Shown: piece after piece, positions 1 to 64,000 of the stretch
How the letters are laid out: each line of letters starts with the position of its first letter
Numbering within the stretch: position 1 is the first letter of the stretch
Assembly: GCA_001771505.1 (NCBI GenBank)
Contig: MEUA01000023.1
Coordinates: 2,346-66,345 of the forward strand
Reading direction: 5' to 3'
From: a candidate division WOR-1 bacterium RIFOXYB2_FULL_36_35
GTDB lineage: Bacteria > Margulisbacteria > WOR-1 > XYC2-FULL-46-14 > XYC2-FULL-37-10
DNA length: 64,000 nucleotides
Translations under genes and position numbers: made by a program
The notes under the pieces: generated by a model
What the model was told of the DNA's origin: nothing
Databases searched by the model: none
The model's input: the letters and a program-made list of their open reading frames with translations, nothing else

Positions 1-178
1 GACGCGCAATGGCCCAAGACTATTTTCAATTTCAAAGCCCTGATATTATTGCAACAATTCAAAGGGCATTTCCAACACAAGAAAATTACAACGATAAAAT
101 CGCGTCCAAACCTCTTGTATCTATAATACAATAAAAAAATAAGGTGAAACTTTTATAAAATCTTGGCGAGATTCTCTC

Positions 179-673
179 ATGATAAGCAGTTGTACGCTAA
201 ATCAAATCTTATACGCACCAATATCAGTGGATCGGACACCTCTTCCATCATATAATCATAAGGATAAAATAGAAGTATTAAAAGGTATAAAAGAATTTTT
301 AGAGGATAATCCAGATGAAACCTTAGTAATAGGAAATACACAATTCAGTTATGATAAAAACAAAAAAATCATAAAAATAATTATAAAATTAAGTGTTGGG
401 AAAAAGATAAAAATAGAAGCGGGCTCAAACTCATTTCTTCCAGATAGTGTTCAATCTTTTTTTGAAAATTTGAGATCCAACAGGATAGAGAAAAAGAGTC
501 TTCTGTCTATTCTTGATAAAATATCTCAAGGTTTAGAAAATAGCGGAACCAGAGATATGCCTTCATTTTTTGAAAAAATTCTGCATCGCAATGCTATCGA
601 TGTAATAAAAACAGTAGAAAGAAAACCTTCGTCAAAACAACTAAACATTATTTACTCAAAACCCATTGATTAA
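179..673 (+). CDS. hypothetical protein (164 aa), no recognisable motif
   Basis: ORF only; K/I-rich, no recognisable domain. Confidence 0.3.
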   Translation: MISSCTLNQILYAPISVDRTPLPSYNHKDKIEVLKGIKEFLEDNPDETLVIGNTQFSYDKNKKIIKIIIKLSVGKKIKIEAGSNSFLPDSVQSFFENLRSNRIEKKSLLSILDKISQGLENSGTRDMPSFFEKILHRNAIDVIKTVERKPSSKQLNIIYSKPID

Positions 674-684
674 CCCCGATATTG

Positions 685-2757
685 TCAGAATCCCAAAAAC
701 CTCCCGTACCTACCCACCAGATTCTTCTTTAGTTGGGGAGCTTTTTCAAGATGGGGATCTGCAATCAAATAATTAAACGCAGCCTCGCGCGCAAGATGCA
801 AAATCTTTTCATCTCTTACAATATCGGCCATTCTAAATTCAGGAAGACCCGATTGTCTTACCCCACAAAAATCTCCCGGGCCTCGAAGCCGTAAATCAAC
901 TTCAGCAATTTTAAAACCGTCATTGGAATCGATCATCGCCTTTATCCTGATCCTTGCATCTTTACTCTTTGGCTCCCCCATTAAAAAACAGAAAGACTCG
1001 TGTGCCCCTCTTCCTATTCTCCCCCGCAACTGGTGAAGTTGGGATAAACCAAATCTCTCAGAATGTTCAATAACCATTATTGAAGCATTAGGAATATCAA
1101 TTCCCACTTCAATAACAGTCGTTGAAACAAGAAGTTGAATTTTATTGTTACGAAACTCCCACATTATCCGCTCTTTTTCACTCTGTTTCATCTTCCCATG
1201 AATAAGACCTATTTTAAATTCGGGAAAAATATCTCTTTGTAAATATTCTGACTCTTCTACTGCTGCCTTTAAATCGCTCTTTTCTGTCTCTTTCACCAAA
1301 GGACAAACAACAAAAACCTGCCTCCCCTCTTTGATTTTCGTCCTTATAAATTCGTAGGAATTTCTACGTTTTGAATTAGAAACATAGTAAGTCTTAACCG
1401 GCTGTCTTCCGGGCGGCATTTCATCAATAATCGATCGGTCAAGATCTCCATAGAGTATAAGTGCAAGTGATCGGGGAATCGGAGTCGCAGTCATAAAGAG
1501 AAGATCGGGATGTACAAACATAAGATTTTGGGCCATTCCTTTATTTCCCAATTCCGCCCTTTGCAATACACCAAAACGATGCTGTTCATCAATTACAACC
1601 AGTCCAAGTTTTTTAAATTTAATCTCCTTTTGAATCAAAGCATGAGTCCCCACCACAAGATCTGCTTCTATCAAGCCTTTTCTTTCTTTGGATTGGGTGG
1701 ACCCTGTTAACAATTGGATCGAAAATGATCGTTGTGACGTGATTAATTTTGAGATCTTTTCATAATGTTGCTGCGCTAAAATTTCTGTAGGAGCCATAAT
1801 GGCTACCTGATAACCGTTTTTTATTGTTACATAAGCTGCCATTGCCGCAATAACCGTCTTCCCTGAACCGACATCTCCCTGAATCAGGCGATTCATCGGT
1901 CTATCTTTGCTCATATCTTCCAAGATTTCATCCAAAACCTTTTCTTGCGCCTTTGTCAGTTTAAAAGGCAAGGAAAAATCTGACAAAAGTTCTTTATTGG
2001 AATCAAACTTTATTCCATTTAAAGTTTTAATCTCTCTTTTTCGACTGCCCAATCCGATCTGAAAGACAAAAAAGTCCTCAAATATCATTCTCCTTTTTGC
2101 CTCTTCAACTATTCTCAAATCTTGAGGGAAATGGAGATTTTGGACTGCATCCAATATACTGATAAGCCTGTTTTTTTTTAATATCTCTTCCGGCAAAGGT
2201 TCTTTTATTTGATCAAGATACTGATCAAGCGAGGTTCTAATAATCTTCCGTATACTCTTTGCAAAAAGTCCTTCTGTCAAATTATAAACAGGAACTATCG
2301 ACAAAGGTTCTCCCGTATCAAGCTCCCAGTAATGGGGTAAAACCTGCATACAACCTTCAAATTGATTAAATTCAAGCTTGCCTGAAACTATAAGTTTTGT
2401 GTTTTGTGTAAAGAGTTTCAAAAGGAACGGTTGGTTAAAAAAAATAATTCTTATGGATCCGGAAGAATCATTCAATGTAATTTTTAAAATTTGCATCCTT
2501 CCGGGCTTTTTCTGGCTTTCAATATTTATAATCCTCCCATTTATCAAAACTTTATCGCTTGGGGTTTTAAGGGAAGCTATAGAATCAAAATTACGTCTGT
2601 CTTCATAATCACGAGGGAAATAATAAATTAAATCTTCGATGGTATGAATACCAAGTTTGGAAAGTATTTTAGCAAATAGGGGTCCTACACCCTTTAAATA
2701 TTGTACCGGAGTAGAAATATCTTTTTTGAAACCTTGATCCCTATCTTGACCCCTCAT
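685..2757 (-). CDS. recG: ATP-dependent DNA helicase RecG
   Basis: 690 aa; N-terminal wedge/OB region, Walker A 'GDVGSGKT', DEQH box, helicase C motifs; typical RecG length. Confidence 0.9.
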   Translation of the reverse strand: MRGQDRDQGFKKDISTPVQYLKGVGPLFAKILSKLGIHTIEDLIYYFPRDYEDRRNFDSIASLKTPSDKVLINGRIINIESQKKPGRMQILKITLNDSSGSIRIIFFNQPFLLKLFTQNTKLIVSGKLEFNQFEGCMQVLPHYWELDTGEPLSIVPVYNLTEGLFAKSIRKIIRTSLDQYLDQIKEPLPEEILKKNRLISILDAVQNLHFPQDLRIVEEAKRRMIFEDFFVFQIGLGSRKREIKTLNGIKFDSNKELLSDFSLPFKLTKAQEKVLDEILEDMSKDRPMNRLIQGDVGSGKTVIAAMAAYVTIKNGYQVAIMAPTEILAQQHYEKISKLITSQRSFSIQLLTGSTQSKERKGLIEADLVVGTHALIQKEIKFKKLGLVVIDEQHRFGVLQRAELGNKGMAQNLMFVHPDLLFMTATPIPRSLALILYGDLDRSIIDEMPPGRQPVKTYYVSNSKRRNSYEFIRTKIKEGRQVFVVCPLVKETEKSDLKAAVEESEYLQRDIFPEFKIGLIHGKMKQSEKERIMWEFRNNKIQLLVSTTVIEVGIDIPNASIMVIEHSERFGLSQLHQLRGRIGRGAHESFCFLMGEPKSKDARIRIKAMIDSNDGFKIAEVDLRLRGPGDFCGVRQSGLPEFRMADIVRDEKILHLAREAAFNYLIADPHLEKAPQLKKNLVGRYGRFLGF

Positions 2758-2799
2758 TTGATTGACATTTTATCACAATTCCAGTAAAATAAAGAAACT

Positions 2800-2991
2800 A
2801 TGGCAAAAAAGTGTTTCATATGCGAAAAAAAACCTGGGAGCGGCGAAAATGTAAGCCACAGCAACAAAAAAACAAAACGCCGCTGGCTGCCAAACCTTCA
2901 AAAAATTCGAATCATGGTGGATGGCAAAAAGTGTACTGAGTACGTTTGTACAAAGTGTATAAAAGCCGACAAGATCAAAAAAGCCGCATAA
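2800..2991 (+). CDS. rpmB: 50S ribosomal protein L28 (zinc-ribbon variant)
   Basis: 63 aa; 'VSHSNKKTKRRWLPNL' matches the L28 core; CxxC...CxxC. Confidence 0.8.
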   Translation: MAKKCFICEKKPGSGENVSHSNKKTKRRWLPNLQKIRIMVDGKKCTEYVCTKCIKADKIKKAA

Positions 2992-3012
2992 ATCTCTCTT
3001 ATTTTAAAACAA

Positions 3013-3048
3013 AAGCCCTTTCCACAAACTTAATCATAGAAAGGGCTT
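3013..3048. terminator. Hairpin terminator between convergent rpmB and the RRM gene
   Basis: 10-bp stem AAGCCCTTTC/GAAAGGGCTT with 16-nt loop; U-rich tract follows on the minus-strand transcript. Confidence 0.5.
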
Positions 3049-3072
3049 AGGTGAAAAATTAATCCACCCTAG

Positions 3073-3327
3073 TTAAAATATTTTTTCAGCTTTTGGACGT
3101 GCTTCGTTAACAGTGATTTCACGACCACCCAAAGAAAAACCATTCATTGCCTGAATTGCTTTGTCCATATCTTCATCATTAACATCAACAAAAGCAAATC
3201 CGCGAGAACGGCCATCTCGAGAGACAACCCTAGCACTAATAACAGAGCAAACCTCACCAAACTTAGCCTCTAACTCCTCTGAAGTTACAGACCAGGGTAA
3301 ATTCCCTACGAACAAACTCTTAGCCAT
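3073..3327 (-). CDS. RRM-type RNA-binding protein
   Basis: RNP2 'LFVGNL' and RNP1 'RGFAFVDV' motifs, 84 aa. Confidence 0.8.
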   Translation of the reverse strand: MAKSLFVGNLPWSVTSEELEAKFGEVCSVISARVVSRDGRSRGFAFVDVNDEDMDKAIQAMNGFSLGGREITVNEARPKAEKIF

Positions 3328-3540
3328 CTTTCACCTCTCTACATAAACAAAAACAAGGTATTTTACCTTGTCTCTAATGACGATATGCTATCATAAACCG
3401 ACAGCTACACGAAACATTAGCTCGACCTTCTTGATATAATAATAATATATCAATTTTATCATGTCAAACATTTTTGACGTTTTTGATATTCGACAGAAAA
3501 TTCCCGCAAATAGTCGTTTATAAGCTATAATTATTAATAT

Positions 3541-5268
3541 ATGCCATTTTTGCCCATAGATAAATCAGAAATAAAAGGCCAGCTTGATATAATAATAGTA
3601 ACAGGAGATGCTTATATCGATCATCCAAGTTTTGGACCTGTCGTTATTGCAAGAAACCTGGAGGCTCATGGTTTTTCCGTAGGAATAATTGCCCAACCTA
3701 ATTGGAAAGAGGATAAAGATTTTCTTAAACTTGGAAAACCCCGTATTTTTTTTGGTATTGCCGCTGGTAATCTCGATTCGATGGTCGCTAATTATACTGC
3801 CGACAACAAAATTCGTAGAACAGACATGTATACACCGGATAATAAAGGGGGGAAACGCCCCGACAGAGCAACGATTGTTTATACAAACAAAATAAAACAA
3901 CTATTTCCCGATTCAATGGTTATTTTGGGCGGCGTTGAAGCAAGTTTAAGACGTTTTGCTCATTATGATTATTGGTCAAACAAAGTTAGAAGATCAATTC
4001 TGTTTGATTCAAAAGCTGATTTAATCGTTTATGGCATGGGAGAAAATGCAATTGTAGAAGTTGCAAACGTAAGAGGTCAAAATCTTGAACTCTTACATTT
4101 GTCAAATACCGCAATCATTTTAAAAGATATAAGCCAATTAAAAGAATATCTCATACTCCCTTCTTTTGAAGAGGTTTCTACCGATAAAAAGAAATATGTC
4201 GAAGCTTTTAAACTTTATTATCTGGAAGGAAGAAAGAGATACCCAAGAATAATAGTTCAGCCATGTCAAGGACGATATCTTGTAGTATTCCCTCCCCAAG
4301 TTATGACAAGCCATGAATTAGAAACTGTTTTTAAACTTCCTTACATGTATGAAGCCCACCCCAGCTACAAAGATCACAAAATACCAGCCTGGGATTTTGT
4401 AAAATTTTCAACAATATCACACAGAGGATGTTTTGGAGGATGTTCTTTTTGCGCGATATCGCAGCATCAGGGAAAGTATATTGTAAGCCGCAGTCAAAAG
4501 TCCATTGAGGATGAAGTAAAAAACATAATCATGAAGAGAAAAGATTTTAGGGGAACTATTTTAGATATTGGAGGGCCAACTGCAAATATGTACATGATGG
4601 AGTGCTCAAAAAAAGAAGGCTGTACCCGTGCAAGTTGCATATATCCTGCAATATGTCCACATCTAAAAAACTCGCACAAGCCGCTTATTAACCTATTAAA
4701 AAGCGTAAGAAATATTCCAGGAGTAAAACATCTCTTTTCAAACTCAGGGATCCGCTATGATCTTGCAATGCAGGATCCTGAATATATAAAAGAACTGGTA
4801 GAGCATCATGTAAGTGGGCAACTTTCTGTTGCGCCGGAACATGTTTGTGAAGAAGTTTTGCTGACAATGGGAAAACCAGGTGTAGAAAAATTCGAATCGT
4901 TTAAAAAAGAATTTGACAAAATATCAAAACAATCGGAGAAAAAACAATACTTAATACCTTATTTTATAGCCTCACATCCCGGGGCAACACTTGAACACGC
5001 ATTGAAATTAGCGCTTTTCTTAAAGAAAAACCATATGAAGATAGAACAGGTTCAAAATTTCACGCCAACACCTATGACAGTTTCAACCTGCATGTACTAC
5101 ACAGGAATTGATCCTTTTACAGGAAAGCAAGTTTATGTGCCAAAAGGAGAAGAGAGAACTTTCCAGAGGGCACTGCTTCAACCATATTTACAAAAAAACA
5201 AAAGAGAGATAATTAAAGCCCTAACCAATCTTGGGAAGCGGGATTTAATTCAAATACTTTTGGAATAG
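3541..5268 (+). CDS. YgiQ-family radical SAM protein (UPF0313)
   Basis: 575 aa; radical SAM cluster motif 'CFGGCSFC'; YgiQ-like N- and C-terminal extensions. Confidence 0.75.
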   Translation: MPFLPIDKSEIKGQLDIIIVTGDAYIDHPSFGPVVIARNLEAHGFSVGIIAQPNWKEDKDFLKLGKPRIFFGIAAGNLDSMVANYTADNKIRRTDMYTPDNKGGKRPDRATIVYTNKIKQLFPDSMVILGGVEASLRRFAHYDYWSNKVRRSILFDSKADLIVYGMGENAIVEVANVRGQNLELLHLSNTAIILKDISQLKEYLILPSFEEVSTDKKKYVEAFKLYYLEGRKRYPRIIVQPCQGRYLVVFPPQVMTSHELETVFKLPYMYEAHPSYKDHKIPAWDFVKFSTISHRGCFGGCSFCAISQHQGKYIVSRSQKSIEDEVKNIIMKRKDFRGTILDIGGPTANMYMMECSKKEGCTRASCIYPAICPHLKNSHKPLINLLKSVRNIPGVKHLFSNSGIRYDLAMQDPEYIKELVEHHVSGQLSVAPEHVCEEVLLTMGKPGVEKFESFKKEFDKISKQSEKKQYLIPYFIASHPGATLEHALKLALFLKKNHMKIEQVQNFTPTPMTVSTCMYYTGIDPFTGKQVYVPKGEERTFQRALLQPYLQKNKREIIKALTNLGKRDLIQILLE

Positions 5269-5283
5269 ACACTTAAAACAACG

Positions 5284-5304
5284 GAACTGTTGTATAATAA
5301 TCGG
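5284..5304 (+). repeat. Solo terminal fragment of the CCCCGATT palindromic repeat family (ATAATCGGGGTTAATATTC)
   Basis: Matches the 3' tail of full copies (e.g. 6903..6923). Confidence 0.6.
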
Positions 5305-5306
5305 GG

Positions 5307-5579
5307 TTAATATTCAACAGAAAAACCATTAAAACGTCCACTAAATTCAAACCAATTGATAGAAAACTTGTCGATATTAGGTTCCATTGCTTTGTAAACA
5401 GCCTCAAGAAAGGACTCTACTTCTTTTTTTTCTCCTTCCGCAATTATTTCTACTCTTCCATCATACAGATTTTTAACATGTCCTGAGATTGAATATTTTG
5501 AAGAAATATTTTGAGCGGTAAAACGAAAACCGACACCATGAACTCTACCGGAGTAATATACCTCAGCACACTTTCTCAA
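5307..5579 (-). CDS. acyP: Acylphosphatase
   Basis: 90 aa; 'VHGVGFRF...GHVKNLYDGRVEI' acylphosphatase signature. Confidence 0.7.
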   Translation of the reverse strand: MRKCAEVYYSGRVHGVGFRFTAQNISSKYSISGHVKNLYDGRVEIIAEGEKKEVESFLEAVYKAMEPNIDKFSINWFEFSGRFNGFSVEY

Positions 5580-5746
5580 AAAAACACCTCAACCCGTACT
5601 ACAACCCATAAAAATAATCGTACAAGCCAGCACTATGCTCACCAAAAATATAATTAAAAATAAATGTTTTGGATTTTCCATAACTTATGGTTAATGATAC
5701 CATTTAAGAGAAATTTTGCAACATTTTTATATATCCCAGAAGAATT

Positions 5747-5840
5747 GAACCCCGACTAGGAAATCGGGGTTCATACCTGGGAAAATTTCCAACACTCTTC
5801 TAGAATTCTGTTCGTCTATAAATAATCGGGGTGAAATTTC
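5747..5840 (+). repeat. Palindromic repeat element copy A, long subtype: hairpin GAACCCCGAnTAGGAAATCGGGGTTCAT + spacer with CTAGAATTCTGTTCGTCTAT + tail AATAATCGGGGT
   Basis: Near-identical to 6842..6923 and 40434..40533, and reverse-complement of 59688..59775. Confidence 0.85.
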
Positions 5841-5866
5841 CGAAATAATCATCCGAAAATAAATTA

Positions 5867-6805
5867 ATGACTCAAACTCAAGCTGTAAAGTTTAGATTCA
5901 CAAAAGTACCCACGCCACAAACTGGAATAATAAGGTTTACAAGAAAACCTGCGGATAGATTATTTGTTCATATAAATCCATCTTATGATGAGCAAGTTGA
6001 ACTAACTAGTTTACTTACGACAACAACTTCACCAAAGAATCCTGACAATATTATTGTCCTACCTTCAACCGCAGTGCCGAGACAAGTCTTAGATTTGATG
6101 GGCAAAGCAAGCAAAATAAATGAAAAAAAATTTAATGTTTCTCAGAATTATCTTAAAGATTTTACTGCTTTTTGCAAATTCATAGGGTTTACAAGGTTTG
6201 TGGGAATTGTCCCTGACATAGAAACAAGCCCCATTGCAAAGCAATACCCCGATGTAGCATTTCCGGTAAATGGGTTAACTATGATGGGAAATGGACAATT
6301 GTATGACCCTTCCGCGATTTTTGGAGAGTTTTTTGAGAAGATGAAAGACTCATTAATAATTGTTTCAACCTGTGAGAATGAAGTAGTCTTTGGCGAAAAT
6401 GGAGGTTGGGAAATAAAAAGCACTCCGTGGCAGGAGACAAATGTCCAACAGCAGGAGCTAACTGACGGCGAATCACAAGAAAGTCTGGAACAAAAAACAA
6501 TGAAACAATCTGAAAAAATTGCAACTCTATATTTAACAGAAAGAATTATCCATTTAATGTCACATTTAAGAAATAGATCTATAGGAGACAATAAATCTCA
6601 TAATTTTCTTGAATTCTTTTCGTATGCTTATTTATACAATTTTTTAAACTGTTGTTGGTATATTTTTGAAGAGGATGCTTCCATAAAAACTATTATACAA
6701 AAAAGACAATTAAAAATACTTGAGTTAATAGATTTTAATTACAGTCAAATAACTGAAGATGAGAGAAAAGAGATAAAAATACTCAAAAGAGCAAATATAG
6801 ACTGA
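5867..6805 (+). CDS. hypothetical protein (312 aa), bracketed by direct copies of the repeat element
   Basis: ORF with ATG 27 nt after repeat tail; no recognisable domains. Confidence 0.45.
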   Translation: MTQTQAVKFRFTKVPTPQTGIIRFTRKPADRLFVHINPSYDEQVELTSLLTTTTSPKNPDNIIVLPSTAVPRQVLDLMGKASKINEKKFNVSQNYLKDFTAFCKFIGFTRFVGIVPDIETSPIAKQYPDVAFPVNGLTMMGNGQLYDPSAIFGEFFEKMKDSLIIVSTCENEVVFGENGGWEIKSTPWQETNVQQQELTDGESQESLEQKTMKQSEKIATLYLTERIIHLMSHLRNRSIGDNKSHNFLEFFSYAYLYNFLNCCWYIFEEDASIKTIIQKRQLKILELIDFNYSQITEDERKEIKILKRANID

Positions 6806-6841
6806 AAAAATATTCCTTATTTATTACAACATCATTACTTT

Positions 6842-6923
6842 TAACCCCGATCATTCATATCTGGGGAAATTTCCAACACTCTACTAGAATTCTGTTCGTC
6901 TATGAATAATCGGGGTTAATTTC
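6842..6923 (+). repeat. Palindromic repeat element copy B, long subtype with degenerate first hairpin
   Basis: Shares CTGGGGAAATTTCCAACACTCTACTAGAATTCTGTTCGTCTATGAATAATCGGGGTT with copy A. Confidence 0.85.
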
Positions 6924-6974
6924 TTTCAAAATATTTGAGCGTCAGTTTTTTTATAACAGGGAAGTGTTCCTCAT

Positions 6975-7010
6975 GGGTAATTTATTATTGTTTATAAAAT
7001 ATGTTATAAT
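6975..7010 (+). promoter_or_regulatory. Putative sigma70-type promoter with extended -10 TGTTATAAT (7002..7010) upstream of gmhA
   Basis: Perfect TGnTATAAT 24 nt before the ATG; GGAG Shine-Dalgarno at 7024..7027. Confidence 0.35.
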
Positions 7011-7033
7011 TGAAGCAAAATTTGGAGAAAAAA

Positions 7034-7603
7034 ATGCGAGATAAAATTAAATTAGAAATAGAAGAGTCAATTGAAGTTAAAAAGGCCACATTTGAAAAAA
7101 TTATCCCAAAAATAGAAGAAGCTGTAAAACTGATAATTACTGCCATAAAAACAGGAAATAAACTTTTGATCTGCGGTAATGGAGGATCTGCTTCTGATTC
7201 TCAACACTTTGCGGCGGAATTGATCAGCCGGTTTAAAAAAGAGAGGCGCTCAATCTCTGCGGTAGCTTTGACTACTGATACTTCAATTATTACAGCGATT
7301 GGGAATGATTATACTTTTGACAATATTTTTTCAAGGCAGGTTGAAGGCTTAGGGCAAAAGGGTGATATTTTAATCGGAATATCAACCTCAGGAAATTCTA
7401 AAAATATCCTAAAAGCGATTGAAACCGCGAAATTAAGAGAATTAAAAACTATCGCTTTGTTAGGTTGCGACGGAGGACTAATTGCAAAAAAGGCAGATCT
7501 TTCAATAATTGTACCAAGCAACAACACGCCAAGAGTCCAAGAAGTACATATAACAATAATTCATATAATTTGCGGATTAGTCGAAGAGGAGGTAGGTAAA
7601 TAG
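7034..7603 (+). CDS. gmhA: Phosphoheptose isomerase (SIS domain), D-sedoheptulose-7-phosphate isomerase
   Basis: SIS motifs 'CGNGGSASDSQHFAAE', 'GISTSGNS'; ATG at 7034 preferred over the TTG at 7010 in the track. Confidence 0.85.
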   Translation: MRDKIKLEIEESIEVKKATFEKIIPKIEEAVKLIITAIKTGNKLLICGNGGSASDSQHFAAELISRFKKERRSISAVALTTDTSIITAIGNDYTFDNIFSRQVEGLGQKGDILIGISTSGNSKNILKAIETAKLRELKTIALLGCDGGLIAKKADLSIIVPSNNTPRVQEVHITIIHIICGLVEEEVGK

Positions 7604-7644
7604 ATTATCAGACTGATGTTCTGGCATCCTGATATTCTTTAACT

Positions 7645-9111
7645 ATGTTAGAAAGCCATTTAAAAAAAGAACTGCAAAAAATAAAAGGTAAAAAAGTTTT
7701 GGTCTTTGGTGATCTTATGCTTGATGAACATATATGGAGTCACGTTAATCGTATAAGCCCTGAAGCCCCTGTTGTTGTTGCTGACGTTTCCAAGATTACG
7801 CATGTCCCCGGAGGATCTGGAAATGTGGCTAACAATATTTTAACTCTTGGGGGAACCCCTATCCTTGTAGGATTAATCGGCAATGACAGTTCAGGAATTA
7901 AACTTGTACAAGCTTTAAAAATTTTGGGGATAAATGAAAAATATCTTATAAAAAATTCTGAACGCCCGACAATATTAAAATCTAGGCTTATAGCCTCAGG
8001 CCAACAAATTGTTAGAGTTGACAGAGAATTAAAAGAGATTATTTCACATAAACTTTCTAAGAAAATATTGTTGAGAGCAGTTAACCAGATTCGTAAAGTT
8101 GATGCTGTAATAATTTCCGATTACGGCAAAGGGTTAACATCTAAAGAAAACTGTCAAGTAATTATAAGGGCAGCTAACAAGTATAAAAAACCTGTCCTTG
8201 TAGATCCAAAAGGGACAGATTATAAAAAATATGAAGGGGCTACAATAATAACGCCCAATCTAAAAGAAGCTGAAGCTGCTACCAACATCAAAATAAATAG
8301 TGAAAAAGGTTTATTGAAAGCAGGAGAAAAACTGCTGAAAACAATAAACTCCCCTTTTGTTTTAATTACAAGAAGTGAAAAAGGGATGTCTCTTTTTAGA
8401 AAAAAAGAAGAGCCCATTCACATCCCGGGAATTCCTCGCCAGGTTTTTGATATTACAGGAGCTGGCGATACCGTAATTGCAATGTTAGCGTTATCTTTTT
8501 CGTCAGGTATGAAAATTTCCGATGCCGTGCATTTGGCAAATGACGCGGGATCAATTAAAGTTACAAAAATCGCGACTCAACCGGTTTATTATAAAGAGCT
8601 GGAAGATTCTCTAGTAGAAAAAGATCCGGCTTCAAAAAAGATAAAAAACAGAGAAGAGTTAAAAGAGATAGTAAAACAATTAAGATCTTCAGACATGAAA
8701 ATCGTATTTACGAACGGTTGTTTTGATATTTTACATCTTGGACATGTAAGATATTTAAAAGAGGCAAAAAATTTAGGTGATGTTTTAATTGTCGGGTTAA
8801 ACAGTGATGCTTCCGTAAAAAAACTAAAAGGGTTTCCCCGTCCTTACCTACCTGAGCACGAAAGGGCTGAGATTTTAGCTTCTTTAGAAAGTGTTGATTA
8901 TGTGGTGGTGTTTAATGAAAACAGGCCCGATAATTTAATAAAAATAGTAAAACCAGCTTTTCATGTTAAGGGTGGAGATTATAAAATATCCGAACTGCCT
9001 GAAAGAGATATTGTCAAAAAGTTTGGCGGGGAAATTATAGTAATTCCGCCTGTTGAAGGCAAGTCGACGACAAATATCGTAGAAAAAATAAAATCAACAG
9101 CTGGCAATTAA
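7645..9111 (+). CDS. hldE: Bifunctional D-beta-D-heptose 7-phosphate kinase / D-beta-D-heptose 1-phosphate adenylyltransferase
   Basis: N-terminal ribokinase-like domain ('DITGAGDT'), C-terminal cytidylyltransferase ('FTNGCFDILHLGHVRYL'); 488 aa. Confidence 0.9.
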   Translation: MLESHLKKELQKIKGKKVLVFGDLMLDEHIWSHVNRISPEAPVVVADVSKITHVPGGSGNVANNILTLGGTPILVGLIGNDSSGIKLVQALKILGINEKYLIKNSERPTILKSRLIASGQQIVRVDRELKEIISHKLSKKILLRAVNQIRKVDAVIISDYGKGLTSKENCQVIIRAANKYKKPVLVDPKGTDYKKYEGATIITPNLKEAEAATNIKINSEKGLLKAGEKLLKTINSPFVLITRSEKGMSLFRKKEEPIHIPGIPRQVFDITGAGDTVIAMLALSFSSGMKISDAVHLANDAGSIKVTKIATQPVYYKELEDSLVEKDPASKKIKNREELKEIVKQLRSSDMKIVFTNGCFDILHLGHVRYLKEAKNLGDVLIVGLNSDASVKKLKGFPRPYLPEHERAEILASLESVDYVVVFNENRPDNLIKIVKPAFHVKGGDYKISELPERDIVKKFGGEIIVIPPVEGKSTTNIVEKIKSTAGN

Positions 9112-9173
9112 CCCCGATTATGATAATCAGGGTTGATTTCTGTTTTCACCGTAAACAATCGGGGTTAATATTG
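9109..9173 (+). repeat. Palindromic repeat element copy C, double-hairpin subtype
   Basis: TAACCCCGATTATGATAATCAGGGTT ... AAACAATCGGGGTTAATATTG. Confidence 0.8.
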
Positions 9174-9199
9174 ATTCTTGGGAATAAGGAGAATTTAAA

Positions 9200-9793
9200 G
9201 TGAAAAAGATAATATTTGTTTTTATTGCTATATTAATTGCCTCCACCCAGGTTTTTGCGTGGAGAATATCAAAAGACTTAGAAAAAGAGATAGAAACTAA
9301 AAAGATTGCATTAAAAGAAGATGATGCAAATTCACAATTTGATCTTGCAATTACTTATGCTTATTCAAATAAAATAGAAGAAGGTTGGGAATTGCTCAAA
9401 AAAGCAGATAAGATAGATCCGTCATTTAAAGAGGCAGGATGGAAAACATATAAAGAAAAAACTCAAAACGACCCTGAAAACTGGAAAATACATTTTCGCT
9501 ATGCTTTTGCCCTTTATTTTAATGGTAAAAAAGAAGAAGCTATAAAAGAGTTTAAAAAAGTAATAGAACTTGATCCTAAAAATATATGGGCTTACAGTTA
9601 TATCGGTTTAATCTATGGCGAAATAAATAAAATAGACGAGGCGATACAAAACATAAAAAAAGCGATAGCTATAGATTATGATGTTGCGGCAGTACATCTT
9701 TTGCTTTCTCAGGCATATTATAAAAAAGGCGATTCTTGGGGAGGATTTAAGGAAGCGTCTGAAGCTGTAAGACTTAGAGCTTTAGGATATTAA
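9200..9793 (+). CDS. Secreted TPR-repeat protein
   Basis: GTG start after AAGGAG; signal peptide; several TPR-like repeats. Confidence 0.55.
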   Translation: MKKIIFVFIAILIASTQVFAWRISKDLEKEIETKKIALKEDDANSQFDLAITYAYSNKIEEGWELLKKADKIDPSFKEAGWKTYKEKTQNDPENWKIHFRYAFALYFNGKKEEAIKEFKKVIELDPKNIWAYSYIGLIYGEINKIDEAIQNIKKAIAIDYDVAAVHLLLSQAYYKKGDSWGGFKEASEAVRLRALGY

Positions 9794-9839
9794 AATAAAG
9801 ATAAGAACCAATCATGGGTTTTATCTTTTTGAAAAAGAT

Positions 9840-10856
9840 ATGGAACTATTAAAAAAAATATCATTTTTTATATTTGTATTGTTTATTCTGCTTTTATTTG
9901 TATGGGCATTATATGTTCCTAAAAAGGATGTCACAGATATGATTCAATCAACCTTAGATGAACAGAAAGGTAAGTTAGATCTTTTTTATAAAGGGGTTGC
10001 TTTTCAGGAGACGATAAATGGCATTAAATATTGGGAAATAAAAGCTAAGACAAGCAGCATTAACAAAACAACGGGAATCGCTTCTCTTGAAGAAACAGAA
10101 GGGACATTTTTCAGGGATAAAAAGCCGACTTTAATGTTTGTTGCGCCATATGCTGTATGGAAAATGAATGAAAGAGAAATAACTCTCATAAACCCGATTG
10201 GTTATGACTCAAAATCAAAAAACAGCTCAGTGATCGCCTCTTTGCAAAACAAGAATGGTAATTATTTCCAGTTTCCTTCTTCCAATGACAAAAAGGACAA
10301 AGGCTTTATATTTAAGGCCCAAAAACTTGTTTGGAGTATAAAAAACAAAGCTATAGTTTGTGATAAAGGCTTATGGATTAAAAAAGGAGAAATAAGCGGT
10401 CACGCGCAAAGATTAAAAGGTGACACCTCTATGGAGAAAATTGAAATATCAGGTAACCCTGTAATAAATATTGTAAACTCTAACATTTCAACAATAGAAG
10501 CGGATAAATTTTTAATGGACAGAAATAAAGATCTAATAATAGCTTCTGGAAAAGTAACCTTTAAAATAGATGAAATTAAAGGTTCAACGGGAAAAGCTAT
10601 TTACAATCAAAAAGAGAAGAATCTTTATTTAATTGATAATGTTATAATTAAATATAAGGATTTTAAAGCGACATCAAACCAGGCTAAGTACAATATATTC
10701 GACCAAAAGATTGTTTTAGTTGATAATAGCAAATTAACAAGAGAATTAAGTGAAGTGACTGGCGATTCCATAGTAATTGACATAAAATCTAAAAAAGTCG
10801 CAATTTTGGGTAAAAGTAGAGCGATTATTCCGGATAAGGGGTTAGATAAAAAGTGA
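9840..10856 (+). CDS. LptC/LptA-like (OstA-fold) periplasmic LPS transport protein, membrane-anchored
   Basis: N-terminal TM helix followed by two OstA-like beta-jellyroll-type segments; next to heptose biosynthesis genes. Confidence 0.45.
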   Translation: MELLKKISFFIFVLFILLLFVWALYVPKKDVTDMIQSTLDEQKGKLDLFYKGVAFQETINGIKYWEIKAKTSSINKTTGIASLEETEGTFFRDKKPTLMFVAPYAVWKMNEREITLINPIGYDSKSKNSSVIASLQNKNGNYFQFPSSNDKKDKGFIFKAQKLVWSIKNKAIVCDKGLWIKKGEISGHAQRLKGDTSMEKIEISGNPVINIVNSNISTIEADKFLMDRNKDLIIASGKVTFKIDEIKGSTGKAIYNQKEKNLYLIDNVIIKYKDFKATSNQAKYNIFDQKIVLVDNSKLTRELSEVTGDSIVIDIKSKKVAILGKSRAIIPDKGLDKK

Positions 10857-11863
10857 TAACAACAAAGTTTTTGGAAGATTTAAAAACACTGCCAAAACTT
10901 GAAGCTATTGTTGAAGGAAATGGTTCTATCTTTGACTTAATAATAATAGGCGGAGGGCCTGCTGGATTAACTGCTGCCTTATATGCCGGGCGTGCAAGGC
11001 TAAAGACTCTTCTTATAGAAAGAGCCTTGATCGGAGGGATGGCTTCCACGACTTATAAAATCGAAAATTATCCGGGATTTTCTGAAGGAATAAGTGGAAT
11101 GGATATAAGCCATAAATTTGAAGAAGGTGTTAGAAACTTGGATATTCCGATCTATTACGGAGAAGTTACAAAAATAACAAAAGATAGATACATAGAAATA
11201 GACGGAGAGAAAATACAGGCAAAGGCGATAATAATAGCATCAGGAACAGAGACAAAGAAACTTGGCATTTTAGGCGAGGATAAATTCAGAGGTAGAGGCG
11301 TTTCTTATTGCGCAACTTGTGATGGGTCATTCTATAAAGAAAAAAACATCGCCGTTGTAGGCGGAGGAAATTCCGCTATTGAAGAGGCTATATATCTTAC
11401 AAGGTTTGCCAAAAAGGTAACAATAATTCATAGAAGAGATAAATTAAGAGCAGATAAAATAATAATTGAAAAAGCTTTAAATAACCCAAAAATTTTTGTT
11501 TTATGGAATTCTACTATAGAAGAAATTAACGGGGATAAACGTGTTGAAAGCTTAACACTGTTAAACACCCAAACAAATACCCGAACAACTCTTCCGATGG
11601 AAGGGTTATTTATATATATAGGACGAATTCCCAATACTAGTTTTGTTGATAATATATTGGATATGTCTAAAAATAGATTTATAAAAGTTGATAATAACAT
11701 GAGAACTTCAAGCTCCGGAATTTTTGCTTGCGGTGACGTAATCGAAAAATCTTTATATCAAATAGTCACGGCAGCAGGAGATGGAGCTTTAGCCGCCGAG
11801 TCTGCCAGAAAATTCATTGAAGATGAATATCTAAATGACAGGGAAAAGACTACTACTATATAA
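10853..11863 (+). CDS. trxB: Thioredoxin-disulfide reductase
   Basis: FAD motif 'IIGGGPAGLTAA', redox 'CATCDG', NAD(P) site 'VVGGGNSAIEEA'. Confidence 0.85.
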   Translation: MITTKFLEDLKTLPKLEAIVEGNGSIFDLIIIGGGPAGLTAALYAGRARLKTLLIERALIGGMASTTYKIENYPGFSEGISGMDISHKFEEGVRNLDIPIYYGEVTKITKDRYIEIDGEKIQAKAIIIASGTETKKLGILGEDKFRGRGVSYCATCDGSFYKEKNIAVVGGGNSAIEEAIYLTRFAKKVTIIHRRDKLRADKIIIEKALNNPKIFVLWNSTIEEINGDKRVESLTLLNTQTNTRTTLPMEGLFIYIGRIPNTSFVDNILDMSKNRFIKVDNNMRTSSSGIFACGDVIEKSLYQIVTAAGDGALAAESARKFIEDEYLNDREKTTTI

Positions 11864-11868
11864 GAATC

Positions 11869-12732
11869 ATGCTGGAAATAATAATCCCAATTCTAATAAT
11901 GTTTTCCTCAGGGTATATTTTATCTGTCTTTAAAAAAGAAGAGATTAAGATCCTGGCAGATCTGATAATTTACGTAACTGCCCCTGCCCTATTTATAACA
12001 TCTATAACTTTAAGCAAGTTTGAAGCCGGCGAAATTGCAATTATTTTTTTTACGGCCGCAACAGTAATAATATCCGGAATAGCTTTGGTTTATCTTATAA
12101 GAAAGAAAAAGAAATTGCCGTTGGGAATGTACTACCCGATAGCCTTTATGAATACAGGTTTTTTAGGAGTTCCTATTGTTTTGATAAGTTATGGAATTAA
12201 AGGTCTTGCTTACGCAGTAATTTACGATGCGACACTTGCCCTCTTTGCTTTCTCTCTAGGTATTTACATAATCTCGGAAAGAAGAGATAAGTGGGAGGTC
12301 TTTAAAATACCCTTTATATACACAGCGGCGCTTGGAATTTTATTAAATATTTATAACATTGAAATCCCTTTTCCTGTTTTTAAAGGGCTATCTATGCTTG
12401 GGAGTGCAACAATACCCCTCGCCCTCATCATGCTCGGTTATAGGATAGGAAATATAAGGATATCATCACTAAAACTTCCTTTGTTTGGAGCCATACTTCG
12501 TGGAGGGATTGGTTTTGTCGTTGCGTTTGTAATAATAAGAATTTTTAATATATCGGGAATACTGGCAAATGTATTGATTATTATGTCTATCCTTCCATCT
12601 GCGATAACAAGCATTGTCTTTTGTGAAAAATATGGTTGCAGAGAGGATTGTGATCTTGTCGCATCAACAATCGCAATCAGTATGCTTGCTTCGCTTTTTT
12701 ATTTACCCATAGCCATGTATCTCCTAAAATGA
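11869..12732 (+). CDS. AEC-family (auxin efflux carrier) transporter
   Basis: 287 aa polytopic membrane protein with AEC-like repeat topology. Confidence 0.6.
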   Translation: MLEIIIPILIMFSSGYILSVFKKEEIKILADLIIYVTAPALFITSITLSKFEAGEIAIIFFTAATVIISGIALVYLIRKKKKLPLGMYYPIAFMNTGFLGVPIVLISYGIKGLAYAVIYDATLALFAFSLGIYIISERRDKWEVFKIPFIYTAALGILLNIYNIEIPFPVFKGLSMLGSATIPLALIMLGYRIGNIRISSLKLPLFGAILRGGIGFVVAFVIIRIFNISGILANVLIIMSILPSAITSIVFCEKYGCREDCDLVASTIAISMLASLFYLPIAMYLLK

Positions 12733-13523
12733 AAAAAACAAGCAAACTAAAAAACATATTAAAAAGCCTGCAAAAAGTCCTCCTTGCCTACTCTGGAGGT
12801 GTTGACAGTACCCTTTTACTTAAGGTTGCGTTAGATACTCTTGGAAAAGAAAATGTTTTGGCAATAATTGCAAAATCTGAAACATACCCAAAATCAGAAG
12901 AAAAAGAGGCAGTTGATACTGCGAAAAGGCTTGATACTAATTTTATAGTTATAAAAACTTGCGAGTTTTCCGATAAAAATTTCATCAAAAATTCTAGAAA
13001 CAGATGCTACTATTGCAAAAAGGAGCTCTTTATAAAGTTAAAAAAGATTGCCGAAAAAGAAAAGATCCCGCATGTAATAGACGGATCAAATAAAGATGAT
13101 TTACAAGATTACCGACCGGGGGCTGTTGCAAAAAAAGAACTTGGTGTTAGAAGTCCGTTGCAAGAAGCAGGGTTGACCAAAGAGGAGATCAGGCAACTTT
13201 CAAAATCCTTGGGACTTGCCACTTGGAACAAGCCCGCATATGCCTGTTTGGCATCTAGAGTTCCATACGGCACCAAAATTACAAAAGAGATTTTAACAAG
13301 AATCGACGAGGGAGAAAAATTTTTACGTGGGTTGGGATTGAGACAGGTAAGAGCAAGGGATCATGGGAATATAGTCCGCATTGAGGTTGGAAAAGAGGAT
13401 ATGTCTCAAATGTTAGATGAAGATTTAAGAGATGATATCGCCAGAAAATTTGAGTTGATGGGATATACTTATGTCGCAGTAGACCTGCAAGGCTATAGAG
13501 CAGGGTCAATGAACACTGATTAG
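12729..13523 (+). CDS. PP-loop ATP pyrophosphatase, LarE-like sulfur transferase family
   Basis: 'SGGVDS' PP-loop; ~264 aa with the conserved Cys region typical of LarE/TIGR00268. Confidence 0.6.
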   Translation: MKKTSKLKNILKSLQKVLLAYSGGVDSTLLLKVALDTLGKENVLAIIAKSETYPKSEEKEAVDTAKRLDTNFIVIKTCEFSDKNFIKNSRNRCYYCKKELFIKLKKIAEKEKIPHVIDGSNKDDLQDYRPGAVAKKELGVRSPLQEAGLTKEEIRQLSKSLGLATWNKPAYACLASRVPYGTKITKEILTRIDEGEKFLRGLGLRQVRARDHGNIVRIEVGKEDMSQMLDEDLRDDIARKFELMGYTYVAVDLQGYRAGSMNTD

Positions 13524-13535
13524 ACACTAAAATTA

Positions 13536-13544
13536 TGTTATAAT
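13536..13544 (+). promoter_or_regulatory. Extended -10 TGTTATAAT upstream of iscS (implies a very short leader)
   Basis: Same ATGTTATAAT decamer as upstream of gmhA; lies 12 nt before the iscS ATG. Confidence 0.3.
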
Positions 13545-13556
13545 TTAAGTATAAAA

Positions 13557-14717
13557 ATGAAAAAAATCTATTTAGATTACGCCGCCACAACGCCAACCCA
13601 CCCTGATGTTGAGGAAACAATGAAACCATATTTTAGTGAAATATATGGTAACCCCTCCTCTATCCACAAATTTGGCCAGGAGGCTCGATCCGCTGTTGAA
13701 AAAGCAAGAGAACAAGTCGCAAAATTGCTTAATGCATCAACAGATGAAATAGTCTTCACATCAGGAGGAACGGAATCAGATAACTTTGCCCTTGAAGGGG
13801 TCGCTTTTGCTAATAAACTCAAGGGAAATCACATTGTCACTTCTGCCATTGAGCATCACGCAATCTCCCACTGTTGTGAATTCCTGAAAAAACAGGGATT
13901 TGAAATAACTTATGTCCCTGTTAATAAAGAAGGGATCGTAAATCCGGAAGATGTGAAAAAATCGCTAACAGATAAAACAATTTTAGTTTCAATCATGCAG
14001 GCAAACAATGAGATTGGGACTATTCAGCCCATAAAAGAGATTGCAAAAATTGTGCATGAAAAAGGTGTAGTCTTTCATACGGACGCAGTTCAAACAGCCG
14101 GGCACATTCCAATTGATGTAAAGGAGCTGGATATTGATCTTTTATCCGTTTCAGCCCATAAATTTTATGGACCAAAAGGGGTTGGCGCTCTTTATATTAA
14201 AAAAGGGACAAGAATGGTCTCCTTCCTTCATGGCGGTGGACAGGAAAGAAACCGCAGGGCTTCTACTGAAAATGTTCCCGGGATTGTAGGCATTGGAAAA
14301 GCGGCAGAGATTGCAATTGCAAATATGGGAAATGAGGCTAAAAGCCTGATAATTTTACGGGATATGCTTATAGACGAGCTTTTATCCAAAATTCCAGAAT
14401 CGATCTTAAACGGTCATCGAACACAAAGACTGCCAAATAATATAAATATTTCTATTAAGTATATCGAAGGTGAATCGATGTTGCTCAATTTAGACTTTTT
14501 AGGGGTTGCGGCATCATCAGGCTCTGCCTGCACATCAGGCTCACTTGATCCTTCGCATGTCCTTTTGGCAATCGGACTAACTCATGATGTAGCCCATGGC
14601 AGTCTCCGCTTCTCAATGGGTAGACTCACGACAAAAGATGATATAAAATATGTAATAGAGCAGTTGCCGCCGATTGTTGAAAAACTACGCGCAATGTCGC
14701 CTTTATACAAAAAATGA
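13557..14717 (+). CDS. iscS: Cysteine desulfurase (NifS/IscS)
   Basis: 'IYLDYAATTP' N-terminus, PLP lysine 'SAHKFYGPKG', active-site Cys 'SSGSACTS'. Confidence 0.9.
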   Translation: MKKIYLDYAATTPTHPDVEETMKPYFSEIYGNPSSIHKFGQEARSAVEKAREQVAKLLNASTDEIVFTSGGTESDNFALEGVAFANKLKGNHIVTSAIEHHAISHCCEFLKKQGFEITYVPVNKEGIVNPEDVKKSLTDKTILVSIMQANNEIGTIQPIKEIAKIVHEKGVVFHTDAVQTAGHIPIDVKELDIDLLSVSAHKFYGPKGVGALYIKKGTRMVSFLHGGGQERNRRASTENVPGIVGIGKAAEIAIANMGNEAKSLIILRDMLIDELLSKIPESILNGHRTQRLPNNINISIKYIEGESMLLNLDFLGVAASSGSACTSGSLDPSHVLLAIGLTHDVAHGSLRFSMGRLTTKDDIKYVIEQLPPIVEKLRAMSPLYKK

Positions 14718-14746
14718 CCAATATCCAATTATAACCGGAGGTTAAT

Positions 14747-15163
14747 ATGGAACCATATTCAGACAAAGTAATGGATCATTTTATGAATCCCCGTAATGTG
14801 GGAGAGATTCCCGATGCCGACGGGCATGGAAAAGTTGGGAATCCAGTTTGCGGCGATATTATGGAATTGTTCATAAAAGTAAAAGAGAACATTATCACCG
14901 ATGCCAAATTCAAAACTTTTGGTTGCGGGTCAGCCATTGCTACTTCAAGTATTATGACAGAAATGGTAATAGGAAAAACCATTGAAGACGCATTAACAAT
15001 ATCAAACAAAGCGGTTGTTGAAGCATTGGGCGGCCTTCCAAAAGTAAAAATTCACTGTTCCGTCCTCGCAGAAGATGCTTTTAAACTGGCTGTCGATGAC
15101 TATTTAAAAAAGACAACGGGTAAAGGTTTACCTAATTTCAAGCCACATGAAGAAGAGGTTTAG
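14747..15163 (+). CDS. iscU: Fe-S cluster assembly scaffold (IscU/NifU N-domain)
   Basis: 138 aa; three conserved Cys (CGD...C...C) in a NifU-N pattern. Confidence 0.85.
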   Translation: MEPYSDKVMDHFMNPRNVGEIPDADGHGKVGNPVCGDIMELFIKVKENIITDAKFKTFGCGSAIATSSIMTEMVIGKTIEDALTISNKAVVEALGGLPKVKIHCSVLAEDAFKLAVDDYLKKTTGKGLPNFKPHEEEV

Positions 15164-15351
15164 AAATTTTTGGAAGTTCAAATTCTATTTCTTGTCCAAT
15201 GATGCTAGAGGCATCTAAAATTTCTATGCCAATAAGCTTCTTATTTTTGTCAAAATCAGCCAAAACCCCAGGCATAATAATAATAATCTGAAATTCCAAG
15301 AAAAGTGGGACGATGAATGACCATAGGGAAATCAACGCTCAAAGCGAATTT

Positions 15352-15392
15352 AACCCCGATTATTCACCCCGATTAGGATAATCAGGGTGAAT
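15352..15392 (+). repeat. Palindromic repeat element copy D (double-hairpin, short)
   Basis: AACCCCGATTATTCACCCCGATTAGGATAATCAGGGTGAATGAGG; overlaps the annotated TTG/ATG region of the next ORF. Confidence 0.8.
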
Positions 15393-15404
15393 GAGGAGAA
15401 ACCA

Positions 15405-16175
15405 ATGCAAATATTTATATTACCACTACCTTCAAAGACAAAACATCCATCTATATTAAAAGATTCAAAAGATTTAGTAGGGACAAGAACAGCTGCCGGC
15501 ATTACTCAACAAGCTCAAGCTGATAGAATTGGAACTACTCCAAGAGCTATAAGTTCGTGGGAAAACGGAGATTTTCAGCTTCCTCTTATAAGTTATTTTG
15601 CTTTAGCCCGAGCGTATCATGATCACTTAACTATGGAGCCAAAACCTCAAAAGCTAAAAGGAAAAGTAGAACCAAGGATTGTAACTCCATTATTCGAAAC
15701 TATGAGACATAAATTAGAGGCAGAGTTTAATGTGGAAAATGCTGTATTAGGGATGAGAATTCTTTCTGCCGGGTCAAATGATAATCTATTTTTTACAGCT
15801 GATAATACGACTGTTAAGATGCCCTTTGCTAACCCTGATTTGCCAATACAACTTGTAAATTCTTTGCCAACAGCCGTTAGTCTCGATCTAAAAGAACTGT
15901 CTACCCTTGGATTTTGCAATCCTTTTTGGAACACACCTTTTGATACATGGTTTTCTAACATATCAATAAGAAATTTGTTAATGTTTAGTCCTGCAACAGC
16001 AAGTGTGGGCAGAGGCCTTTTATATATACTATTAGTGAATAAGAGGGATGGAATATTCACCGAAAATGATGCTGTAAGAGCTAACCAACTTATGGTTGAT
16101 TTTATGGATAAAAAAGAGATAAACCCTATTCTGCAATTTATTGCGGCGGTTAACGCACATGCTTTTCAAGCTTAA
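15405..16175 (+). CDS. XRE-family HTH protein with ~200 aa C-terminal domain of unknown function
   Basis: 'ITQQAQADRIGTTPRAISSWENGD' Cro/C1 HTH; start moved to ATG 15405 after GAGGAG. Confidence 0.5.
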   Translation: MQIFILPLPSKTKHPSILKDSKDLVGTRTAAGITQQAQADRIGTTPRAISSWENGDFQLPLISYFALARAYHDHLTMEPKPQKLKGKVEPRIVTPLFETMRHKLEAEFNVENAVLGMRILSAGSNDNLFFTADNTTVKMPFANPDLPIQLVNSLPTAVSLDLKELSTLGFCNPFWNTPFDTWFSNISIRNLLMFSPATASVGRGLLYILLVNKRDGIFTENDAVRANQLMVDFMDKKEINPILQFIAAVNAHAFQA

Positions 16176-16294
16176 TGCAAACAGCAAAAGACAAAACTGC
16201 GGGTACAGCTGAAAGAGGACCATTGTTATTTGTTTTATATCCTTATCTTGCCTTTTAACTTGAATCTCTAATGAAATAAGATATAATTACTATA

Positions 16295-16612
16295 ATGTTA
16301 GCTAAAGAAGATATTCAAGGCATTATAGAGACAATAAAGGAGAATGTTAACCCTAAACAAATTTATTTATTTGGGAGCTACGCATCAGGCACTCCTACAG
16401 AAAGCAGTGACTTAGACATTCTCATTATTGATGATTCGGGCAAAGCAAAAAATAAGTTGGCGTTAGAGATAAGCAAAGCATTATTTCCCCGGAATTTTGG
16501 ATTAGATCTAATTGTTGCTTCTTCTGCAGAAATAAAAGAAAAACAAAAACAAAATTTAAGTTTTTGGAATAATATTTTAAACAGAGGAAAAAAACTATAT
16601 GAACGAAATTGA
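16295..16612 (+). CDS. Minimal nucleotidyltransferase (MNT), antitoxin-like
   Basis: 'GSYASGTPTESSDLDILII' polymerase-beta-type NTase motif, 105 aa. Confidence 0.8.
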   Translation: MLAKEDIQGIIETIKENVNPKQIYLFGSYASGTPTESSDLDILIIDDSGKAKNKLALEISKALFPRNFGLDLIVASSAEIKEKQKQNLSFWNNILNRGKKLYERN

Positions 16613-16982
16613 TATTAAAGAATGGATAAAACTTGCAACGCACGATTCCGACACAGCAAATTTACTGGTAAAAGAAAATGGACACGCTGACATAATAATC
16701 TATCATTTACATCAAGCCACGGAAAAATTATTAAAAGCACTAATATTGAAAAATGGAGGGAGTCTAGAAAAAATCCATTTTTTAGATAAACTCTTGTCAA
16801 AAAATATCGGCAAATATAAAGAACTAAATGATGTAAAGGATCATATTCTTGAACTTAATCTTTATCTTCCCAAATTAAGATATCCATCTGGCGATTCAAT
16901 TGCTTTTGAAGAAGCCCAAGATTTACAACAAAAATTCCAAAAAATAAAAACAACAATTCTCTCGATTTTACAAAATAAATAG
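16599..16982 (+). CDS. HEPN-domain protein, toxin-like partner of MNT
   Basis: Classical HEPN 'HLHQATEKLLKALIL'; overlaps MNT by 14 nt. Confidence 0.75.
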   Translation: MNEIDIKEWIKLATHDSDTANLLVKENGHADIIIYHLHQATEKLLKALILKNGGSLEKIHFLDKLLSKNIGKYKELNDVKDHILELNLYLPKLRYPSGDSIAFEEAQDLQQKFQKIKTTILSILQNK

Positions 16983-16995
16983 TTCCTTATTTATA

Positions 16996-18108
16996 ATGAA
17001 TCTACCAGCTAACCCCAATCAAAAAGTAATCATCGCCATGTCAGGAGGGGTCGATTCTTCCGTTGCAGCGGCATTGCTCAAAGAACAAGGCTATAACGTC
17101 ATCGGCATCACTATGCAAATCTGGGAGCCCAAAAAAGAGTTTGGAGGATGTTGCGCCCTATCCGCAATCGAAGATGCAAAAAAAGTAGCCCTTAAACTTG
17201 GTATCCCCCACTACGTCCTAAATTTCAGAAAAGAATTTGAAGAAAAAGTCATCAAATACTTCATAGAAGAATATAAAAATGGCCGCACGCCAAACCCGTG
17301 CGTAAAATGTAATGAGCTTATCAAATTTGATCTTTTGGCAAGAAAGGCAAGAGAGCTTGGGGCTTTCTATGTTGCTACGGGGCACTATGTAAGGATAGGT
17401 TTCAAGGGATCAAGGGATCAAGGGATCAAGAAAAACATAGAATATAAACTATTAAAAGGAATTGATGAGGCAAAAGATCAGTCGTATGTTTTGTATATGA
17501 TGAATCAGGAGACATTAAAGCACTCACTCTTCCCTCTTGGAGAACTGACAAAAAAAGAGGTTAGAAAAACTGCAAAGGAGTTTGGTTTGCCGGTACATGA
17601 TAAAGAAGAGAGCCAGGAGATATGTTTTGTCGAAAATGACAACTATGGTTCTTTTTTAAGGGAAAGAATTCCAGAATATTGTAAACCAGGTAATTTATTA
17701 GATACAAATGGGAATATTATAGGCAAACATAATGGTATTATTTTTTATACAATCGGACAGAGAAAAGGGATTGGAGCACATAAAAAAAGAAAATATGTTG
17801 TGGAAATTTATTCAAAAGAAAATACAGTTGTTATCGGAGATAATGAAGATTTATTAAAAAAAGAACTGAGAACGGACAATTTAACTTTTGTGTCAGGTGA
17901 ATTTCAAAAAAATCGCATAGAAATTTGTGCAAAGATACGATATAATAGTCCAGAAGTTAAAGCAACTCTAATTCTGATAGATAAAAAAGAAGGAAAAGTT
18001 GTTTTCAAAGAGCCACAGAGAGCTGTAACACCAGGTCAATCTGTGGTTTTTTATGATGGAGACGAAGTTCTTGGTGGTGGAATTATTACGAATTCTGAAA
18101 AAACATGA
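16996..18108 (+). CDS. mnmA: tRNA-specific 2-thiouridylase
   Basis: PP-loop 'AMSGGVDSSVAA'; conserved Cys; 370 aa. Confidence 0.9.
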   Translation: MNLPANPNQKVIIAMSGGVDSSVAAALLKEQGYNVIGITMQIWEPKKEFGGCCALSAIEDAKKVALKLGIPHYVLNFRKEFEEKVIKYFIEEYKNGRTPNPCVKCNELIKFDLLARKARELGAFYVATGHYVRIGFKGSRDQGIKKNIEYKLLKGIDEAKDQSYVLYMMNQETLKHSLFPLGELTKKEVRKTAKEFGLPVHDKEESQEICFVENDNYGSFLRERIPEYCKPGNLLDTNGNIIGKHNGIIFYTIGQRKGIGAHKKRKYVVEIYSKENTVVIGDNEDLLKKELRTDNLTFVSGEFQKNRIEICAKIRYNSPEVKATLILIDKKEGKVVFKEPQRAVTPGQSVVFYDGDEVLGGGIITNSEKT

Positions 18109-18192
18109 AATTTTTACTAAGAGCGGCAGATAAATATATAGAATGAACCAGAACTATTAAACATTGGTCATTCAAAAAAGGGGTGAGTAAAC

Positions 18193-18459
18193 ATGTCCGG
18201 CAAGAGAATTAAGTTTACTTTTAAAGACTTGGACGGAAAATTTAGAAAGGTCTACCTTGCAGGTGATTTTACTGATTGGGGAGAAAATGCTATTGTGATG
18301 AATAGAAAAGGGAATGGTGAATGGGTAGTCACAAAGTCTCTCACTTTTGGTGAACACGAGTACAAATTTGTTGCCGATGGAAAATGGATTCCAGATCCAA
18401 GGGCCAACAAGAAAAAAAGCGCTCTTGGAGAAGAAAATTCGGTAATCAAAGTTGACTAA
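18193..18459 (+). CDS. Small standalone CBM48/AMPK-beta-like glycogen-binding domain protein
   Basis: 88 aa; 'VYLAGDFTDWGEN...EWVVTKSL..GEHEYKFVADGKWIPDP' pattern. Confidence 0.5.
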   Translation: MSGKRIKFTFKDLDGKFRKVYLAGDFTDWGENAIVMNRKGNGEWVVTKSLTFGEHEYKFVADGKWIPDPRANKKKSALGEENSVIKVD

Positions 18460-19366
18460 TCCGTTACTCGAAAAGATCAACAAACTTAAAGTCAGCCGCA
18501 ATGCTGTAATTTTGGCACACAACTATCAGTTGGGCGAAATACAGGATGCGGCTGATTTTGTTGGTGATTCTCTTGAACTGTCAATAAAGGCCTCGCAAAT
18601 TACAAATGCTGACCTCATAGTCTTTTGCGGCGTCTATTTTATGGCAGAAACAGCCAAAATCCTCTCCCCCACTAAAACTGTCATTATGCCGGATATTAAC
18701 GCGGGCTGTCCCATGGCAAACATGATAACAGGAGAAGATGTCAGAAAACTTAAAAGAGATAATCCTGACGCTAAAGTTGTTTGTTATGTAAATTCTACAG
18801 CCCAAGTAAAAGCAGAATCTGATATCTGTTGCACATCCGCAAACACTCAAAAGATTGTAGAGTCTATAAAAGAGACAGGCGAAATAATATTTATCCCTGA
18901 TAAATACCTAGGGATGAATACCGCTAAAAAAGTACCCGACAAAAAGTTTATCTATTGGAACGGGTACTGCCCTACTCATATGAAGATAATGCCACAGGAT
19001 ATTGAAAAAGCAAAAAATGAACATCCGTCTGCTGTTGTAATTGTCCATCCAGAATGCAGGACGGATGTTGTTGAGCTTGCGGATCACGCGTTATCAACCG
19101 GAGGAATGCTTAAATTTGCAAAAGAGAGCAGTGCAAATGAGATAATTGTCGGCACAGAAATCGGGATGCTCCACAGGCTTCAAAAAGAAAATCCTGATAA
19201 GAAGTTTTATCCTGTAACTGATAAGGCCGTTTGTCCCAATATGAAATTAACAACACTTGAAAAACTTTTATGGGCATTGGAAGAAGTTAAGACTGAAATT
19301 ACTGTAGAAAAAGATGTGGCAGATAGGGCAAGAAAGGCGATTGAAAGGATGATTGAGAATAGGTAA
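18452..19366 (+). CDS. nadA: Quinolinate synthase A
   Basis: 304 aa; conserved Cys triad spacing and NadA-wide similarity. Confidence 0.9.
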   Translation: MTNPLLEKINKLKVSRNAVILAHNYQLGEIQDAADFVGDSLELSIKASQITNADLIVFCGVYFMAETAKILSPTKTVIMPDINAGCPMANMITGEDVRKLKRDNPDAKVVCYVNSTAQVKAESDICCTSANTQKIVESIKETGEIIFIPDKYLGMNTAKKVPDKKFIYWNGYCPTHMKIMPQDIEKAKNEHPSAVVIVHPECRTDVVELADHALSTGGMLKFAKESSANEIIVGTEIGMLHRLQKENPDKKFYPVTDKAVCPNMKLTTLEKLLWALEEVKTEITVEKDVADRARKAIERMIENR

Positions 19367-19375
19367 CTTTGTATT

Positions 19376-20221
19376 TTATTCCTTAAACCTTCCTGGATAA
19401 ACAATTGCATATTGATTCTCTCCATATTGAAGAATTTTTCCCTCATGAGGATCACTATAGAAACGAACAAAATTTTCATAATGGCTGCCTAAACCAGAAA
19501 CAACATATTCAGGAGAAATTAAATCAATAGCAACAATTTTTTTTCTATCTTCTGTTATTAGAGGCTTTACAAAACTCACATCTGGAAACCCTTCAATGTC
19601 AGGAGGATCAATAAGAATATGCAGCCCCCCACCATAGGTGATAACAGGTCTTCCTTGAGAACTTAAATCCCTGACAACCCTTAAAAAATGATCTCTTAAA
19701 ATAAAAGGGGAATTCAAATATTCTAAAAAAGAAGAGCCTTCAGGAAAAACGCCATGTAATCTTTGGCCAAGAAGAAAAGCCGAATAAATAATAGCTTCAA
19801 GCCCTTCTTTATCCTTTGCTTTTTCTTTTGATTTTTCAATAAAACTTGAAAGCTCTGATTTTAATAAATTAATATCTTCTTCAGTTGTACTTTCATCTCT
19901 TAATCTTAACTTGTCATGATAAAAGTCTATTGATATTCCATAAGCAAGTTGCTCATACACTAAATCAAGATACCCACCTTTATGTAGTGGAATAAAGAAA
20001 TCCGATATAAAATGTTTAGATGGAGACTTTACATTTTCAATAATTCTATTTTCAACATGTTGTTCTCCAAAACAAATCACCAAAGGTCTTTGATCAATAA
20101 CGGAGCCAGCAAATTGTGCAATTTCTTTGGGGTCATGAAATCTGGATATAACCTTTGCACTTAACTGCGTTATTGAAGTTGCTCTCCCGAAATTTTTATT
20201 TACACCACTGCATATTGTCAT
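19376..20221 (-). CDS. Hypothetical protein, possible ChaN/Tiki-superfamily member
   Basis: 'FGEQHVEN' resembles the GExHdn motif of ChaN-like proteins; otherwise unknown. Confidence 0.35.
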   Translation of the reverse strand: MTICSGVNKNFGRATSITQLSAKVISRFHDPKEIAQFAGSVIDQRPLVICFGEQHVENRIIENVKSPSKHFISDFFIPLHKGGYLDLVYEQLAYGISIDFYHDKLRLRDESTTEEDINLLKSELSSFIEKSKEKAKDKEGLEAIIYSAFLLGQRLHGVFPEGSSFLEYLNSPFILRDHFLRVVRDLSSQGRPVITYGGGLHILIDPPDIEGFPDVSFVKPLITEDRKKIVAIDLISPEYVVSGLGSHYENFVRFYSDPHEGKILQYGENQYAIVYPGRFKE

Positions 20222-20373
20222 ATATATATATCGTCATTTTTGAAGAGGGATTTCAGGAAAATGGGGGGGATAAGTAAGCAGTGAGCAGAAATTTGAGGGA
20301 AAGTCTTTAGTGTGAGTTTGAGTATTTTGTATTTAGCTAAAGCCTAACGACTCAAACTCACAGTCAAGACTCG

Positions 20374-20799
20374 TTAGTGGATGGGCGGCGGCGGCTCGGG
20401 AGGCCCCTCCCTCTTTACCCCTTTGCTCCTTCTACGCCTAAGCCCCCTATCTACTAATTCATAAATTTCTTCCATTAAAAACGGTTTTCTTAGGTATTCT
20501 AACGCCCCCAAGGTAATAGCATTAGAATGAGAAGATTCCGTCGCATATGCTGTTACAATTACAACTTCAATATCAGGATCAATTTCTTTGACTCTTTTTA
20601 AAACTTCCAAACCATCCATCACAGGAAGCCTTAAATCAACAAAAGCCATATCATAGAAACTTTTTTTTAACGGATCTATCGCAGAAGGCCCATCAGCAAA
20701 GGTGTCAACAGAATAATCCTTTATTTTGAGTATCATCTTAAATGATTCAAGCACAGATGGCTCATCATCTATAACCATGATTTTTACTTCTTGTACCAA
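20374..20799 (-). CDS. Single-domain response regulator (CheY-like receiver) with GC-rich C-terminal tail
   Basis: 'IMVIDDEPSV...FVDLRLPVMDG...KPF' receiver motifs; last ~25 codons are encoded by an anomalously GC-rich stretch. Confidence 0.75.
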   Translation of the reverse strand: MVQEVKIMVIDDEPSVLESFKMILKIKDYSVDTFADGPSAIDPLKKSFYDMAFVDLRLPVMDGLEVLKRVKEIDPDIEVVIVTAYATESSHSNAITLGALEYLRKPFLMEEIYELVDRGLRRRRSKGVKREGPPEPPPPIH

Positions 20800-20923
20800 T
20801 ATAGCACCTCTCCTTAATTATGTTTTACTACCGTATTTAGAATTTTATCAGTAATAGCCCCCCTTAGGCAAGTAGAATTTTTAAGAAGTTTATGTTAAAC
20901 TTTTTATAGTTGTAAGCTAATCG

Positions 20924-20997
20924 GCCGGGATAGCTCAGTTGGTTAGAGCGAGGGACTCATAAGCCCTAGGTCGCCAGTTCGATTCTGGCTCCCGGCA
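20924..20997 (+). tRNA. tRNA with CAT anticodon (elongator Met or Ile2/lysidine type)
   Basis: Cloverleaf: acceptor GCCGGGA/TCCCGGC, D-arm GCTC-AGTTGGTTA-GAGC, anticodon loop CTCATAA, T-arm GCCAG-TTCGATT-CTGGC; 74 nt. Confidence 0.8.
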
Positions 20998-21022
20998 GGC
21001 TTAGTAGTTAGTCGTTTGTAGT

Positions 21023-21049
21023 TTGTAATTTGCAAAATACAAATTACAA
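21023..21049 (+). terminator. Hairpin downstream of the tRNA (TTGTAATTTG/CAAATTACAA)
   Basis: 10-bp AT-rich stem, 7-nt loop, followed by TTGCTAATT. Confidence 0.3.
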
Positions 21050-21071
21050 TTGCTAATTACAAATTACAAAA

Positions 21072-21395
21072 ATGAAAAACCTAGAAAACAAAAATCCAAT
21101 CTTATGCGCCACGGCATATCTTTTTTTTATGCCGACTTTGTACATCATCCTTACAGATAGGCGTAAGAACAAATATAATGCATTTCATGCCTCTTTTGCT
21201 TTGATCCTTTGGATGGTCTTAATAACAATATTTATGTTAATTAGAGCAATAAATATGCTTGCGATAGCTTCTCTACAGACAAATTTTGCCTCCCTTCTTC
21301 TTTGGGCGGTAACAATCCCTTTTTCACTTTTTGCTTTTTTTGACAAAACAATAGAAATACCTATATTTTCAAAAATAGCGGGATTTTTAGCATGA
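21072..21395 (+). CDS. Small membrane protein (3 TM), unknown
   Basis: Hydrophobic 107-aa ORF; 4-nt overlap with tilS. Confidence 0.45.
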   Translation: MKNLENKNPILCATAYLFFMPTLYIILTDRRKNKYNAFHASFALILWMVLITIFMLIRAINMLAIASLQTNFASLLLWAVTIPFSLFAFFDKTIEIPIFSKIAGFLA

Positions 21396-22777
21396 TAAGA
21401 AATAATGTACTAGAGACTATTAAAGAATATAAAATGATAAATAAAGGAGATTCTATCCTCGTAGGTGTTTCTGGAGGGGCGGATTCCGTATCTCTTTTGT
21501 ATTGTTTGCATTCCCTCAAAGAAGACTTAAAAATTTCTGCTATCCATGTTGCTCATTTAAATCATTTGATAAGAAAAGAAGATGCAGAAATGGATCAAAG
21601 ATATGTAGAAAACATTTCAAAAAACCTGGGACTTTTGTGCATTTCTGATTCAGTTGATGTTGAAGCCTATGCGGCACAAAACAAATTGAACTTAGAAGAT
21701 GCCGGTCGTCGTTTGCGTTACGCATTTTACCAAAAAACATCTGAAAAAGTTGGAGCAAACAAAATTGTTCTTGGTCACACTGCTGATGATATGGTTGAAA
21801 CATTTTTAATGCGGCTTTTAAGGGGCGCAGGGCTTAAAGGGTTAACGGGAATACCTCCTGTTAGACAGAATATTGTACGCCCTCTTATTAGAACTTGGAG
21901 AAAAGATATAGAAAAATATACTGCTTCATTAAAGCTTGTTCCTAGAATAGATCACACAAATTATGAATCAAAATATTTAAGAAACAGGGTCCGTTTAAAA
22001 TTAATTCCGCAGTTGAAAATATATAACTTAAGGATTAAAGAGATATTACTTCAGACTGTTTTACTTCTAACAGAAGATTATTTATATATGGAATCAAAAA
22101 CCCGTGAAGCTATTTCGGAAGTGATTTTAAAACAATCAGAGGACAAATTAGAGCTGGACTCAAAAAAACTTAGGGAATTTGATCCTTCGATAACGGGACA
22201 TTTAATTCGAACTGCCATTGAAAAAGTAAAAGGGAATCTGGCGGAATTGTCATTTAGTCATATACACAATATAATAAAAAATCTTGATTCCAACGAAAAC
22301 TGGCAACAGCATTTACCTGATCAGACTTATGTTATTTGCAATAAAAACAAATTAACCATAACAAAAGAATTGCCTCAAACTCAGAGTAAAAATTCTTTTT
22401 ATTATACTTTTTCAATCCCTGGAGAAATTGCAGTAAAAGAGGCAAAAATAAAAATAACTGCGGAAATAATAGACCATCTTGACACCTTTTCAGATTCACA
22501 AAATGTAGTTTTTGTTGATCTTGAAGAAATTGATAAGCAGTTAATCGTTCGTTCCAGAAAAAGCGGAGACAGGTTTTACCCGCTAGGAATGAATGGCGCA
22601 AAAAAAGTGCAAGATTTCTTTGTTGATTTAAAAATACCTTCAGAAGAAAGGGATTTTATTCCTATTGTAGAATCATCGGGCCGAATCATTTGGATTGCTG
22701 GATTCCGAATAGATGAGAGAGCGAAAGTTGATGAAAAAACAAAAAAAGTTGTCAAGTTAACATGTCAAAATCTTTAA
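21392..22777 (+). CDS. tilS: tRNA(Ile)-lysidine synthetase
   Basis: PP-loop 'GVSGGADSVSLL', TilS substrate-binding and C-terminal domains, 461 aa. Confidence 0.85.
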   Translation: MIRNNVLETIKEYKMINKGDSILVGVSGGADSVSLLYCLHSLKEDLKISAIHVAHLNHLIRKEDAEMDQRYVENISKNLGLLCISDSVDVEAYAAQNKLNLEDAGRRLRYAFYQKTSEKVGANKIVLGHTADDMVETFLMRLLRGAGLKGLTGIPPVRQNIVRPLIRTWRKDIEKYTASLKLVPRIDHTNYESKYLRNRVRLKLIPQLKIYNLRIKEILLQTVLLLTEDYLYMESKTREAISEVILKQSEDKLELDSKKLREFDPSITGHLIRTAIEKVKGNLAELSFSHIHNIIKNLDSNENWQQHLPDQTYVICNKNKLTITKELPQTQSKNSFYYTFSIPGEIAVKEAKIKITAEIIDHLDTFSDSQNVVFVDLEEIDKQLIVRSRKSGDRFYPLGMNGAKKVQDFFVDLKIPSEERDFIPIVESSGRIIWIAGFRIDERAKVDEKTKKVVKLTCQNL

Positions 22778-23979
22778 CGTATAATTTTCGTGTAATGATT
22801 ATAGAAAACCAGAAAGAAGCCAACCATGAACTTTCAACCATAGGCTGTGATGTAGAAGGCATAAAAATTATGCGGGATAAATACACCTTTTACACAATAA
22901 AAATAAAAGACTTATCTCCCACTCAGGTTAATATTATTAAGCAGGAAATTCTTTCTTTGGGAGGAGAAGCAGCAACTGCGCGTGGAGCAATAGACCATTC
23001 AATAAAAAAATCCGATACGATTATTTCAGGAACTTTAAAGCAAATAGAAAGCTTAATTAATAAGCTATCAAGCCACAAGTACTTTGATCTTTCAAAAATA
23101 GGCCAGGCTATAAAAGAAGCCTTAAGAAATTTTTTAGCGGAACCTACTTTATTTAAAGCGCGTAACTTATCCATAAATCTCAAGAAAAGAACTTATATAA
23201 TGGGGATATTAAATGTAACTCCGGATTCTTTTTATGATGGAAACAAATACTATGATTATGAGAACGCAATAAAAAGAGCAGACGAATTAATATCATTAGG
23301 CGCGGATATAATAGATATAGGAGGAGAATCTTCGAGGCCTAGAGCAAAGCTTGTATCAGAAAAAGAGGAGATCCAAAGAATTTTGCCAGTTGTAAAATAT
23401 TTAGCAAAGAAGAAAAAATGCTTAATTTCAATAGATACTCAAAAATCTAAAGTTGCAGAAAAAGCTTTAATTGCAGGCGCGCATATTATAAATGACATAA
23501 GCGCATTAAATTTTGATTCTAAAATGGCAAAAACAATTGCCCGATATAATGCAGGAGTAATTCTAATGCATATGCAAGGAAGCCCAAAAACAATGCAAAA
23601 CAATCCCTTGTATAAAGATTTAATTTTTGAGGTAATAAGTTATTTGAAAAAGAGTATTGAAATTGCCGAAAAAACTGGTATACTCTCTGATCAGATAATT
23701 GTAGATCCCGGATTTGGATTTGGCAAAACAATAACTCACAATTTAACGCTTTTAAAAAAACTTAAAGAGTTAAAAATCTTAGGATATCCAATTCTTGCAG
23801 GGACTTCAAGAAAATCAATGATAGGTAATATATTGAATTTACCAGTTGATAAAAGGCTTATGGGAACAGCAGCAACGGTAGTCTTGGCAATTTTAAATGG
23901 GGCCAACATAATAAGAGTTCATGATGTAGAGGAGATGAGAGAAGTTGCAAAAACAACAGATTTAATTGTTAGAGTTTAG
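22762..23979 (+). CDS. folP: Dihydropteroate synthase with ~130 aa N-terminal extension
   Basis: Pterin-binding domain 'GILNVTPDSFYDGN', 'DIGGESSRP'; extra N-terminal domain of unknown function. Confidence 0.85.
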   Translation: MSKSLTYNFRVMIIENQKEANHELSTIGCDVEGIKIMRDKYTFYTIKIKDLSPTQVNIIKQEILSLGGEAATARGAIDHSIKKSDTIISGTLKQIESLINKLSSHKYFDLSKIGQAIKEALRNFLAEPTLFKARNLSINLKKRTYIMGILNVTPDSFYDGNKYYDYENAIKRADELISLGADIIDIGGESSRPRAKLVSEKEEIQRILPVVKYLAKKKKCLISIDTQKSKVAEKALIAGAHIINDISALNFDSKMAKTIARYNAGVILMHMQGSPKTMQNNPLYKDLIFEVISYLKKSIEIAEKTGILSDQIIVDPGFGFGKTITHNLTLLKKLKELKILGYPILAGTSRKSMIGNILNLPVDKRLMGTAATVVLAILNGANIIRVHDVEEMREVAKTTDLIVRV

Positions 23980-24001
23980 AATATATAGGAGGAATAAAAA
24001 A

Positions 24002-24619
24002 ATGAAAAGCAAAGTAAAGAAAAAAGAAAAAGTAAAAACAAGTAAAAAAAGCAAGAAAAAAGACAAAAAGGGGGTACAACTTGTTTACCTAAGTTTAGGT
24101 AGTAATGTTGGAGACAGAGAGGAATATATCGAACAAGCGGTTTTTTTGATTAGAAAGATAAAAGGGATAGAGGTACTTAGACGTTCATCAAATTATGAGA
24201 CTGACCCTGAAGGCAAAGAGGATCAACAATCATTTTTAAATTGTGTAATTGAAATAAAAACCATTCTTTCTGCTCATAAACTTTTGGAAGAATTTCAAAA
24301 CATAGAACAGACATTGGGAAGAGAAAGAGAAGTTGAATGGGGGCCCAGAACTATTGATATTGATATTTTAATTTATGGCGATAGTGTGATAAGCGATGAC
24401 AAGCTCCAGATTCCTCACCCTCTTATGCATGAAAGGCTCTTTGTCCTGCAACCTCTCAAAGAATTGTCACCGCAATTAATGCATCCTGTTTTGGAAAAAA
24501 GCATTTCGACTCTTTATGAAGAGAGAAAAATTGAGATCGGGACTGATAAATATGATGATGAACTTCCGGGTTTTAAAGAGATAAAGACAAGCAGGTATGA
24601 TGATTATGAAAAATGGTAA
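24002..24619 (+). CDS. folK: HPPK (2-amino-4-hydroxy-6-hydroxymethyldihydropteridine pyrophosphokinase) with Lys-rich N-terminal tail
   Basis: 'VYLSLGSNVGDRE' HPPK start motif; AGGAGG SD before ATG 24002; ~30 aa KKxK tail precedes the core. Confidence 0.8.
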   Translation: MKSKVKKKEKVKTSKKSKKKDKKGVQLVYLSLGSNVGDREEYIEQAVFLIRKIKGIEVLRRSSNYETDPEGKEDQQSFLNCVIEIKTILSAHKLLEEFQNIEQTLGREREVEWGPRTIDIDILIYGDSVISDDKLQIPHPLMHERLFVLQPLKELSPQLMHPVLEKSISTLYEERKIEIGTDKYDDELPGFKEIKTSRYDDYEKW

Positions 24620-24657
24620 AATTAAAGCCTCTGTTTTTTAAGGGGTTTTCTGTATTA

Positions 24658-25062
24658 ATGAAATATATAACGAATAGTCCCAAGGAAACAGTAAAGCTGG
24701 GTATAAAAATTGGAAAACAGCTCAAGCCAAATGATATTATAGCCTTGGAAGGAGATCTTGGATCGGGAAAAACTACTCTAAGTCAAGGAATAGCTTTAGG
24801 TACAGGATTAAAAGATTATATCTCTTCCCCTACTTTTACTATAATAAATGAGTATGAGAACAAAATTCCTCTTTATCATATTGATCTTTATCGTTTGGAC
24901 GCGGGGACGGACATAAAGGACTTAGGCATTGAAGAATATTTTCATAAAGATGGAATATGTTTAATAGAATGGGCTGAAAAACTTGGAGATTTGCTTCCCG
25001 AAAATGCTAAAATAATTAGGCTTGAAATCAAAGATGCTGATAAGAGAGTAATTACAATATAA
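24658..25062 (+). CDS. tsaE: tRNA t6A biosynthesis ATPase TsaE
   Basis: 'GDLGSGKTTLSQG' Walker A; start set at ATG 24658 (track ORF begins 24613). Confidence 0.75.
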   Translation: MKYITNSPKETVKLGIKIGKQLKPNDIIALEGDLGSGKTTLSQGIALGTGLKDYISSPTFTIINEYENKIPLYHIDLYRLDAGTDIKDLGIEEYFHKDGICLIEWAEKLGDLLPENAKIIRLEIKDADKRVITI

Positions 25063-25066
25063 AAAT

Positions 25067-25753
25067 ATGGCAATTTTAGGTATAAGCAGCGCGACAAAAA
25101 TCCTATCTGTGGGAATTTGTGAAAACAGCAACACTCTTGCGGAACTTATCGTTTCAGGCAAAGAGTCTTTTACAGAAGATTTAATTGTTTATATAGAAAA
25201 GCTCATAGAACAGGCAAAAGTAAAAATAACAGGGATTGCTGTTGCTTCCGGACCTGGATCTTATAATGGATTACGCGGTGGAATGGCAACAGCTAAAACA
25301 TTAGCGCAGATTTTTGCCGTACCAATTGCCCAAGTTTCGACACTTGAAGCAATTGCTTTTAATTTAATAAATGTTAATGGGACTATACTCTCTCTTTCTG
25401 ATGCCAGACGGGATGAATATAACATTGCTTTATTTGCTTCTTATCAAAATAATTTAAAACGCATTACAAATGATTTATTAATGAAATTGGAAGATATAAA
25501 AAAGTTGTTGTCTAAAATTAAGGGTGAAATCTATGTATGCAGTTGTAATGAAGAAATTCAAAGCCTTTTTATCGCGAAGAATATAAGATTTGCCATTCAA
25601 AATTTTTCTATACCCAGAGGCTCAAATGTTGCAATTATCGGCGAAAAGTTAATCAAAGAAGGAAAAGACTCAAACTTAATGAAACTTACTCCAAATTATT
25701 CAGTAGAACCAAACATAAGAGAATTTAAAAAAGGGGTTAATGATCGGGGTTAA
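25067..25753 (+). CDS. tsaB: tRNA t6A biosynthesis protein TsaB (inactive Kae1/YeaZ homolog)
   Basis: YeaZ-like N-terminal 'GISSATKILSVGI', 228 aa; follows tsaE. Confidence 0.75.
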   Translation: MAILGISSATKILSVGICENSNTLAELIVSGKESFTEDLIVYIEKLIEQAKVKITGIAVASGPGSYNGLRGGMATAKTLAQIFAVPIAQVSTLEAIAFNLINVNGTILSLSDARRDEYNIALFASYQNNLKRITNDLLMKLEDIKKLLSKIKGEIYVCSCNEEIQSLFIAKNIRFAIQNFSIPRGSNVAIIGEKLIKEGKDSNLMKLTPNYSVEPNIREFKKGVNDRG

Positions 25754-25760
25754 CTAACTA
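25738..25760 (+). repeat. Solo fragment of the repeat family (AATGATCGGGGTTAACTAAC)
   Basis: Between convergent tsaB and the 25750..26385 gene. Confidence 0.5.
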
Positions 25761-26385
25761 AACGACCAAAAGCTAAACTTAGCTGTTCAACTATATGTTT
25801 ATATCCAGCGTTGTACATGGCAGAATCTTCTAAAATTCTCATTTCCATTTCTCGCGCCTGATCTCTTATTAAATCTTTCAGCCAAGCAAAGGACATGGTC
25901 GTTTTCCCTAAAGATATTCCTGTTTGAAGGGTTAGTGTTGTGCTGGCTCTTCCAGTTGAGAGCTTTGGCAAATCGCCTAATCCCTGACAATAACGAATAT
26001 CCGGAGCGTTTAATGGTTTTTTTGGTAAGACAGAGAAAGATGCTCTTCCAGCTACTGTAGAAGAAGGAGTTTGTACTGTGACATCATCCAAAGATATAGA
26101 AATAGTTGGGATATTTACATTTAATCCTTGCAAATCCACTTTTATTGGACTAATTTTCGGTATTACTTCTGCTTCTAAAGAAGAAAGTGCTTGGGTTCCG
26201 CCTACTTTCTGTATCTCTCTTTCAACTTGCCATCTCTCAAGAAGTTTTAAAAGGAACGGGGTTTTGTCTGTAGCTGTTTTTATTGGGGTTGCTTTCGTAG
26301 CTCCTTTTCCGGCAGGAGATAAAGATTTCCCATGATCAGGTGCAACTCCTGTAGCGCTTAGTTTTTTTAAGTATACGTTTGGCAT
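25750..26385 (-). CDS. Hypothetical Pro/Thr/Lys-rich protein
   Basis: ORF only; low-complexity N-terminal half. Confidence 0.35.
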   Translation of the reverse strand: MPNVYLKKLSATGVAPDHGKSLSPAGKGATKATPIKTATDKTPFLLKLLERWQVEREIQKVGGTQALSSLEAEVIPKISPIKVDLQGLNVNIPTISISLDDVTVQTPSSTVAGRASFSVLPKKPLNAPDIRYCQGLGDLPKLSTGRASTTLTLQTGISLGKTTMSFAWLKDLIRDQAREMEMRILEDSAMYNAGYKHIVEQLSLAFGRLVS

Positions 26386-26429
26386 CTTCTTATCCTCTGC
26401 TATATTATCGTTAATGTATTATGGAAATT

Positions 26430-27584
26430 TCAGCAAAAATTTGGCATGTGGTAAAGACTGCTTTTTTCAATAATAAACATTTTTCCAGGTAATTGTTTTA
26501 CAAGTTTTTTTATCTCTAGTTGCGATAAGGTTATCAACACTTTTGATATAACTAATTCTGATCTTCTTACAATTTCATCAATATGCATAGGTTCATTAGA
26601 GATAAACTTTAATATATTACTCTCTTCAAAAGAGAGCTGAATCTCTATTTTTTTAATCTCTTTAACAGGTAAAAGGGATTTGTATTGGTTGAGGGATATG
26701 ATATGTTGGAATTCATCAATAATATCATCAACTCCCTCAACAAGCTTTGCTCCTTGTTTGATTAACCAATGAGGCCCTTTTGACAATTCCGATTCTATAT
26801 TTCCCGGGACAGCAAAAACTTCCCTACCCTGATCCAAAGCAAGCTTAGCTGTTATCATAGCTCCGCTTTTATATCCTCCTTCAATAATAATTGTCCCAAG
26901 GGAAAGACCGGAAACAATTCTGTTCCGTTTTGGAAATTTCCAGTTATCTACCGGGTCATTTAGTGGAAACTCGGATAAAATAGCGCCTGATGTTATAATT
27001 TTATCCCTTAAATCTATATTTTCGGGAGGATAAAGAACATTAACCCCACAACCTAAAACGGCAATTGTTTTACCTCCTGCCTCAAGAGCCCCTTCATGAG
27101 CGGCGGTATCAATACCTAACGCCATACCAGATATGATTATTATTCCAAGTTTTGAAAGTTCAAAGGCAATTTTTCTAGCAACATTTATTCCATAATTAGA
27201 AGCTTTTCTGGTCCCAACTATTGCAATTGATTTATCGAAATTTTTTAGAAAATCTCCTTTGTAGTATATAACAGGAGGAGGATCATGAATTTGGAATAAG
27301 ATTTCAGGATAATTTTCATCTTCAAAAGTTAAAACTTTAATATTTTCAGGGATTTTAGTCTCCACCATTTTTATTTCTTCTCTAAGCTCTAAAAAGGCTT
27401 TTATCCCCTTTTTAGGTAACCCTTCAATTTTTGATAAATCATTTGGATTAGCATTCAAAATTGCGTCAATGGAACCGAAGTAATCCCACAGTTTTTTTAT
27501 AGAGGCATCCCCTAAATCAGGAGTCTTGGCTAAAAAAATCCATTTGCTAATATTTTTCATGGTTATATTTAAAATAAGCAGCAA
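26430..27584 (-). CDS. dprA: DNA processing protein DprA
   Basis: Rossmann-like DprA core 'GMALGIDTAAHEGAL', 384 aa. Confidence 0.85.
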   Translation of the reverse strand: MLLILNITMKNISKWIFLAKTPDLGDASIKKLWDYFGSIDAILNANPNDLSKIEGLPKKGIKAFLELREEIKMVETKIPENIKVLTFEDENYPEILFQIHDPPPVIYYKGDFLKNFDKSIAIVGTRKASNYGINVARKIAFELSKLGIIIISGMALGIDTAAHEGALEAGGKTIAVLGCGVNVLYPPENIDLRDKIITSGAILSEFPLNDPVDNWKFPKRNRIVSGLSLGTIIIEGGYKSGAMITAKLALDQGREVFAVPGNIESELSKGPHWLIKQGAKLVEGVDDIIDEFQHIISLNQYKSLLPVKEIKKIEIQLSFEESNILKFISNEPMHIDEIVRRSELVISKVLITLSQLEIKKLVKQLPGKMFIIEKSSLYHMPNFC

Positions 27585-27707
27585 TTTTTGTGCCAGCCTG
27601 ATGTTTCATTTTACAACAATTCCATCAAAAGGCTGTTGCATGACGAAAATTGATTAAAAAACGACAAAAGATCGTCAGTTCCAATATTGGGGAATTTTTA
27701 ACCCCGC

Positions 27708-27806
27708 TTATTCATACCCCGAGTAATGTTTGACAATTTGTTGGTTATTGATTCTGACGTGAACCCCGATTATCCTAATCGGGGTGAATAATCGGGGTTA
27801 AATAAG
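27708..27806 (+). repeat. Palindromic repeat element copy F, TTGACA-spacer subtype
   Basis: Contains 60-nt block TGTTTGACAATTTGTTGGTTATTGATTCTGACGTGAACCCCGATTATCCTAATCGGGGT, identical except one base to 54832..54891. Confidence 0.85.
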
Positions 27807-28710
27807 GATTTTTTCTCGTAAAGTCTGGCATAAATTTAATTGTAAGCTGATGGGTTGTATCCAATTCGGAATGAGGGACAAAGGCATAGTCAAATTGAAT
27901 ATTTTTACTGATAAAACCAATGCCAAAAGATATAGACGAGTTATCTGTTTGTTTACTTGTTAGTCCGGATCTAACAAAGAAACTATCTTCAAAACTATAT
28001 TCAATGCCAAAATTTGCAAACATATTATCATCTGATGGCAAATTTAAATCAGCCGCAAAAAGAATATCGTCTAATTTGTAAGAATACCCAACTCCATAAT
28101 TTGATGGAATAGCGGTATTTCCCAAAGATCCTACAATATTTTTTAGTGTGATTCCAAAAGTTCCCTTTGCATTGGCGTTCCACAACATACCAAGGTCAAC
28201 ACCATAGCCGGAAGCATTACTTGTATCAATGGTGTCATTAATTAATTTAAAGCTGCCACCAAGAAACAAATTGTTTAAAACATTGCGCGCGTAGGAAGTT
28301 GCAATAACCAGACTTGCGGGAGAAAAAAATCTTCCTGTTCCTGTGGGATTTGTTGGCGTTGTCTCTTCAATTTGTCCCATGTTTACGTAGTCAACAGAAA
28401 GACCGAGTGTTGACTCCATGACAGGAGAAGAAAAGGCAAAGGATATATAGCTTATCCCCGCAAAATAGTTCATATAAGTTGATAAAATCTCAATTCTTTT
28501 TATTTGAGATAAACCTGAAGGATTCCAGAAAGTCGCGCTTGGATCATCTGAAACTCCAATAAAGGCGCCTCCCATGGCTGATGCTTTTGCATTCCCGTTT
28601 AATTTAAGATAATCTCCAGCAAAAGTTCCAGTTTGAGCGTTTACTCCTATGGAAATACTTTTCATAAAGAAAAGAAAGAACAATAGTAAAATTATTTTTT
28701 TTCTATTCAT
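27775..28710 (-). CDS. PorV/PorQ-family-like (FadL-fold) outer-membrane beta-barrel
   Basis: Signal peptide; N-terminal 'ASAMGGAFIGVSDDPSATFWNPSGL' FadL/PorV-type motif; aromatic C-terminus; directly downstream of a T9SS-type cargo gene. Confidence 0.55.
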   Translation of the reverse strand: MNRKKIILLLFFLFFMKSISIGVNAQTGTFAGDYLKLNGNAKASAMGGAFIGVSDDPSATFWNPSGLSQIKRIEILSTYMNYFAGISYISFAFSSPVMESTLGLSVDYVNMGQIEETTPTNPTGTGRFFSPASLVIATSYARNVLNNLFLGGSFKLINDTIDTSNASGYGVDLGMLWNANAKGTFGITLKNIVGSLGNTAIPSNYGVGYSYKLDDILFAADLNLPSDDNMFANFGIEYSFEDSFFVRSGLTSKQTDNSSISFGIGFISKNIQFDYAFVPHSELDTTHQLTIKFMPDFTRKNPYLTPIIHPD

Positions 28711-28774
28711 ACATTAATTTATAACTTACAAAGAATAATGCGTCGAAGCATTGGCATAATAAATAATTATTTTT

Positions 28775-30391
28775 TTAATCAATAATTGCAATTTTCCCTA
28801 TCTTTTTTACACCGGAACCTCCTATGAAATAAATATAAATGCCTCTTGTAACCCAAGCTCCTGATGAATTTTTACCGTTCCATGTCCAACTTGCCCCTCC
28901 GGTTAATGTCGTTGATGTTACAAGATTCCCTGAAAGCGTATATATACTTATTCTTTCGTCTCCCGACAAACCTTCAAAAACAACACCAGAAGAAGACCCT
29001 GCTGTGTATGGATTTGGATAAGCATATATCGTTTTAGTTGTCGATTCTTGGGTAGAAGAAGATCCAAAACTTAAAGCCGCATAGACGTTTATTTTGCCAG
29101 AGCCATAGTAAGGATCCCATCCCGCAGTTCCTAAATCATCAGCAGAGCTCACAATTTTATTTATAACCTGAGAGTTTGCCCATGTGGAATTTTGAGCAAA
29201 AATCAAGGAGGCCAACCCTGATACAAAAGGAGTTGACATAGAGGTTCCATAACTGTACGCATAAGCATTCCCTTTATAAGTGCTAAGTATATTGCCTGAA
29301 TTTGAACTCCCTCCATCTCCTCCCGGAGCGCAAACATCAACAGATTCATTATAAGTTGAAAAAGACGAACGGTTATTATCAGGACCTATTGAACCTACGC
29401 CTATAACATTTTCATAAGAAGCTGGATATTCAACTGTGGGATCTCCATCATTCCCCGCTGCGGCAACCAGAACACATCCTTTGTTATATGCGTATTGCAC
29501 AGCCTCATTCATACTATCAACAAATGAATATGATCCCAAACTCATGTTTATAACTTTTGCGCCGTTATCGGCTGCGTATCTTACCCCGTCTGCCGTAATA
29601 TCAACAAAACCCATACCTCTGAAATTAAGGACTCTGACAACCATAATTTTACTATTCCAAGAAACGCCAGCAACTCCCTTGCCGTTATTTGTCACTGCCG
29701 CGGCTATTCCGGAAACATGTGTACCATGGCCATCTAGATCTGAAGGATCATTGTCTGAGGCAAAAAAATCCCATCCTTCCCAATCATCTATATAACCGTT
29801 CCCGTCATCATCAATTCCGTTGTTTTTATTGCCAGCGCTCCCCTCAATAGGATTTATCCAGACCTTATCTTGCAAATCTTCATGGGTAAAATCTATACCG
29901 CTGTCAACAACAGCTATAATAACGTCAGAATTCCCTTTGGTTATATCCCAACCATCATTTGCATGAATTAAAGGCAATCCCCATTGTTCATAATAATATG
30001 GATCATTGGGCGTTACAGAAAGTTTGTATAAAGCAAAGTTTGGTTCCGCATATTCAATTAATGGATTTTTATTATAAGCATCTACTATGTCTTTGAGCGA
30101 AGAATTTTTGCTTTCGTCAGCAATCTTTAAGAGTTTTATTTTTTTATTGGAAAGTGTTCTAACAATTTTTAGGTTATTTTGAGAATTAAAAGTATTAATG
30201 GATTGTATAGAAATTAAATCCTTGTATTTTACCAATAACTCCCCTTTTGCAACATCAACATATCGTCTTATCCTTTTATCAAAAAACTTTTCTGTCTGTT
30301 TATTTTCATAAGAAAGATCGTCAGCGTAAGCAAAAGAAAACAAAACAGAGAAAAAACAAGATAATACAAAAAAAAATACTTTTATTTTCAT
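28775..30391 (-). CDS. Secreted subtilisin-like S8 serine peptidase with T9SS type-A C-terminal sorting domain
   Basis: D/H/S triad contexts 'AVVDSGID', 'HGTHVSG', 'GTSMSTP'; C-terminus 'YPNPYTAG...ISIYTLSGNLV...GIYIYFIGGSGVKKIGKIAIID'. Confidence 0.8.
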   Translation of the reverse strand: MKIKVFFFVLSCFFSVLFSFAYADDLSYENKQTEKFFDKRIRRYVDVAKGELLVKYKDLISIQSINTFNSQNNLKIVRTLSNKKIKLLKIADESKNSSLKDIVDAYNKNPLIEYAEPNFALYKLSVTPNDPYYYEQWGLPLIHANDGWDITKGNSDVIIAVVDSGIDFTHEDLQDKVWINPIEGSAGNKNNGIDDDGNGYIDDWEGWDFFASDNDPSDLDGHGTHVSGIAAAVTNNGKGVAGVSWNSKIMVVRVLNFRGMGFVDITADGVRYAADNGAKVINMSLGSYSFVDSMNEAVQYAYNKGCVLVAAAGNDGDPTVEYPASYENVIGVGSIGPDNNRSSFSTYNESVDVCAPGGDGGSSNSGNILSTYKGNAYAYSYGTSMSTPFVSGLASLIFAQNSTWANSQVINKIVSSADDLGTAGWDPYYGSGKINVYAALSFGSSSTQESTTKTIYAYPNPYTAGSSSGVVFEGLSGDERISIYTLSGNLVTSTTLTGGASWTWNGKNSSGAWVTRGIYIYFIGGSGVKKIGKIAIID

Positions 30392-30404
30392 CTTATTTGT
30401 ATCC

Positions 30405-30965
30405 TTATTTATTAATAAGCGCCAATGCTTCTGCTTTTGTGGTGGAATTTTTTCTAAATATTCCCCTTACTGCGGAAGTAACGGTTATTGATCCCGGTTT
30501 TTTTACCCCTCTCATTGACATACAAAGATGTTCCGCTTCTATTATGACAAGGACACCCTGAGGCATTAACTTTTGCATCAAAGTATCCGCTATTTGGCTT
30601 GTGAGATTTTCCTGAACTTGGGGACGTTTTGCATAACCTTCTATTACTCTAACAAGTTTTGACAATCCTGTAACGTTTCCTTTTCTGGGGATATAAACAA
30701 CATGAGCTTTTCCTACAAATGGGACAAAATGATGTTCACAAATAGAGTAAAACGGAATATCTTTTACAATAATCATCTCTTCATGCTGTCCTTGCTTGAA
30801 AATTTTTAAATGCTTGGAAGGATCTTCTTGAATGCCCGAAAAAATTTCAGAATACATTTGTGCAACTCGCTTAGGAGTCTCTTTTATCCCTTCACGGTTT
30901 ACATCCTCTCCAATGGCAAGCAAAATTTCCTTCACAGCTTTTTCTATCCGTTTTTTGTTAATCAT
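30405..30965 (-). CDS. folE: GTP cyclohydrolase I
   Basis: 'CEHHFVPF' and 'HLCMSMRGV' signatures. Confidence 0.9.
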
Positions 30966-31040
30966 TAATTAAATTATATATCAATAACACAATGAAATCA
31001 TCTTGAATTTTCACACTATTTCATGTAGGAAGATTATAAG

Positions 31041-32606
31041 TCAGAATAATCCTATAATATCGCCCTCTTCTGTTATATCCATCTTTTCAGCCGCAGGATG
31101 CTTTGGAAGTCCGGGCATTGTCATTATATTTCCACAATATGCGACAATAAAACCAGCCCCAGCAGAGGGAGATAATTCTCTGACTACTATTTTATAATTA
31201 CAGGGGCGTCCGCACAGTTTTGGATCGTCACTTAAAGAGTTTTGTGTTTTGGCTATGCAAACAGGCAAATTAGAATATCCTGATTTTTCTAGAAATTTAA
31301 GGTCATCTTTGGCTTTATCCGAAAAAATAGCGCCATCTGCGCCGTAAGCCTTTTGTGCAATATGCTCTATTTTTTTATCTATGGACTCTTCTAGTCCATA
31401 TAAATACCTTAATTCAGACTTTCTTTCACAGGCATTAAGAACAGCCTTTGCCAGAGTTATTCCCCCTTCCCCACCCCTATTCCACACATCAGATATAACC
31501 ACATCAACTCCCAATTTTTCACAACGGCCTTTTAATTCATCTAAAATTTCATCGGAATCATTCTCTTTTTTGTTGATTGCAATAAGAAAAGGAAGATTAA
31601 AAAGCCTCAAAGTTTCAACATGTTTTTTTATATTTTCAATTCCGTGGACAATATAGGCTTGATATGTTACAACTAAAACAACCGCGTTTGGCTTTAATCC
31701 TCCTTGGCGGCACTTAATGTCAAAAAACTTTTCTGCTCCCAACTCCGAACCAAAGCCGGCTTCTGTAACTACATAATCAGCAGATTTTAGCGCAAGTTTT
31801 GTTGCTGTCATAGCATTACAGCCATGGGCAATATTTGCAAAAGGGCCCCCATGAACAAAAGCAGGGATACCTTCAATACTTTGCACAATATTAGGTTTTA
31901 AAGCATCTTTTAGCAACAAAGCCATAGCTCCTTGAGCCTTAAGTTCGTAGACTAAGGCGACCTCCCCATTTTTTTTATACCCTATTACAATTTGAGCCAA
32001 CCTGTTTTTCATGTCAGTTAAATTTTCAGAAAGGCACATTATCGCCATGATTTCAGAAGAGGCTGTAATTGAAAAACTTCCACGGAGTGCACGATCATTC
32101 ATGTCCATAACACGATTCCAGACAATTCTGTTTTCATCTAGCATTAAGTCGTTCCCTTGATAAATGTGATTATAAATCATGGCGGTTAAAAGGTTGTGAG
32201 CTGCTGTTACATTGTGTATATCTCCTGTAAAATGAAGGTTGATTTCTTCCATCGGTAAAACTTGTGAATATCCTCCCCCTGCCGCGCCCCCTTTCATCCC
32301 CATAACAGGCCCAAGTGAAGGTTCACGAATACAAATAAATGTTTTTTTCTTGATTTTTTTTAGCCCCTGGGCTAAACCGATTACAGTTGTTGTTTTCCCT
32401 TCTCCTTGAGGAGTTGGTGTAATAGTAGTTACAAGAATTAACTTTCCATCTTTTTTGTTTTGAAGTCTTTTTAACGCGGATAAATTTATTTTTGCCTTAT
32501 ATTTGCCGTAATTTTCTATCTCTTCATTTTTAAACCCTGCTCTTTTGGCAATTCTATCTATTAATTCTATTTTTGATTCCTGGGCTATTTCAATGTCTGA
32601 TTTCAT
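31041..32606 (-). CDS. fhs: Formate--tetrahydrofolate ligase
   Basis: 521 aa; 'PTPQGEGKTTTVIGL' P-loop and FTHFS-wide similarity. Confidence 0.9.
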   Translation of the reverse strand: MKSDIEIAQESKIELIDRIAKRAGFKNEEIENYGKYKAKINLSALKRLQNKKDGKLILVTTITPTPQGEGKTTTVIGLAQGLKKIKKKTFICIREPSLGPVMGMKGGAAGGGYSQVLPMEEINLHFTGDIHNVTAAHNLLTAMIYNHIYQGNDLMLDENRIVWNRVMDMNDRALRGSFSITASSEIMAIMCLSENLTDMKNRLAQIVIGYKKNGEVALVYELKAQGAMALLLKDALKPNIVQSIEGIPAFVHGGPFANIAHGCNAMTATKLALKSADYVVTEAGFGSELGAEKFFDIKCRQGGLKPNAVVLVVTYQAYIVHGIENIKKHVETLRLFNLPFLIAINKKENDSDEILDELKGRCEKLGVDVVISDVWNRGGEGGITLAKAVLNACERKSELRYLYGLEESIDKKIEHIAQKAYGADGAIFSDKAKDDLKFLEKSGYSNLPVCIAKTQNSLSDDPKLCGRPCNYKIVVRELSPSAGAGFIVAYCGNIMTMPGLPKHPAAEKMDITEEGDIIGLF

Positions 32607-32653
32607 TATTAATAAATTCTATCACTCTAGCAAGCTTGGTTCAATATTATATA

Positions 32654-34387
32654 TTACAGATCATCTCGTTGTCTGCGTAAATTCCTTGAAGTTGGATTAA
32701 AACCCTCATCTTCTGGCCCGGAGTTCTTTAATTCTTCTGCGCGATAATCTGAATCTCCATCTGGATTTGGGTTAAGGTCATCTTCAGCCTCTTGTGCCTC
32801 CTCTTCCTCCCCATCGCCTAAAACTATTGTAGTATCATCAAAAGTGCCTAACTCAGTTGGGGTTATATCTGTATCATATATTAACGCTTCTGCATCAATT
32901 TCATCATCCTCGGCTTTTCCCTCTTTTTCCGCATCCGTTTTTACTTCGAGGATTTCATGCTTTTCTCTTTGCCTAAGTATGGTACTCAAGTAATAAAAAA
33001 GCCTTTGATCAAATGTTGAATCAACACCTCGCAACAATGATAAATTTGCAGCTTTTACCATAGAATCGATCAATTCGTTATCTTTCTCAAGACTGTAAAA
33101 AATGTCTGCTGCCGCAAAAAGGCTTTCTATATCACCTTTTATCATATATTGTTCTGCAAGCCTTTCTTTTGCAATAGAATACAAAGCTGTATTTTGCCTG
33201 TTATAAGCCTCAGCCAATAAAACATATGTAGCAAAACTTCTATATCCTAAATCGATTAAAAACTTTAAAGCAAATGTAAAATCCGTAAAAAACTTTACGG
33301 ATTTTTTGTCTGTCCATTCATGAATTGTAGGTTCGTTTAATAAAAATTGCTCATGAGAAAGCGATGGATTTACTTCTAAAGCTTTATCAAAAAAGCGGAT
33401 AGATCTGTTAAATAAAGCTGTAAATTCGTGATTCTCATCTAACTTACATCCTTCATAAATTCTTAAGGCTAAACAAGCAAAGATTGTCCCGCTCAAAAGA
33501 TATGAGTTTGTTAAATCTTTTTTTTCTGAAAAATCATCCTCCGCTAAGATTATTCCTTTTGACTCATTTTCATCAATAGACTGTGCGTGATATTTCAAGA
33601 GCATCTTATTTAATAATGCTAATGCTTCTTCAAGGTTTTCTTCTTTTAATTTTTGTATAATAGCCCATTTTTCAAGTAAATATTCTAAATCAATTTCTTT
33701 TCTTTCATGAAGATCAAAACTAGGTGATAATTCCTTGGCCTTTAAAAATGCTCTCATGGCTCTTCTTAGTAATCTTAATGAATTTGTAGACAACGCTTGT
33801 TTGTAAAAGATTACTCCAATTTTATAATGCTTTTCAGATGCTTTTTCCATGTTGTCACATTTTTCATAAATTAAAGCTGACGAATAAAGGATAAAAATAT
33901 CATCTTCTGGAAGAATATCATTTGCCAAGCTCAGAGATCTAAATGCTTCTTCTTTGTTTCCTAATGAATATAATGCTTCCGCCGCGTCTGCTAACTTATG
34001 GGCTGTATTTACGGCTTTTTCTTTTTCTCCTTTACTCAAATAAGCTCTTCCTAAACCAAAAAGAGCATCCACATGATAAGGTTGTATTTTCAAGACTTTT
34101 AAGAAAGCAACAATTGCATGATCATATTCTTCTGTTATAAAAAAAGCCAGAGCTTCTCGATATAACCTGGAAGAAGGAGGGGTCAATGTTGTAGAAGATT
34201 TAGCTGTTAGGGGTATTGCATGTGGTGAAGGCTGCACAACTTTCTTCCTTGCCCAGCCACCATCAGGGACTAAAGTTACTAATCCGTTATCTTTCCTTAA
34301 AGTTTTTTCTTTAAGAAAAGATCTTAATCCAGGAACTAATAAAGTAACAAAAACCATTGCTCCCTCCCTTAATAGCAGCTTCGGCAA
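32654..34387 (-). CDS. TPR-repeat protein with acidic C-terminal tail
   Basis: Multiple TPR-like helices; C-terminal D/E-rich tail. Confidence 0.5.
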   Translation of the reverse strand: MPKLLLREGAMVFVTLLVPGLRSFLKEKTLRKDNGLVTLVPDGGWARKKVVQPSPHAIPLTAKSSTTLTPPSSRLYREALAFFITEEYDHAIVAFLKVLKIQPYHVDALFGLGRAYLSKGEKEKAVNTAHKLADAAEALYSLGNKEEAFRSLSLANDILPEDDIFILYSSALIYEKCDNMEKASEKHYKIGVIFYKQALSTNSLRLLRRAMRAFLKAKELSPSFDLHERKEIDLEYLLEKWAIIQKLKEENLEEALALLNKMLLKYHAQSIDENESKGIILAEDDFSEKKDLTNSYLLSGTIFACLALRIYEGCKLDENHEFTALFNRSIRFFDKALEVNPSLSHEQFLLNEPTIHEWTDKKSVKFFTDFTFALKFLIDLGYRSFATYVLLAEAYNRQNTALYSIAKERLAEQYMIKGDIESLFAAADIFYSLEKDNELIDSMVKAANLSLLRGVDSTFDQRLFYYLSTILRQREKHEILEVKTDAEKEGKAEDDEIDAEALIYDTDITPTELGTFDDTTIVLGDGEEEEAQEAEDDLNPNPDGDSDYRAEELKNSGPEDEGFNPTSRNLRRQRDDL

Positions 34388-34402
34388 AAAGGGACTAGGA
34401 TT

Positions 34403-35548
34403 TCACTTTCTTTTTAAAAATCTCATAAGTATTTTGGGCTTTTTTAAAACTCCCATAAATACTGATCCAATTGTGGGATATGTCCTTGGGTTTGTTATCA
34501 GACTCCATAAAACAGATGAATGATTCTCAAAATCACCCATATTTTCAATTAATTGCGCATTATCTTTCACATATTCAAATACTTTTTTCAATACCTCTTT
34601 ATCAATGTTTTCCATCGTATATCGCATAAGCAAACACAATCTTATTTCCTTTCCAAATTCTTCTTCCCACTCACGTGCATAGGCTTTTAGATCTTCATTT
34701 TTAATGGCCCTAGCCAATATTTCGGCTGACTTTATGCCATAAAAAATACCGCCTGCAGTTATTGGTTTTACCTGACACGCGGCATCTCCTACTAAGGCGG
34801 CATTCTCTTTAACTAAGTCACATGTTCCTATAGGAACAGGCCCCGCGTTCTTTTCAACTATTTCACCTTTTATGTTACGATCAGCCATAAAACTTTCTAT
34901 CTCATGTATGGGATTATCAGATATAGTGCCTATTCTGACAATGTCGTTTCCTTCCGGAATTAACCACGTAAACAGAGAAAAAGGTTTTATGTAACTTACT
35001 TCAACACGATCTTTATCCGGAATTTCTTTTCTGATCCTGTATTGCAAACCTTTATATAGTTTTATGTTTTCATTTAGTCTTAAAAGTTTACGGACTCTGG
35101 AATATGGACCGTCAGCGCCTACTAAAATGTCTGCATAATACTCTCCGTTAGTAGTTATAACATTGTAACCTGCTCCCACTTTTTCTATTTTTTCTGCCTT
35201 AGTGTTAAATTCTATGTCTAATCCTTCGCTTAGGCTCTTATCAAATTCAGCCCTGTCGATAATATAAGCAACCGAAGGTCTTTTTAAAAGAAAAGCAGAA
35301 CCATTAAAAACGACTTTTGCACCGTCAATTTTGTTCAAAATGGATTTTTTGGGAACAGGGATAATGGTATCTGAAAAAACATCTTTCCCAACAATTCCGG
35401 CACATGAAACAGGACGCCCAACTTCAGAATGTTCCTCAAGTAAAAGAGGGTTAAATCCATAATGTTTTAACATTTGTCCCAAATAGCAACCAACAGGCCC
35501 TGCTCCAACAATTACAATTTTAGGAGGTTTATCATCTTTTTTTATCAT
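34403..35548 (-). CDS. FAD-dependent oxidoreductase, geranylgeranyl reductase family
   Basis: 'IVIVGAGPVGCYLG' dinucleotide fold; GG-reductase-like length and architecture. Confidence 0.6.
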   Translation of the reverse strand: MIKKDDKPPKIVIVGAGPVGCYLGQMLKHYGFNPLLLEEHSEVGRPVSCAGIVGKDVFSDTIIPVPKKSILNKIDGAKVVFNGSAFLLKRPSVAYIIDRAEFDKSLSEGLDIEFNTKAEKIEKVGAGYNVITTNGEYYADILVGADGPYSRVRKLLRLNENIKLYKGLQYRIRKEIPDKDRVEVSYIKPFSLFTWLIPEGNDIVRIGTISDNPIHEIESFMADRNIKGEIVEKNAGPVPIGTCDLVKENAALVGDAACQVKPITAGGIFYGIKSAEILARAIKNEDLKAYAREWEEEFGKEIRLCLLMRYTMENIDKEVLKKVFEYVKDNAQLIENMGDFENHSSVLWSLITNPRTYPTIGSVFMGVLKKPKILMRFLKRK

Positions 35549-35600
35549 AATAACAATAAAACATTATAACACAATTTTTTTTATGCTTTACTGCATATTA

Positions 35601-35668
35601 ACTAACCCGATTATCATAATCGAGGTTAGTTTCTGGTTTTACCTTGAATAATCAGGGTTAACTTTATG
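35601..35668 (+). repeat. Palindromic repeat element copy G (double-hairpin, degenerate)
   Basis: ACTAACCCGATTATCATAATCGAGGTTAG ... GAATAATCAGGGTTAAC. Confidence 0.7.
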
Positions 35669-36658
35669 TCGGGCTTTTTGATGTTCTTTCCAAGAAGTTG
35701 AGAAGATATGAGATCCATCTTTTTGGGCAACAAAAAAGAGATAATTTGTATTTTTGGGATGAATAGCAGCTTGAAAAGATTCTAATCCTGGATTACAAAT
35801 CGGAGTTGGGGGCAATTCTTTATTTTTATAAGTATTATAAGGTGAATTTATTCTTAATTGGCTTGTATATACCTTTTTTGTCGGTTGCTCAAGAGCATAT
35901 TTGATTGTAGGATCTGCGGCTAAAGGCATCTTTTTTTCCAGTCTGTTATAAAAAACAGAAGCTATTATCGGTTTTTCTCTTTCCAGCGCGGCTTCTTTTT
36001 CTATTATTGATGCCAATATTAAAGTTTTGTAAAAAGACAACTTTGCATCTTTTTTGTTCTCTTCCCAATAAGTCCATATAATTTCACTAAATCTCTTAAG
36101 CATTAATCTTGCCAAATCATTTGTGTTTATCTTTGAATCAAATATATAAGTATCAGGGAATAAAAAACCTTCAAGTGAATAAGAATCAACAAGCCTCAAA
36201 AAGAAAAAATTTTCTTGCTCATTTTTTGTGAGATTAGTATATGTCAATTCCCTGAAATCCTGGAAGTTTGAAACCCCCATCTTTTCCAAGATAGATCCCA
36301 TTTTATAAATTGATGTCCCTTCGGGAAACGTAACCCTAAGAGGTCTTTTCTCTATGGTTTTTCCATTTCTTAACTTTAGTAAAATTTCTATCAAAGCTGT
36401 ATTGGGTTTAAACTCATAGTTTCCTGCTTTTATTTTTTCTTGCATTAAAAGGAGTTTTAGCCCAATTTTGAATCCTGTTTTACTTCTTATAATTTGGCTC
36501 TTTGCAAGCATGTCTGATATAGTAGTTGCTGATGTCCCCTGTTTAATTTCAATGATTAAAGTTTTGGAGTTTTTACCGGTTTGTAGAAATAACGATATTA
36601 GGCTAAAACTCACAAATATAATAAAAATTATTGCTATTATCAATAAAGTTCTTTTCAT
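35639..36658 (-). CDS. mltG: Endolytic murein transglycosylase MltG (YceG family)
   Basis: N-terminal TM, YceG-like domain, 339 aa. Confidence 0.75.
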   Translation of the reverse strand: MKRTLLIIAIIFIIFVSFSLISLFLQTGKNSKTLIIEIKQGTSATTISDMLAKSQIIRSKTGFKIGLKLLLMQEKIKAGNYEFKPNTALIEILLKLRNGKTIEKRPLRVTFPEGTSIYKMGSILEKMGVSNFQDFRELTYTNLTKNEQENFFFLRLVDSYSLEGFLFPDTYIFDSKINTNDLARLMLKRFSEIIWTYWEENKKDAKLSFYKTLILASIIEKEAALEREKPIIASVFYNRLEKKMPLAADPTIKYALEQPTKKVYTSQLRINSPYNTYKNKELPPTPICNPGLESFQAAIHPKNTNYLFFVAQKDGSHIFSTSWKEHQKARHKVNPDYSR

Positions 36659-36680
36659 ATTTCTTGAAATATTGACCGGT

Positions 36681-37121
36681 TTATAAATTATTGTGATTTT
36701 CGATTCTTATACTATCCAAATATCCCTGCAATATTAAAACAGCCGCTGTTTTATCAATAATCTTGCGCCGTTTCTTTTCTGAAATATTTGCTCCCGCAAA
36801 AAATTTGTTCGCTTCAGCTGAAGTTAGTCTTTCATCCCACGTTTTTATTTCAATATTATTGAAATATTTTTTCAGCGCTTCGACAAATTTTAAGACTTCT
36901 TGCGCTGCAATCCCAATTTCTCCCGACATTTTCTTTGGCAACCCAACTACAATCTCTCTTATTCCTTCATATTTTTCAATAATTTCTTTGAGGTTTTCAA
37001 TATCATTTCTAAAGGTTTTGCCTTTTTCTAATGTGCTAATCCCCTGAGCTGTAAAGCCTAATGGATCACTCACAGCAATTCCGATTCTCTTTGTCCCAAA
37101 GTCAATGCCTAAAATTCTCAT
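36681..37121 (-). CDS. ruvX: Holliday-junction resolvase-like RuvX/YqgF
   Basis: 'ILGIDFGTKRIGIAVSD' RNase H-like start, 146 aa. Confidence 0.85.
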   Translation of the reverse strand: MRILGIDFGTKRIGIAVSDPLGFTAQGISTLEKGKTFRNDIENLKEIIEKYEGIREIVVGLPKKMSGEIGIAAQEVLKFVEALKKYFNNIEIKTWDERLTSAEANKFFAGANISEKKRRKIIDKTAAVLILQGYLDSIRIENHNNL

Positions 37122-37122
37122 T

Positions 37123-39795
37123 TTATTGATTTTGACTTATAATTTGCACAACATTTTCGATTGCTTTGTCGATTTTAGAAATATCTTTTCCTCCCGCTTC
37201 TGCTTTATTTGATTTTCCGCCACCACCACCACCACAAGTCAAGGATAAGATCTTGACTATTTTACCTGCGTTAAAACCTTTTTGCACAAGATCATCGGAA
37301 ATCATAACAAGAAATAAAACCTTATTTTCAACAGTAGAAGATAAAACAATTATCCCTGATTTTAAGGAGTTTATAAGTTCATCACCTATTATCCTTAAGT
37401 TGTTCATAGGAATCTCGCACAGTTTGGCAGATAAAAAATTAACGTCATTTATCTTTATAGTATTTGACAGGAGCAGTCCTGCCTCTTTTAGAGCTTTTTT
37501 TGCCTCAAGATCTTCTATCTCTTTTTTTAGATTTTTACTTCTATCTTTGAGCCAGCCAAGACGGCCTTCAAGATGTTCCAAGAATTTATTGACTTTGTAT
37601 ACGTCTTTCTCATTTACCGCTTTGATAAGGCTATCTATTTCTGTTTGTTCCACATCAAAAACAGAAGCTTCTAAAAACTTACCTCCACCCATAAAATCTT
37701 TCTTTGCTTGGAGTAAAAGATGCTGTCTCATAAGTTTATCTATTTGATCTTTCATGCTTTTACTTTTATAAATTATGAAAACTTTTGAAGTTTCCCCCGC
37801 TACTGCTTCAATTCTTCTAACCCCGGACTGCAAAGCTTCTTCTTTTATTATTTTAAATAAGCCCACTTCAGAGACATTTTTTACATGGCAACCTCCGCAA
37901 AGCTCACAGCTTACATCTTTTATTTCAACAACTCTTACTTTATCTCCATACTTTTCTGAAAAAAGGGCCATTGCTCCCATCTCACAGGCTTTTTTATAAG
38001 ATGTTTCAGCTTTGACAACTGCAAATTTCTTTTTTATCTTTTCATTTACGATCAATTCCACTTCTTCAATTTCAGAAGCAGCAAGAGCGCGTCCAAAAGT
38101 AAAATCAAACCGTAAATAATTCGGTCCTACATAAGATCCTGCTTGTTTAACTTCTTCTCCAAGGACTTGTCGCAAAGCAAAATGAAGAAGATGTGTAGCT
38201 GTATGGTGAACTGTTGTGCTTTGGCGTTTTCCGCTATCTACACAAACGTAAACCGTCATGCCTTCTTTTAAATTTTCAATGCTTTGCATTTTATGGAATA
38301 TTATGCCCCCGATTTCACCATAGGTATTTACAACTATTTGATTTTGTATTATTCCGGTATCCCCAATTTGTCCCCCACCCTCAGGATAAAAAGGTGTTTT
38401 ATCCAAAACAATAATATTATCTTCAGGAATAATAGATAGAATTTTTGCGTCGGTTTTAAGCTTATCGTAACCCAAAAACTTTGTTTTACCATATTTTTCT
38501 TTATATACAGCTTTTAACATTAAAAGATGTTCCTGCCATTTTTCATGTGAAGCTCTGGCTTTTGATTTTTGTTTTTCCATTAGAAAGTTAAATCCGTCTT
38601 TGTCGACAGAAAAACCTTTTTCAGCCGCAATCTCCAATGTGATATCAAAAGGAAATCCAAACGTATCATGAAGTTTAAAAACATCTTCCCCGTTAAGTTT
38701 TTTTGTCGATTCATATTTTACAAATAAGTCTTCAATCATCTGCATTCCATGTTCCAATGTTTGACAAAAACTTTCTTCTTCTGCTTCAACTGTTTTTTTT
38801 ATCAGGTTTGCTTGGGTTTTTAACATCGGATAAACATCTGACATCTGTTCTATAACAACATTGCAAAGATCGGGCAAAAAAGGAGATTTTATGTTAAGTT
38901 TTCTCCCGTGAAGGACTGCTCTTCGAATAATCCTTCTTAATACATAGCCTCGACTTTCATTGGAAGGTAAAATTAAATCCGATATGAGGTGCGTCATGGC
39001 TCTTGTGTGATCTGCTATTATTTTGGAAGAAAGACTTTTATTTGGGAGCTTCTTAAATATCGGAGCAAAAATATCTGTATCAAAATTATCTTTTTTATTT
39101 TGGAGTACCCTGGCAATGCGTTCCAGTCCCATTCCTGTATCTATGTTTTTTTTAGGGAGTATTTTTAAACTATTGTCGTTTTGGCGGTCATATTGAATAA
39201 AAACTAAATTCCAGATTTCCAGAAATCGTTCACAATCGCAGGCTGGATTACAATCCTTTTTATTGCATCCTGTGCCATAATCATAATAAATTTCCGAACA
39301 AGGTCCGCAGGGGCCTGTAGGGCCTGCAGCCCAAAAATTATTTTCTTCATCTAGTCTATAGATTTTATCTTTAGGTATTTTGATATCTTTTTCCCAAATT
39401 TGGTATGATTCATCATCTTTTTCGTATACAGCAACGACTAGATTGTTTTTATCTATGCCAAAAATATTTACTAGCAGATCCCATGCAAATTCTATTGCCT
39501 CTTTTTTAAAATAATCACCAAAAGAAAAGTTGCCGAGCATTTCAAAAAAAGTGTGGTGGCGCGTTGTAAGCCCTACATTATTGATATCATTTGTGCGTAT
39601 GCATTTTTGCGCGGTTGTCACCCTTTTATATTTAGCAGATTCTATGCCTAAAAATATAGGCTTAAATGGGAGCATTCCCGCAAGAGTTAAAAGAACCGTA
39701 GGATCTGAAGGGATAAGAGAATCAGACTGAAGATTTTCATGTCCTTTATTTATAAAATATTCAAGAAATTTTTTTCTTATTTCATTGCTATTCAT
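37123..39795 (-). CDS. alaS: Alanine--tRNA ligase
   Basis: 890 aa; class II catalytic core, editing domain 'HTATHLLH', C-terminal DHHA1 with GGGGG. Confidence 0.95.
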   Translation of the reverse strand: MNSNEIRKKFLEYFINKGHENLQSDSLIPSDPTVLLTLAGMLPFKPIFLGIESAKYKRVTTAQKCIRTNDINNVGLTTRHHTFFEMLGNFSFGDYFKKEAIEFAWDLLVNIFGIDKNNLVVAVYEKDDESYQIWEKDIKIPKDKIYRLDEENNFWAAGPTGPCGPCSEIYYDYGTGCNKKDCNPACDCERFLEIWNLVFIQYDRQNDNSLKILPKKNIDTGMGLERIARVLQNKKDNFDTDIFAPIFKKLPNKSLSSKIIADHTRAMTHLISDLILPSNESRGYVLRRIIRRAVLHGRKLNIKSPFLPDLCNVVIEQMSDVYPMLKTQANLIKKTVEAEEESFCQTLEHGMQMIEDLFVKYESTKKLNGEDVFKLHDTFGFPFDITLEIAAEKGFSVDKDGFNFLMEKQKSKARASHEKWQEHLLMLKAVYKEKYGKTKFLGYDKLKTDAKILSIIPEDNIIVLDKTPFYPEGGGQIGDTGIIQNQIVVNTYGEIGGIIFHKMQSIENLKEGMTVYVCVDSGKRQSTTVHHTATHLLHFALRQVLGEEVKQAGSYVGPNYLRFDFTFGRALAASEIEEVELIVNEKIKKKFAVVKAETSYKKACEMGAMALFSEKYGDKVRVVEIKDVSCELCGGCHVKNVSEVGLFKIIKEEALQSGVRRIEAVAGETSKVFIIYKSKSMKDQIDKLMRQHLLLQAKKDFMGGGKFLEASVFDVEQTEIDSLIKAVNEKDVYKVNKFLEHLEGRLGWLKDRSKNLKKEIEDLEAKKALKEAGLLLSNTIKINDVNFLSAKLCEIPMNNLRIIGDELINSLKSGIIVLSSTVENKVLFLVMISDDLVQKGFNAGKIVKILSLTCGGGGGGKSNKAEAGGKDISKIDKAIENVVQIISQNQ

Positions 39796-40394
39796 TTTAT
39801 GATTTCTGTAACAAGTAATTTTATTTTTTCTGCAACCTCTTCTATGGGCATTTGTGCATTTATTTTCTTTATTCTTTTCTGGTCATTTTCCTCTAATTCC
39901 TCATACTTTTCTCGTACACGTTCATGAAAAGCCAATATCTCATTTTCAAAACGATTAACAGCCCCGCGCTTTTTAGCACGCTCAAGGCCTTTTTTCGCAG
40001 GAATATCTAAAAGAATTGTTAAGTCAGGAATTATCCCCCTGCTTGATATCCAATTAATATATCTTACCAAATCTTCGGGCAAACCTCTACCTCCCAACTG
40101 ATAAGCCAGCGTTGAATCAATATACCTATCACACAGTACAACTTTTCCATTTGCTAAAGCAGGTTTAATGACTTTTTCGACATGTTCTACCCTATCTGCC
40201 GCAAACATAAATATCTCCGCCAAAATTTCAGACTCATAATTAAATAGTATTTTTCTTATCTCTTCTCCAAGGTTTGAGCCTCCGGGTTCTTTTGTAATTA
40301 TTACTTCCTTTCCAATACTTTTAATATAATCTTCCAATAATTTAATCTGGGTCGATTTTCCTGATCCTTCACAACCTTCGAATGTTATAAACAT
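39792..40394 (-). CDS. tmk: Thymidylate kinase
   Basis: 'ITFEGCEGSGKSTQ' P-loop; 200 aa. Confidence 0.9.
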   Translation of the reverse strand: MFITFEGCEGSGKSTQIKLLEDYIKSIGKEVIITKEPGGSNLGEEIRKILFNYESEILAEIFMFAADRVEHVEKVIKPALANGKVVLCDRYIDSTLAYQLGGRGLPEDLVRYINWISSRGIIPDLTILLDIPAKKGLERAKKRGAVNRFENEILAFHERVREKYEELEENDQKRIKKINAQMPIEEVAEKIKLLVTEIIK

Positions 40395-40433
40395 CTCTTT
40401 TCTCCTTTTAATTTAAATGGTTTAACCCCTTTC

Positions 40434-40533
40434 AACCCCGATTATTCACCCCGATTAGGGAATCGGGGTTCATGCCTAAGGATTTTCTGAGCAGCCTACT
40501 AGAATTCTGTTCGTCCATGAATAATCGGGGTCA
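40434..40533 (+). repeat. Palindromic repeat element copy H, long subtype
   Basis: CAACCCCGATTATTCACCCCGATTAGGGAATCGGGGTTCAT ... CTAGAATTCTGTTCGTCCATGAATAATCGGGGTC. Confidence 0.85.
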
Positions 40534-40592
40534 ACTGACGAAAAAATTCTATAAAAGCGTTATCCGCATAAAACGCTTTTCCCATACTTACT

Positions 40593-42107
40593 TCAGCTAA
40601 ATTCCAGATTAAAATTAAATTCCTGTCTGGTCGCTCTATATTTTAATATTATTGCAAAACAGTGAAAATTGAAGCCGAATATATAGTCCAACTCTTCAGG
40701 TAAAATATTTGTTAAATTATAAATGGAATCAACCCCAAACTGAATCTTTTCCCCTCTATAGATAATTCCGGATATTAATTTATCAGATACAGAAAAATTA
40801 TAATTTTCAAAATTATAAGGGCTACCTCCGGAATAAGTTAAATAGTGACTATAGATAAATTTTGAGGAAAAATTGGACGACCATTTAGAATAGAATCCCA
40901 AATCAAAAGAGGTTTTTGCGCGATGTGAACCTTGAGTATATAAAAAGCCTCCAACTGATAAACCGGGTTTAAATTTTGTAGTGGAGTTTTCCCAGAGGGT
41001 TGTTGTTCCTCCTACTTCTCCTCCCATCTTAAAAGCTGAGACACCACTTGATTCTTCAGCAATATTTCCGCCGGAAATATTGCCATCAATATCAATGTTC
41101 CCAATACTGTTTTTTTTCATTTCAATTTTGAGATTTGGCAACATGCTTACAGTTTCATAATTTATTTTTTCATTCATAGAAACTTTAGTTTCAAGCATAT
41201 ATTGTTTTTGTTTGGATTTCTTTAAAATATCAAATTTAAACATATCTTCTTTGTTTTTTACTTCCGGGCCAAAATATGTGTAATGATTAAAGGCTCCTCT
41301 TATATGATCTTTTACTTTGGCGGAAACATCAAAAAAACCTTCATTATTGGAATCAATCTTATAGTTCAGACCAAAGCCCGCGCCAAAGGATTTTTTTTCG
41401 GAATAACTCAAAGAAAAATCACCTTTAAGAGATTGGTTTTTATACCATGGAATACTTTGTGAAATGAAAAAACCATCATCGTTATTTGATCCCACTTGAG
41501 GATAAGGCATCTTATTTATTGTTCCTCTTTCAGGCGCTTGTGCATCGTAAATATATATGGGAACTATCATGGAGGGAATATTAAATAAATAAAATATCCC
41601 CCAATTAGCAATAATCCAGCCGTCATTTGTATCAAGTATTATTTCGCTTGCGGAAACATAGTAATGTTTTTCTCGTTCATCACAGGTTGTAAAACTGGCG
41701 CTTAAAAAATCTATTTTTTGTGGTGTGAGTTTTATATGTTTTCCTGATATATAAACACCGTCATAAAGGATAGAAACATCACTGGCTTCTCCTGTTTTGG
41801 TTTGCATATTGATGTCTAGGCCTTTTCCAAAAATACTTATCCCCTGATAATCTAATTTGAACTTCTCGCCTGTAAACAGACGGCTGTCTTTGAGATAATA
41901 CGTAAAGCTTTCTCCATATGCTTTAATATCTTTATAAGAGACCTCAACTTTTCCAATAGCGGAAAGTTTCGATCCATCTTGGCTATACTCTAATGTGGCG
42001 GCGTTAATAGTAAAATTTGTATCTTCTGCCAAAGAAATAGAATAAAAAAAGAGACTAAAGCAGCAAGAAATAAAGATGGCAAACAAAAGACTTTTTTCCT
42101 TGATCAC
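40593..42107 (-). CDS. LptD-like (OstA N-domain plus beta-barrel) outer-membrane protein
   Basis: Signal peptide, OstA-like N-terminal region, 'SFTTCDE' motif, beta-strand-rich C-terminal part ending with aromatic residues; only 504 aa. Confidence 0.45.
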   Translation of the reverse strand: MIKEKSLLFAIFISCCFSLFFYSISLAEDTNFTINAATLEYSQDGSKLSAIGKVEVSYKDIKAYGESFTYYLKDSRLFTGEKFKLDYQGISIFGKGLDINMQTKTGEASDVSILYDGVYISGKHIKLTPQKIDFLSASFTTCDEREKHYYVSASEIILDTNDGWIIANWGIFYLFNIPSMIVPIYIYDAQAPERGTINKMPYPQVGSNNDDGFFISQSIPWYKNQSLKGDFSLSYSEKKSFGAGFGLNYKIDSNNEGFFDVSAKVKDHIRGAFNHYTYFGPEVKNKEDMFKFDILKKSKQKQYMLETKVSMNEKINYETVSMLPNLKIEMKKNSIGNIDIDGNISGGNIAEESSGVSAFKMGGEVGGTTTLWENSTTKFKPGLSVGGFLYTQGSHRAKTSFDLGFYSKWSSNFSSKFIYSHYLTYSGGSPYNFENYNFSVSDKLISGIIYRGEKIQFGVDSIYNLTNILPEELDYIFGFNFHCFAIILKYRATRQEFNFNLEFS

Positions 42108-43462
42108 CCTACTTCCTCATATCTACTTTCTTTATTGCAAAACTTGGCAATATCTTTTCTAAAAACAAGTTCAACAGAACCGACAGGGCCATTTCTTTGT
42201 TTTGAAATAATTATTTCCGCAATATTTCCTCTTTCCGCTTGCGGATTATAATAATCTTCTCTATGTATAAACATGACAAGATCAGCTGTTTGTTCGATTT
42301 CTCCTGATTCTCTTAAATCTGAAAGCCTTGGTCTTCTATCAGGTCTTTGTTCTACAGCACGGGAAAGTTGTGACAAGGCTATTACCGGAACATCTATCTC
42401 TCTTGCCAATGTTTTTAAAGATCTTGATATTTCAGATATTTCTTGAACTCTGTTTTCTGTTTTTCCACGCCCGGACATAAGTTGCAAGTAATCAATGATA
42501 ATCAATCCTATTCCTCTTTCTAATTTTAGTCTCCTGCATTTTGCCCTCATTTCCATTGAAGTCAAAGAGGCTGTATCATCTATAAAAATATGAGCTTCTG
42601 ATAGCTTGGAGAGCGCCCGAGTCAGTTTTTTCCACCCTGTATCAGGAAGCGTTGCCGTCTTAAGCTGAAGAGCATTAATCTCAGCTTCAGAACATAACAT
42701 TCGCAGCGCCAACTGTTCTTTACTCATTTCCAGCGAAAAAACCGCAACTGGAATTTTAAATTTTATAGCCATATTTTGTGCCATATTGAGGGCAAAGGCT
42801 GTTTTCCCTACTGAAGGACGGGCAGCTATAATTATAAGGTCTGAATTTTGAAAACCCGCAGTCATTTTATCCAGATCTGAATACCCTGTTGGGATCCCTG
42901 TTATATGCTCCTGTTTTCCATATAAATGATCTATTTTATCAAGAACTTTTGCTAAAATCTGGTCCAGCTTATGGAAACCCTCTTTTGCTCTTTTTAAGGC
43001 TATTTCAAATACTGAATTCTCTGCCCTGTCGAGTATTTGATCTACGTTTTCCGGTTCTTCAAAAGCCTCTCCCACCATTTTAGTTCCCGCATCAATTAGC
43101 CTACGCAATGTCGCTTTTTCCTCGACAATTTTTGCATAATATTCAACATTTGCGGCGGTTGGCACAGAGTTTAAAAGATCTCCAACGTATACAGTTCCTC
43201 CTGCTTGATCCAGTATATTATTTTTACGAAGGGCCTCTGTTACGGTTACCAGATCCACAGGTTCACCTTTATCAAAAAGATCGAGTATAGCATCAAAGAT
43301 ATAACGGTGTGCATCACGATAAAAACTGTCCGGTTGTAAAATTTCAACGGCTTTAACAATTGCATTTTTATCAATAAGCATAGAACCAATAACTGATTGT
43401 TCTGCCTGAAGATTTTGAGGTGGGAGACGTTCTTCAACCATAGGAATTAAATTATAACACAA
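42104..43462 (-). CDS. dnaB: Replicative DNA helicase DnaB
   Basis: 452 aa; Walker A 'ARPSVGKTAFAL', RecA-like C-domain, DnaB N-domain. Confidence 0.9.
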   Translation of the reverse strand: MCYNLIPMVEERLPPQNLQAEQSVIGSMLIDKNAIVKAVEILQPDSFYRDAHRYIFDAILDLFDKGEPVDLVTVTEALRKNNILDQAGGTVYVGDLLNSVPTAANVEYYAKIVEEKATLRRLIDAGTKMVGEAFEEPENVDQILDRAENSVFEIALKRAKEGFHKLDQILAKVLDKIDHLYGKQEHITGIPTGYSDLDKMTAGFQNSDLIIIAARPSVGKTAFALNMAQNMAIKFKIPVAVFSLEMSKEQLALRMLCSEAEINALQLKTATLPDTGWKKLTRALSKLSEAHIFIDDTASLTSMEMRAKCRRLKLERGIGLIIIDYLQLMSGRGKTENRVQEISEISRSLKTLAREIDVPVIALSQLSRAVEQRPDRRPRLSDLRESGEIEQTADLVMFIHREDYYNPQAERGNIAEIIISKQRNGPVGSVELVFRKDIAKFCNKESRYEEVG

Positions 43463-43521
43463 CTTTTGAAATGATAAACCCCCACACCAAAAGTTTTTTG
43501 ATGTGGGGATATATCAAAAAC

Positions 43522-44127
43522 TTACTTTGCCTCGTTTTCGTAAGCGCAAGCTAGAACACCACAGGCATAAGACCCTGTTAAAAACATAAGAATGAAACCC
43601 AAAGTTGGGATTATTACTGGGATTACATAAACTATACCAACTAAAACCAAAAAAAGAAGATGCATCCAGAAATTATTTTTAGCAACTAAATCTTTACTGG
43701 CGAACAAAGCTTCTTTTGGAGCAAGTCCTTTATCTTGAATCATTAAGAAAGCATACATTATACTTACATACAGATAAATTAGTGCAAGCATGGCAACCAA
43801 ATTAACTGTTCTTCCCAATGTATCTAGCCCAAAACGATAAAAAAGCATGGGAATAATATAAATTAATACAACAATTACAAAAACTATTAAACCGGCAATA
43901 ATAAGATTTAAAAAATTCTTCAAAGGATCAAAAATATTCTTAAGTTCTACTGCTTCTCCCCTTTTGGCTTTTACAAACAACATTTGAAATCCGGTAAAAA
44001 GAGGAGTGGCTAGAATACCTATAGTAATAATACTTAAAATTGCCGTTACAAGAAAAGACAAAATAATAGTAATAGCATTTTTGGAATATATTGACCATGC
44101 ATCATTGAAAGCTTTTCCTATATCCAT
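43522..44127 (-). CDS. Integral membrane protein, unknown (5-6 TM)
   Basis: Hydrophobicity only. Confidence 0.4.
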   Translation of the reverse strand: MDIGKAFNDAWSIYSKNAITIILSFLVTAILSIITIGILATPLFTGFQMLFVKAKRGEAVELKNIFDPLKNFLNLIIAGLIVFVIVVLIYIIPMLFYRFGLDTLGRTVNLVAMLALIYLYVSIMYAFLMIQDKGLAPKEALFASKDLVAKNNFWMHLLFLVLVGIVYVIPVIIPTLGFILMFLTGSYACGVLACAYENEAK

Positions 44128-44196
44128 TTTTTTCCTCCCAATAAAATAAAGAATTCAAAACCAAACGACAAACTCCTGACTAAATCACCTCCTTGA

Positions 44197-45087
44197 TTAC
44201 AATTTATCCTGACCTGTGATTTTTTTATAAGCCTCAAAATATTTGTCTCTGGTTTTTAAAATAACCTCTTTGGGCAGTTGAGGAGCTGGAGGCATTTTAT
44301 TCCAATCTAACGTTTCTAAATAATCTCTTAAAAATTGTTTATCAAAACTTGGTTGTGATCTGCCAGGCTCATATTGGTCTTTTGGCCAGAAACGGGATGA
44401 ATCGGGAGTTAAAACTTCATCTATTAAAATCACCTGATTATTTAATATTCCAAATTCAAATTTTGTATCCGCGATTATTATATCTTTTGAAAGAGCATAA
44501 TTTACTGCTGTGGTGTAAAGTTCTATCGATTTTTCCTTTAAAAGGGTTGCAATATCTGTTCCTACTAGATCCACAACCTTTTTGAAATCAATCGATATAT
44601 CATGACCTTCTTCTTCTTTTGTCGTCGGAGTAAAAATAGGTTCCGATAACTTCTCTGATTCTCTAAGACCTACTGGCAATTTAATTCCGCATATTGCACG
44701 GTTTTTTTGATACTCTTTCCATCCGGATCCCGATAAATAACCACGTACAACACATTCCACGGGGATAACTTTCGATTTTTTAACAAGCATTGATCTTTTT
44801 CTTAATACGCCATATTTTTTTAATTTTTGAGGGTATTCGTCAAAATTTGAGGTCAAAACATGATTTGGAATAATGTTTTTTAAAAAATTAAACCAGAAAA
44901 CTGATATTTGAGTAAGTATTTTCCCTTTATCGGGGATGCCGTTTGGCATTATGCAATCAAACGCCGATATCCGATCAGAAGTTACAAATAACAAGTTATC
45001 TTCTAAATCAAAAATATCACGAACTTTACCGCTTTTTATTGGTCTAAAATCCGGAAGCTCAATCTTTAGGATTGTTTCTTCGTTCAT
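44197..45087 (-). CDS. purC: Phosphoribosylaminoimidazole-succinocarboxamide synthase
   Basis: 296-aa long-form SAICAR synthetase; N-terminal 'GKVRDIF' motif. Confidence 0.9.
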   Translation of the reverse strand: MNEETILKIELPDFRPIKSGKVRDIFDLEDNLLFVTSDRISAFDCIMPNGIPDKGKILTQISVFWFNFLKNIIPNHVLTSNFDEYPQKLKKYGVLRKRSMLVKKSKVIPVECVVRGYLSGSGWKEYQKNRAICGIKLPVGLRESEKLSEPIFTPTTKEEEGHDISIDFKKVVDLVGTDIATLLKEKSIELYTTAVNYALSKDIIIADTKFEFGILNNQVILIDEVLTPDSSRFWPKDQYEPGRSQPSFDKQFLRDYLETLDWNKMPPAPQLPKEVILKTRDKYFEAYKKITGQDKL

Positions 45088-45166
45088 TGTTGCAAATTAT
45101 AACATTACATATTTCTATTGCCAAGGGAAAAAAGGGGAAAAAATGAAATTATGTCTATTTCTTCGC

Positions 45167-45307
45167 GATAAATAACTATAGGGTCTGTTGCAAAATGGTC
45201 ATTCCCGTGAAAACGGGAATCCATTTTTCAGAAAACAAGATAGATCCCCGTTTTCCTGCCTGCCAGCAGGCACGGCGCGGGGATGACAAATTGCATTTCG
45301 CAACAGT
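45167..45307 (+). other. Inverted-repeat element (arms CTATAGGGTCTGTTGCAAAATG / CATTTCGCAACAGTCCCCTATAG) enclosing a 95-nt GC-rich multi-hairpin core; candidate structured ncRNA or miniature insertion
   Basis: Arms pair over ~20 bp; core has nested stems ATTCCCG/CGGGAAT, ATCCCCG/CGGGGAT, GCCTG/CAGGC, GTCAT/ATGAC; ~55% GC in a ~33% GC background; an empty-site-like copy at 59806..59847. Confidence 0.4.
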
Positions 45308-45315
45308 CCCCTATA

Positions 45316-45334
45316 GGATAATCGGGGTAAAAAC
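45316..45334 (+). repeat. Solo tail fragment of the CCCCGATT repeat family (GGATAATCGGGGTAAAAAC)
   Basis: 8 nt after the IR element; 34 nt before the start of 45368 ORF. Confidence 0.5.
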
Positions 45335-45367
45335 ATAGCCAGGGATTAAAAGGAGAAGAGAGATAAG

Positions 45368-46897
45368 ATGGTTTTAAAAAAAGTAGTCTCTTTTAATTTA
45401 GAAAGAGTTGTGGAAAAAGAATCTGCCGCTATCTTGTTATCAGAGCTTGATAAGTTAGATACTACAGATTCTACATCGCTCAACAATTTTTTTGTAAGGA
45501 TCCAAAGATTTGGATTTCCTTTTACTAGAAGTTATTTTAATAGGATGCTTGAAGGAAGAGATTTAACGCCACTTAGAAGCATGCTTCAGAGGTTAATCCC
45601 AAAACCTAAAATTCCTCAACCGACAAGGATACTTCCTTTTGATCCAAGGGATAGAGATACACAAAGAGATATCAGGCAGAAATTTATGGGTATATTAGGC
45701 GATGCAACATTTTATGATGCTATTTTAAGAAGAATTACCCCTGCTTCTATGGACAGAAAAAAAGAAACTAATTCTTTTGAAATTAACACAAAAGCTATCA
45801 TAGAAGAATTAAATAGGCAAGGTAATGATAAATTGGCTGATGCACTTAAGTATGCAGCAATATTTTTGACTCCTGATAGGGAGGATTTAAAAAGATACGT
45901 TGTTGACCATGGCCTTCTAACTGTTGAGGAACTAGATAGGAAGACCTATATAGGAAAGTGCCTTTATGAAGATTGTTTGAGAATATCAACTACAGAAGAG
46001 GCAATAAATATTATAATGACAGAGCTTTGTAATATTTTTGGAAAGAGAGAGTATGTAGAGACAATGCTATTTGCTCATAACATTAATAGCTCATTCATTA
46101 ATTTTAATTCATCTCCGATGAAAATTGCCGAACAATTTGCAACAATGGCAATCCAATCAGGCAAATTACTGAAAATACTGGAAGGATTAAAAGAAATGTA
46201 CCGGGGAAACACAGTTTTAAATAGTTTGTATACTCAATTTAAAGATTTGACTTCAGTTTCAGATTCTCAACCCCGAAGAATACTCCCTTTTGATACAAGG
46301 GATAGAGCTACTAGAATAGAAATAAGAAAAAAATTTATGGATATATTTAGCGATGAAATTTATTTCAACGCAATTTTTAGAAGATTAGCTCCACATCTCC
46401 TTGGCAGGATAGAAAGTGATGTATCAAAAGAAGTTATAGCTAACGATGTAATAACTAAATTAGAAAATGACCTGATTGTCGCGCTCAGATACACCGCAGT
46501 TTTTTTACTCCCTTACAGGCAAGACTTGAGAAATTATCTCCTAGACCACGGGATTCTTACTGAAAGTGATTTGAATCGGTCAAATGTTATAGGACAAACG
46601 TTTTATGAAAGTTGCCTTAGAATCTTAAGAGCAAATGAGGCAATAAATATTATAATGATAGAATTTCCTAATATCTTTGGAAATGAAAATACGGTTAGGC
46701 AACTAGCAGCAAAGATCGGACTTACTTTAAACTTTAACGTAAACCAAGCTCCTATGGAAGTTGCAGCAAAGTTTGCAGAAGAAGCGTGGAACCAAGATAA
46801 ATTGCCAAATTTACTTATAGAGGCAGTAAAAGAAAATCCTGACAATCAAAAGTTAGCAGATTTATCAAGACAGGTACAAAGTTTTAGATACAGATAA
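45368..46897 (+). CDS. Hypothetical protein: ~85 aa N-domain plus two tandem ~210 aa repeats
   Basis: Internal duplication (RILPFDPRDRDTQRDIRQKFM... vs RILPFDTRDRATRIEIRKKFM...); N-domain paralogous to the next gene. Confidence 0.5.
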   Translation: MVLKKVVSFNLERVVEKESAAILLSELDKLDTTDSTSLNNFFVRIQRFGFPFTRSYFNRMLEGRDLTPLRSMLQRLIPKPKIPQPTRILPFDPRDRDTQRDIRQKFMGILGDATFYDAILRRITPASMDRKKETNSFEINTKAIIEELNRQGNDKLADALKYAAIFLTPDREDLKRYVVDHGLLTVEELDRKTYIGKCLYEDCLRISTTEEAINIIMTELCNIFGKREYVETMLFAHNINSSFINFNSSPMKIAEQFATMAIQSGKLLKILEGLKEMYRGNTVLNSLYTQFKDLTSVSDSQPRRILPFDTRDRATRIEIRKKFMDIFSDEIYFNAIFRRLAPHLLGRIESDVSKEVIANDVITKLENDLIVALRYTAVFLLPYRQDLRNYLLDHGILTESDLNRSNVIGQTFYESCLRILRANEAINIIMIEFPNIFGNENTVRQLAAKIGLTLNFNVNQAPMEVAAKFAEEAWNQDKLPNLLIEAVKENPDNQKLADLSRQVQSFRYR

Positions 46898-46936
46898 TAG
46901 AACTATAAAATACCATTATTTGAGGGGATACATAGA

Positions 46937-47875
46937 ATGTTTTCAAGAAAAGTAGTCTCTTTTAATTTAGATGTTATTTCCGCAAAAAAGCCGATAACCA
47001 ATCTACTAAAGGCTATTAATACTTTAGATGTAAACGATCAAGCAAAATTTGACAGTTTATATGAGGAAATGAAAGAGTATGGATTTCCATTTACTAGATC
47101 GGCTCTTAAGAGAGTCATTTCAACCGGAGATATAAAAAGTGATGATCATCCTGTACAACAACTATTAAGAAGCCTTGCCCCTGCTAAGCCTAAAGTTGAT
47201 AAGCCTAAAAAAGGAAGCAGTGGAGCTATCGAACGTCCTCAACCTTCAGATCAAAAGTTATTACCTAGAGAGATAACAATGAATACAATATTAAAGATTG
47301 TCCTAAAATTTTGTGATAATTCCTGTACCTCATTAATTAATAAGGCAAAAGCTTCTTATATAAATGAACCTTCAAAAGATTATTTCACAAGTCCACCTCT
47401 TTTAACCGCTTCAAGAATACTAAAATTAGCCCTAAAAGAGAAAAAGCTTTTATCTTTTCTGGAAAATATCCTAAAAGACTATTCTAATAATAGAGAATTG
47501 CAAGACATTATAACCTTTGTAAAACAAAATAAAGAGATTATTTATTCCTGGGGAGAAATGGAACCAAAAGGGGATCCTTATTATTGTTTTAACGCAGATG
47601 AAATGAAAATAATACAAAATGTTTCCTTGTCTTCTTCGTTATCATCGATTTTTGGAAATGTTATGGATATAGAGGCAATTTCATTAATAATAGGAATAGA
47701 TATTGATATTTCAGAAAATGGAAGAACAAGAGTAGATAACCTTATTAGAGAAGCAATAAGAGTTGGCAAAATAAAAAAGGTTATAAGATATATAAGAGAG
47801 GTATATCCCTTTAACCCAGAACTTAAAAGCCTTGAAGCTCTGGTAGAAAATTCAAGATTATCTAGTGATATTTAA
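46937..47875 (+). CDS. Hypothetical protein, paralog of 45368..46897 (shared N-terminal domain 'KVVSFNL...GFPFTRS')
   Basis: N-terminal ~90 aa alignable to the upstream gene; K/P-rich linker; helical C-terminal region. Confidence 0.5.
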   Translation: MFSRKVVSFNLDVISAKKPITNLLKAINTLDVNDQAKFDSLYEEMKEYGFPFTRSALKRVISTGDIKSDDHPVQQLLRSLAPAKPKVDKPKKGSSGAIERPQPSDQKLLPREITMNTILKIVLKFCDNSCTSLINKAKASYINEPSKDYFTSPPLLTASRILKLALKEKKLLSFLENILKDYSNNRELQDIITFVKQNKEIIYSWGEMEPKGDPYYCFNADEMKIIQNVSLSSSLSSIFGNVMDIEAISLIIGIDIDISENGRTRVDNLIREAIRVGKIKKVIRYIREVYPFNPELKSLEALVENSRLSSDI

Positions 47876-48572
47876 TAAGTGTCAAATATAAAAAATTCGG
47901 CAGAGCTACCTGTCTCTTTATCCTATAAGGTTCTGTAATTAACCTGTAAAGCCACTCTATGTAAAGTTTTTGAACCCATTTAGGTGCCCTTTTTTTAATT
48001 CCTGAAATAACATCAAAACTCCCCCCCACCCCAACTGCAACTTTTACTCCTAACTTATCTAAATTTTTGCAGAGCCATTTTTCCTGTTTCCCCGCCCCCA
48101 AACCCGCAAATATAATATCTGATTTTGATTCTTTTATCCGAGAAAGGATTTCATCATCATTATCAAAATAACCATCATGTATACCCGCAATATTTAATGC
48201 GGGAAATTGTCTCTTTAAATTTTGAGAGGCCATGGAGACTGAAAGTTCTGTGCCACCTAAAAGGAAAACCCTCCATCCTTTTTCAGCCGCAAGCCTGCAC
48301 GAGGACAGAAGAAAATCTATTCCAGTAACACGCTCTTTTAATGGGACTTTTTTAATTCTGCTTACGACAACCATTGAGATACCGTCAGGCAAACGTAAAT
48401 CAGCTCCGTTTAATATATCAAAAAGCTCTTTGTCTGTTTGGGCCGCAACTATCATTTCCGGATTTGGGGTGACAATTAAATGAGGCTTTCCCGAGACGAT
48501 GAATTCTTCAAGCTTTTGTAAGGATTCCCACAGTGTTACATTGTCTATTTTAATGTTTGCCAGGGTTATCAT
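47862..48572 (-). CDS. WecB/TagA/CpsF-family glycosyltransferase (N-acetylmannosaminyl-type transferase)
   Basis: 236 aa; family-typical 'LVTPNPEM' and 'RVTGIDFL' regions. Confidence 0.75.
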   Translation of the reverse strand: MITLANIKIDNVTLWESLQKLEEFIVSGKPHLIVTPNPEMIVAAQTDKELFDILNGADLRLPDGISMVVVSRIKKVPLKERVTGIDFLLSSCRLAAEKGWRVFLLGGTELSVSMASQNLKRQFPALNIAGIHDGYFDNDDEILSRIKESKSDIIFAGLGAGKQEKWLCKNLDKLGVKVAVGVGGSFDVISGIKKRAPKWVQKLYIEWLYRLITEPYRIKRQVALPNFLYLTLIKYH

Positions 48573-48593
48573 TTAAGGGGTATTATATCCTTT

Positions 48594-49190
48594 TTACAGT
48601 CCTGAAAATTCAGCAATCCACATTCCAATGCCTGAATGTATAAAACTTATCGCGATAGCAGCAAGGATAATAGTCATAATTCTTCCTATAATCATAGCTC
48701 CATTTTCCCCAAGAGTTTTAAAAATTCTTTCGCCAAAAGACAAAACCAAAACAGAAAGCATAAAATTTATTGTGACAGCAGTTAAAGCAATCGGAGTTCC
48801 GTAAGTTGCCAATGCCACCATAGCTGTCGTAATAGCGCCAGGGCCAGTCAATAATGGACAACCCAAAGGAACAACTCCAACTTCGATTTTTTCTTTTGCC
48901 TGAAACAGTGACCCTCTAACTAAGATAATAATTGCTATAACCAAAATCAATAACCCGCCCGCTATCTTAAAATCAGACATTTGAATCCCAAACAAAGTTA
49001 ATATAAAGTTGCCTAAAAACATAAATATTATAAGCAATGCAAATGAAAAGATCGCGGCGGTTAAAAAGGCTTCGTGCCTCTCTTTTTTATCCAAATCTTT
49101 TGTTATGCTGTAAAAAATAGGCAGATTTCCTATCGCGTCGGTGATTGCAAAAAGTTGCCCCACAACTATAAGCAGGATAGTTAAATTCAT
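48594..49190 (-). CDS. MarC-family (UPF0056) membrane protein
   Basis: 198 aa, 6 TM, MarC-like N-terminal 'AITDAIGNLPIF'. Confidence 0.7.
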   Translation of the reverse strand: MNLTILLIVVGQLFAITDAIGNLPIFYSITKDLDKKERHEAFLTAAIFSFALLIIFMFLGNFILTLFGIQMSDFKIAGGLLILVIAIIILVRGSLFQAKEKIEVGVVPLGCPLLTGPGAITTAMVALATYGTPIALTAVTINFMLSVLVLSFGERIFKTLGENGAMIIGRIMTIILAAIAISFIHSGIGMWIAEFSGL

Positions 49191-50224
49191 CTATTAACTC
49201 CTTTTAAAATATCAAAATTCTTTAAAGCTTTTTCACGAAACTCTTTTTTTATCCTTTTGATATTATTCTTGATTTTTTCTTTTTTTTGCAACGTTTCTAT
49301 AACAATTTTCGTTAAATCATCAAGATTGTTAGGTTTTATGGCAGGAAGATTGGCTTCTTCCATAAAAGAAGAGACTTTCGGATCATAGGTTATCCCTATC
49401 GCAGGAACAAGATGATTTGTCGCAAAAATTAGAGAGTGTAATCGTGTGCCTATAACAAGATCCACCTGAGAAATTATTTTCATTATTCCTTCAAAATTAT
49501 CATGATCTCCCTTTAGTTCGGACTTTTGTTTCATTTTGTGCATTATATTTACACATGAATGGATATCATCTCTCTGATGAAACGGGATGAAAATTATTTT
49601 AGCTTTTAATTTTTTTACTAAATTATCACATATATCAGCAAATTTTTGTTCAAAATTTGAGGGCATATCTTTAAATCTTCTTGGACATATGGCTATGGTT
49701 AGAGAAGTTTTTTGTTTTTTTGTTTTATTCTTTTGTTTTGTAATTTTTGTATTCTTTTTTATGTTGTTTGCTTCTTCTTTGTCAAAAATAAAAGTCGGAT
49801 CAGCCGTCATTATAATTTTAGGTCTTTTCAGTTTTAAGGATTTTACAAAGTCATAAGAGTTTTTGTCTCTCAACGTGATAATATCTGCCAAGTTTAAAGT
49901 TGATTTTATTAATTTAATATTTACTTTTTTCTTAATAGGCCCTATGCTTTGCGCGAAAACAATTACTTTTTTCCCAAAAAACACTTTTGCTGCCCATATT
50001 AAACTTGTATAATAAAGAAGGCTGCGAGTGCTGGTTGCGTCCTGAAGAAGCCCCCCACCGCCGCTTATTAATACATCTGAATTTGAAATAGCTTTTAAAT
50101 TAAGACGATTATGAGCATCAAGAACAGAAATTTGATGATTCTTAAAGCCCTGTTTTATTGCGGCCAAAATCGCTTCATCCCCTGCATTTCCATATCCATA
50201 ATAACCAGATATTGCTAGTTTCAT
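49187..50224 (-). CDS. csaB: Polysaccharide pyruvyl transferase (CsaB-like)
   Basis: 'ISGYYGYGNAGDEAIL' N-terminus typical of the PS_pyruv_trans family; 345 aa. Confidence 0.7.
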   Translation of the reverse strand: MKLAISGYYGYGNAGDEAILAAIKQGFKNHQISVLDAHNRLNLKAISNSDVLISGGGGLLQDATSTRSLLYYTSLIWAAKVFFGKKVIVFAQSIGPIKKKVNIKLIKSTLNLADIITLRDKNSYDFVKSLKLKRPKIIMTADPTFIFDKEEANNIKKNTKITKQKNKTKKQKTSLTIAICPRRFKDMPSNFEQKFADICDNLVKKLKAKIIFIPFHQRDDIHSCVNIMHKMKQKSELKGDHDNFEGIMKIISQVDLVIGTRLHSLIFATNHLVPAIGITYDPKVSSFMEEANLPAIKPNNLDDLTKIVIETLQKKEKIKNNIKRIKKEFREKALKNFDILKGVNR

Positions 50225-50230
50225 AATGTT

Positions 50231-52198
50231 TTAAACCTTTCGGCTTTTTATTAAAACGATAACGGCACTTAATCCTATCACAAGCCCCAAAATTATTCCA
50301 TTAAAAGACCTTACAACAGATACTATAACAGGAGTATGAATGTGACAGTAAGTATTCAAAAAAGATACAGGGCCAATTATCCCAATTGGCAAAAGGATTG
50401 GAAGCCATTTTGTTTTTCCTTTTAAAAATAAAAATGCAGAAACAATTAAAAAAGGATAACCAATCAAAAATTCTTTCGTTCGAGGCCTTATAACAAGCGC
50501 TTTTTCCATGAAAAGACGAAAAACTTTTTCCGCATGCGGGACAGGAAGCGTAAAGTTCCCTGATCTTGCTATAAAGATAAATAACACCCCAAGAGATGTA
50601 AGTCCCAATAAAATGATCCAGATAGGAATGGAAGCCTTGAATATGTTGAAAATTCTTTCTTTAGAGGCTTTTATGTCAAAACCATTTTCTGTTTTGAAAA
50701 AGAAATAAACCGCTGTTATTAAAACTGGAAGTACAAGGGCAATTTTTATCCCCATAAACACTTGTGATCCCATCATAAAAACAGTATTCGACAAAAGGCC
50801 AAGTATTAGAATAATGCCTAAAACTGTGCATATAATGACATTTAAAAAAATAAGAAGAATATCCAATAAAGTTTTTCCCCATCGTTGATCGATTGGTCTT
50901 TGATCTCTTGAAAATTGAGATATCACCGCATATGATGGAAATACTATCGCAGACAAAAGAGCTAAAATTTTTACTAAAATAAAATCTCCCAATTTCATTC
51001 CGATTATCGGCATTAAACCAACTGATATTATCAAAATAATCCAAGCTAGCCAACCTGAAATACAAATAAAATAATTCAATAAAAATAAAAATCCAATTAT
51101 CACCCCTACCCCAAGTAAAATAATTTGCCATCCCGAAGGTTCAAAATTTACAGGCGCTGATGCTCTCCCTATATTAAAACCTGAGGTTTTTATCTTATTG
51201 TTTATGTAAGATATATAATTAAGATTATACAAAACAGGATCAGCAGCTTTAAGCTCGGGAGGAAAAAAAGGTCTAAGATAAAGGAGTCTAACCCCTCTTT
51301 CTTTAACAGCTCTAACCATCCTGTCTACCGCTTCTTCACTTGTTAATTTTTTTATCTCATTTTTCGGAATGCTATGAACGCGAACAATATCTAACCCCAT
51401 CAGCTTTTTTAGCTTTGTATCACCCTCTTGTTTTATTATTTCTATATTTCCATATTTTATGTTATTTGCTTTTAAAGCTTTTGACAAAGAAACGATGCAA
51501 TCAGGGGCTCCCGCGATATCTTCTCCGTCAAATATTATGGTATCAAATTTCTTAAGCAAATTTACTTTATGAATAATTCTGTTGTTTGTGTACCTTGAGT
51601 CATTCCATATCCTCGGGATAATTCTAAAACCTTTTTCCTTTATTTCTTTTTCCAGGGTTTCTGAAAATCCTATCCCGACCTCATCAAGAGCTGCCTCTTT
51701 CTGGTTAAGAAGCAGGGTATTTTTTGAAACAATCTTCCCCACTCCTGAATCGGTTATTGTCGAAATATTGTCCGCTATCCTATTTAAAATACCAGCGTTT
51801 TTAGCAATTAAAAAAGTTTGTTCTTTTTCAACTTTTCTTTCTTTCACAAGTTTTGAGATTTTAGGGCTTTCGGTAGGATTGTTTTTCAAGCCTTGTCCTG
51901 TTACATAATAAATTTCTCCGTTTATGTTTGCCTGGGGCAAAGTCTCCTCTTTTATCCCTATGGATATAATCCCTCTTTTTTTTATTTCTGTTAAAAGGTT
52001 ATCGAGTGAAACTGTTTTATGCTCCTCATTTTTAATTGAAGACAAAACCATTAAATCATCATAATCCATTACAAGCTCAACTGTTTTGCTAGATGATTCT
52101 ATGTTGTGTCGCACAAAAACAAGGTAAGAACCCGTTAAAATAGCTATTGCTAAGATTATTAATAATAGGACTTTTGTTAGTTTGTTCATTTTTTTCAC
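50231..52198 (-). CDS. Large polytopic membrane protein (possibly DUF5693-like, csaB-associated)
   Basis: 655 aa; N-terminal periplasmic-looking domain plus >10 TM helices; gene immediately upstream of csaB. Confidence 0.4.
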   Translation of the reverse strand: MKKMNKLTKVLLLIILAIAILTGSYLVFVRHNIESSSKTVELVMDYDDLMVLSSIKNEEHKTVSLDNLLTEIKKRGIISIGIKEETLPQANINGEIYYVTGQGLKNNPTESPKISKLVKERKVEKEQTFLIAKNAGILNRIADNISTITDSGVGKIVSKNTLLLNQKEAALDEVGIGFSETLEKEIKEKGFRIIPRIWNDSRYTNNRIIHKVNLLKKFDTIIFDGEDIAGAPDCIVSLSKALKANNIKYGNIEIIKQEGDTKLKKLMGLDIVRVHSIPKNEIKKLTSEEAVDRMVRAVKERGVRLLYLRPFFPPELKAADPVLYNLNYISYINNKIKTSGFNIGRASAPVNFEPSGWQIILLGVGVIIGFLFLLNYFICISGWLAWIILIISVGLMPIIGMKLGDFILVKILALLSAIVFPSYAVISQFSRDQRPIDQRWGKTLLDILLIFLNVIICTVLGIILILGLLSNTVFMMGSQVFMGIKIALVLPVLITAVYFFFKTENGFDIKASKERIFNIFKASIPIWIILLGLTSLGVLFIFIARSGNFTLPVPHAEKVFRLFMEKALVIRPRTKEFLIGYPFLIVSAFLFLKGKTKWLPILLPIGIIGPVSFLNTYCHIHTPVIVSVVRSFNGIILGLVIGLSAVIVLIKSRKV

Positions 52199-52335
52199 AA
52201 GATCAACACCCTGCCTCCTTTCAAACTTTTTTTCTGATTTTTTACATCTGAAGGGTCTGTGTAAATTTTTTAAAGTTTTATAATAATATCATAAAAAAAG
52301 TGAAATTTTTATATATTATGTTGCGATAGTGCATA

Positions 52336-52378
52336 AACCCCGATTATTCGCCCCGAGTAGGAAGGATAATCGGGGTAA
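52336..52378 (+). repeat. Palindromic repeat element copy J (double-hairpin, short)
   Basis: AAACCCCGATTATTCGCCCCGAGTAGGAAGGATAATCGGGGTAAAC. Confidence 0.8.
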
Positions 52379-52426
52379 ACTCTGATGACAAATCGGAGTC
52401 AAATAAAAATAATAAAGGAGTTTTTT

Positions 52427-53827
52427 ATGTCAACAAATACTATAGATTATAAACGAGTAACACCAATGCAAGCGTATAAATGGGCAGCTTCTGGAAAACT
52501 TAAGACAGGGCTCATTGGGCCAAATGACAAAATTAGGACTTATATACCTCCGTATGATCCTGCAATGCTTTTGTTTGCAACTCTTTGTAATAAGCTTGGT
52601 GAAGCAATAATAAAAAGAAGCCCTTTTTTAAGTTGCGGATATGATGAAATGCCAACGGATTTTTATAGTAGGAAACCTTTAAAAAAGGCAGATGATATCG
52701 TTTCTAAAAACATAGAGTTACAAACATCAGAAGGCCAGCCGTTTAATCTTACAAAATTAACCAAAGGATCAAAGCCTAAATCGGATGATTGGAAAAATGC
52801 GAGTATAATATGGGGACCAGGGCTAGGAATTAGATGGGCTACCGGACTTATGGGTACAAGCATAGGAAAAACCCCTGTACTGCAACGGCTGCTAGATAAA
52901 AGCGCTACTGTGTACACAATCGATCAGCCATGGATCGATTCAAATCAAAATTATCCCTTAAGCAACATTAATGAATCGGAAGTTTTGGCAAGGAGATTTT
53001 ATCCCTCTTTTGCAGATTGGGCATTGGCAAACAATTTAGATGAAAATCCCGTTATATTTATGGATCACAGCATGGGAGTTACAAACCTGGAAATACATCT
53101 TTCGATTTATTCTGATATAATAAAAAAAGATCCCAGATTAAAGAAATTGTTTGCGACAAGGCTCTCTTTTGGAACTCCATTTCCAATGGTTGACGGACTT
53201 ATGATGCTTCTCTCTCTTGGCGAGCCATTGTTAGAAAAGATAGGATTAGATTATTTTGACTATCCCGGATTAGGCCCTTTAGTAAAAAAACTTGGCATAC
53301 AAAAACCACTTACAAATAACCCTTTAAATCTTGGCGCTTTTTCTTGTGAAACTCTGCCCTCAGAGTTAATAGATGAATTTTTTGAGCATGCTGTAGCCCC
53401 CTGGTCCAGAAACCAGCTAAGATTTTTCAGGTTAGGTGCGTATCGTGGCCATTTTAGTTATTTAAATAAGCCTCAACCTTTTTGGCCTGGGATGCTGAAT
53501 GTAAATTTTATGGGGACGCGCGATCCTTTAGGTTCATTTTTTGGAGCTTTGGCATACCAAATGCCTCAGCCGCAAAGCATAAGAGATAAAACTTCTTTTA
53601 TAAACGTTGATAGAAGTTTGCCTCCAAGTACGAACTATATATTAGATAACTTAGACGCTATAAACTATATTGTTATTGATCCTGCTACCCATCTTGAGCT
53701 TTTGTGCGCAGGCCCTTCTATTTTTGAAAATTTTATCTGGCCTACAACAGAAGCAATAATAGATTCTATAGTTAATGCTAAGTTGCTAGCAAATAATAAT
53801 GTAAAAAGGAATCAGTTTTATGAATAG
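52427..53827 (+). CDS. Hypothetical protein (possible alpha/beta-hydrolase-like 'DHSMG' elbow)
   Basis: Start moved to ATG 52427 after AAGGAG; no firm domain assignment. Confidence 0.4.
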   Translation: MSTNTIDYKRVTPMQAYKWAASGKLKTGLIGPNDKIRTYIPPYDPAMLLFATLCNKLGEAIIKRSPFLSCGYDEMPTDFYSRKPLKKADDIVSKNIELQTSEGQPFNLTKLTKGSKPKSDDWKNASIIWGPGLGIRWATGLMGTSIGKTPVLQRLLDKSATVYTIDQPWIDSNQNYPLSNINESEVLARRFYPSFADWALANNLDENPVIFMDHSMGVTNLEIHLSIYSDIIKKDPRLKKLFATRLSFGTPFPMVDGLMMLLSLGEPLLEKIGLDYFDYPGLGPLVKKLGIQKPLTNNPLNLGAFSCETLPSELIDEFFEHAVAPWSRNQLRFFRLGAYRGHFSYLNKPQPFWPGMLNVNFMGTRDPLGSFFGALAYQMPQPQSIRDKTSFINVDRSLPPSTNYILDNLDAINYIVIDPATHLELLCAGPSIFENFIWPTTEAIIDSIVNAKLLANNNVKRNQFYE

Positions 53828-54716
53828 GATATCAGTCATTGAAGACTCAGGTTTTTTTGGCAAGATATTCAGATCAAAAGATGTTGAGAATAATTCTTCT
53901 TTAGCCTTTGATTCAGAGCTTGATAAAATCAAAAAATCAGGAAAGACCCAGGCAGAAAAAGTTGAAGATTACTGTAAACTGGCGCTTAAAGAATCTGCTG
54001 CAAAAAGAAGACAAAACGCTATAAAAGCCTTTAGCTTCGCGCTGAAAGCCGTCCCGGGTCCTCTTTCTGACTCTGAAAAAATATTTGCTGGAGTTTTAAA
54101 AGATCAGAAAATAAAAAATCATGAGGAACTGATCAGTAATTGTCTGCATTTAATAGCAGGAGAAATGGCAAAGACCAATCTTTCTGTTCATGATATGACA
54201 TTTATTTCTGGAGGCTCACTTGATAAATTTGAATTCCAGTTTATCCTTGTACAGGAACTTTCAAACGCGTTCCGTTTTAATGAGAGTCTTAAAATTGCCA
54301 TAAAAATGGATGATGGCGCGTTACCGCAGAAAATCAAAGCTTTTACCTATTTAGCTTCAAAGGCAGAGGGCCAATCTGCGCATATATTATTTAACAAAGC
54401 TTTGAAGCTGGCAAGGTCATGCAATGTCAATTATCTGAAAGCTGATTTTGAAGAAGAGATAATCATACAAATGGCTGAATCAGATTTGTTTAATGACGCG
54501 TTAAGAGCAGCATTAAAAATTGAAATTATCAGCAACAAGGTCTCTTCTTTATGCGGGATAGCCGTTGTTATGAATGAAAAGGGTTATGCTGAAAGCGGGG
54601 AAAAAATACTTAACATGGCAAAAAAAATCGTAGAAATTGTAAGCCGATCAGATGCTAACCTTAACCGGTTAATTGAAAGTGCGGAAAATCAAATAAAAAA
54701 ACAATCTTCTTCTTAA
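53820..54716 (+). CDS. Hypothetical alpha-helical repeat protein
   Basis: ORF overlapping the upstream gene by 8 nt; helical repeat character. Confidence 0.4.
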   Translation: MNRISVIEDSGFFGKIFRSKDVENNSSLAFDSELDKIKKSGKTQAEKVEDYCKLALKESAAKRRQNAIKAFSFALKAVPGPLSDSEKIFAGVLKDQKIKNHEELISNCLHLIAGEMAKTNLSVHDMTFISGGSLDKFEFQFILVQELSNAFRFNESLKIAIKMDDGALPQKIKAFTYLASKAEGQSAHILFNKALKLARSCNVNYLKADFEEEIIIQMAESDLFNDALRAALKIEIISNKVSSLCGIAVVMNEKGYAESGEKILNMAKKIVEIVSRSDANLNRLIESAENQIKKQSSS

Positions 54717-54740
54717 CCCCGATTATCCTAATCGGGATTA
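54714..54740 (+). repeat. Palindromic repeat, single-hairpin copy K1 (TAACCCCGATTATCCTAATCGGGATTAAAATT)
   Basis: Perfect 9-bp arms CCCCGATTA/TAATCGGG(A). Confidence 0.75.
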
Positions 54741-54813
54741 AAATTAAATTGCTATATCTTTTATATTGGTTGAATTCTTTGAAAAAAGTATACGATAATA
54801 TATTGACCCCGAT

Positions 54814-54893
54814 TATTCATACATCGAGTAAATGTTTGACGATTTGTTGGTTATTGATTCTGACGTGAACCCCGATTATCCTAATCGGGGTTG
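54814..54893 (+). repeat. Palindromic repeat element copy K2, TTGAC-spacer subtype
   Basis: 60/60 nt identical except one base to copy F (27732..27791). Confidence 0.85.
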
Positions 54894-54901
54894 ATATAGG
54901 A

Positions 54902-56422
54902 GTGAATTTATTGAAAGTTTCTACGGGTTATAAAAAACCACCAATGTTAGTAGTTTTAGCAGGAGGGTTGGGCAGCAGGCTTGCACCTATTACAATTTGT
55001 GAAAAATCTTCCCAAAAAATAAGCGGAACAAGAATCTACAATTCTAACGCTTTTCCCAAACCCCTTCTCCCTCTTGGAGGAATGATTCCTCTTATGCAAC
55101 CTCTTATAGATACAATAAAAAGTGAATGTGAAATTGATCGCACAGCAATGGTGCTTATGTATATGCCGGAAGATTTTAGGCAATATTATGGAAATTCTGT
55201 TGAATATTTTTGGGATCATCAAGTAGAAAGAAATGTTAATCTTGATACAGCTGGTTGTATTTTAGAGGGATGGAATAGTGATATAAGAGGAAGTTTAGAT
55301 ATACCCGCTAATTACATAATACCCTCCGGAGATATAAGGGCTAAAATAAATACTAGAGAGATGTATGACTTGCATGTTAAAAACAACGCCTTGGCTACTA
55401 TCGCTCTTGCACCTGTGCAATGGCATGAAGTTGGAAGGTTTGGAACTGTTGTAAGGGAAGGAGACATAAGGGATATAAATACTGACAGGTTTAGTCTGTA
55501 TCTTGGACAAAAATTCTCTAGAATTCTTGAGTTTAAAGAAAAGACCCCTCACTCTCCAAGTAATTTAAATAATGCGTCAATATATATTATCAGCAAAAGA
55601 TTGTTTGATTTAATAGTGGACGATGTGGATTTTCTTATAGATGATTCATTTCCACACAGGCCAAATGAGATTAAATTATCCGAAGGCAGACGTAAAAGAT
55701 TGGGAGTTTTTTCTTCTTATCTAAAAGGAGAAGGGCTAATAAAGAAAGGGCAAGTCAACCCGAATTTTTCTGATTGGGGGAGACATATATTTCCAGATAT
55801 CATAGAACGTCCACAAATTTATGGACAACAGGAAGCAAATGATCCCGAAGGGTTATACGGGTTTGTTTTTGACGGTTTGTGGTCGGATGACGGAACAAAA
55901 CTTGCTCTTTGGCGCTCAAATATGGAATTACTTGCAGGAATGGGTGGAGTTTTTGGGAATTCTGATTTTTCATGGTGGCCCAAACCTGAAAATATAATAA
56001 AAGGTAACAATGGTTTGCCTGTATGGTATGGAAATAATGTGAAAATATCAAAATCATCAACATTACTAGGACCAACAATTATCGGAGATAATGTTACTAT
56101 TGAAGACAATTCAATAGTAGCCTCTTCCGTCATAGGTTCAGGATGGACTATCGCTTACGGCTCAGAAATAACATCAAGCGCTCTATACCCTGATCGTAAA
56201 TTTTTAGGGCTTGTGGCAGATAACAGACATTTAGAATATAGTGTAAAGAATAAACAGATATATGGTTCTTTAATTGGAAGCGGATTCCCAAAAAATGGCT
56301 CTGTTTTTTTAGTTCCCAATAGCGGAGCCAAATTTAGTTTTTCTGATGGAATTGCAAGAATTGAAAAAGGTGTTATTGTTGCAACAGACTCCATGTTAAT
56401 AATAGACGGTTTCATTCAATAA
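54902..56422 (+). CDS. Sugar-phosphate nucleotidyltransferase with C-terminal left-handed beta-helix (hexapeptide) domain
   Basis: 'LAGGLGSRLAPIT' NTP-transferase motif; C-terminal 'IIGDNVTIEDNSIVASSVIGSGWTI' hexapeptide repeats; start ambiguous (GTG 54902 / TTG 54911 / ATG 54944). Confidence 0.7.
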   Translation: MNLLKVSTGYKKPPMLVVLAGGLGSRLAPITICEKSSQKISGTRIYNSNAFPKPLLPLGGMIPLMQPLIDTIKSECEIDRTAMVLMYMPEDFRQYYGNSVEYFWDHQVERNVNLDTAGCILEGWNSDIRGSLDIPANYIIPSGDIRAKINTREMYDLHVKNNALATIALAPVQWHEVGRFGTVVREGDIRDINTDRFSLYLGQKFSRILEFKEKTPHSPSNLNNASIYIISKRLFDLIVDDVDFLIDDSFPHRPNEIKLSEGRRKRLGVFSSYLKGEGLIKKGQVNPNFSDWGRHIFPDIIERPQIYGQQEANDPEGLYGFVFDGLWSDDGTKLALWRSNMELLAGMGGVFGNSDFSWWPKPENIIKGNNGLPVWYGNNVKISKSSTLLGPTIIGDNVTIEDNSIVASSVIGSGWTIAYGSEITSSALYPDRKFLGLVADNRHLEYSVKNKQIYGSLIGSGFPKNGSVFLVPNSGAKFSFSDGIARIEKGVIVATDSMLIIDGFIQ

Positions 56423-56435
56423 TCCATACATATTT

Positions 56436-57035
56436 TCATCCAAAATGTCTTACGCTATAAGGCCCTCCCCTTCTTTGCGGCAGTTTCTTTATACTTATAA
56501 CCTCCCCTTCTTTTGCTGCACCTGATTTTTGTTTTCTTGCATATTCTGCCATTCCATGTATTTTAATTTGCTTGTCTGTAAAAGATAAAATCTTTTCGGC
56601 CAATTGTGTTTGCGTTTCTAAAACTGCGCTTAAATCAATTTTTTTTGATAAATGAAAGTCAATCAATACAGTATAATTATCTCTTGGATCTTTTGTATAT
56701 TCTAAAAGAAAAGAACCTAAAAAAGATAAAAGGGTAGAAATATGCTCAGTTTTAAATAAGTTGGTTGTCACTATTGTAAATTCAGGGACATCTTTACCAA
56801 AAGCTACATCAAAATATCTAATTAATACTTTTATTAACTGGTTCTTGCTTAAATTGTTCTCAAAATGATTTTTAAAGGCATTAGCTTCATTTAAAGTTCT
56901 CGGGAATGAAAGAGGTTGGGGATTAGCAGAATCAATATGCTTTACCCAATATCCGCTTCTTTTCGGGGGATTTGTACTATTTGTTGCTTTTATTATAGCC
57001 ATATAAATTGTTTTCTTCGCTAGATAAAACTTCAA
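56436..57035 (-). CDS. Hypothetical protein (199 aa)
   Basis: ORF only; downstream of the NRAMP-related gene. Confidence 0.35.
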   Translation of the reverse strand: MKFYLAKKTIYMAIIKATNSTNPPKRSGYWVKHIDSANPQPLSFPRTLNEANAFKNHFENNLSKNQLIKVLIRYFDVAFGKDVPEFTIVTTNLFKTEHISTLLSFLGSFLLEYTKDPRDNYTVLIDFHLSKKIDLSAVLETQTQLAEKILSFTDKQIKIHGMAEYARKQKSGAAKEGEVISIKKLPQRRGGPYSVRHFG

Positions 57036-57042
57036 CCATTTG

Positions 57043-57068
57043 AACCCCGATTATGATAATCGGGGTGA
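57043..57068 (+). repeat. Palindromic repeat, single-hairpin copy L (GAACCCCGATTATGATAATCGGGGTGAAGTC)
   Basis: 8 nt upstream of the start of 56436..57035. Confidence 0.75.
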
Positions 57069-57122
57069 AGTCTATCTAATTTAAGATCATGTATTTTAAC
57101 AGATTATTTCATATGATAATAA

Positions 57123-58370
57123 TCAAAAGAAGGTTAAATAGAGCATGATACATGATATGATAGTAAATCCGCTAATTGTAAGCCATGCAATAAAATTATT
57201 GATGGGTCCATTGATATATTGCTGCATTAATTTTTTATCATTTATTAATTTAAGAACTACAATAAAAATTATAGGCAATAATAAAGTATTTAAAGCCTGC
57301 GATACTACAATAACTAGTATCATTGGAAATTTTGGGAACAACACAAATATAGAGCTTAAAATAAGACAAAACATCATTATGGAATAGAAAATTGGAGCTT
57401 CAAAAAAAGAGGCCTTAACTTTTCTCTCCGTGCCCAAAACTTCTGTTAAAGTATAGGCTGTTCCCATGGAGATAACGCTCGCACCCAATAATGAAGCATT
57501 TAGCAATCCCCACGCAAAAAGATGCTTTGATAAAGGTCCCAACAATGGTTTTATTGCAAGTGCGGCATCAAGGGCGGTTCTTATATGAATGCCTTTTGTA
57601 AAAAGAGTTGCCGCGGCAGAAATCATAATAAAATAAGCAACAAAATCCGTCCAAAATGAACCCATAAAGACATCAAGTTTTGCTGACTGTAAATATTTTT
57701 TGGGTGTTCCTTTATCAACGAAATAAGATTGGATGAAAAATTGTCCCCATACTGTTAAAGTTGTCCCGATTAGAGCTGTCATTGTGAATATATAATCTCT
57801 ATTTAATTGAACTGTTGGGATTAGACTTCCCTGTATCATCGCGTGCAAATCAGGTTTTGCTATGAAACCATTTATTATGTAGCAGAAAAACAACACAGCA
57901 GATGTCATAAAAATGTTTTGTACAAAATTAAAACTTCCTTTTATAATCACATATAAAATCAAAAAAACAAATAGTGGAACAAAAATAAGCCGTGGTACAT
58001 GATAAATATCAGCAACGGAAGCAATCCCAGCAACATTAGCTAAAATATTAGCAAAGTTGACCAAAAAAACCAAAGAAATAAGAGAGACCGCAAAAGGCAA
58101 ACCAAAACGTTCTCGAATAAGATCCCCTAACCCCTTTCCTGTAACAATTCCCAACCTTGCCCCCATCTCTTGTGTTATATAAAGCATAAATGTAATAACA
58201 ATTAAAAGCCACAACATCTGATAACCATAATGCGCGCCCGCAACAGAATAAGTTGCAATGCCGCCGGCATCGTTATCTGCCGTACCTGTAATAATTCCGG
58301 GACCGACAACAGAAAAAAACATTAACCATTTTAATTTCCAAAATTTTATTTTTTTAAAAAAGTTATGCAT
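57123..58370 (-). CDS. NRAMP (SLC11)-related cation transporter with non-canonical metal-site residues
   Basis: Clear alignment to MntH TM1-TM2 ('GPG...AGAHYGYQMLW...GIVTGKGLGDLIRE'); canonical DPGN replaced by DAGG, and the TM6 'MPH' motif replaced by 'TVW'. Confidence 0.8.
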   Translation of the reverse strand: MHNFFKKIKFWKLKWLMFFSVVGPGIITGTADNDAGGIATYSVAGAHYGYQMLWLLIVITFMLYITQEMGARLGIVTGKGLGDLIRERFGLPFAVSLISLVFLVNFANILANVAGIASVADIYHVPRLIFVPLFVFLILYVIIKGSFNFVQNIFMTSAVLFFCYIINGFIAKPDLHAMIQGSLIPTVQLNRDYIFTMTALIGTTLTVWGQFFIQSYFVDKGTPKKYLQSAKLDVFMGSFWTDFVAYFIMISAAATLFTKGIHIRTALDAALAIKPLLGPLSKHLFAWGLLNASLLGASVISMGTAYTLTEVLGTERKVKASFFEAPIFYSIMMFCLILSSIFVLFPKFPMILVIVVSQALNTLLLPIIFIVVLKLINDKKLMQQYINGPINNFIAWLTISGFTIISCIMLYLTFF

Positions 58371-58373
58371 AAA

Positions 58374-59645
58374 TTATCCAAGCATTTGCCTTTTTCTTCT
58401 TGATACAGGAGGTAAAATAAAATCAACAACATCATCAACTGTTACAATTCCTAACATTTTATTGCTATCGTCAACAACCGGAACAGCTAATAAATTATAT
58501 TTAGAAATTACGTGTGCCACTTCTCGTGCATCCGTTTCCGCTTTTGTTGTAATTGGGGTTTTAATCATGATTGTTGAAATTATTACATCTGAAGCATTTA
58601 TAATTAAACTGCGAAGGCTTAAAACACCAATTAACTTTTCATCATTGTCTACAACATATAAATAATAAATAGTTTCAGCTGAAGGACCTTTATCTCTTAA
58701 GTAATTTATAGTCTCTTCCACAGTATAAGTTTGAGGCAAAGCGATAAATTCAGTAGTCATAAGCCCTCCAGCTGTTTCATCCCCATGCCTTAAAAGTTTC
58801 CTTATTTCCAAGGATTTTTTAGGTTTTATAAGCCTTAAGAACTCTTCACATTTTTCAGAAGAGACATCACCTAGTATATCCGCAGCTTCATCTATAGGCA
58901 TTTTTTCAAGTATTCTTAAAGCCTTCTTGGTATCTATTGTTTGCACTATCATAGCTCCAATGTGAGGTTCAAGCTCATGCAAAGATTCGGAAGCTGTTTG
59001 TTCATCTAAAGAATCAAATATAGCGGTCTTTTCGGCAGAATGCACCTGGCTTATTATTTGCGCTATATCCGCAGGATGAAGTTCTGCTGTTCTGTGATGA
59101 GGAATTGTAATTAATCCTTTAGAAGTTCCGGTTTTTAATGATTCAACATGATCCCAACCTATCAAATTTTCCGAAAGTTTTTTGCCGAAAATCGTAAATA
59201 CCCAGGATATAAATTTTTCCAGTCCAATCCTTCTAAAAAAACCTGAAAACCCTATATCAGCGGCAATAAGCCTGATATCTTGTTGAACCAAAGCAAGCTT
59301 AAGGTCATTCACCCTAATTACTCGAGCGCCATCTATATCTACAATTTGTTTATCTACCACATTTTCAAACAATTTAACTTCCTCGGGCCTATGTGAAGTA
59401 AAAGTTAAGCGATCTTTTACATATTTAGTTGCTACAAATTTTTTGCCTATAAGTTCAACTTCAGATAATAACAAAACAACTTCTTTGTTATCAATTTTCT
59501 TTTTAATTAAAAGGCTTATAACTCTGGGGAATTTATCTCCCAAAACAACAAAAACATCTTTTACCCCTCCGACAGGTTCCTGTAACCGATCGACAACAGG
59601 AATCCCTATTAATTCGGATAAATACATCTCTGTAAACAAAACCAT
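58374..59645 (-). CDS. Soluble PRC-barrel + MgtE-N + tandem CBS domain protein (MgtE cytoplasmic module without the membrane domain)
   Basis: MgtE-N-like helical region followed by a CBS pair ('LLAVPVVDDSNKMLGIVTVDDVVDFI'); no TM helices; 4 nt from the NRAMP-related gene. Confidence 0.7.
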   Translation of the reverse strand: MVLFTEMYLSELIGIPVVDRLQEPVGGVKDVFVVLGDKFPRVISLLIKKKIDNKEVVLLLSEVELIGKKFVATKYVKDRLTFTSHRPEEVKLFENVVDKQIVDIDGARVIRVNDLKLALVQQDIRLIAADIGFSGFFRRIGLEKFISWVFTIFGKKLSENLIGWDHVESLKTGTSKGLITIPHHRTAELHPADIAQIISQVHSAEKTAIFDSLDEQTASESLHELEPHIGAMIVQTIDTKKALRILEKMPIDEAADILGDVSSEKCEEFLRLIKPKKSLEIRKLLRHGDETAGGLMTTEFIALPQTYTVEETINYLRDKGPSAETIYYLYVVDNDEKLIGVLSLRSLIINASDVIISTIMIKTPITTKAETDAREVAHVISKYNLLAVPVVDDSNKMLGIVTVDDVVDFILPPVSRRKRQMLG

Positions 59646-59687
59646 GATAAAATTAATTATAACATATTTTAAAACATTAAAATTTAA

Positions 59688-59775
59688 CCCCGATTATTCA
59701 TAGACGAACAGAATTTTAGCAGAGTGTTGGAAATTTTCCCAGGTATGAACCCCGATTTTCTAATCGGGGTTCATA
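59688..59775 (-). repeat. Palindromic repeat element copy M, long subtype, reverse orientation
   Basis: Reverse complement matches copies A/B/H including CTAGAATTCTGTTCGTCTAT. Confidence 0.85.
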
Positions 59776-59805
59776 CTTAGATAAAGAAAAATCGGCTTTA
59801 TGGGA

Positions 59806-59847
59806 CTGTTGCAAAATGTTAAATTTCTGTGTGACATTTCGCAACAG
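59806..59847. repeat. Short hairpin copy of the CTGTTGCAAAATG/CATTTCGCAACAG inverted-repeat element (16-nt loop, no core insert)
   Basis: 12/13-bp stem; same arms as 45167..45307; 25 nt downstream of the porin-like gene stop. Confidence 0.6.
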
Positions 59848-59871
59848 GGCATTTATAGGTCTTCTGATGGT

Positions 59872-60840
59872 TTACCATTTTCCTATAAGTGATATTCTAT
59901 GTACATTTTCCATACTTAGAGACGTTTGGCCAACATACGCATAATCCAGTTGAGTGGTAAAATATTCATTGTTTTTTGCTGAAAATCCAATCCCGCCCGT
60001 AAAGGATGAGGTTTCCAGCCAGCCCATTCTTAGCGCTAAAAGATTATTTTTCCATTCATAACCAAACGACAGTTCTGCAGGATATTTTCGGGATATTTTC
60101 TGAGAAAGATCAAACGCAAAAATAGATCCTTCAGGTAAAATGTTTAAATTTTCTAAAGCTATTCCCAGTTTTAATTTGGGGATGCTTTTTTCTGTTGTGC
60201 CTGTCCCCCATTTTTGTTCGTTTAAAAGATCTTCTAGTGTAAAGCCTATTTTTCCTATATTTTTACTATCGCTTATTAATTTATAAAGAAGTCCGGGCGT
60301 TACAGAAAATCCAGTAGCTTGCCCCTGGTTTACCGATGTCATATCAGACGTTAAATACTTGGCTGTTAATCCAACGCCAAAGCTGTTTGTTAATGGCAAT
60401 CCGTAAGACAAAAGATAAACATTACTAAAATAGGAAAAAATATTGGTAGTTATCACTTCATTAAAGGCGTCAGTCGTCGTCGTTTGTGTAATATCTCCCA
60501 AAGAAATTTGTATCCATGAAAGGCCCAGCGCGCCTTTTAAAAAAGGTGTTACATAGCTTATATAATAGTGATCCGCATCTGTGGACATTCGTGTTTGCAT
60601 TGATTGTAATTCGCTTGTTGTAATAAACGATAATCCTGCCGGATTATAATAAGAGGCATCAGAGTTGTCAGAAATTGCAGTAAAAGCGCATCCCATCCCA
60701 AGAGGCCGTGCGCCGACTTTTGCCGACAACACATCGATGTCCACGCCTCCCACTTCCGCCACAGACCCAACCGTTAACAGTGTACAGTTTACAGTGTACA
60801 GTAAAAACAAAAAGACAAAATACTTTAAAAATAATTTCAT
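59872..60840 (-). CDS. PorV/PorQ-family-like (FadL-fold) outer-membrane beta-barrel, second paralog
   Basis: 'AKVGARPLGMGCAFTAISDNSDASYYNPAGL' N-terminal motif; C-terminal aromatic; directly downstream of the large CTD-bearing protein. Confidence 0.55.
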   Translation of the reverse strand: MKLFLKYFVFLFLLYTVNCTLLTVGSVAEVGGVDIDVLSAKVGARPLGMGCAFTAISDNSDASYYNPAGLSFITTSELQSMQTRMSTDADHYYISYVTPFLKGALGLSWIQISLGDITQTTTTDAFNEVITTNIFSYFSNVYLLSYGLPLTNSFGVGLTAKYLTSDMTSVNQGQATGFSVTPGLLYKLISDSKNIGKIGFTLEDLLNEQKWGTGTTEKSIPKLKLGIALENLNILPEGSIFAFDLSQKISRKYPAELSFGYEWKNNLLALRMGWLETSSFTGGIGFSAKNNEYFTTQLDYAYVGQTSLSMENVHRISLIGKW

Positions 60841-60960
60841 AAAACAAAACCCCTTTTTATGTTTACAGTTTACTGTTTACCGTGTACAGTAAAAACACAA
60901 ATACAAAAAAACTTGCAAACAAATTTTATTGATTTACTGTAAACTGTACACTCTCTTTAT

Positions 60961-63900
60961 TTACTTGAGCAGCGCAATTTTCCCTCTTCCCGACACTGAT
61001 TGACCATTTAAGGTTGCTAGTACTTCAAACGGATAAATCCCGTTTATAACCATATCTCCTCTTGCGTTGCGACCGTCCCAAGGAACATCATTATACTTTT
61101 GCCAAATATTTGAAGCTTCTCCATATGGCAATCCGTCTAGTTCGACAACAAGCCTGCCTGTAATATCATAAATTCTGATACAAACATCATCGACATCCTT
61201 TCCAAGTTTGTATCTAATTTTTGTGCTTTCTTTGTTAGGATTAAACGGATTTGGATAATTTGTAATACCAGCCAATGTTAATGGGGGATCAACTTCAAAA
61301 GACCGGATATCAGAAGAAGCTTCTGTTGTTGTATTGGAGTCTGACACAACTTTCCAATACCATATCCCGCGAGAAAGGCCCTCATCAAATTCATGAATAG
61401 AGTAAGCAATTATAGGATCAGAAGTATTAATAGGAGTAGCCTCTGTTTGCGTAATAATTTTATCAAACGATCTTGAAGATATTTCAAGCAGGTTTGGCAT
61501 TTGGCTTAAAATCAATTTATAATTTTTTCTCCCTTTAATCCCCTGCCATTTGAAAGTAGGGCGAAGGGTTGTAACTATTGCACCGTCGTCAGGCGCAAGT
61601 AGAATTGGCTTTGTATTTTGCGCCAAAGCTTCGATAGATGAGATGAGTTTTACGTTATTTAAAGATGATGCTGTTACTGTCCCGTTAACGGAAGCAAAGT
61701 TTGATGGGATTTTTTGGAAGTAGATTTGATTTGCTCCGCTTCTTGTATCTTGCCATGATATGTAAGCATTGTTATATTGATCAACACAAATTGCTGGATT
61801 ATATCCTGACTGTCCAATCAAAATGGATGGAGAATTATTTCTTTTATAATAAATATTACCATCGCTTGCCCAAACTGAATGTTGCCCTGATGAAGTTGGG
61901 CCTGTTGTATAAGAATCTACTGTCAGAGGGGATGATGTAGCAGCTTCTTCTATGTTATCTTCATATTCGGGAGGACAAGTTTTTTGATATTCAAACAATT
62001 TAAAATCACTATATTCAATTCCTAAAGAAGCATAAGAAGTAGCAGCACTAGAACTGTACGCATCTTTTATAGAAATATAAAAAGTGTATTCCCCCTTGCT
62101 TAAAGAAACAGTTTCGTTTAAATTGTAAGAAGAAGTAGTCATATCTCCTGTCTCCCAAATGTTATTGTATTGATTATAAGAATAGAAAACCCCATTCACT
62201 AGTGAATTATTTCCCTGAACAAAAGCATAAGAAAATGCTGCATAAAGATTTTTTTCATATACATTTATCCCAGCAGAATTTTTTATGATATACCAAACTT
62301 CTCCACATTGAGGGGGAACCATTCCTACCTCCAGATAACCACTCATATTTAATTTGATTTGCTGGTCAGAATCAATATAAACAGTTAAGCTTTTATCGAT
62401 AAAAAACTCAGAAAATGAAAGGTTAGAAAAACTTTCTGTTTTTGATTGAATATCATTTCCATTTATCCAACTTAAAATTAAATTATTTCCACTTATTGTT
62501 AGAGAAGGACTCTCTCCAACTTCAATATACTGATCATCCTGTAAACTTGTGTCACAAGTCGTATTGCTCGAAAAATTTCCTACACTATCACTTGCCGTTA
62601 TCTTTAAGCGATAATTTCCTTCGTTGACATAATCTCCCGCGTTATTCATTCCTGTCCAATTAATAGAATAACTTGGATAACTTCCTGAAACAGGTAAATC
62701 TTTTATGAGTGTCCCGTCTGTTGTCTTTTCGATCCGTGCCGTTACTGCACCTATTCCAGAACCACCGCTATTATTTACACTAAAGCTCAACGATAATGAA
62801 TTTAAATATGGATTAAAAGTTTTATCCTCTGGCGGCGTAATACTCGGCGCCGTAATATCCCTCCAATAGTCCTTTTGCGTTGATTGAATATTCCCCGCCT
62901 CATCCCATCCTTTTACATACAAGGTTCTCATTCCCTCCCCGGGATGAGAGGTAGTTCCTGTAGCCGAAGTATTGCATCCTGTTGAATCGTCTGTCGGCAT
63001 ACTATCCCAACTCCATTTAAAACCTTTATAGCTTAAATTATCTGCCAATGAAACTGTGATAGCATTGTTTCCACTATACCAAACGTCCGGGGCTTGCCCT
63101 CCAAATGAGATCGTAGGAGCAGTAACATCTCTTTTATAGACTCTCGACTCTTCATATTTATTACCCGCCCAATCCCATGCTTTAAGATAAAGAGTCCTTT
63201 CTCCCTCCCCTGGATGATTATTTGTCCCTGTGGTTGATAAAATACACTCTGACGTATCATCTGAGGGAGGTGTATCCCAATTCCATTTAAAACCTTTTAA
63301 ATTAATATCGCTCAAATTTATATTTATCGCATTGTTCCCTGTATACCAAGTATTAGCCGCCTGTCCGCTCCATAAAACATCAACATTATCTGTATCTAAA
63401 ATAACGAAAGAAGAATACTCACCATAATTCCCTGCATTATCAACAAATTGCACATAAACTCGCTTCTCTCCATCGCCCGCCGTCAAATTCCACGACTTGG
63501 TAGAAGCTAAACTCTCCCAGTTATTCCAATTTGTGCCATCATTACTAAATCTCATCGTGTCTTCTATTCCGCTTAACATATCCGAATAGGTTAATGCAAG
63601 CGTAACCGAAGAAGAATTAATGTAATACTTGCCGCTATTGTAATTGGCAGAAGAAAATGTAACTTCTCCTGAAGGCTCTGTCCTGTCAACAATCGCTTCT
63701 CCCGCTACCTCAACATAATTTTCTGCAACATCCTTCACGTAAATTTTATAGGTATATTTTCCATCCTTATCTATCCCCTGGTTGCTCCACACATTGCTGT
63801 AAGAAGCATTGGAGGGCAGAGTTGCTGTTGATTGCAAACTTCCTGTCGCAACCCCATCGTTTGAAATATCGATATCCACTTCAACTGTGTTTAGATTATC

Positions 63901-64000
63901 ATTCACTGAATATGAAAGAAGGGTAGAATCCTTCACCCCTGAACCGTCTGGAGAAAAATAATACTCGCTTAAAATATTTTCAGAAACAGAAGGGAGAGTG
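60961..64000 (-). CDS. Very large secreted multi-domain (Ig-like/adhesin-like) protein with T9SS type-A C-terminal sorting domain; N-terminus truncated by the window edge
   Basis: Frame stays open from the annotated GTG (63936) to position 64000; internally repeated ~90-aa modules ('GFKWNWD..PSDD..HPGEG.RTLY.K.WD.AGN'); C-terminus 'YPNPFNPNKESTKIRY...IRIYDITGRLVVEL...WDGRNARGDMVINGIY'. Confidence 0.75.
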   Translation of the reverse strand, partial: TLPSVSENILSEYYFSPDGSGVKDSTLLSYSVNDNLNTVEVDIDISNDGVATGSLQSTATLPSNASYSNVWSNQGIDKDGKYTYKIYVKDVAENYVEVAGEAIVDRTEPSGEVTFSSANYNSGKYYINSSSVTLALTYSDMLSGIEDTMRFSNDGTNWNNWESLASTKSWNLTAGDGEKRVYVQFVDNAGNYGEYSSFVILDTDNVDVLWSGQAANTWYTGNNAININLSDINLKGFKWNWDTPPSDDTSECILSTTGTNNHPGEGERTLYLKAWDWAGNKYEESRVYKRDVTAPTISFGGQAPDVWYSGNNAITVSLADNLSYKGFKWSWDSMPTDDSTGCNTSATGTTSHPGEGMRTLYVKGWDEAGNIQSTQKDYWRDITAPSITPPEDKTFNPYLNSLSLSFSVNNSGGSGIGAVTARIEKTTDGTLIKDLPVSGSYPSYSINWTGMNNAGDYVNEGNYRLKITASDSVGNFSSNTTCDTSLQDDQYIEVGESPSLTISGNNLILSWINGNDIQSKTESFSNLSFSEFFIDKSLTVYIDSDQQIKLNMSGYLEVGMVPPQCGEVWYIIKNSAGINVYEKNLYAAFSYAFVQGNNSLVNGVFYSYNQYNNIWETGDMTTSSYNLNETVSLSKGEYTFYISIKDAYSSSAATSYASLGIEYSDFKLFEYQKTCPPEYEDNIEEAATSSPLTVDSYTTGPTSSGQHSVWASDGNIYYKRNNSPSILIGQSGYNPAICVDQYNNAYISWQDTRSGANQIYFQKIPSNFASVNGTVTASSLNNVKLISSIEALAQNTKPILLAPDDGAIVTTLRPTFKWQGIKGRKNYKLILSQMPNLLEISSRSFDKIITQTEATPINTSDPIIAYSIHEFDEGLSRGIWYWKVVSDSNTTTEASSDIRSFEVDPPLTLAGITNYPNPFNPNKESTKIRYKLGKDVDDVCIRIYDITGRLVVELDGLPYGEASNIWQKYNDVPWDGRNARGDMVINGIYPFEVLATLNGQSVSGRGKIALLK

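What the first reader, a model, noticed from the sequence alone, without database searches (positions are those of the whole stretch)
45368..47875. Paralogous two-gene locus with a shared N-terminal domain and an internal ~210-aa tandem duplication, of unknown function
Both proteins begin with a conserved ~90-aa domain (..KVVSFNL..(x)..GFPFTRS..(x)..LL..L.P.KPK). The first protein then carries two tandem copies (residues ~86-297 and ~298-509) of a helical module whose copies align over most of their length (RILPFD(P/T)RDR..R..IR.KFM ... A(L/V)(K/R)Y(A/T)A(I/V)FL(T/L)P(D/Y)R.DL(K/R).Y(V/L)(V/L)DHG(L/I)LT ... EAINIIM(T/I)E(L/F).NIFG). The second protein carries one diverged copy. There is no catalytic signature I can recognise. 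The locus is preceded by the structured IR element and a repeat fragment, and the pair is convergent with wecG. Domain shuffling plus duplication is characteristic of diversifying systems such as surface, defence or conflict proteins, but the function is open.
Basis: seen in the sequence. Interest (0 to 1): 0.65.

Follow-up and report, generated by a model that had tools for sequence, protein, structure and literature searches.

The report
Adaptor-only EAD1 proteins in Saganbacteria
Two neighbouring genes of an uncultured groundwater bacterium (WOR-1/Saganbacteria) encode non-enzymatic proteins that join a previously undescribed N-terminal domain to repeats of EAD1, a known predicted "adaptor" domain of bacterial immune/cell-death systems; the same N-terminal domain sits on a family of hypervariable lectin-like (FGS) proteins in the same genome, which suggests a small sensor-plus-adaptor network with no visible NTPase engine.

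Summary
Gene 1 (45368-46897, 509 aa) and gene 2 (46937-47875, 312 aa) share an ~85-aa N-terminal domain (34% identity, E 1e-14). Gene 1 contains an ancient tandem duplication (aa 87-303 vs 304-509, 44% identity, E 2e-49).

"Unknown function" can be narrowed. The C-terminal ~90 aa of each module is Pfam EAD1 (PF19955; hhalign vs 15 canonical EAD1 repeats: 98%, E 1.6e-13). EAD1 is the predicted homotypic coupling adaptor of NTPase-centred conflict systems (Kaur et al. 2020).

The N-domain has no Pfam, PDB or literature match. An exhaustive search of 1.84 billion proteins and a metagenome scan found it only in WOR-1 groundwater populations. There it forms at least 14 distinct proteins, at least 8 of them in this genome. 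It is always N-terminal and is fused to FGE-sulfatase/FGS domains with hypervariable tips, to EAD1 arrays, or to unassigned regions.

No NTPase, peptidase or other core component lies near any copy, whereas the closest EAD1 arrays elsewhere sit beside MoxR-vWA or CHAT genes.

Best reading (about 0.5): cytoplasmic adaptor-only hub proteins of a lineage-specific conflict network. This is a new variant of a known kind. The function is inferred, not shown.

The parts
45144..45168 (+). Promoter-like motif TGAAAT-N16-CGA upstream of gene 1
   Evidence: A gapless alignment with the upstream regions of seven other N-domain genes shows TGAAAT and CGA invariant at fixed spacing. The motif occurs 7 times in the window against 0.79 expected, and 0 of 100 shuffles reach 7. 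Several other sites lie directly upstream of unrelated ORFs, so it is a genome-wide promoter class. Its function as a promoter is inferred.
45176..45316 (.). MITE/REP-like inverted-repeat element inserted in the 5' leader of gene 1. It is flanked by direct CTATAG repeats (45176-45181 and 45311-45316) and contains a terminator-like hairpin at 45201-45220.
   Evidence: Inverted repeats are listed. Its modules recur in at least 5 other intergenic regions of the window and in L012. There is no Rfam match. The flanking direct repeats are read from the sequence.
45350..45355 (+). Ribosome-binding site (AAGGAG) of gene 1
   Evidence: Read from the sequence, 12 nt upstream of the ATG.
45368..46897 (+). 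Gene 1 (509 aa; NCBI OGC07753.1, locus tag A2230_01055): N-domain + 2 x [helical half + EAD1]
   Evidence: ORF. The identical protein occurs on 13 contigs and under three MAG accessions.
45368..45625 (+). N-terminal domain of gene 1 (aa 1-~76) plus Pro-rich linker (aa 77-86): a conserved N-terminal peptide M-x-x-K-K-V-V-S-F-N-L followed by a 4-helix domain with a G-F-P-F-T motif
   Evidence: Alignments A3/A4. The AF2 model has helices at 20-29, 35-48, 54-62 and 67-76, with pLDDT ~80. No Pfam hit in any of 8 members. No significant PDB sequence or Foldseek hit.
45626..46276 (+). Module copy 1 (aa 87-303)
   Evidence: Compared with copy 2: 44% identity, E 2e-49.
45980..46243 (+). EAD1 domain of copy 1 (aa ~205-292)
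   Evidence: Pfam EAD1 model positions 4-88, 14.3 bits when scanned alone. The profile of the three window copies against canonical EAD1 repeats gives 98% probability, E 1.6e-13.
46277..46894 (+). Module copy 2 (aa 304-509)
46625..46882 (+). EAD1 domain of copy 2 (aa ~420-505)
   Evidence: Pfam EAD1 at 27.8 bits alone, against a gathering threshold of 24.2, covering aa 436-503.
46922..46927 (+). Ribosome-binding site (GAGGGG) of gene 2, in the 39-nt gap after gene 1's stop codon
46937..47875 (+). Gene 2 (312 aa; OGC07754.1, locus tag A2230_01060): N-domain + linker + degenerate EAD1-like region + EAD1
46937..47194 (+). N-terminal domain of gene 2 (aa 1-~86)
47411..47530 (+). EAD1-like C-terminal half in the mid-region of gene 2 (aa ~159-198)
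   Evidence: An HMM of canonical EAD1 repeats scores 24 bits. The same region is also hit.
47627..47842 (+). C-terminal EAD1 domain of gene 2 (aa ~231-302)
   Evidence: Pfam EAD1 at 17.6 bits, which is below the threshold on its own. The canonical EAD1 HMM scores ~20 bits. hhalign against the gene 1 module gives E 1.5e-4.

Best explanation
The locus is a two-gene operon of candidate division WOR-1 (Saganbacteria) bacterium RIFOXYA2_FULL_36_21. It encodes two cytoplasmic, non-enzymatic proteins built only from protein-protein interaction modules.

Architecture:
- Each protein starts with a lineage-specific ~85-aa N-terminal domain, followed by a Pro-rich linker.
- Gene 1 then carries two copies, and gene 2 one diverged copy, of a unit that ends in an EAD1 domain. 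EAD1 is the alpha-helical 'effector-associated domain 1' predicted to couple components of bacterial conflict (immunity/programmed-death-like) systems by homotypic binding.
- The same N-domain heads at least six other proteins in this genome. Most are FGE-sulfatase/FGS (C-type-lectin-like) ligand-binding domains with hypervariable C-terminal tips.

Proposed mechanism (inferred):
- The N-domain is a shared docking or oligomerisation handle that brings family members together.
- The FGS paralogues act as diversified binders or sensors.
- The gene 1 and gene 2 products act as multivalent hubs. Their EAD1 domains bind each other and build higher-order assemblies, in the way adaptor-only Death-fold proteins such as ASC, FADD or MyD88 do in animals.

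What is shown: domain identities, the duplication, family membership, fusion partners, genomic contexts, and the absence of nearby NTPase or effector genes.

What is inferred: any binding, the conflict role, and the hub function.
For: - EAD1 identity: Pfam PF19955 at 37.9 bits against a gathering threshold of 24.2 for gene 1; copy 2 alone scores 27.8. hhalign of the three window copies against 15 canonical EAD1 repeats gives 98% probability, E 1.6e-13.
- The published role of EAD1 is a predicted homotypic coupling adaptor, often present in adjacent genes (PMC7159879; PMC8195603).
- Both adjacent genes carry EAD1, which fits the 'EAD-coupling principle'.
- The N-domain family has 16 distinct sequences (14 excluding variants). 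The domain is always at residue 1 and is followed by a linker and a variable C-terminal part.
- Five members are N-domain + FGE-sulfatase, E 1e-21 to 1e-52, and N12 is N-domain + EAD1 at 29.3 bits.
- N12 and an N-domain-FGS gene (N10) are divergent neighbours in L102.
- At least 8 paralogues are in one genome: locus tags A2230_00515, _01055, _01060 and _04985, plus N04, N10, N11 and N12 on the same contigs as N03.
- Diversification: alleles N06 and N08 are 100% identical for 420 nt and then 48-75% identical with indels, and N06's mid-part equals paralogue N10.
- FGS is a signature sensor/'neutralising' module of these systems (PMC7159879; PMC10907252).
- Both module copies are under purifying selection (dN 0.53, dS ~1.5), and the protein is identical on 13 contigs, so the genes are functional.
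- The models are all-alpha, with no TM segment or signal peptide.
Against: - No core component (STAND, MoxR-vWA, GAP1 GTPase, Ubl) and no peptidase or nuclease effector lies in the 64-kb window or next to any paralogue. All neighbourhoods are housekeeping.
- The exhaustive protein search found no other WOR-1 protein with a related EAD1.
- By contrast, the closest EAD1 arrays elsewhere sit beside MoxR(AAA_5)-vWA or CHAT genes.
- The EAD1 function is itself only a computational prediction. I found no experimental test of it in the papers I searched.
- The N-domain fold could not be assigned, so its role as a docking handle rests only on its architectural pattern.
- PADLOC and PHROGs give nothing.
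- EAD systems are reported as enriched in multicellular bacteria, and Saganbacteria are not known to be multicellular.
- A nonsense allele (E188*) and a 56-aa in-frame deletion allele exist in the population, and a MITE-like element sits in the 5' leader. The locus may therefore be dispensable.
Confidence: 0.5

Rival explanations
1. The N-domain is a targeting module, such as a non-classical export signal or an anchor to an envelope or cell structure. The family would then be a set of variable 'cargo' proteins delivered to one place, as in polymorphic surface or toxin systems. The EAD1 arrays would be structural spacers.
For: The domain is strictly N-terminal, its first 11 residues are highly conserved, and it is followed by a Pro-rich linker and a variable C-terminus. 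FGS domains are often surface-exposed binders in DGR systems (PMC7159879). The neighbouring genes wecG, csaB and DUF5693 are cell-envelope genes.
Against: There is no signal peptide or TM segment, and no secretion-system genes occur in any neighbourhood. No toxin or immunity domains were found. In the published descriptions, EAD1 is linked to cytoplasmic NTPase-centred systems. Paralogues sit next to unrelated housekeeping genes, so the envelope neighbours here are probably coincidental.
Confidence: 0.15
2. This is a generic protein scaffold unrelated to conflict. The EAD1-like helical repeats and the N-domain would organise some housekeeping complex in this lineage, and the similarity to EAD1 reflects only a shared small helical fold.
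For: All family members lie singly among core genes and not in defence islands. There is no NTPase core and there are no PADLOC hits. Two of the three window EAD1 copies score below the Pfam threshold on their own.
Against: Two signature conflict-system modules (EAD1 and FGS) are joined to the same N-domain. The FGS tips are hypervariable and mosaic. The phyletic distribution is extremely narrow, with paralogue expansion, and disruptive alleles occur in the population. All of this is atypical of housekeeping genes.
Confidence: 0.15
3. The N-domain is a small DNA-binding domain (HTH- or ribbon-helix-helix-like). The family would then be one-component regulators whose C-terminal FGS or EAD1 parts sense ligands or oligomerise.
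For: A constant N-terminal ~80-aa domain plus a variable C-terminus is the usual layout of bacterial one-component regulators (general knowledge). The N-domains are mildly basic, by my own residue count from the sequences. The conserved N-terminal strand-like peptide ending in SFNL and the G-x-x-x-T-R-S helix cap recall Arc/Mnt-type RHH motifs; this is from memory and is a lead only. The best Foldseek hit, though not significant, was a DNA-binding BEN domain (E 4.3).
Against: No HTH or RHH Pfam family is hit by any of the 8 members, even at E 10. The profile search of PDB sequences found no DNA-binding protein. The model has four helices and no RHH topology. The upstream motif shared by the family is a genome-wide promoter class and not a family-specific operator.
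Confidence: 0.1
4. The locus is a decaying remnant with no current function.
For: One assembly has a nonsense allele at codon 188 of gene 1. There is a 56-aa deletion allele and a variant-rich region in gene 2. A MITE-like insertion with a terminator-like hairpin lies between the promoter motif and gene 1.
Against: Two long intact ORFs persist in an AT-rich genome. The full-length protein is identical on 13 contigs and under three MAG accessions. dN is well below dS between the duplicated copies. Both genes keep a ribosome-binding site.
Confidence: 0.1

Closest known systems
EAD1 (Pfam PF19955), effector-associated domain 1 of NTPase-centred conflict systems (Kaur, Burroughs, Iyer & Aravind 2020, eLife, PMC7159879)
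   Same: The C-terminal ~90 aa of each module is an EAD1 domain by sequence and by profile-profile comparison. Copies are present in two adjacent genes. The domain is small, all-alpha and non-enzymatic. The copies are lineage-specific and resemble each other more than outside copies.
   Different: No EAD1-bearing core component (VMAP, iSTAND, GAP1, Ubl) and no EAD1-bearing enzymatic effector was found nearby or in the lineage. EAD1 is fused only to another non-enzymatic domain. Some copies are internal, not terminal. The host is a candidate-phylum bacterium not known to be multicellular.
Tandem EAD1-array proteins in MoxR-vWA ternary systems (for example P0005 with 6 x EAD1, and P0010 with 3 x EAD1 + helical repeats)
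   Same: They carry multiple EAD1 domains in one polypeptide with no enzymatic domain, and they are the closest non-WOR-1 relatives of the module.
   Different: Those genes lie directly beside AAA_5 (MoxR-like) and vWA genes, or beside CHAT + AAA_5 genes. The WOR-1 genes have none of these neighbours. The WOR-1 EAD1s alternate with a ~115-aa helical half not seen in the canonical arrays, and they are preceded by the new N-domain.
FGS/C-type-lectin 'antigen sensor' proteins of conflict systems and DGR targets (PMC7159879; Doré et al. 2024, PNAS, PMC10907252)
   Same: Paralogues of the N-domain carry C-terminal FGE-sulfatase/FGS domains. The C-terminal tips of these domains are hypervariable between alleles and paralogues. 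As described for cyanobacterial FGS fusions, the extra domain lies N-terminal of FGS.
   Different: No template repeat or reverse transcriptase occurs in the loci examined, and the variation includes indels and mosaic exchange instead of adenine-specific substitutions. There is no fusion to vWA, STAND or kinase domains. The focal genes themselves have no FGS domain.
Animal adaptor-only Death-fold proteins (ASC, FADD, MyD88); an analogy for the mechanism only
   Same: They are composed solely of small helical interaction domains that bridge sensors and effectors by homotypic binding. Kaur et al. explicitly compare EADs with Death-like domains.

Membership tests
Pfam EAD1 (PF19955) | Sequence match to the family model above the curated gathering score | tested here: met
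   Gene 1 scores 37.9 bits against a threshold of 24.2, and copy 2 alone scores 27.8. Relative N12 scores 29.3. Copy 1 alone (14.3) and gene 2 (17.6) are below the threshold on their own.
Pfam EAD1 (PF19955) | Profile-level homology to bona fide EAD1 domains | tested here: met
   hhalign of the three window copies against 15 EAD1 repeats from P0005, P0007, P0008 and P0010 gives 98% probability, E 1.6e-13, over 75 columns.
Pfam EAD1 (PF19955) | Small all-alpha domain without enzymatic features | tested here: met
   In the AF2 model, residues 194-296 are helical with pLDDT ~76-82. No catalytic family is hit.
EAD-coupled NTPase conflict system (Kaur et al. 2020) | One copy of the same EAD is fused to a core component (VMAP, iSTAND, GAP1, Ubl; MoxR-vWA or GTPase context), in the operon or the genome | tested here: not met
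   There is no such gene in the 64-kb window or in the neighbourhoods of the other paralogues. The exhaustive search of 1.84e9 proteins found no other WOR-1 EAD1 protein. The complete genome could not be scanned, so a divergent copy elsewhere is not excluded.
EAD-coupled NTPase conflict system (Kaur et al. 2020) | A second copy of the same EAD is encoded by an adjacent gene | tested here: met
   Genes 1 and 2 are 39 nt apart and both carry EAD1.
EAD-coupled NTPase conflict system (Kaur et al. 2020) | The EAD is fused to an effector or signalling domain, usually enzymatic | tested here: not met
   The only partners are the new N-domain and an unassigned helical half. No enzymatic domain is present.
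EAD-coupled NTPase conflict system (Kaur et al. 2020) | Adjacent or lineage-specific EAD copies are closer to each other than to other EADs | tested here: met
   The window copies are 24-44% identical to each other and ~17% identical to canonical EAD1. In the exhaustive search, WOR-1 protein P0004/N12 (E 7e-10) ranked above every non-WOR-1 EAD1 protein (best 1.4e-8); its best-scoring stretch there was the N-domain.
EAD-coupled NTPase conflict system (Kaur et al. 2020) | Host has a multicellular or social habit (a statistical association) | not testable with these tools
   The host is an uncultured WOR-1/Saganbacteria MAG, and its morphology is unknown.
DGR variable protein (considered for the N-domain-FGS paralogues, not for the focal genes) | C-terminal FGS/C-type-lectin-fold domain carrying the variable region | tested here: met
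   PF03781 matches at E 1e-21 to 1e-52. Divergence is concentrated in the last ~300 nt.
DGR variable protein (considered for the N-domain-FGS paralogues, not for the focal genes) | Cognate template repeat and reverse transcriptase; adenine-specific substitutions without indels | tested here: not met
   There is no TR-like copy and no RT motif in ~180 kb of WOR-1 loci. The variable regions differ by indels and mosaic exchange. A DGR elsewhere in the genome is not excluded.
Death-like fold superfamily | Six-helix Death fold shown by structural or profile comparison | tested here: inconclusive
Polymorphic toxin / secreted effector systems | N-terminal trafficking domain + C-terminal toxin + adjacent immunity gene or secretion apparatus | tested here: not met
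   There is no toxin domain, no signal peptide or TM segment, and no secretion genes nearby.

The most novel reading that the evidence does not exclude
The KVVSFNL...GFPFT N-domain is a previously unrecognised homotypic adaptor, functionally a new 'EAD'. It wires a family of hypervariable cytoplasmic FGS binders to multivalent EAD1-array hubs. This would make an NTPase-independent, adaptor-only immune 'signalosome' in a small-genome candidate-phylum bacterium. If so, EAD/Death-like coupling logic would not be confined to multicellular bacteria with NTPase-centred cores.
Probability: 0.3. Interest if true: 0.75.

Novelty: new variant of a known kind. Interest (0 to 1): 0.55.

Why it matters
EAD-type adaptors are the proposed bacterial counterparts of the Death-fold adaptors of animal immunity. 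So far they are known mainly from large NTPase-centred systems of multicellular bacteria, and I found no experimental test of them in the papers I searched.

This locus offers a stripped-down case. It has two small soluble proteins made only of adaptor modules. A second, undescribed N-terminal module links them to a paralogous set of hypervariable lectin-like binders in the same genome.

If the coupling model is right, this is a compact and tractable system for testing whether EAD1 domains really self-associate, and whether sensor-adaptor networks can work without a dedicated NTPase switch. The proteins are short and have no membrane parts.

It also defines a new domain family that currently has no Pfam model, and it extends EAD1 and FGS biology to Saganbacteria.

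Tried and rejected
- Word-indexed homology searches with gene 1 and with the N-domain alignment returned almost nothing, so the exhaustive HMMER job was needed.
- The PDB sequence-profile search for the N-domain gave only weak hits, 6 of 12 of them EF-hand proteins and one Nif11, all with E >= 0.08. I did not accept these as evidence.
- First half of the module as a degenerate EAD1: the alignment is collinear but not significant (hhalign P ~0.005, probability 7%). I report it only as a possibility.
- GTDB scans: gene 1 found no relative, and the window's species is not represented. The one other WOR-1 purC locus (L017) is not syntenic, so the presence/absence test failed.
- DGR hypothesis for the FGS paralogues: no TR or RT was found and the variation pattern is wrong.
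- Phage receptor-binding-protein or mobile-element origin: no hits in viral contigs, phage or plasmid collections.
- Upstream IR element as a riboswitch or locus-specific regulator: there is no Rfam hit, and it is a dispersed repeat.
- Family-specific regulon via the TGAAAT-N14-TTCGAA motif: the relaxed motif is a genome-wide promoter class, so I rejected this as family-specific.
- Split gene or frameshift: rejected.
- The supplements of the two EAD papers do not list these accessions or WOR-1.
- My first dN/dS run was out of register. It was corrected.
Full report
OBSERVATION

The region contains two same-strand ORFs: gene 1 at 45368-46897 (509 aa) and gene 2 at 46937-47875 (312 aa).
- The N-terminal ~90 residues of the two proteins align at 34% identity, E 1e-14.
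- Residues 87-303 and 304-509 of gene 1 align at 44% identity, E 2e-49.
- At the DNA level the two copies are 57% identical, with synonymous sites near saturation (dS ~1.5) and dN ~0.53. The duplication is therefore ancient and both copies have been maintained by selection.
- Gene 2 has its own GAGGGG ribosome-binding site and ATG 39 nt after gene 1's TAA, and it begins with a complete N-domain. The two are therefore separate genes in one operon and not a frameshifted single gene.
- Neither protein has a signal peptide or a membrane-grade hydrophobic segment.
- GC content matches the surroundings.

WHAT THE MODULE IS

Pfam assigns the C-terminal ~90 residues of each module to EAD1 (PF19955). 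Scores are 37.9 bits for the whole protein against a gathering score of 24.2, 27.8 bits for copy 2 alone, 14.3 for copy 1 alone, and 17.6 for the C-terminus of gene 2.

I extracted 15 canonical EAD1 repeats from unrelated multi-EAD1 proteins found in the exhaustive search. A profile of the three window copies matches them with 98% probability, E 1.6e-13, over 75 columns.

The first ~115 residues of each gene 1 module are helical in the model. They are not significantly EAD1-like: hhalign gives a collinear alignment, but with P ~0.005 and probability 7%. I leave this half unassigned.

In gene 2, residues ~159-198 match the C-terminal half of EAD1 at 24 bits.

The architectures are therefore:
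- Gene 1: N-domain, linker, [helical half + EAD1] x 2.
- Gene 2: N-domain, linker, degenerate EAD1-like region, EAD1.

NCBIfam, PADLOC and PHROGs add nothing. No relative has a solved structure.

WHAT IS KNOWN ABOUT EAD1

Kaur et al. (2020, PMC7159879) defined the effector-associated domains as small non-enzymatic domains. One copy is fused to a core component of an NTPase-centred conflict system (VMAP, iSTAND, GAP1, Ubl). Further copies are fused to effectors, often in adjacent genes. The authors propose that EADs couple these parts by homotypic binding, by analogy with Death-fold domains. Later work extends this picture (PMC8195603; PMC10907252). The idea is a computational prediction.

THE N-DOMAIN

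This is the genuinely new part.
- None of eight members gives any Pfam hit, even at E 10.
- A profile search of PDB sequences gives only non-significant hits.
- The AF2 model built from the 7-sequence alignment shows a low-confidence conserved N-terminal peptide (M-x-x-K-K-V-V-S-F-N-L) followed by four helices with pLDDT ~80. It has no Foldseek neighbour in the PDB.

An exhaustive HMMER search of 1.84 billion representative proteins found only 11 proteins at E <= 1e-3 for the combined profile.
- The N-domain-only hits have variable C-termini.
- Cluster look-ups show that the window comes from candidate division WOR-1 (Saganbacteria) bacterium RIFOXYA2_FULL_36_21. Genes 1 and 2 are A2230_01055 and A2230_01060, and two further N-domain proteins (A2230_00515 and A2230_04985) belong to the same MAG.

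A metagenome scan plus six-frame HMM search raised the family to 16 distinct sequences, or 14 excluding variants. By C-terminal content they are:
- five or more N-domain + FGE-sulfatase (FGS) proteins, E 1e-21 to 1e-52;
- N12, which is N-domain + two EAD1s at 29.3 bits;
- several with unassigned C-terminal regions.

At least eight members lie in one genome. N04, N10, N11 and N12 share long contigs with N03 (= A2230_04985). N12 and the FGS gene N10 are divergent neighbours.

In every member the domain starts at residue 1 and is followed by a low-complexity linker.

The family has no relatives in viral, phage or plasmid collections. The window's species is not in the GTDB representative set.

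DIVERSIFICATION

The syntenic alleles N06 and N08 are 100% identical over the first 420 nt, then fall to 48-75% identity with indels toward the 3' end. N06's middle section is 98-100% identical to paralogue N10. This indicates mosaic exchange plus hyper-divergence of the FGS tip.

No template repeat or reverse transcriptase was found in ~180 kb of WOR-1 sequence, so a DGR is not supported, although one elsewhere in the genome is not excluded.

The focal genes also vary in the population:
- One assembly has GAA->TAA at codon 188 of gene 1.
- One gene 2 allele lacks 56 residues in frame.
- Another gene 2 allele, by my reading of the sequences, has substitutions clustered around residues ~96-155.

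CONTEXT

The window is otherwise housekeeping: recG, alaS, fhs, dnaB, purC, wecG, csaB and others.

Every paralogue sits singly among core genes. These gene names are my reading of the Pfam hits and ORF starts:
- mutS;
- lepA-hrcA-grpE-dnaK;
- purD and rplKAJL-rpoB;
- tig-clpP-lon;
- ychF-rpsF-ssb;
- mnmE-folD.

No STAND, MoxR-vWA, GAP1, caspase or trypsin gene is nearby. By contrast, the closest non-WOR-1 EAD1 arrays are embedded in canonical systems. P0005 follows AAA_5 (MoxR-like) and vWA genes, and P0010 is followed by CHAT and AAA_5 genes.

UPSTREAM REGION

A gapless alignment shows an invariant TGAAAT-N16-CGA motif upstream of seven other N-domain genes and of gene 1, where it lies at 45144-45168.

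The motif is enriched in the window, with 7 sites against 0.79 expected. It also precedes unrelated ORFs, so it is a general promoter class of this genome.

In gene 1 the inverted-repeat element (45176-45316) lies between this motif and the ribosome-binding site. It is flanked by direct CTATAG repeats and contains a terminator-like hairpin. Its modules recur in many intergenic regions, and it has no Rfam match. The 'structured IR element' is therefore a MITE/REP-like insertion in the 5' leader and not a dedicated regulator.

INTERPRETATION

Shown: domain identities, the duplication, the family and its fusion partners, the contexts, and the polymorphism.

Inferred: the N-domain behaves architecturally like an EAD. 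It is small, helical, non-enzymatic, terminal, lineage-specific, present in many paralogues per genome, and fused to variable partners. I therefore propose that it is a shared docking or oligomerisation handle linking FGS binders to the EAD1-array proteins. Those proteins in turn multimerise through EAD1. The whole would be an adaptor-only hub analogous to ASC, FADD or MyD88.

The main weakness is the absence of any NTPase core or enzymatic effector, together with the untested status of EAD1 itself.

Rivals, with my estimated probabilities:
- targeting or export module (0.15);
- non-conflict scaffold (0.15);
- DNA-binding domain (0.10);
- decaying locus (0.10).

VERDICT

The genes are members of the EAD1 domain family, but they fail two defining features of the published EAD-coupled NTPase systems: no core component and no enzymatic partner. 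I therefore class this as a new variant of a known kind, carrying a new domain family.

Interest is moderate (0.55). The case is surprising for specialists in bacterial immunity and experimentally tractable, but its function is entirely inferential.

Noticed in passing
window 27585-27774, 45176-45330, 52199-52384, 54717-54901, 59646-59871; L012 4810-5005 and 11126-11328: A dispersed mosaic family of intergenic repeats. Its modules include the perfect hairpin AACCCCGATTATCCTAATCGGGGTT, GGATCCCCGC(TTTC/GAAA)GCGGGGATGACAAATTGCA, and TTGCAACAGTCCC. They look like REP/MITE-like elements. The copy upstream of gene 1 is flanked by CTATAG direct repeats.
   Followed up: partly
window 5832-5856, 15289-15313, 20231-20255(-), 26408-26432(-), 34381-34405(-), 45144-45168, 50084-50108: The motif TGAAAT-N16-CGA is about 9-fold enriched (7 sites against 0.79 expected) and mostly lies 10-30 nt upstream of start codons. 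It is possibly an alternative-sigma (ECF-like) promoter class producing near-leaderless mRNAs. The comparison with ECF consensus sequences is from memory only.
   Followed up: partly
window 45929 (codon 188 of gene 1); L001 position 2750: An independent assembly of the same population (4 mismatches in 4768 nt) carries GAA->TAA, which splits gene 1 into 187-aa and 293-aa calls. It is either a real nonsense allele or an assembly or sequencing error.
   Followed up: partly
gene 2, aa ~121-176 (window ~47297-47464): Protein P0002 is gene 2 with a 56-aa in-frame deletion between two ILK-encoding short repeats. P0018 is an allele with substitutions and a 1-aa insertion clustered around aa ~96-155.
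   Followed up: no
L097 1433-2368 vs L098 1668-2612; L102 6001-6915: N-domain-FGS alleles and paralogues are mosaics. They have identical 5' halves, exchanged middle segments and hyper-divergent 3' tips with indels, located between the conserved RGGSW and GVRFAKDL motifs. No DGR components are seen nearby.
   Followed up: partly
window 5867-6805 (+): A 312-aa ORF with no PDB relative and no similarity to the N-domain family. It is preceded at the family-like distance (9 nt) by TGAAAT-N14-TCCGAA.
   Followed up: partly
window 40593-42107(-), 52385-53827(+), 53820-54716(+): Three sizeable ORFs (504, 480 and 298 aa) near the locus have no Pfam match at E <= 1e-3.
   Followed up: no
L002 10475-11815 (-), and the same gene in L003-L007: A conserved 446-aa protein with no significant Pfam hit lies convergent with the stand-alone N-domain gene P0006 (A2230_00515).
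   Followed up: no
L012 10001-11125 and 14592-15464: Two N-domain paralogues (N03 and N11) lie 3.5 kb apart, separated by opposite-strand genes with Lactamase_B/ODP, rubredoxin and DNA-polymerase-X/PHP Pfam hits.
   Followed up: partly
L106 1395-6021; L108 5125-11347: Outside WOR-1, tandem EAD1-array proteins occupy the third-component position of MoxR(AAA_5)-vWA systems, or sit next to CHAT + AAA_5 genes.
   Followed up: partly

Follow-up and report, generated by a model that had tools for sequence, protein, structure and literature searches.

The window, the whole 64,000-nt stretch of DNA analysed here, contains two adjacent minus-strand genes that we read, with somewhat better than even confidence, as a divalent-cation uptake operon, in which a carrier of the NRMT type (Nramp-related Mg2+/Mn2+ transporter) would be braked by a soluble Mg2+-sensing partner. 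The two-gene unit, which comes from a Margulisbacteria-type bacterium, is a further example of an arrangement known since 2014. Both ORFs were confirmed at positions 57123-58370 (carrier) and 58374-59645 (partner), and their E-values lie far past chance.

The carrier gene

The carrier gene and its two diagnostic motifs were mapped as follows.

57123-58370, minus strand: NRMT-type gene, 415 aa, with Pfam Nramp and EleNRMT matches
58260-58271, minus strand: TM1 motif D34-A-G-G37 (DxxG), a predicted metal site with Gly in place of the Nramp Asn
57747-57764, minus strand: TM6 motif T203-T-L-T206-V-W208 (TxxT), aligned to GTTIAPW of EleNRMT

The carrier matched the Pfam Nramp family (PF01566) with an E-value of 6e-80 over 356 of the 357 profile positions. 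Its best PDB match was EleNRMT (7qia; E = 1.3e-77, 35% identity over 398 aa with one gap), whereas the canonical Nramp/MntH structures gave only 1e-16 to 1e-20 (best 4e-20); by this comparison of structure matches, the protein is a PF01566 member that lies closer to NRMTs than to canonical Nramp/MntH. The NCBIfam MntH models scored far under their cut-off (116 vs 430 bits). The best protein-database match stood at 72% and the exact sequence was absent, though an identical gene is present on contigs L001 and L003; we read this as a database quirk.

According to Ramanadane 2022 (PMC8806188), the NRMT signature comprises DxxG in the unwound TM1 (Asn to Gly) and TxxA/T in TM6, where Thr replaces Ala and either Ala or Thr replaces Met. 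The DxxG of the carrier showed no variation in alignments A1 and A3 and is that of the NRMT signature, and its TM6, with Thr at the Nramp Met position and Trp at the first TM6b His position, carries the TxxT variant; canonical Nramps have DPGN and A..MPH at the aligned positions. Both TM6b histidines, which belong to the proton pathway, are replaced (W208 and I213; W and N in EleNRMT), and the alignment places no soft ligand in the predicted binding site. Fold, DxxG, TM6 Thr, alpha10 Gln (Q358 in the carrier) and loss of the TM6b histidines are common to the carrier and EleNRMT of Eggerthella lenta; the two differ in TM6, where the carrier reads GTTLTVWGQ (TxxT) and EleNRMT GTTIAPWMM (TxxA), and in TM3, where Asn113 takes the position of the Glu133 kept in EleNRMT. 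These residues (DxxG, TxxT and no TM6b His) make up the published signature and place the carrier among the NRMT-type relatives of Nramp. An earlier note on this DNA had described it as an Nramp relative lacking the Asn, Met and His of transition-metal Nramps, and the DAGG and TTLTVW motifs were borne out by the alignment with EleNRMT. The 'hard cation' specificity assigned in the same note went too far: EleNRMT transports both Mg2+ and Mn2+ (PMC8806188), an NrmT from A. capsulatum behaved as a Mn2+ transporter, and the present locus lacks an M-box. Binding-site residues by themselves are also described as insufficient for Mg2+ transport (Ramanadane 2022, PMC8806188).

The partner gene

The gene upstream of the carrier gene encodes a protein with the following parts.

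58374-59645, minus strand: soluble partner gene, 423 aa, with a PRC-barrel module, MgtE_N and a CBS pair and no membrane domain (Pfam, NCBIfam, PDB, AF2)
59136-59645, minus strand: N-terminal beta-rich module of PRC-barrel type, residues 1-170
58779-59081, minus strand: MgtE_N helical domain, residues 189-289, with E220, D252 and D256
58416-58763, minus strand: CBS pair, residues 295-410, with N384, D405 and D408
58377-58415, minus strand: C-terminal basic tail LPPVSRRKRQMLG, where MgtE has its plug helix (sites Mg2/Mg3)

A Pfam search identified a PRC domain (PF05239) at residues 5-72 (23.1 bits vs a cut-off of 21.2), which places a PRC-barrel fold at the N-terminus, MgtE_N (PF03448) at residues 189-289 (E = 1.6e-21) and two CBS domains (E = 9e-21). 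The PRC-type assignment of the whole N-terminal module comes from the fold search only, and an origin of the module as tandem PRC barrels by internal duplication was rejected (hhalign probability 0.5%, no sequence support). The partner has no pore domain, because the NCBIfam mgtE model (TIGR00400) covers it only over model positions 28-251 of 450; at 188 bits the match is also below the cut-off of 233. No PF01769 pore match was found in the partner, which stops 13 residues beyond the CBS pair, and therefore the partner is not a MgtE channel. It matched the MgtE cytosolic domain in the PDB (2yvy) at E = 9e-41, and its AF2 model (pLDDT 80) retrieved the same structure as the best Foldseek match (1.8e-20). 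The description of the upstream protein in the earlier note, a PRC-barrel, MgtE_N and CBS module without a pore, thus agrees with the Pfam, NCBIfam and 2yvy matches. We also considered the partner as a decaying mgtE fragment and rejected this, since the gene is intact, with approximately 60-72% identity over more than 100 cluster representatives and invariant functional residues.

The N domain and CBS pair of the partner are homologous to those of the Thermus thermophilus MgtE channel (2yvx/2yvy), and acidic ligands of the Mg4, Mg6 and Mg7 sites are kept. In the alignment, E220, D252 and D256 of the partner correspond to E59 (Mg7), D91 (Mg4) and D95 (Mg6) of MgtE, and D405, D408 and N384 to D247 (Mg4), D250 (Mg5) and D226. 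Across diverse partners, Asp occupies the D91 position in 40 of 41 proteins and the D247 and D95 positions in all 41, and the Mg7-equivalent position is acidic in 37/41. These residues suggest that the partner would bind Mg2+. The Mg5 site is half retained, as N384/D408 (D226 to Asn), and Mg2 and Mg3 are missing along with the plug helix. MgtE differs in having the plug helix, a five-helix pore, Mg2/Mg3 and F227/N203, all of which the partner lacks, whereas the partner has an extra N-terminal PRC-barrel module (about 170 aa), as do some true MgtE channels.

Nucleotide sensing, which had been proposed along with Mg2+ sensing, appears doubtful. Two ATP-site residues are kept (Y328 for Y170 and R345 for R187), but D188 is replaced by Ser, N203 by Ile361 and the adenine-stacking F227 by Leu385. 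Leu stands at the F227 position in 55/56 close and 37/41 diverse partners, and in MgtE the F227A substitution abolishes ATP binding. The basic tail is kept in the Margulisbacteria-type clade; as a universal docking peptide it was rejected, being missing in CPR partners and acidic in DUF1003-coupled ones.

Gene coupling and flanking regions

58371-58373, minus strand: 3-nt spacer 'ttt' between the partner stop TAA (58374-58376) and the NRMT ATG (58368-58370)
59646-59871, minus strand: upstream intergenic region, after the preceding outer-membrane-protein gene, with a perfect 15-bp inverted repeat at 59743-59776

The two genes are probably translationally coupled, judging from the 3-nt spacer; the sequence reads TAA ttt ATG, which corrects an earlier count of four nucleotides. 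The corresponding spacing in 33 related loci ranged from -4 to +56 nt and was mostly 1-11 nt. An Rfam scan of positions 56000-62000 at E <= 10 detected neither an M-box (RF00380) nor any other riboswitch, and no riboswitch reached the gathering threshold in 11 related loci; the M-box of an Alicyclobacillus operon, used as a positive control, was found at 145 bits. With no M-box here or in the 11 related loci, nothing at the locus itself ties it to Mg2+. Searches for promoter and terminator consensus sequences near the operon performed no better than on shuffled sequence. The downstream ORF at 56436-57035 was considered and rejected as a third operon member, as it belongs to no Pfam family and has homologues in related loci only within the same organism.

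Distribution of the gene pair

Independent assemblies of the same organism (L001-L004) have the same two-gene order. At 33 of the 37 informative NRMT genome loci the partner gene directly precedes the NRMT gene on the same strand; an adjacent partner is missing at the other 4/37. For the genome scan, only two peptide patterns were drawn on from the NRMT alignment; it reached relatives down to 45% identity, and the Clostridium and Acidobacterium loci were not recovered by it. The metagenome-assembled genomes behind these loci bear the taxon labels Margulisiibacteriota, Saganbacteria, Peregrinibacteria, Gracilibacteria, Uhrbacteria, Armatimonadota, Omnitrophota and Deltaproteobacteria. A metagenome scan placed the NRMT gene downstream of the partner in all five full-length relatives (L005-L009), and 17 of 19 plasmid records with the PRC-barrel, MgtE_N and CBS cassette have an Nramp-family match within approximately 650 bp. 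The tight coupling and co-occurrence on which the earlier note had built are thus upheld across phyla, with the 3-nt spacer, 33/37 loci and 17/19 plasmid records. A plasmid copy in Citrobacter/Serratia adjoins an ArsR regulator and a heavy-metal P-type ATPase.

In Eggerthellaceae, a relative 91% identical to EleNRMT has a PRC+MgtE_N+CBS gene 4 nt upstream; the partner there is longer (447-450 aa, vs 423 aa here) and has a hydrophobic C-terminal segment. In Alicyclobacillus fastidiosus, the M-box riboswitch (145 bits) precedes the homologous operon.

The earlier note was aware of no description of the pairing, but it is not new: Shin et al. (2014, PLoS Genet, PMC4072509) described a gene for the MgtE cytoplasmic domain ahead of most NrmT genes, and proposed feedback regulation. 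In their operons (C. acetobutylicum Ca_c0685/Ca_c3329 and A. capsulatum Acp2976-Acp2977), which we compared by description, the carrier likewise lies directly downstream of the MgtE-cytoplasmic-domain gene. Ca_c0685 has an M-box riboswitch, whereas the operon here has none; the partner is a single 423-aa gene here but is described as split in C. acetobutylicum; and the present host, unlike the 2014 examples, belongs to an uncultured Margulisbacteria-type lineage. The PRC-barrel module of our partner is unmentioned in Shin 2014. An M-box occurs in a subset of NrmT operons and was used by those authors as a marker of Mg2+ specificity (PMC4072509). Our literature search (NRMT+CBS, PRC-barrel+MgtE, DUF1003) found no later work on the partner within the collection of papers searched.

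The cassette outside NRMT operons

The earlier note had joined the cassette to the NRMT; distant members show that it is not specific to this carrier, being fused to MgtE pores or MgtA, or coupled to DUF1003 proteins. Fusion to MgtE pores was indicated in 14 of the top 150 representatives, which carry 5-6 hydrophobic segments at the C-terminus; of four such proteins scanned, three matched PF01769. A fusion with MgtA was seen once, to a bona fide MgtA (TIGR01524, 1120 bits vs a cut-off of 611); this single fusion, present on two contigs, might conceivably be an artefact of assembly. Other distant members are coupled to DUF1003 membrane proteins. We tentatively suggest, at a little less than even confidence, that the PRC-barrel, MgtE_N and CBS domains may form a portable Mg2+-sensing cassette serving at least four unrelated membrane proteins (MgtE pore, MgtA P-type ATPase, NRMT and the uncharacterised 2-TM DUF1003), either fused or translationally coupled, with the PRC barrels docking it.

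Proposed mechanism and alternatives

The model that we slightly favour builds on the observed identity of the two proteins, their signature residues, the conserved synteny and the cassette fusions. The carrier, a LeuT-fold relative of SLC11, would take largely hydrated Mg2+, and also Mn2+, in a widened all-oxygen site. By analogy with EleNRMT it would not be proton-coupled; uptake by a carrier uncoupled from H+ would therefore be powered by the membrane potential. The partner would be a soluble cytoplasmic sensor, made up of the PRC-barrel module, the MgtE N domain and the CBS pair, and at millimolar cytoplasmic Mg2+ it may close in the manner of the MgtE cytosolic domain. In the closed state the partner may then, possibly via its PRC barrels, dock on the carrier from the cytoplasmic side and brake transport. 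This would supply a carrier without its own cytosolic domain with the negative feedback that is built into MgtE and CorA. A CBS pair likewise acts as an allosteric cytoplasmic sensor on a transporter in OpuCA/ProV, ClC and CNNM/CorB/CorC (PMC10710835; Foldseek matches); there, however, the usual signals are nucleotides or ionic strength and the pair is built into the transporter or its ATPase subunit, whereas the partner is a separate polypeptide with predicted Mg2+ sites of the MgtE type.

Both the physical interaction and the direction of regulation are predicted from sequence, and regulation in trans by the MgtE-like module, as the earlier note had proposed, remains the most reasonable reading at that level. 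Mg2+ and Mn2+ are carried by NRMTs even when the partner is missing (PMC4072509; PMC8806188); as transport needs no partner, either in vivo or in proteoliposomes, a regulator fits better than a core subunit. The loss of half of the Mg5 site, the missing plug helix with Mg2/Mg3 and the clade-limited basic tail count against the model, as do the 4/37 NRMT loci lacking an adjacent partner, the lack of an M-box and Asn113 at the TM3 Glu position. One NrmT-partner pair was tested by co-expression in Shin et al. 2014 (PMC4072509): the A. capsulatum partner left rescue of a Mg2+-uptake mutant unchanged. The assay scored improved rescue, which an inhibitor would not produce. In MgtE mutants, loss of feedback had come to light through sensitivity to Co2+, Ni2+ and high Mg2+.

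The same A. capsulatum system is one reason to consider that the carrier is mainly an importer of Mn2+ or another transition metal, with a partner that responds to Mn2+ or some other signal. Its NrmT has a partner and, as here, no riboswitch, and it fully rescued a Mn2+-uptake mutant but a Mg2+-uptake mutant only partly. The Mn2+ transport by EleNRMT, the lack of an M-box at our locus and the plasmid copy beside ArsR and the heavy-metal ATPase point the same way. On the other side, the other partners of the cassette to which a substrate can be assigned (MgtE pore and MgtA) are Mg2+ transporters, a homologous operon is under M-box control, the conserved partner residues are those of the MgtE Mg2+ sites and the predicted binding site of the carrier has no soft ligand; we consider Mn2+ import as the main function unlikely, at roughly one chance in five.

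A role for the partner as a cytoplasmic metal chaperone or buffer, or as an assembly or stability factor, instead of a gate would suit its several conserved acidic putative metal sites and its production with the carrier from one coupled operon, and chaperone activity was named as an option by Shin et al. (2014, PMC4072509). The same domains, however, work as a gate in MgtE, and a cassette found fused to pores and pumps suits allosteric control better than ion hand-off. Free Mg2+ is moreover present at millimolar concentration, where a chaperone is unnecessary, and we hold such a role to be improbable. PRC barrels are also known from RimM, a ribosome maturation protein, and from CdpB of archaeal cell division, and the shared operon might reflect coordinated expression only, with the partner acting on a target other than the carrier. 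The two genes nevertheless stay adjacent in many phyla and on plasmids, in either gene order, and the covalent fusions to MgtE and MgtA point to a direct functional link with membrane transporters, which makes another target very improbable.

Implications

The locus alone changes little, because the gene pair was already in the literature. Our survey replaces the speculation of 2014 on the role of the partner with a specific, testable model, based on the strictly conserved Mg4/Mg6 ligands, the lost adenine pocket and the cassette fused to MgtE/MgtA and coupled to DUF1003. An uncoupled, potential-driven Mg2+ carrier would need a brake, and there is no cytosolic domain in NRMTs to provide one; the biochemistry and structure of EleNRMT were done without the partner, which is encoded 4 nt upstream in close relatives. 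If the portable-cassette reading is true, a sensor derived from a channel would gate the NRMT, a secondary carrier, in trans. The prediction for DUF1003, which the survey marks as a candidate for cation transport, would then be that it is a new transport protein for Mg2+ or other divalent cations.

An NRMT-type carrier and its soluble MgtE-like partner

Both genes described in the earlier note were confirmed on the minus strand; the gap from partner stop to carrier start is 3 nt (TAA ttt ATG) rather than 4 nt.

Features of the operon and its upstream neighbourhood
57123-58370 (-): NRMT-type carrier gene, 415 aa; Pfam Nramp, E=6e-80
58374-59645 (-): soluble partner gene, 423 aa; three Pfam families
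Partner residues 5-72: PRC-barrel (Pfam, 23.1 bits against a cut-off of 21.2)
Partner residues 189-289: MgtE_N (Pfam)
Within the partner: two CBS domains (Pfam)
59646-59871: leader between the preceding gene and the operon, with a perfect 15-bp hairpin at 59743-59776
59872-60840 (-): beta-barrel-like outer-membrane protein, 322 aa, weak UPF0164/PorV/FadL similarity; directly upstream
60961-63936 (-): giant Ig-repeat surface protein, C-terminal 991 aa, FlgD-Ig/Big repeats; upstream

The carrier covers 356 of the 357 positions of the Pfam Nramp profile. Among all PDB sequences its closest match by far was EleNRMT of Eggerthella lenta (7qia; E=1.3e-77; 35% identity over 398 residues with one gap), whereas canonical Nramp/MntH structures reached only 4e-20 to 1e-13. 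In alignments the metal site was D34-A-G-G37 in TM1 and T203-T-L-T206-V-W208 in TM6; thus, the carrier has substitutions at the Asn, Met and first His positions of transition-metal Nramps, as had been read from the sequence. According to Ramanadane et al. (2022; PMC8806188), NRMTs carry DxxG-TxxA/T and classical Nramps DxxN-A/CxxM. The carrier has the TxxT variant and retains, as Q358, the alpha10 Gln that is essential in EleNRMT. At the acidic TM3 position near the metal site, Glu133 of EleNRMT is Asn113 in the carrier; this residue is Asp in most Margulisbacteria-type relatives and Asn also in the search hits P0121 and P0233. On a contig of the same organism from the ANAN16 sample (L002:7276-8471), the NRMT gene is broken into ORFs of 231 and 180 aa; the break is a frameshift error or else marks a population variant whose carrier is inactivated.

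Of the 450 positions of the NCBIfam mgtE model, only 28-251 aligned to the partner, which therefore lacks the pore; together with the Pfam domains, this agrees with the proposed MgtE-N/CBS protein without a membrane domain. The AF2 model (pLDDT 80) comprises an N-terminal beta-rich module, a helical MgtE N domain and a CBS pair, and its top PDB match in Foldseek was the MgtE cytosolic domain (1.8e-20). The regulatory sites of Thermus thermophilus MgtE (Maruyama et al. 2018) were mapped by alignment, and the residues were tallied in 41 diverse partners.

Regulatory sites of MgtE and their counterparts in the partner
Mg4, D91: partner D252; Asp in 40 of 41 partners
Mg4, D247: partner D405; Asp in 41 of 41
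Mg6, D95: partner D256; Asp in 41 of 41
Mg7, E59: partner E220; acidic in 37 of 41
Mg5, D226: partner N384; Asn in 33 of 41
Mg5, D250: partner D408; acidic in 27 of 41
Mg2, E258, and Mg3, D259 (plug helix): no counterpart in the partner

Among the ATP ligands of MgtE, Y170 and R187 are retained, N203 is replaced by Ile, and F227, which stacks on adenine and whose mutation abolishes ATP binding (Tomita et al. 2017), is replaced by Leu (Leu in 37 of 41 partners). Judged from these alignments, the conserved Mg-site residues make Mg2+ sensing by the partner plausible, and the altered ATP ligands leave adenine-nucleotide sensing unsupported; the earlier note's nucleotide sensing was over-specific. 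The C-termini of the partners differ: the basic tail in the window (SRRKRQMLG) is conserved but clade-specific, CPR versions lack the tail, and a 450-aa Eggerthellaceae partner (L084:2644-3996), encoded beside a 91% relative of EleNRMT, has a hydrophobic C-terminal end, GAVLFLVLYTMALFQIIGYDWR, which could be a membrane anchor.

Co-occurrence of carrier and partner

The coupling of the two genes held up across genomes. A scan with an NRMT alignment, using one genome per species, gave 40 loci, 37 with usable upstream sequence; a PRC+MgtE_N+CBS gene lay directly upstream on the same strand in 33 of the 37, and a nearby partner was absent at four. These partners were mostly complete (29 of 33; 401-475 aa), with spacings typically of -4 to +22 nt, and the MAGs were labelled Margulisiibacteriota, Saganbacteria, Peregrinibacteria, Gracilibacteria, Uhrbacteria, Armatimonadota, Omnitrophota and Deltaproteobacteria. 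When metagenomes were scanned with the partner, an NRMT was directly downstream in all five full-length relatives (L005-L009) and on four contigs of the window's own organism; matches at 26-37% covering only approximately residues 185-423 were true MgtE channels, whose hydrophobic segments numbered 2-6 (mostly 5-6).

In the annotated plasmid collection, a near full-length, non-channel cassette (the PRC-barrel, MgtE_N and CBS pair unit) occurred in 19 records, 17 of which had an Nramp-family match on the same strand no more than about 650 bp away, several records being near-duplicates. The order was partner-carrier in 11 of the 17 and carrier-partner in six, and all carriers read had NDAGG and GTT[IV]APW motifs. 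On plasmid NZ_CP104068.1 of Alicyclobacillus fastidiosus (L082:2410-5197), the order is a complete M-box (RF00380, 145 bits), the cassette gene and the NRMT, with transposase and recombinase genes on the flanks; this pair, on a plasmid of a cultured bacterium, would be a convenient experimental system. Citrobacter freundii pPSV (L083:577-6638) has the reverse order, with the CBS protein 193 nt downstream of the NRMT, as does Serratia marcescens CP068396.1; these are IncHI1B-type conjugative plasmids of Enterobacterales. The pair there has an ArsR/SmtB regulator and a heavy-metal P-type ATPase as neighbours, a hint that this copy serves in metal stress rather than in Mg2+ supply.

Shin et al. 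(2014; PMC4072509) reported that most NrmT genes are preceded by a gene for the MgtE cytoplasmic domain; therefore, the combination, which the earlier note took to be undescribed, is already in the literature, and our locus is a further example of a described gene pair. A PRC+MgtE_N+CBS gene of 447-450 aa lies 4 nt upstream of a Paraeggerthella relative that is 91% identical to EleNRMT, which places EleNRMT, the sole NRMT characterised by structure, in this type of operon. Our literature search found no later study of the MgtE-like partner.

Surroundings of the operon

The nearest homologues of carrier and partner alike were in Candidatus Margulisiibacteriota, Saganbacteria and WOR-1 genomes, and several contigs, groundwater and metagenome, carried the identical locus. 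The operon has ordinary chromosomal surroundings: the Ig-repeat surface protein reaches 2858 aa on contig L004 of the same organism, and downstream lie a lineage-specific 188/199-aa ORF and a nucleotidyl-transferase gene, with AlaRS and DnaB more distant. An Rfam search of the leader (E<=10) detected no M-box or other riboswitch, and no M-box was found in 11 related loci; the 145-bit M-box of the homologous Alicyclobacillus operon served as a positive control for the same scan.

Elsewhere in the window, a 509-aa ORF (45368-46897, +) had a single Pfam match, at its C-terminus, to Effector-associated domain 1 (EAD1, 2.4e-9), which is characteristic of signalling and conflict systems; the adjoining ORFs had no Pfam matches. 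At 49187-52198 (-), a polysaccharide pyruvyl transferase gene (PS_pyruv_trans/CsaB-like) adjoins one for a full-length DUF5693 protein (E=7e-145), probably forming a cell-surface polymer module.

Possible mode of action and substrate

The carrier would be uncoupled and driven by membrane potential and would thus need feedback, and an NRMT would have no cytosolic domain of its own. The partner may provide in trans the N/CBS clamp of MgtE, which depends on Mg2+, and act as a brake on the carrier at high cytoplasmic Mg2+. In the reaction-centre H subunit, the PRC-barrel domain is positioned at the cytoplasmic side of the membrane partners; the N-terminal module of the partner matches that domain structurally, and by analogy PRC barrels may serve docking. 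The metal site of NRMTs is widened and all-oxygen, and their transport of Mg2+ and Mn2+ is uncoupled from H+ (PMC8806188); these carriers function without the partner in vivo (PMC4072509) and in proteoliposomes (PMC8806188). Shin et al. co-expressed the Acp2976/Acp2977 pair, which did not improve rescue further, and speculated that the MgtE fragment gives cytoplasmic feedback regulation or chaperone activity (PMC4072509). That experiment scored improved rescue, which is not expected of an inhibitor, and is therefore weak evidence against a brake.

The observation in the earlier note was thus confirmed, and its reading as Mg2+ uptake with regulation in trans is reasonable but not new; its restriction to hard cations was over-specific. 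The substrate may be Mn2+ as much as Mg2+. The M-box is absent here, and the precedent from A. capsulatum favours Mn2+.

The cassette with other membrane proteins

When the full library was searched with residues 1-185 of the partner, 1041 cluster representatives matched (E<=1e-3). Among the best 150, 66 were of the soluble form (395-460 aa, 0-2 hydrophobic segments, 56 with none), 66 were under 395 aa and are probably mostly fragments, two were 461-589 aa, one was 1314 aa, and 15 were 590-660 aa, 14 of them with 5-6 C-terminal hydrophobic segments. By Pfam and NCBIfam, the approximately 600-aa representatives are MgtE channels with a PRC module in front; P0256, P0270, P0280, P0307 and ten more among the best 150 have this N-terminal module of about 180 aa, unlike the solved MgtE structures, which lack it.

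In P0341 (1314 aa; two contigs in Logan assemblies), the cassette is N-terminal to a bona fide MgtA-type Mg2+ P-type ATPase (TIGR01524, 1120 bits against a cut-off of 611). Our literature search found no mention of such a fusion; as a single cluster representative, it is possibly an assembly or gene-calling artefact. On two actinobacterial replicons, of Nonomuraea gerenzanensis (L088:3498-5181) and Tsukamurella tyrosinosolvens (L089:3501-5314), a cassette gene whose product has an acidic C-terminal tail overlaps, in place of an NRMT, the start of a gene for a 2-TM DUF1003 protein (PF06210, 1e-35 to 1e-39; 160-175 aa), which makes DUF1003 a candidate further membrane partner and perhaps a cation-transport protein.

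The cassette is a portable module. All of its partners with an assignable substrate are Mg2+ uptake systems, which is the strongest new argument that the cassette is a Mg2+-related regulator with a direct action on membrane transporters. The wider hypothesis, in which a portable PRC-MgtE_N-CBS sensor would serve four different membrane proteins and DUF1003 is predicted to be a cation-transport protein, is the part worth pursuing.

Follow-up and report, generated by a model that had tools for sequence, protein, structure and literature searches.

What role does an outer-membrane barrel play when its gene directly follows that of a giant repeat protein? The question is raised by the last part of the window, the whole stretch of 64,000 nucleotides that was analysed. 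Here, the 3' part of a gene for a giant, presumably secreted surface protein (60961..64000, minus strand) is followed on the same strand, after a 120-bp spacer, by a gene for an outer-membrane beta-barrel of the PorV/PorQ family (59872..60840, minus strand). We propose, with moderate confidence, that each of the two barrels of this kind in the window serves the C-terminal domain (CTD) of the protein encoded next to it as a dedicated carrier or anchor. The proposal draws on sequence comparisons, structural models and analogy with type IX secretion (T9SS).

The window holds at least 1012 codons of the giant gene plus its stop codon. The reading frame is stop-free to base 63999, and its 5' end lies outside the window. 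A database protein of 1678 amino acids (P0121) carries the window portion of the giant protein as its C-terminal part, with 1010 of 1012 residues identical and two substitutions. P0121 has no signal peptide and is therefore itself incomplete. Orthologues that match the giant protein over most of its length have 2856-3333+ amino acids in Margulisbacteria and are called at 3834-4027 amino acids in WOR-1 genomes, and Sec signal peptides are found on the complete ones. Since such orthologues range from 2856 to about 4000 amino acids, roughly two thirds of the giant gene would lie outside the window, and the full protein is probably a Sec-exported protein of about 3000-4000 amino acids. An earlier sequence-only reading had given the protein a putative adhesin-like character; in one complete orthologue, the N-terminal region contains an M23 peptidase domain and NHL repeats. 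That reading had also placed the N-terminus beyond the window edge and had described internal repeated Ig-like modules. The open frame and the longer orthologues bear out the former claim, and self-alignment of P0121 confirms the latter. When residues 874-960 of P0121 are aligned with residues 963-1050, the Smith-Waterman score is 272, against a shuffled-sequence maximum of 46. Over 20 other pairs of segments reach 60-127. The two segments at 874-960 and 963-1050 are tandem Ig-like modules of about 88 amino acids (62848..63378, minus strand; residues 208-294 and 297-384 of the window protein).

Two further profile matches to the giant protein are weak. The OmpL47-type domain of NCBIfam scores 31.6 (cutoff 40) and Pfam Big_13 scores 24.6 (cutoff 27), both below cutoff. 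FlgD_ig (Pfam PF13860, cutoff 27) reaches 45.6 bits over the whole giant protein across two stretches. The best stretch in this whole-protein scan is an internal FlgD_ig-type Ig domain (62587..62754, minus strand; residues 395-450 in the numbering of a 991-aa ORF), which has a weak likeness to the CTD (alignment score 61). The CTD itself is preceded by an Ig/FN3-like domain with an RPTF.W ... WYWK motif (61279..61608, minus strand). In an AlphaFold model of the last 285 amino acids, which covers both domains, the pLDDT of this block is mostly 72-96. Its mean identity to orthologues is 36%.

The extreme C-terminal residues, about 105 in number (60964..61278, minus strand), form the CTD. It is modelled as an all-beta domain with pLDDT above 90, and PorU (6za2) is the first Foldseek match (E 1.4e-9). 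HMM comparisons agree with a beta-sandwich of the T9SS or FlgD-Ig type, which we propose as the barrel-binding signal. The isolated CTD (last 104 amino acids) passes FlgD_ig at 28.5-28.8 (cutoff 27). TIGR04183 (cutoff 23) gives a borderline 23.0-23.4 on the isolated CTD, with model positions 2-33 of 72 aligned, and 17.5 on the whole protein. PF18962 of Pfam gives 19.2-20.3 bits and the type B model CHU_C 16.4, both under their cutoff of 27. Thus, of the FlgD-Ig/T9SS type A assignment made from sequence alone, the FlgD-Ig part stands and the C-terminal sequence quoted for it is present, but the strict type A label is left with a borderline TIGR04183 score and a failed PF18962. When full-length T9SS models are aligned, the CTD finds its best local matches in the C-terminal CTD portions of PorU (model positions 999-1094 of 1095) and PorZ, and it resembles these two most. 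In the T9SS, PorU and PorZ are the two proteins that keep their CTDs, bound to PorV and PorQ, so this match counts in favor of a carrier or anchor (PMC10947112). The CTD is also exceptionally conserved. Its mean identity to orthologues is 68%, compared with 36% for the neighbouring domains and 53% for the barrel, and no other part of the giant protein is as conserved.

The barrel protein has 322 amino acids including a signal peptide. It passes the NCBIfam subfamily model of the PorV/PorQ family (NF033709, PorV_fam) at 95.9 (cutoff 90), as expected from its earlier description as a PorV/PorQ-like barrel. It falls far below the equivalog models for PorV (NF033710, 36.1; cutoff 250), PorQ (NF033711, 24.8; cutoff 220) and PorV2 (NF052325, 47.1; cutoff 325). 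The AlphaFold model (pLDDT 78.8, pTM 0.74) starts with a helix (residues 2-21), and its 15 strand segments by DSSP form a barrel. Flavobacterium johnsoniae PorV is its best structural match (8gl6_F, TMq 0.70, E 2.8e-11; 6h3i_F, TMq 0.67), at a sequence identity of about 16-17%. PorV is also the only match in a profile search of PDB sequences (E 2.4e-4). No match to PorP/SprF models was obtained in Pfam and NCBIfam scans. Pfam UPF0164 (PF03687) stops at 20.6 bits, just short of its cutoff of 21.4, and a precomputed match to this family is present on most close homologues of the barrel. Homologues at 49-70% identity come from Margulisbacteria, Saganbacteria and WOR-1.

A second barrel of the family is encoded at 27775..28710 (minus strand). 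It aligns with the barrel at 59872..60840 over 303 columns at 28% identity (E 2e-17), which substantiates the suggestion that the two are paralogues. Of the two barrels, this one is closer to PorQ. It passes NF033709 at 144.2, and its scores of 60.5, 111.6 and 91.3 for PorV, PorQ and PorV2 lie under the same equivalog cutoffs of 250, 220 and 325. The gene before it encodes an S8 subtilase (28775..30391, minus strand; Peptidase_S8, 198 bits) with a T9SS-type CTD that passes TIGR04183 at 26.4-30.2 and scores 54 bits against the CTD portion of PorZ. A CTD profile run across the 64 kb finds these two CTD ORFs only, each with a barrel directly downstream on the same strand. The window holds two pairs of CTD protein and barrel, which the sequence-only reading had called independent cargo and barrel pairs.

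The giant gene and its barrel gene are a predicted two-gene operon. Among eight orthologous loci, an ORF scan gives a 4-bp overlap of the pair in five, and the overlap ATGA was read directly in L005 and L009. Such overlap of stop and start suggests co-production of both proteins. In the window, the spacer and the first 20 or so barrel codons carry a cluster of heptamer-type repeats, ACTGTAMAC (60780..60951, minus strand). Seven of the eight matches in the window fall within the cluster, and the expectation for the whole window is 0.44. The RNA of 60770-60965 on the minus strand has a predicted fold of -51.7 kcal/mol (z -4.27), which none of 200 shuffled sequences equals, and a predicted long stem encloses the ribosome-binding site and AUG of the barrel gene. 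About 100 nt past the barrel stop codon lies a perfect 12-bp hairpin, TGAACCCCGATT-agaa-AATCGGGGTTCA (59746..59773, minus strand), a possible sign that the operon ends there. It has no T-run and was therefore not called by the terminator scan.

The pairing is conserved far beyond this genome. Each of the eight orthologous loci from Margulisbacteria encodes a giant CTD protein directly upstream of the barrel. Of 61 distant relatives of the barrel in other phyla, 27 have a same-strand gene for a CTD protein no more than 1 kb upstream (chance expectation about 0.74, binomial p 2e-35), and six more have one downstream. A modular strategy of cargo plus barrel, as had been suggested, is supported by these loci. 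The linkage is partial among the distant relatives, as a CTD neighbour was not detected within 1 kb in about 46% of them. Among 40 barrel-adjacent C-termini, 39 match the PorU CTD, 38 the PorZ CTD, 36 TIGR04183 and 36 FlgD_ig. A test for co-variation of cognate CTDs and barrels gives weak support, as 30 of 38 cases are concordant (Fisher p 0.03; p 0.14 after leaving out orthologues). Some related barrels in Margulisbacteria and Saganbacteria loci, which also come after CTD proteins, have SLH domains at their C-terminus. SLH domains bind the cell wall, and these relatives therefore fit an anchoring role for the barrel. The closest homologues and the orthologous loci belong to Margulisbacteria, Saganbacteria and WOR-1, not to Bacteroidota. 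By sequence and model, the pair resembles the carrier and cargo part of the Bacteroidota T9SS and recurs in many phyla where a T9SS is not described.

In the proposed mechanism, the giant protein with its Ig modules, which ends in the beta-sandwich CTD of about 105 amino acids, would be exported by Sec. The second gene encodes an outer-membrane barrel of the FadL/PorV fold and PorV/PorQ family. We infer a physical interaction of the two, in which the extracellular loops of the barrel would bind the CTD. The CTD would be retained uncleaved and, once bound, would hold the giant protein exposed on the cell surface. A further pair, built alike but independent, would be the S8 protease with its barrel (27775..30391). 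The passage of a protein of more than 3000 amino acids across the outer membrane is left unexplained by this model.

As an alternative, a conventional T9SS could operate in the organism. A complete set (the SprA/Sov translocon, PorK/L/M/N, PorU and PorZ) would then be encoded elsewhere in the genome, the barrels would be general PorV/PorQ components, the CTD proteins would be ordinary type A cargo, and the genes would lie together for convenience of order and not as dedicated pairs. Both families, that of the CTD and that of the barrel, are T9SS families, and for relatives in Margulisbacteria the names 'PorV/PorQ family protein' and 'T9SS type A sorting domain-containing protein' are already in use at NCBI. 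However, the wide margin by which the PorV, PorQ and PorV2 equivalog models are missed and the absence of T9SS core families among the 24 window ORFs scanned make this distinctly unlikely. In addition, the layout of one cargo and one barrel, the ATGA overlaps and the conservation in eight of eight loci argue for dedicated partners rather than general components. In the literature consulted, the T9SS is treated as a system of Bacteroidota or the FCB group (PMC12635249, PMC12398890), and our literature search found no paper that mentions Margulisbacteria together with type IX secretion. Since the organism is Margulisbacteria-like, the T9SS vocabulary used here denotes resemblance, not established membership.

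The flanks of the pair differ between genomes and the two genes are the only conserved unit, which would also suit self-sufficient two-partner export. Here, the PorV-like barrel, together with BAM and periplasmic chaperones, would export its neighbour, targeted through the CTD, and would then retain it, with no need for a T9SS translocon or motor. The pair occurs in many phyla without a known T9SS (Margulisbacteria, Poribacteria, Riflebacteria and others), and the stop/start overlap would again point to co-production. An analogous precedent may be seen in the Slam/type XI systems, in which a 14-stranded barrel exports a cargo that is encoded next to it and recognised through a C-terminal domain. 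We nevertheless consider such export unlikely. The modelled FadL-fold barrel with its N-terminal plug segment is narrow, nothing points to a channel function or an energy source, and where relatives have been studied, PorV acts as the carrier and SprA as the channel (PMC10994853). A FadL/TodX-type channel for hydrophobic small molecules, functionally unlinked to the giant protein, is very improbable. In its favour, the related UPF0164 family counts as FadL-like in Treponema pallidum, and the structural matches that follow PorV are FadL, TodX and TbuX, but the TMq of these three, about 0.55, is clearly exceeded by the 0.70 of PorV. Pfam Toluene_X (FadL/TodX, PF03349; cutoff 29.7) scores 15.6 bits on the barrel at 59872..60840 and 17.1 on that at 27775..28710, and the gene linkage specific to CTD proteins across phyla (p 2e-35) would have no explanation. 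Broader than the preferred reading of a dedicated carrier or anchor is a tentative idea to which we give some weight, although we doubt it. The pair would be a minimal module for surface display and secretion that works without a T9SS and is widespread outside Bacteroidota (again in Margulisbacteria, Poribacteria, Riflebacteria and others), the barrel alone receiving, exporting or anchoring the giant protein via the CTD. If true, such a module could be the ancestral core of the carrier and cargo step in the Bacteroidota T9SS.

Among known systems, UPF0164 proteins of T. pallidum are connected with the barrel by the PF03687 matches of most of its close homologues. These treponemal proteins are discussed as FadL-type importers, and the Spirochaetia loci retrieved (L029, L033 and L034) differ from the window in that no CTD protein adjoins the barrel. 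PorV of F. johnsoniae (PDB 6H3I, 8GL6) is the closest in structure, and its extracellular loops bind the CTD (PMC10994853). However, PorV docks on SprA and is the carrier of type A cargo in general, whereas the window barrels are apparently tied to one neighbouring cargo each. In this respect they are similar to the carriers of type B cargo. In the Bacteroidota pairs SprB-SprF and PG1035-PorP, the cargo stays bound to a dedicated, gene-linked PorP/SprF-like barrel that acts as carrier and surface anchor (PMC9143113, PMC12618676, PMC12635249), and as in the window, the genes are adjacent with one barrel per cargo. Unlike these pairs, the window has a type A/FlgD-Ig-like CTD and barrels of the PorV/PorQ rather than the PorP/SprF family. 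The Cys-X-Cys motif of SprF's C-terminal tail in the periplasm (PMC12635249) is in neither window barrel.

The T9SS attachment complex of Porphyromonas gingivalis contains sub-complexes of PorQ with PorZ and of PorV with PorU. PorQ holds PorZ and PorV holds PorU, and the CTDs are retained and act as anchors (PMC10947112). As in the window, a PorV/PorQ-family barrel is paired with a CTD surface protein, and both window CTDs match those of PorU and PorZ best. The correspondence extends to the more PorQ-like barrel at 27775..28710, whose partner has the more PorZ-like CTD. The window pairs differ in that the genes of the two partners adjoin each other, and the PorV, PorQ, PorU and PorZ equivalog cutoffs are all missed by far. 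In P. gingivalis the cargo is a sortase or an LPS-delivery protein; its counterpart in the window is either the giant protein with Ig repeats or the S8 protease.

The gene for the giant protein lies on the minus strand, ends at 60961 and reads without a stop codon as far as the final complete codon of the window at 63999, encoding at least 1012 residues within the window. Barrel 2 is encoded after a spacer of 120 bp on the same strand (59872..60840) and has 322 amino acids with a typical signal peptide. Its 3' neighbours are unrelated housekeeping genes for an MgtE-N/CBS protein and an Nramp transporter. The G+C content of the window is about 35%, and the presence of a gene for HldE, an LPS-heptose enzyme, fits a diderm organism. 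The window also encodes a 509-aa protein with a C-terminal Effector-associated domain 1 (EAD1; 45368..46897, plus strand) and a 655-aa protein with a full-length DUF5693 match of 484 bits (50231..52198, minus strand). The closest homologues of barrel 2 (49-70% identity) come from Margulisbacteria, Saganbacteria and WOR-1, as do fragments orthologous to the C-terminal 285 aa of the giant protein. Some of these homologues are named by NCBI as 'PorV/PorQ family protein' or 'T9SS type A sorting domain-containing protein', where T9SS is the type IX secretion system.

Barrel 2 scores 95.9 on the NCBIfam PorV/PorQ family model, against a curated cutoff of 90. It lies far below the equivalog cutoffs for PorV, PorQ and PorV2 and is sub-threshold for Pfam PorV, UPF0164 and Toluene_X. 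AlphaFold, using 28 homologues, models a closed beta-barrel whose N-terminus forms a short helical segment (pLDDT 78.8, pTM 0.74). The top Foldseek match of this model in the PDB is F. johnsoniae PorV (8gl6_F, TMq 0.70; 6h3i_F, 0.67). A FadL-type transporter was considered and rejected, since FadL, TodX and TbuX rank behind PorV at about 0.55 and Toluene_X stays below its threshold. When a sequence profile of barrel 2 is compared with PDB chains, PorV is the sole match (E 2.4e-4). The sequence-only reading had also called this barrel a paralogue of barrel 1 (27775..28710), and this holds at 28% identity (E 2e-17). Barrel 1 reaches 144 bits on the PorV/PorQ family model and is more PorQ-like than barrel 2. 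The superfamily is large: of 1.84 billion cluster representatives, 18,118 match the barrel profile at E ≤ 1e-3.

The proposed FlgD-Ig/T9SS type A C-terminal domain (CTD) of the giant protein is upheld in part. The isolated last 104 aa pass Pfam FlgD_ig (28.8, cutoff 27) and are borderline for TIGR04183 (23.4, cutoff 23), with only the N-terminal half of the latter model aligned. The whole giant protein reaches 17.5 on TIGR04183, below the same cutoff, and the isolated domain fails Pfam PF18962 (20.3, cutoff 27). In a comparison with full-length T9SS models, this CTD is locally most similar to the very C-terminal ends of PorU and PorZ, the two T9SS proteins with uncleaved CTDs, which are seated on PorV and PorQ (PMC10947112). 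The CTD of the S8 protease that accompanies barrel 1 (28775..30391, minus strand) resembles that of PorZ with 54 bits. The last 285 aa of the giant protein are modelled by AlphaFold with a pLDDT of 86.9, rising above 90 in the CTD. Foldseek places P. gingivalis PorU first for this model (E 1.4e-9) and PorZ 45th; since the model spans three domains, its TM-scores of about 0.3 are not informative. Across 29 orthologous fragments, mean identity is 68% in the CTD and 36% in the two preceding domains, and it is 53% in the barrel.

That the giant protein carries repeats and runs off the window edge is borne out. A blastp comparison of the protein against itself gave no off-diagonal matches, and repeats were detected instead by sliding Smith-Waterman windows with a shuffled control. 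Aligned with one another, two tandem modules of about 88 aa reach a score of 272; numerous weaker pairs reach 60-127, compared with a shuffle maximum of 46. An internal FlgD_ig domain exceeds the Pfam cutoff, and Big_13 and OmpL47-type Ig domains give sub-cutoff matches only. The database protein P0121 (1678 aa), from a near-identical strain, shows two substitutions over the 1012 shared residues, S386R and T859A. Its start has no signal peptide, which indicates that P0121 is incomplete and that the public gene model is truncated as well. Most of P0121 can be aligned, at 31-42% identity, with ORFs from Margulisbacteria that range from 2856 to over 3333 aa. In the ORF at locus L010, for instance, residues 1814-3329 correspond to residues 137-1678 of P0121. 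Independent gene calls in WOR-1 genomes give orthologues of 3834-4027 aa, and complete orthologues begin with Sec signal peptides. Judged from these sequences, the giant protein is probably 3000-4000 aa long, with roughly two thirds beyond the window. A complete orthologue of 3208 aa with a signal peptide (L006, 297..9923) carries an N-terminal Peptidase_M23 domain, NHL repeats, five FlgD_ig domains and Big_13. Given these domains, members of the family may bear enzymatic heads that degrade the cell wall, and their role may go beyond adhesion; the term 'adhesin' is a guess.

To examine gene neighbourhoods, 80 loci encoding barrel relatives were taken, and CTDs were sought with a profile iterated from the two CTDs of the window and then checked with curated models. 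In all eight orthologous loci with upstream sequence, a giant CTD protein is encoded directly upstream on the same strand. An ORF scan finds the two genes overlapping by 4 bp in five of the eight, and the overlap was read directly as ATGA in L005 and L009. Among 61 distant relatives, a CTD protein ends within 1 kb upstream in 27 and lies just downstream in six more; the loci are from Poribacteria, Riflebacteria, KSB1, Bacteroidota and others. At a background of 0.0115 CTD ORF ends per kb per strand, about 0.74 would be expected instead of 27 (binomial p 2e-35). The 40 barrel-adjacent C-termini match the CTDs of PorU (39/40) and PorZ (38/40), TIGR04183 (36/40) and FlgD_ig (36/40). Genes flanking the pair are not conserved between genomes. 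In the window, the CTD profile finds only two CTD ORFs, and each precedes a barrel. The observation of the sequence-only reading is confirmed, and its interpretation as a modular cargo-and-barrel strategy is supported. With the two pairs of the window as references, CTD and barrel types agree in 30 of 38 cases (p 0.03), weakening to p 0.14 without trivial orthologues, in a sample biased towards barrel-2-type loci; this is a weak indication of cognate CTD/barrel co-variation.

A conserved third gene was considered and rejected, as the intervening ORFs are unrelated and none is conserved across the set. Such ORFs separate the giant and barrel genes in some of the loci; they are small and helical-looking in two Margulisbacteria-type loci (L004, 9346..9870; L011, 9638..9994), glycine-rich and lipoprotein-like in Riflebacteria-type loci (L056, 8970..9704; L057, 9173..9886), and short, several and on both strands in a Poribacteria-type locus (L022, 7929..9692). 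One Poribacteria subgroup (L065, L066, L068, L075, L078 and L079) encodes CTD proteins of 543-1245 aa, sometimes two consecutively, immediately downstream of the barrel and not upstream. Another has a CTD protein of about 2090 aa ahead of the barrel.

Barrel relatives of about 650 aa in Margulisbacteria/Saganbacteria loci carry SLH domains. At L053 (9980..11914) and L032 (9833..11854), PorV/PorQ-like barrels are fused to a Glucodextran_B Ig domain and two to three C-terminal SLH domains. In both loci the gene immediately before the barrel encodes a CTD protein that has TIG, Big_5, cohesin or CBM11 domains. Cell-wall binding by SLH domains agrees with an anchoring role for the barrel, and by its domains a barrel of this type looks like an anchor tethered to peptidoglycan. 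Barrel ORFs of 607-672 aa also occur at L021, L027, L036, L038 and L047; the domain scan covered L053 and L032. L047 comes from an FCB-group MAG and the other four from Margulisbacteria/Saganbacteria/WOR-1 MAGs, and a CTD protein likewise precedes the long barrels of L027 and L047.

The region 60780..60951 (minus strand), which covers the spacer and the first 20 or so codons of barrel 2, contains seven of the window's eight ACTGTAMAC sites, with 0.44 expected in the whole window. They are arranged as tandem heptamers plus one inverted copy. A long RNA stem is predicted around the ribosome-binding site and AUG of barrel 2 (MFE -51.7 kcal/mol, z -4.27), and this modelled stem could act in translational control or in processing. 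Such an element cannot be present in orthologues whose giant and barrel genes overlap. About 100 nt past the barrel 2 stop, a GC-rich hairpin with a perfect 12-bp stem and no T-run was read by eye (59746..59773, minus strand) and may be a terminator or RNA-stability element. A terminator consensus scan downstream of barrel 2 found nothing convincing and missed this hairpin.

In the T9SS field, carrier barrels such as PorV, PorQ and SprF and CTD signals are regarded as parts of a large Bacteroidota-specific machine. The T9SS CTD binds extracellular loops of the carrier PorV (PMC10994853), and PorQ anchors PorZ via its uncleaved CTD (PMC10947112). It has been proposed that T9SS first evolved for loading carrier proteins with adhesins (PMC12635249). 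The carrier and CTD form a tightly gene-linked unit in Margulisbacteria and in several further phyla, and in some cases their stop and start codons overlap. This offers a comparative system for asking whether the carrier-CTD interaction is possible without translocon and motor. It also raises the questions of whether cognate specificity (PorQ-like barrel with PorZ-like CTD, PorV-like barrel with PorU-like CTD) is ancient, and of how proteins of 3000-4000 aa are displayed by uncultured bacteria with small genomes. For annotation, a PorV/PorQ-family barrel gene would predict a CTD-bearing surface protein immediately upstream. In the library of papers searched, none was relevant to T9SS or PorV-like systems of Margulisbacteria or of other phyla outside the Bacteroidota, and none connects Margulisbacteria with type IX secretion; a Trichoplax symbiont paper and a giant-gene preprint mention Margulisbacteria but not such a system.

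No T9SS core component was found among the 24 window ORFs scanned. A possible alternative is that the giant protein and the barrel make up a self-sufficient two-partner export system. Type B cargo remain bound to dedicated, gene-linked PorP/SprF-like carriers (PMC9143113, PMC12618676, PMC12635249), and with these systems the window pair shares one-cargo-one-carrier genetics. Its CTD, in contrast, is type-A-like and resembles those of PorU and PorZ, and its barrel belongs to the PorV/PorQ family. From this combination we propose that barrel 2 would serve as a dedicated carrier or anchor for the giant CTD protein encoded next to it.
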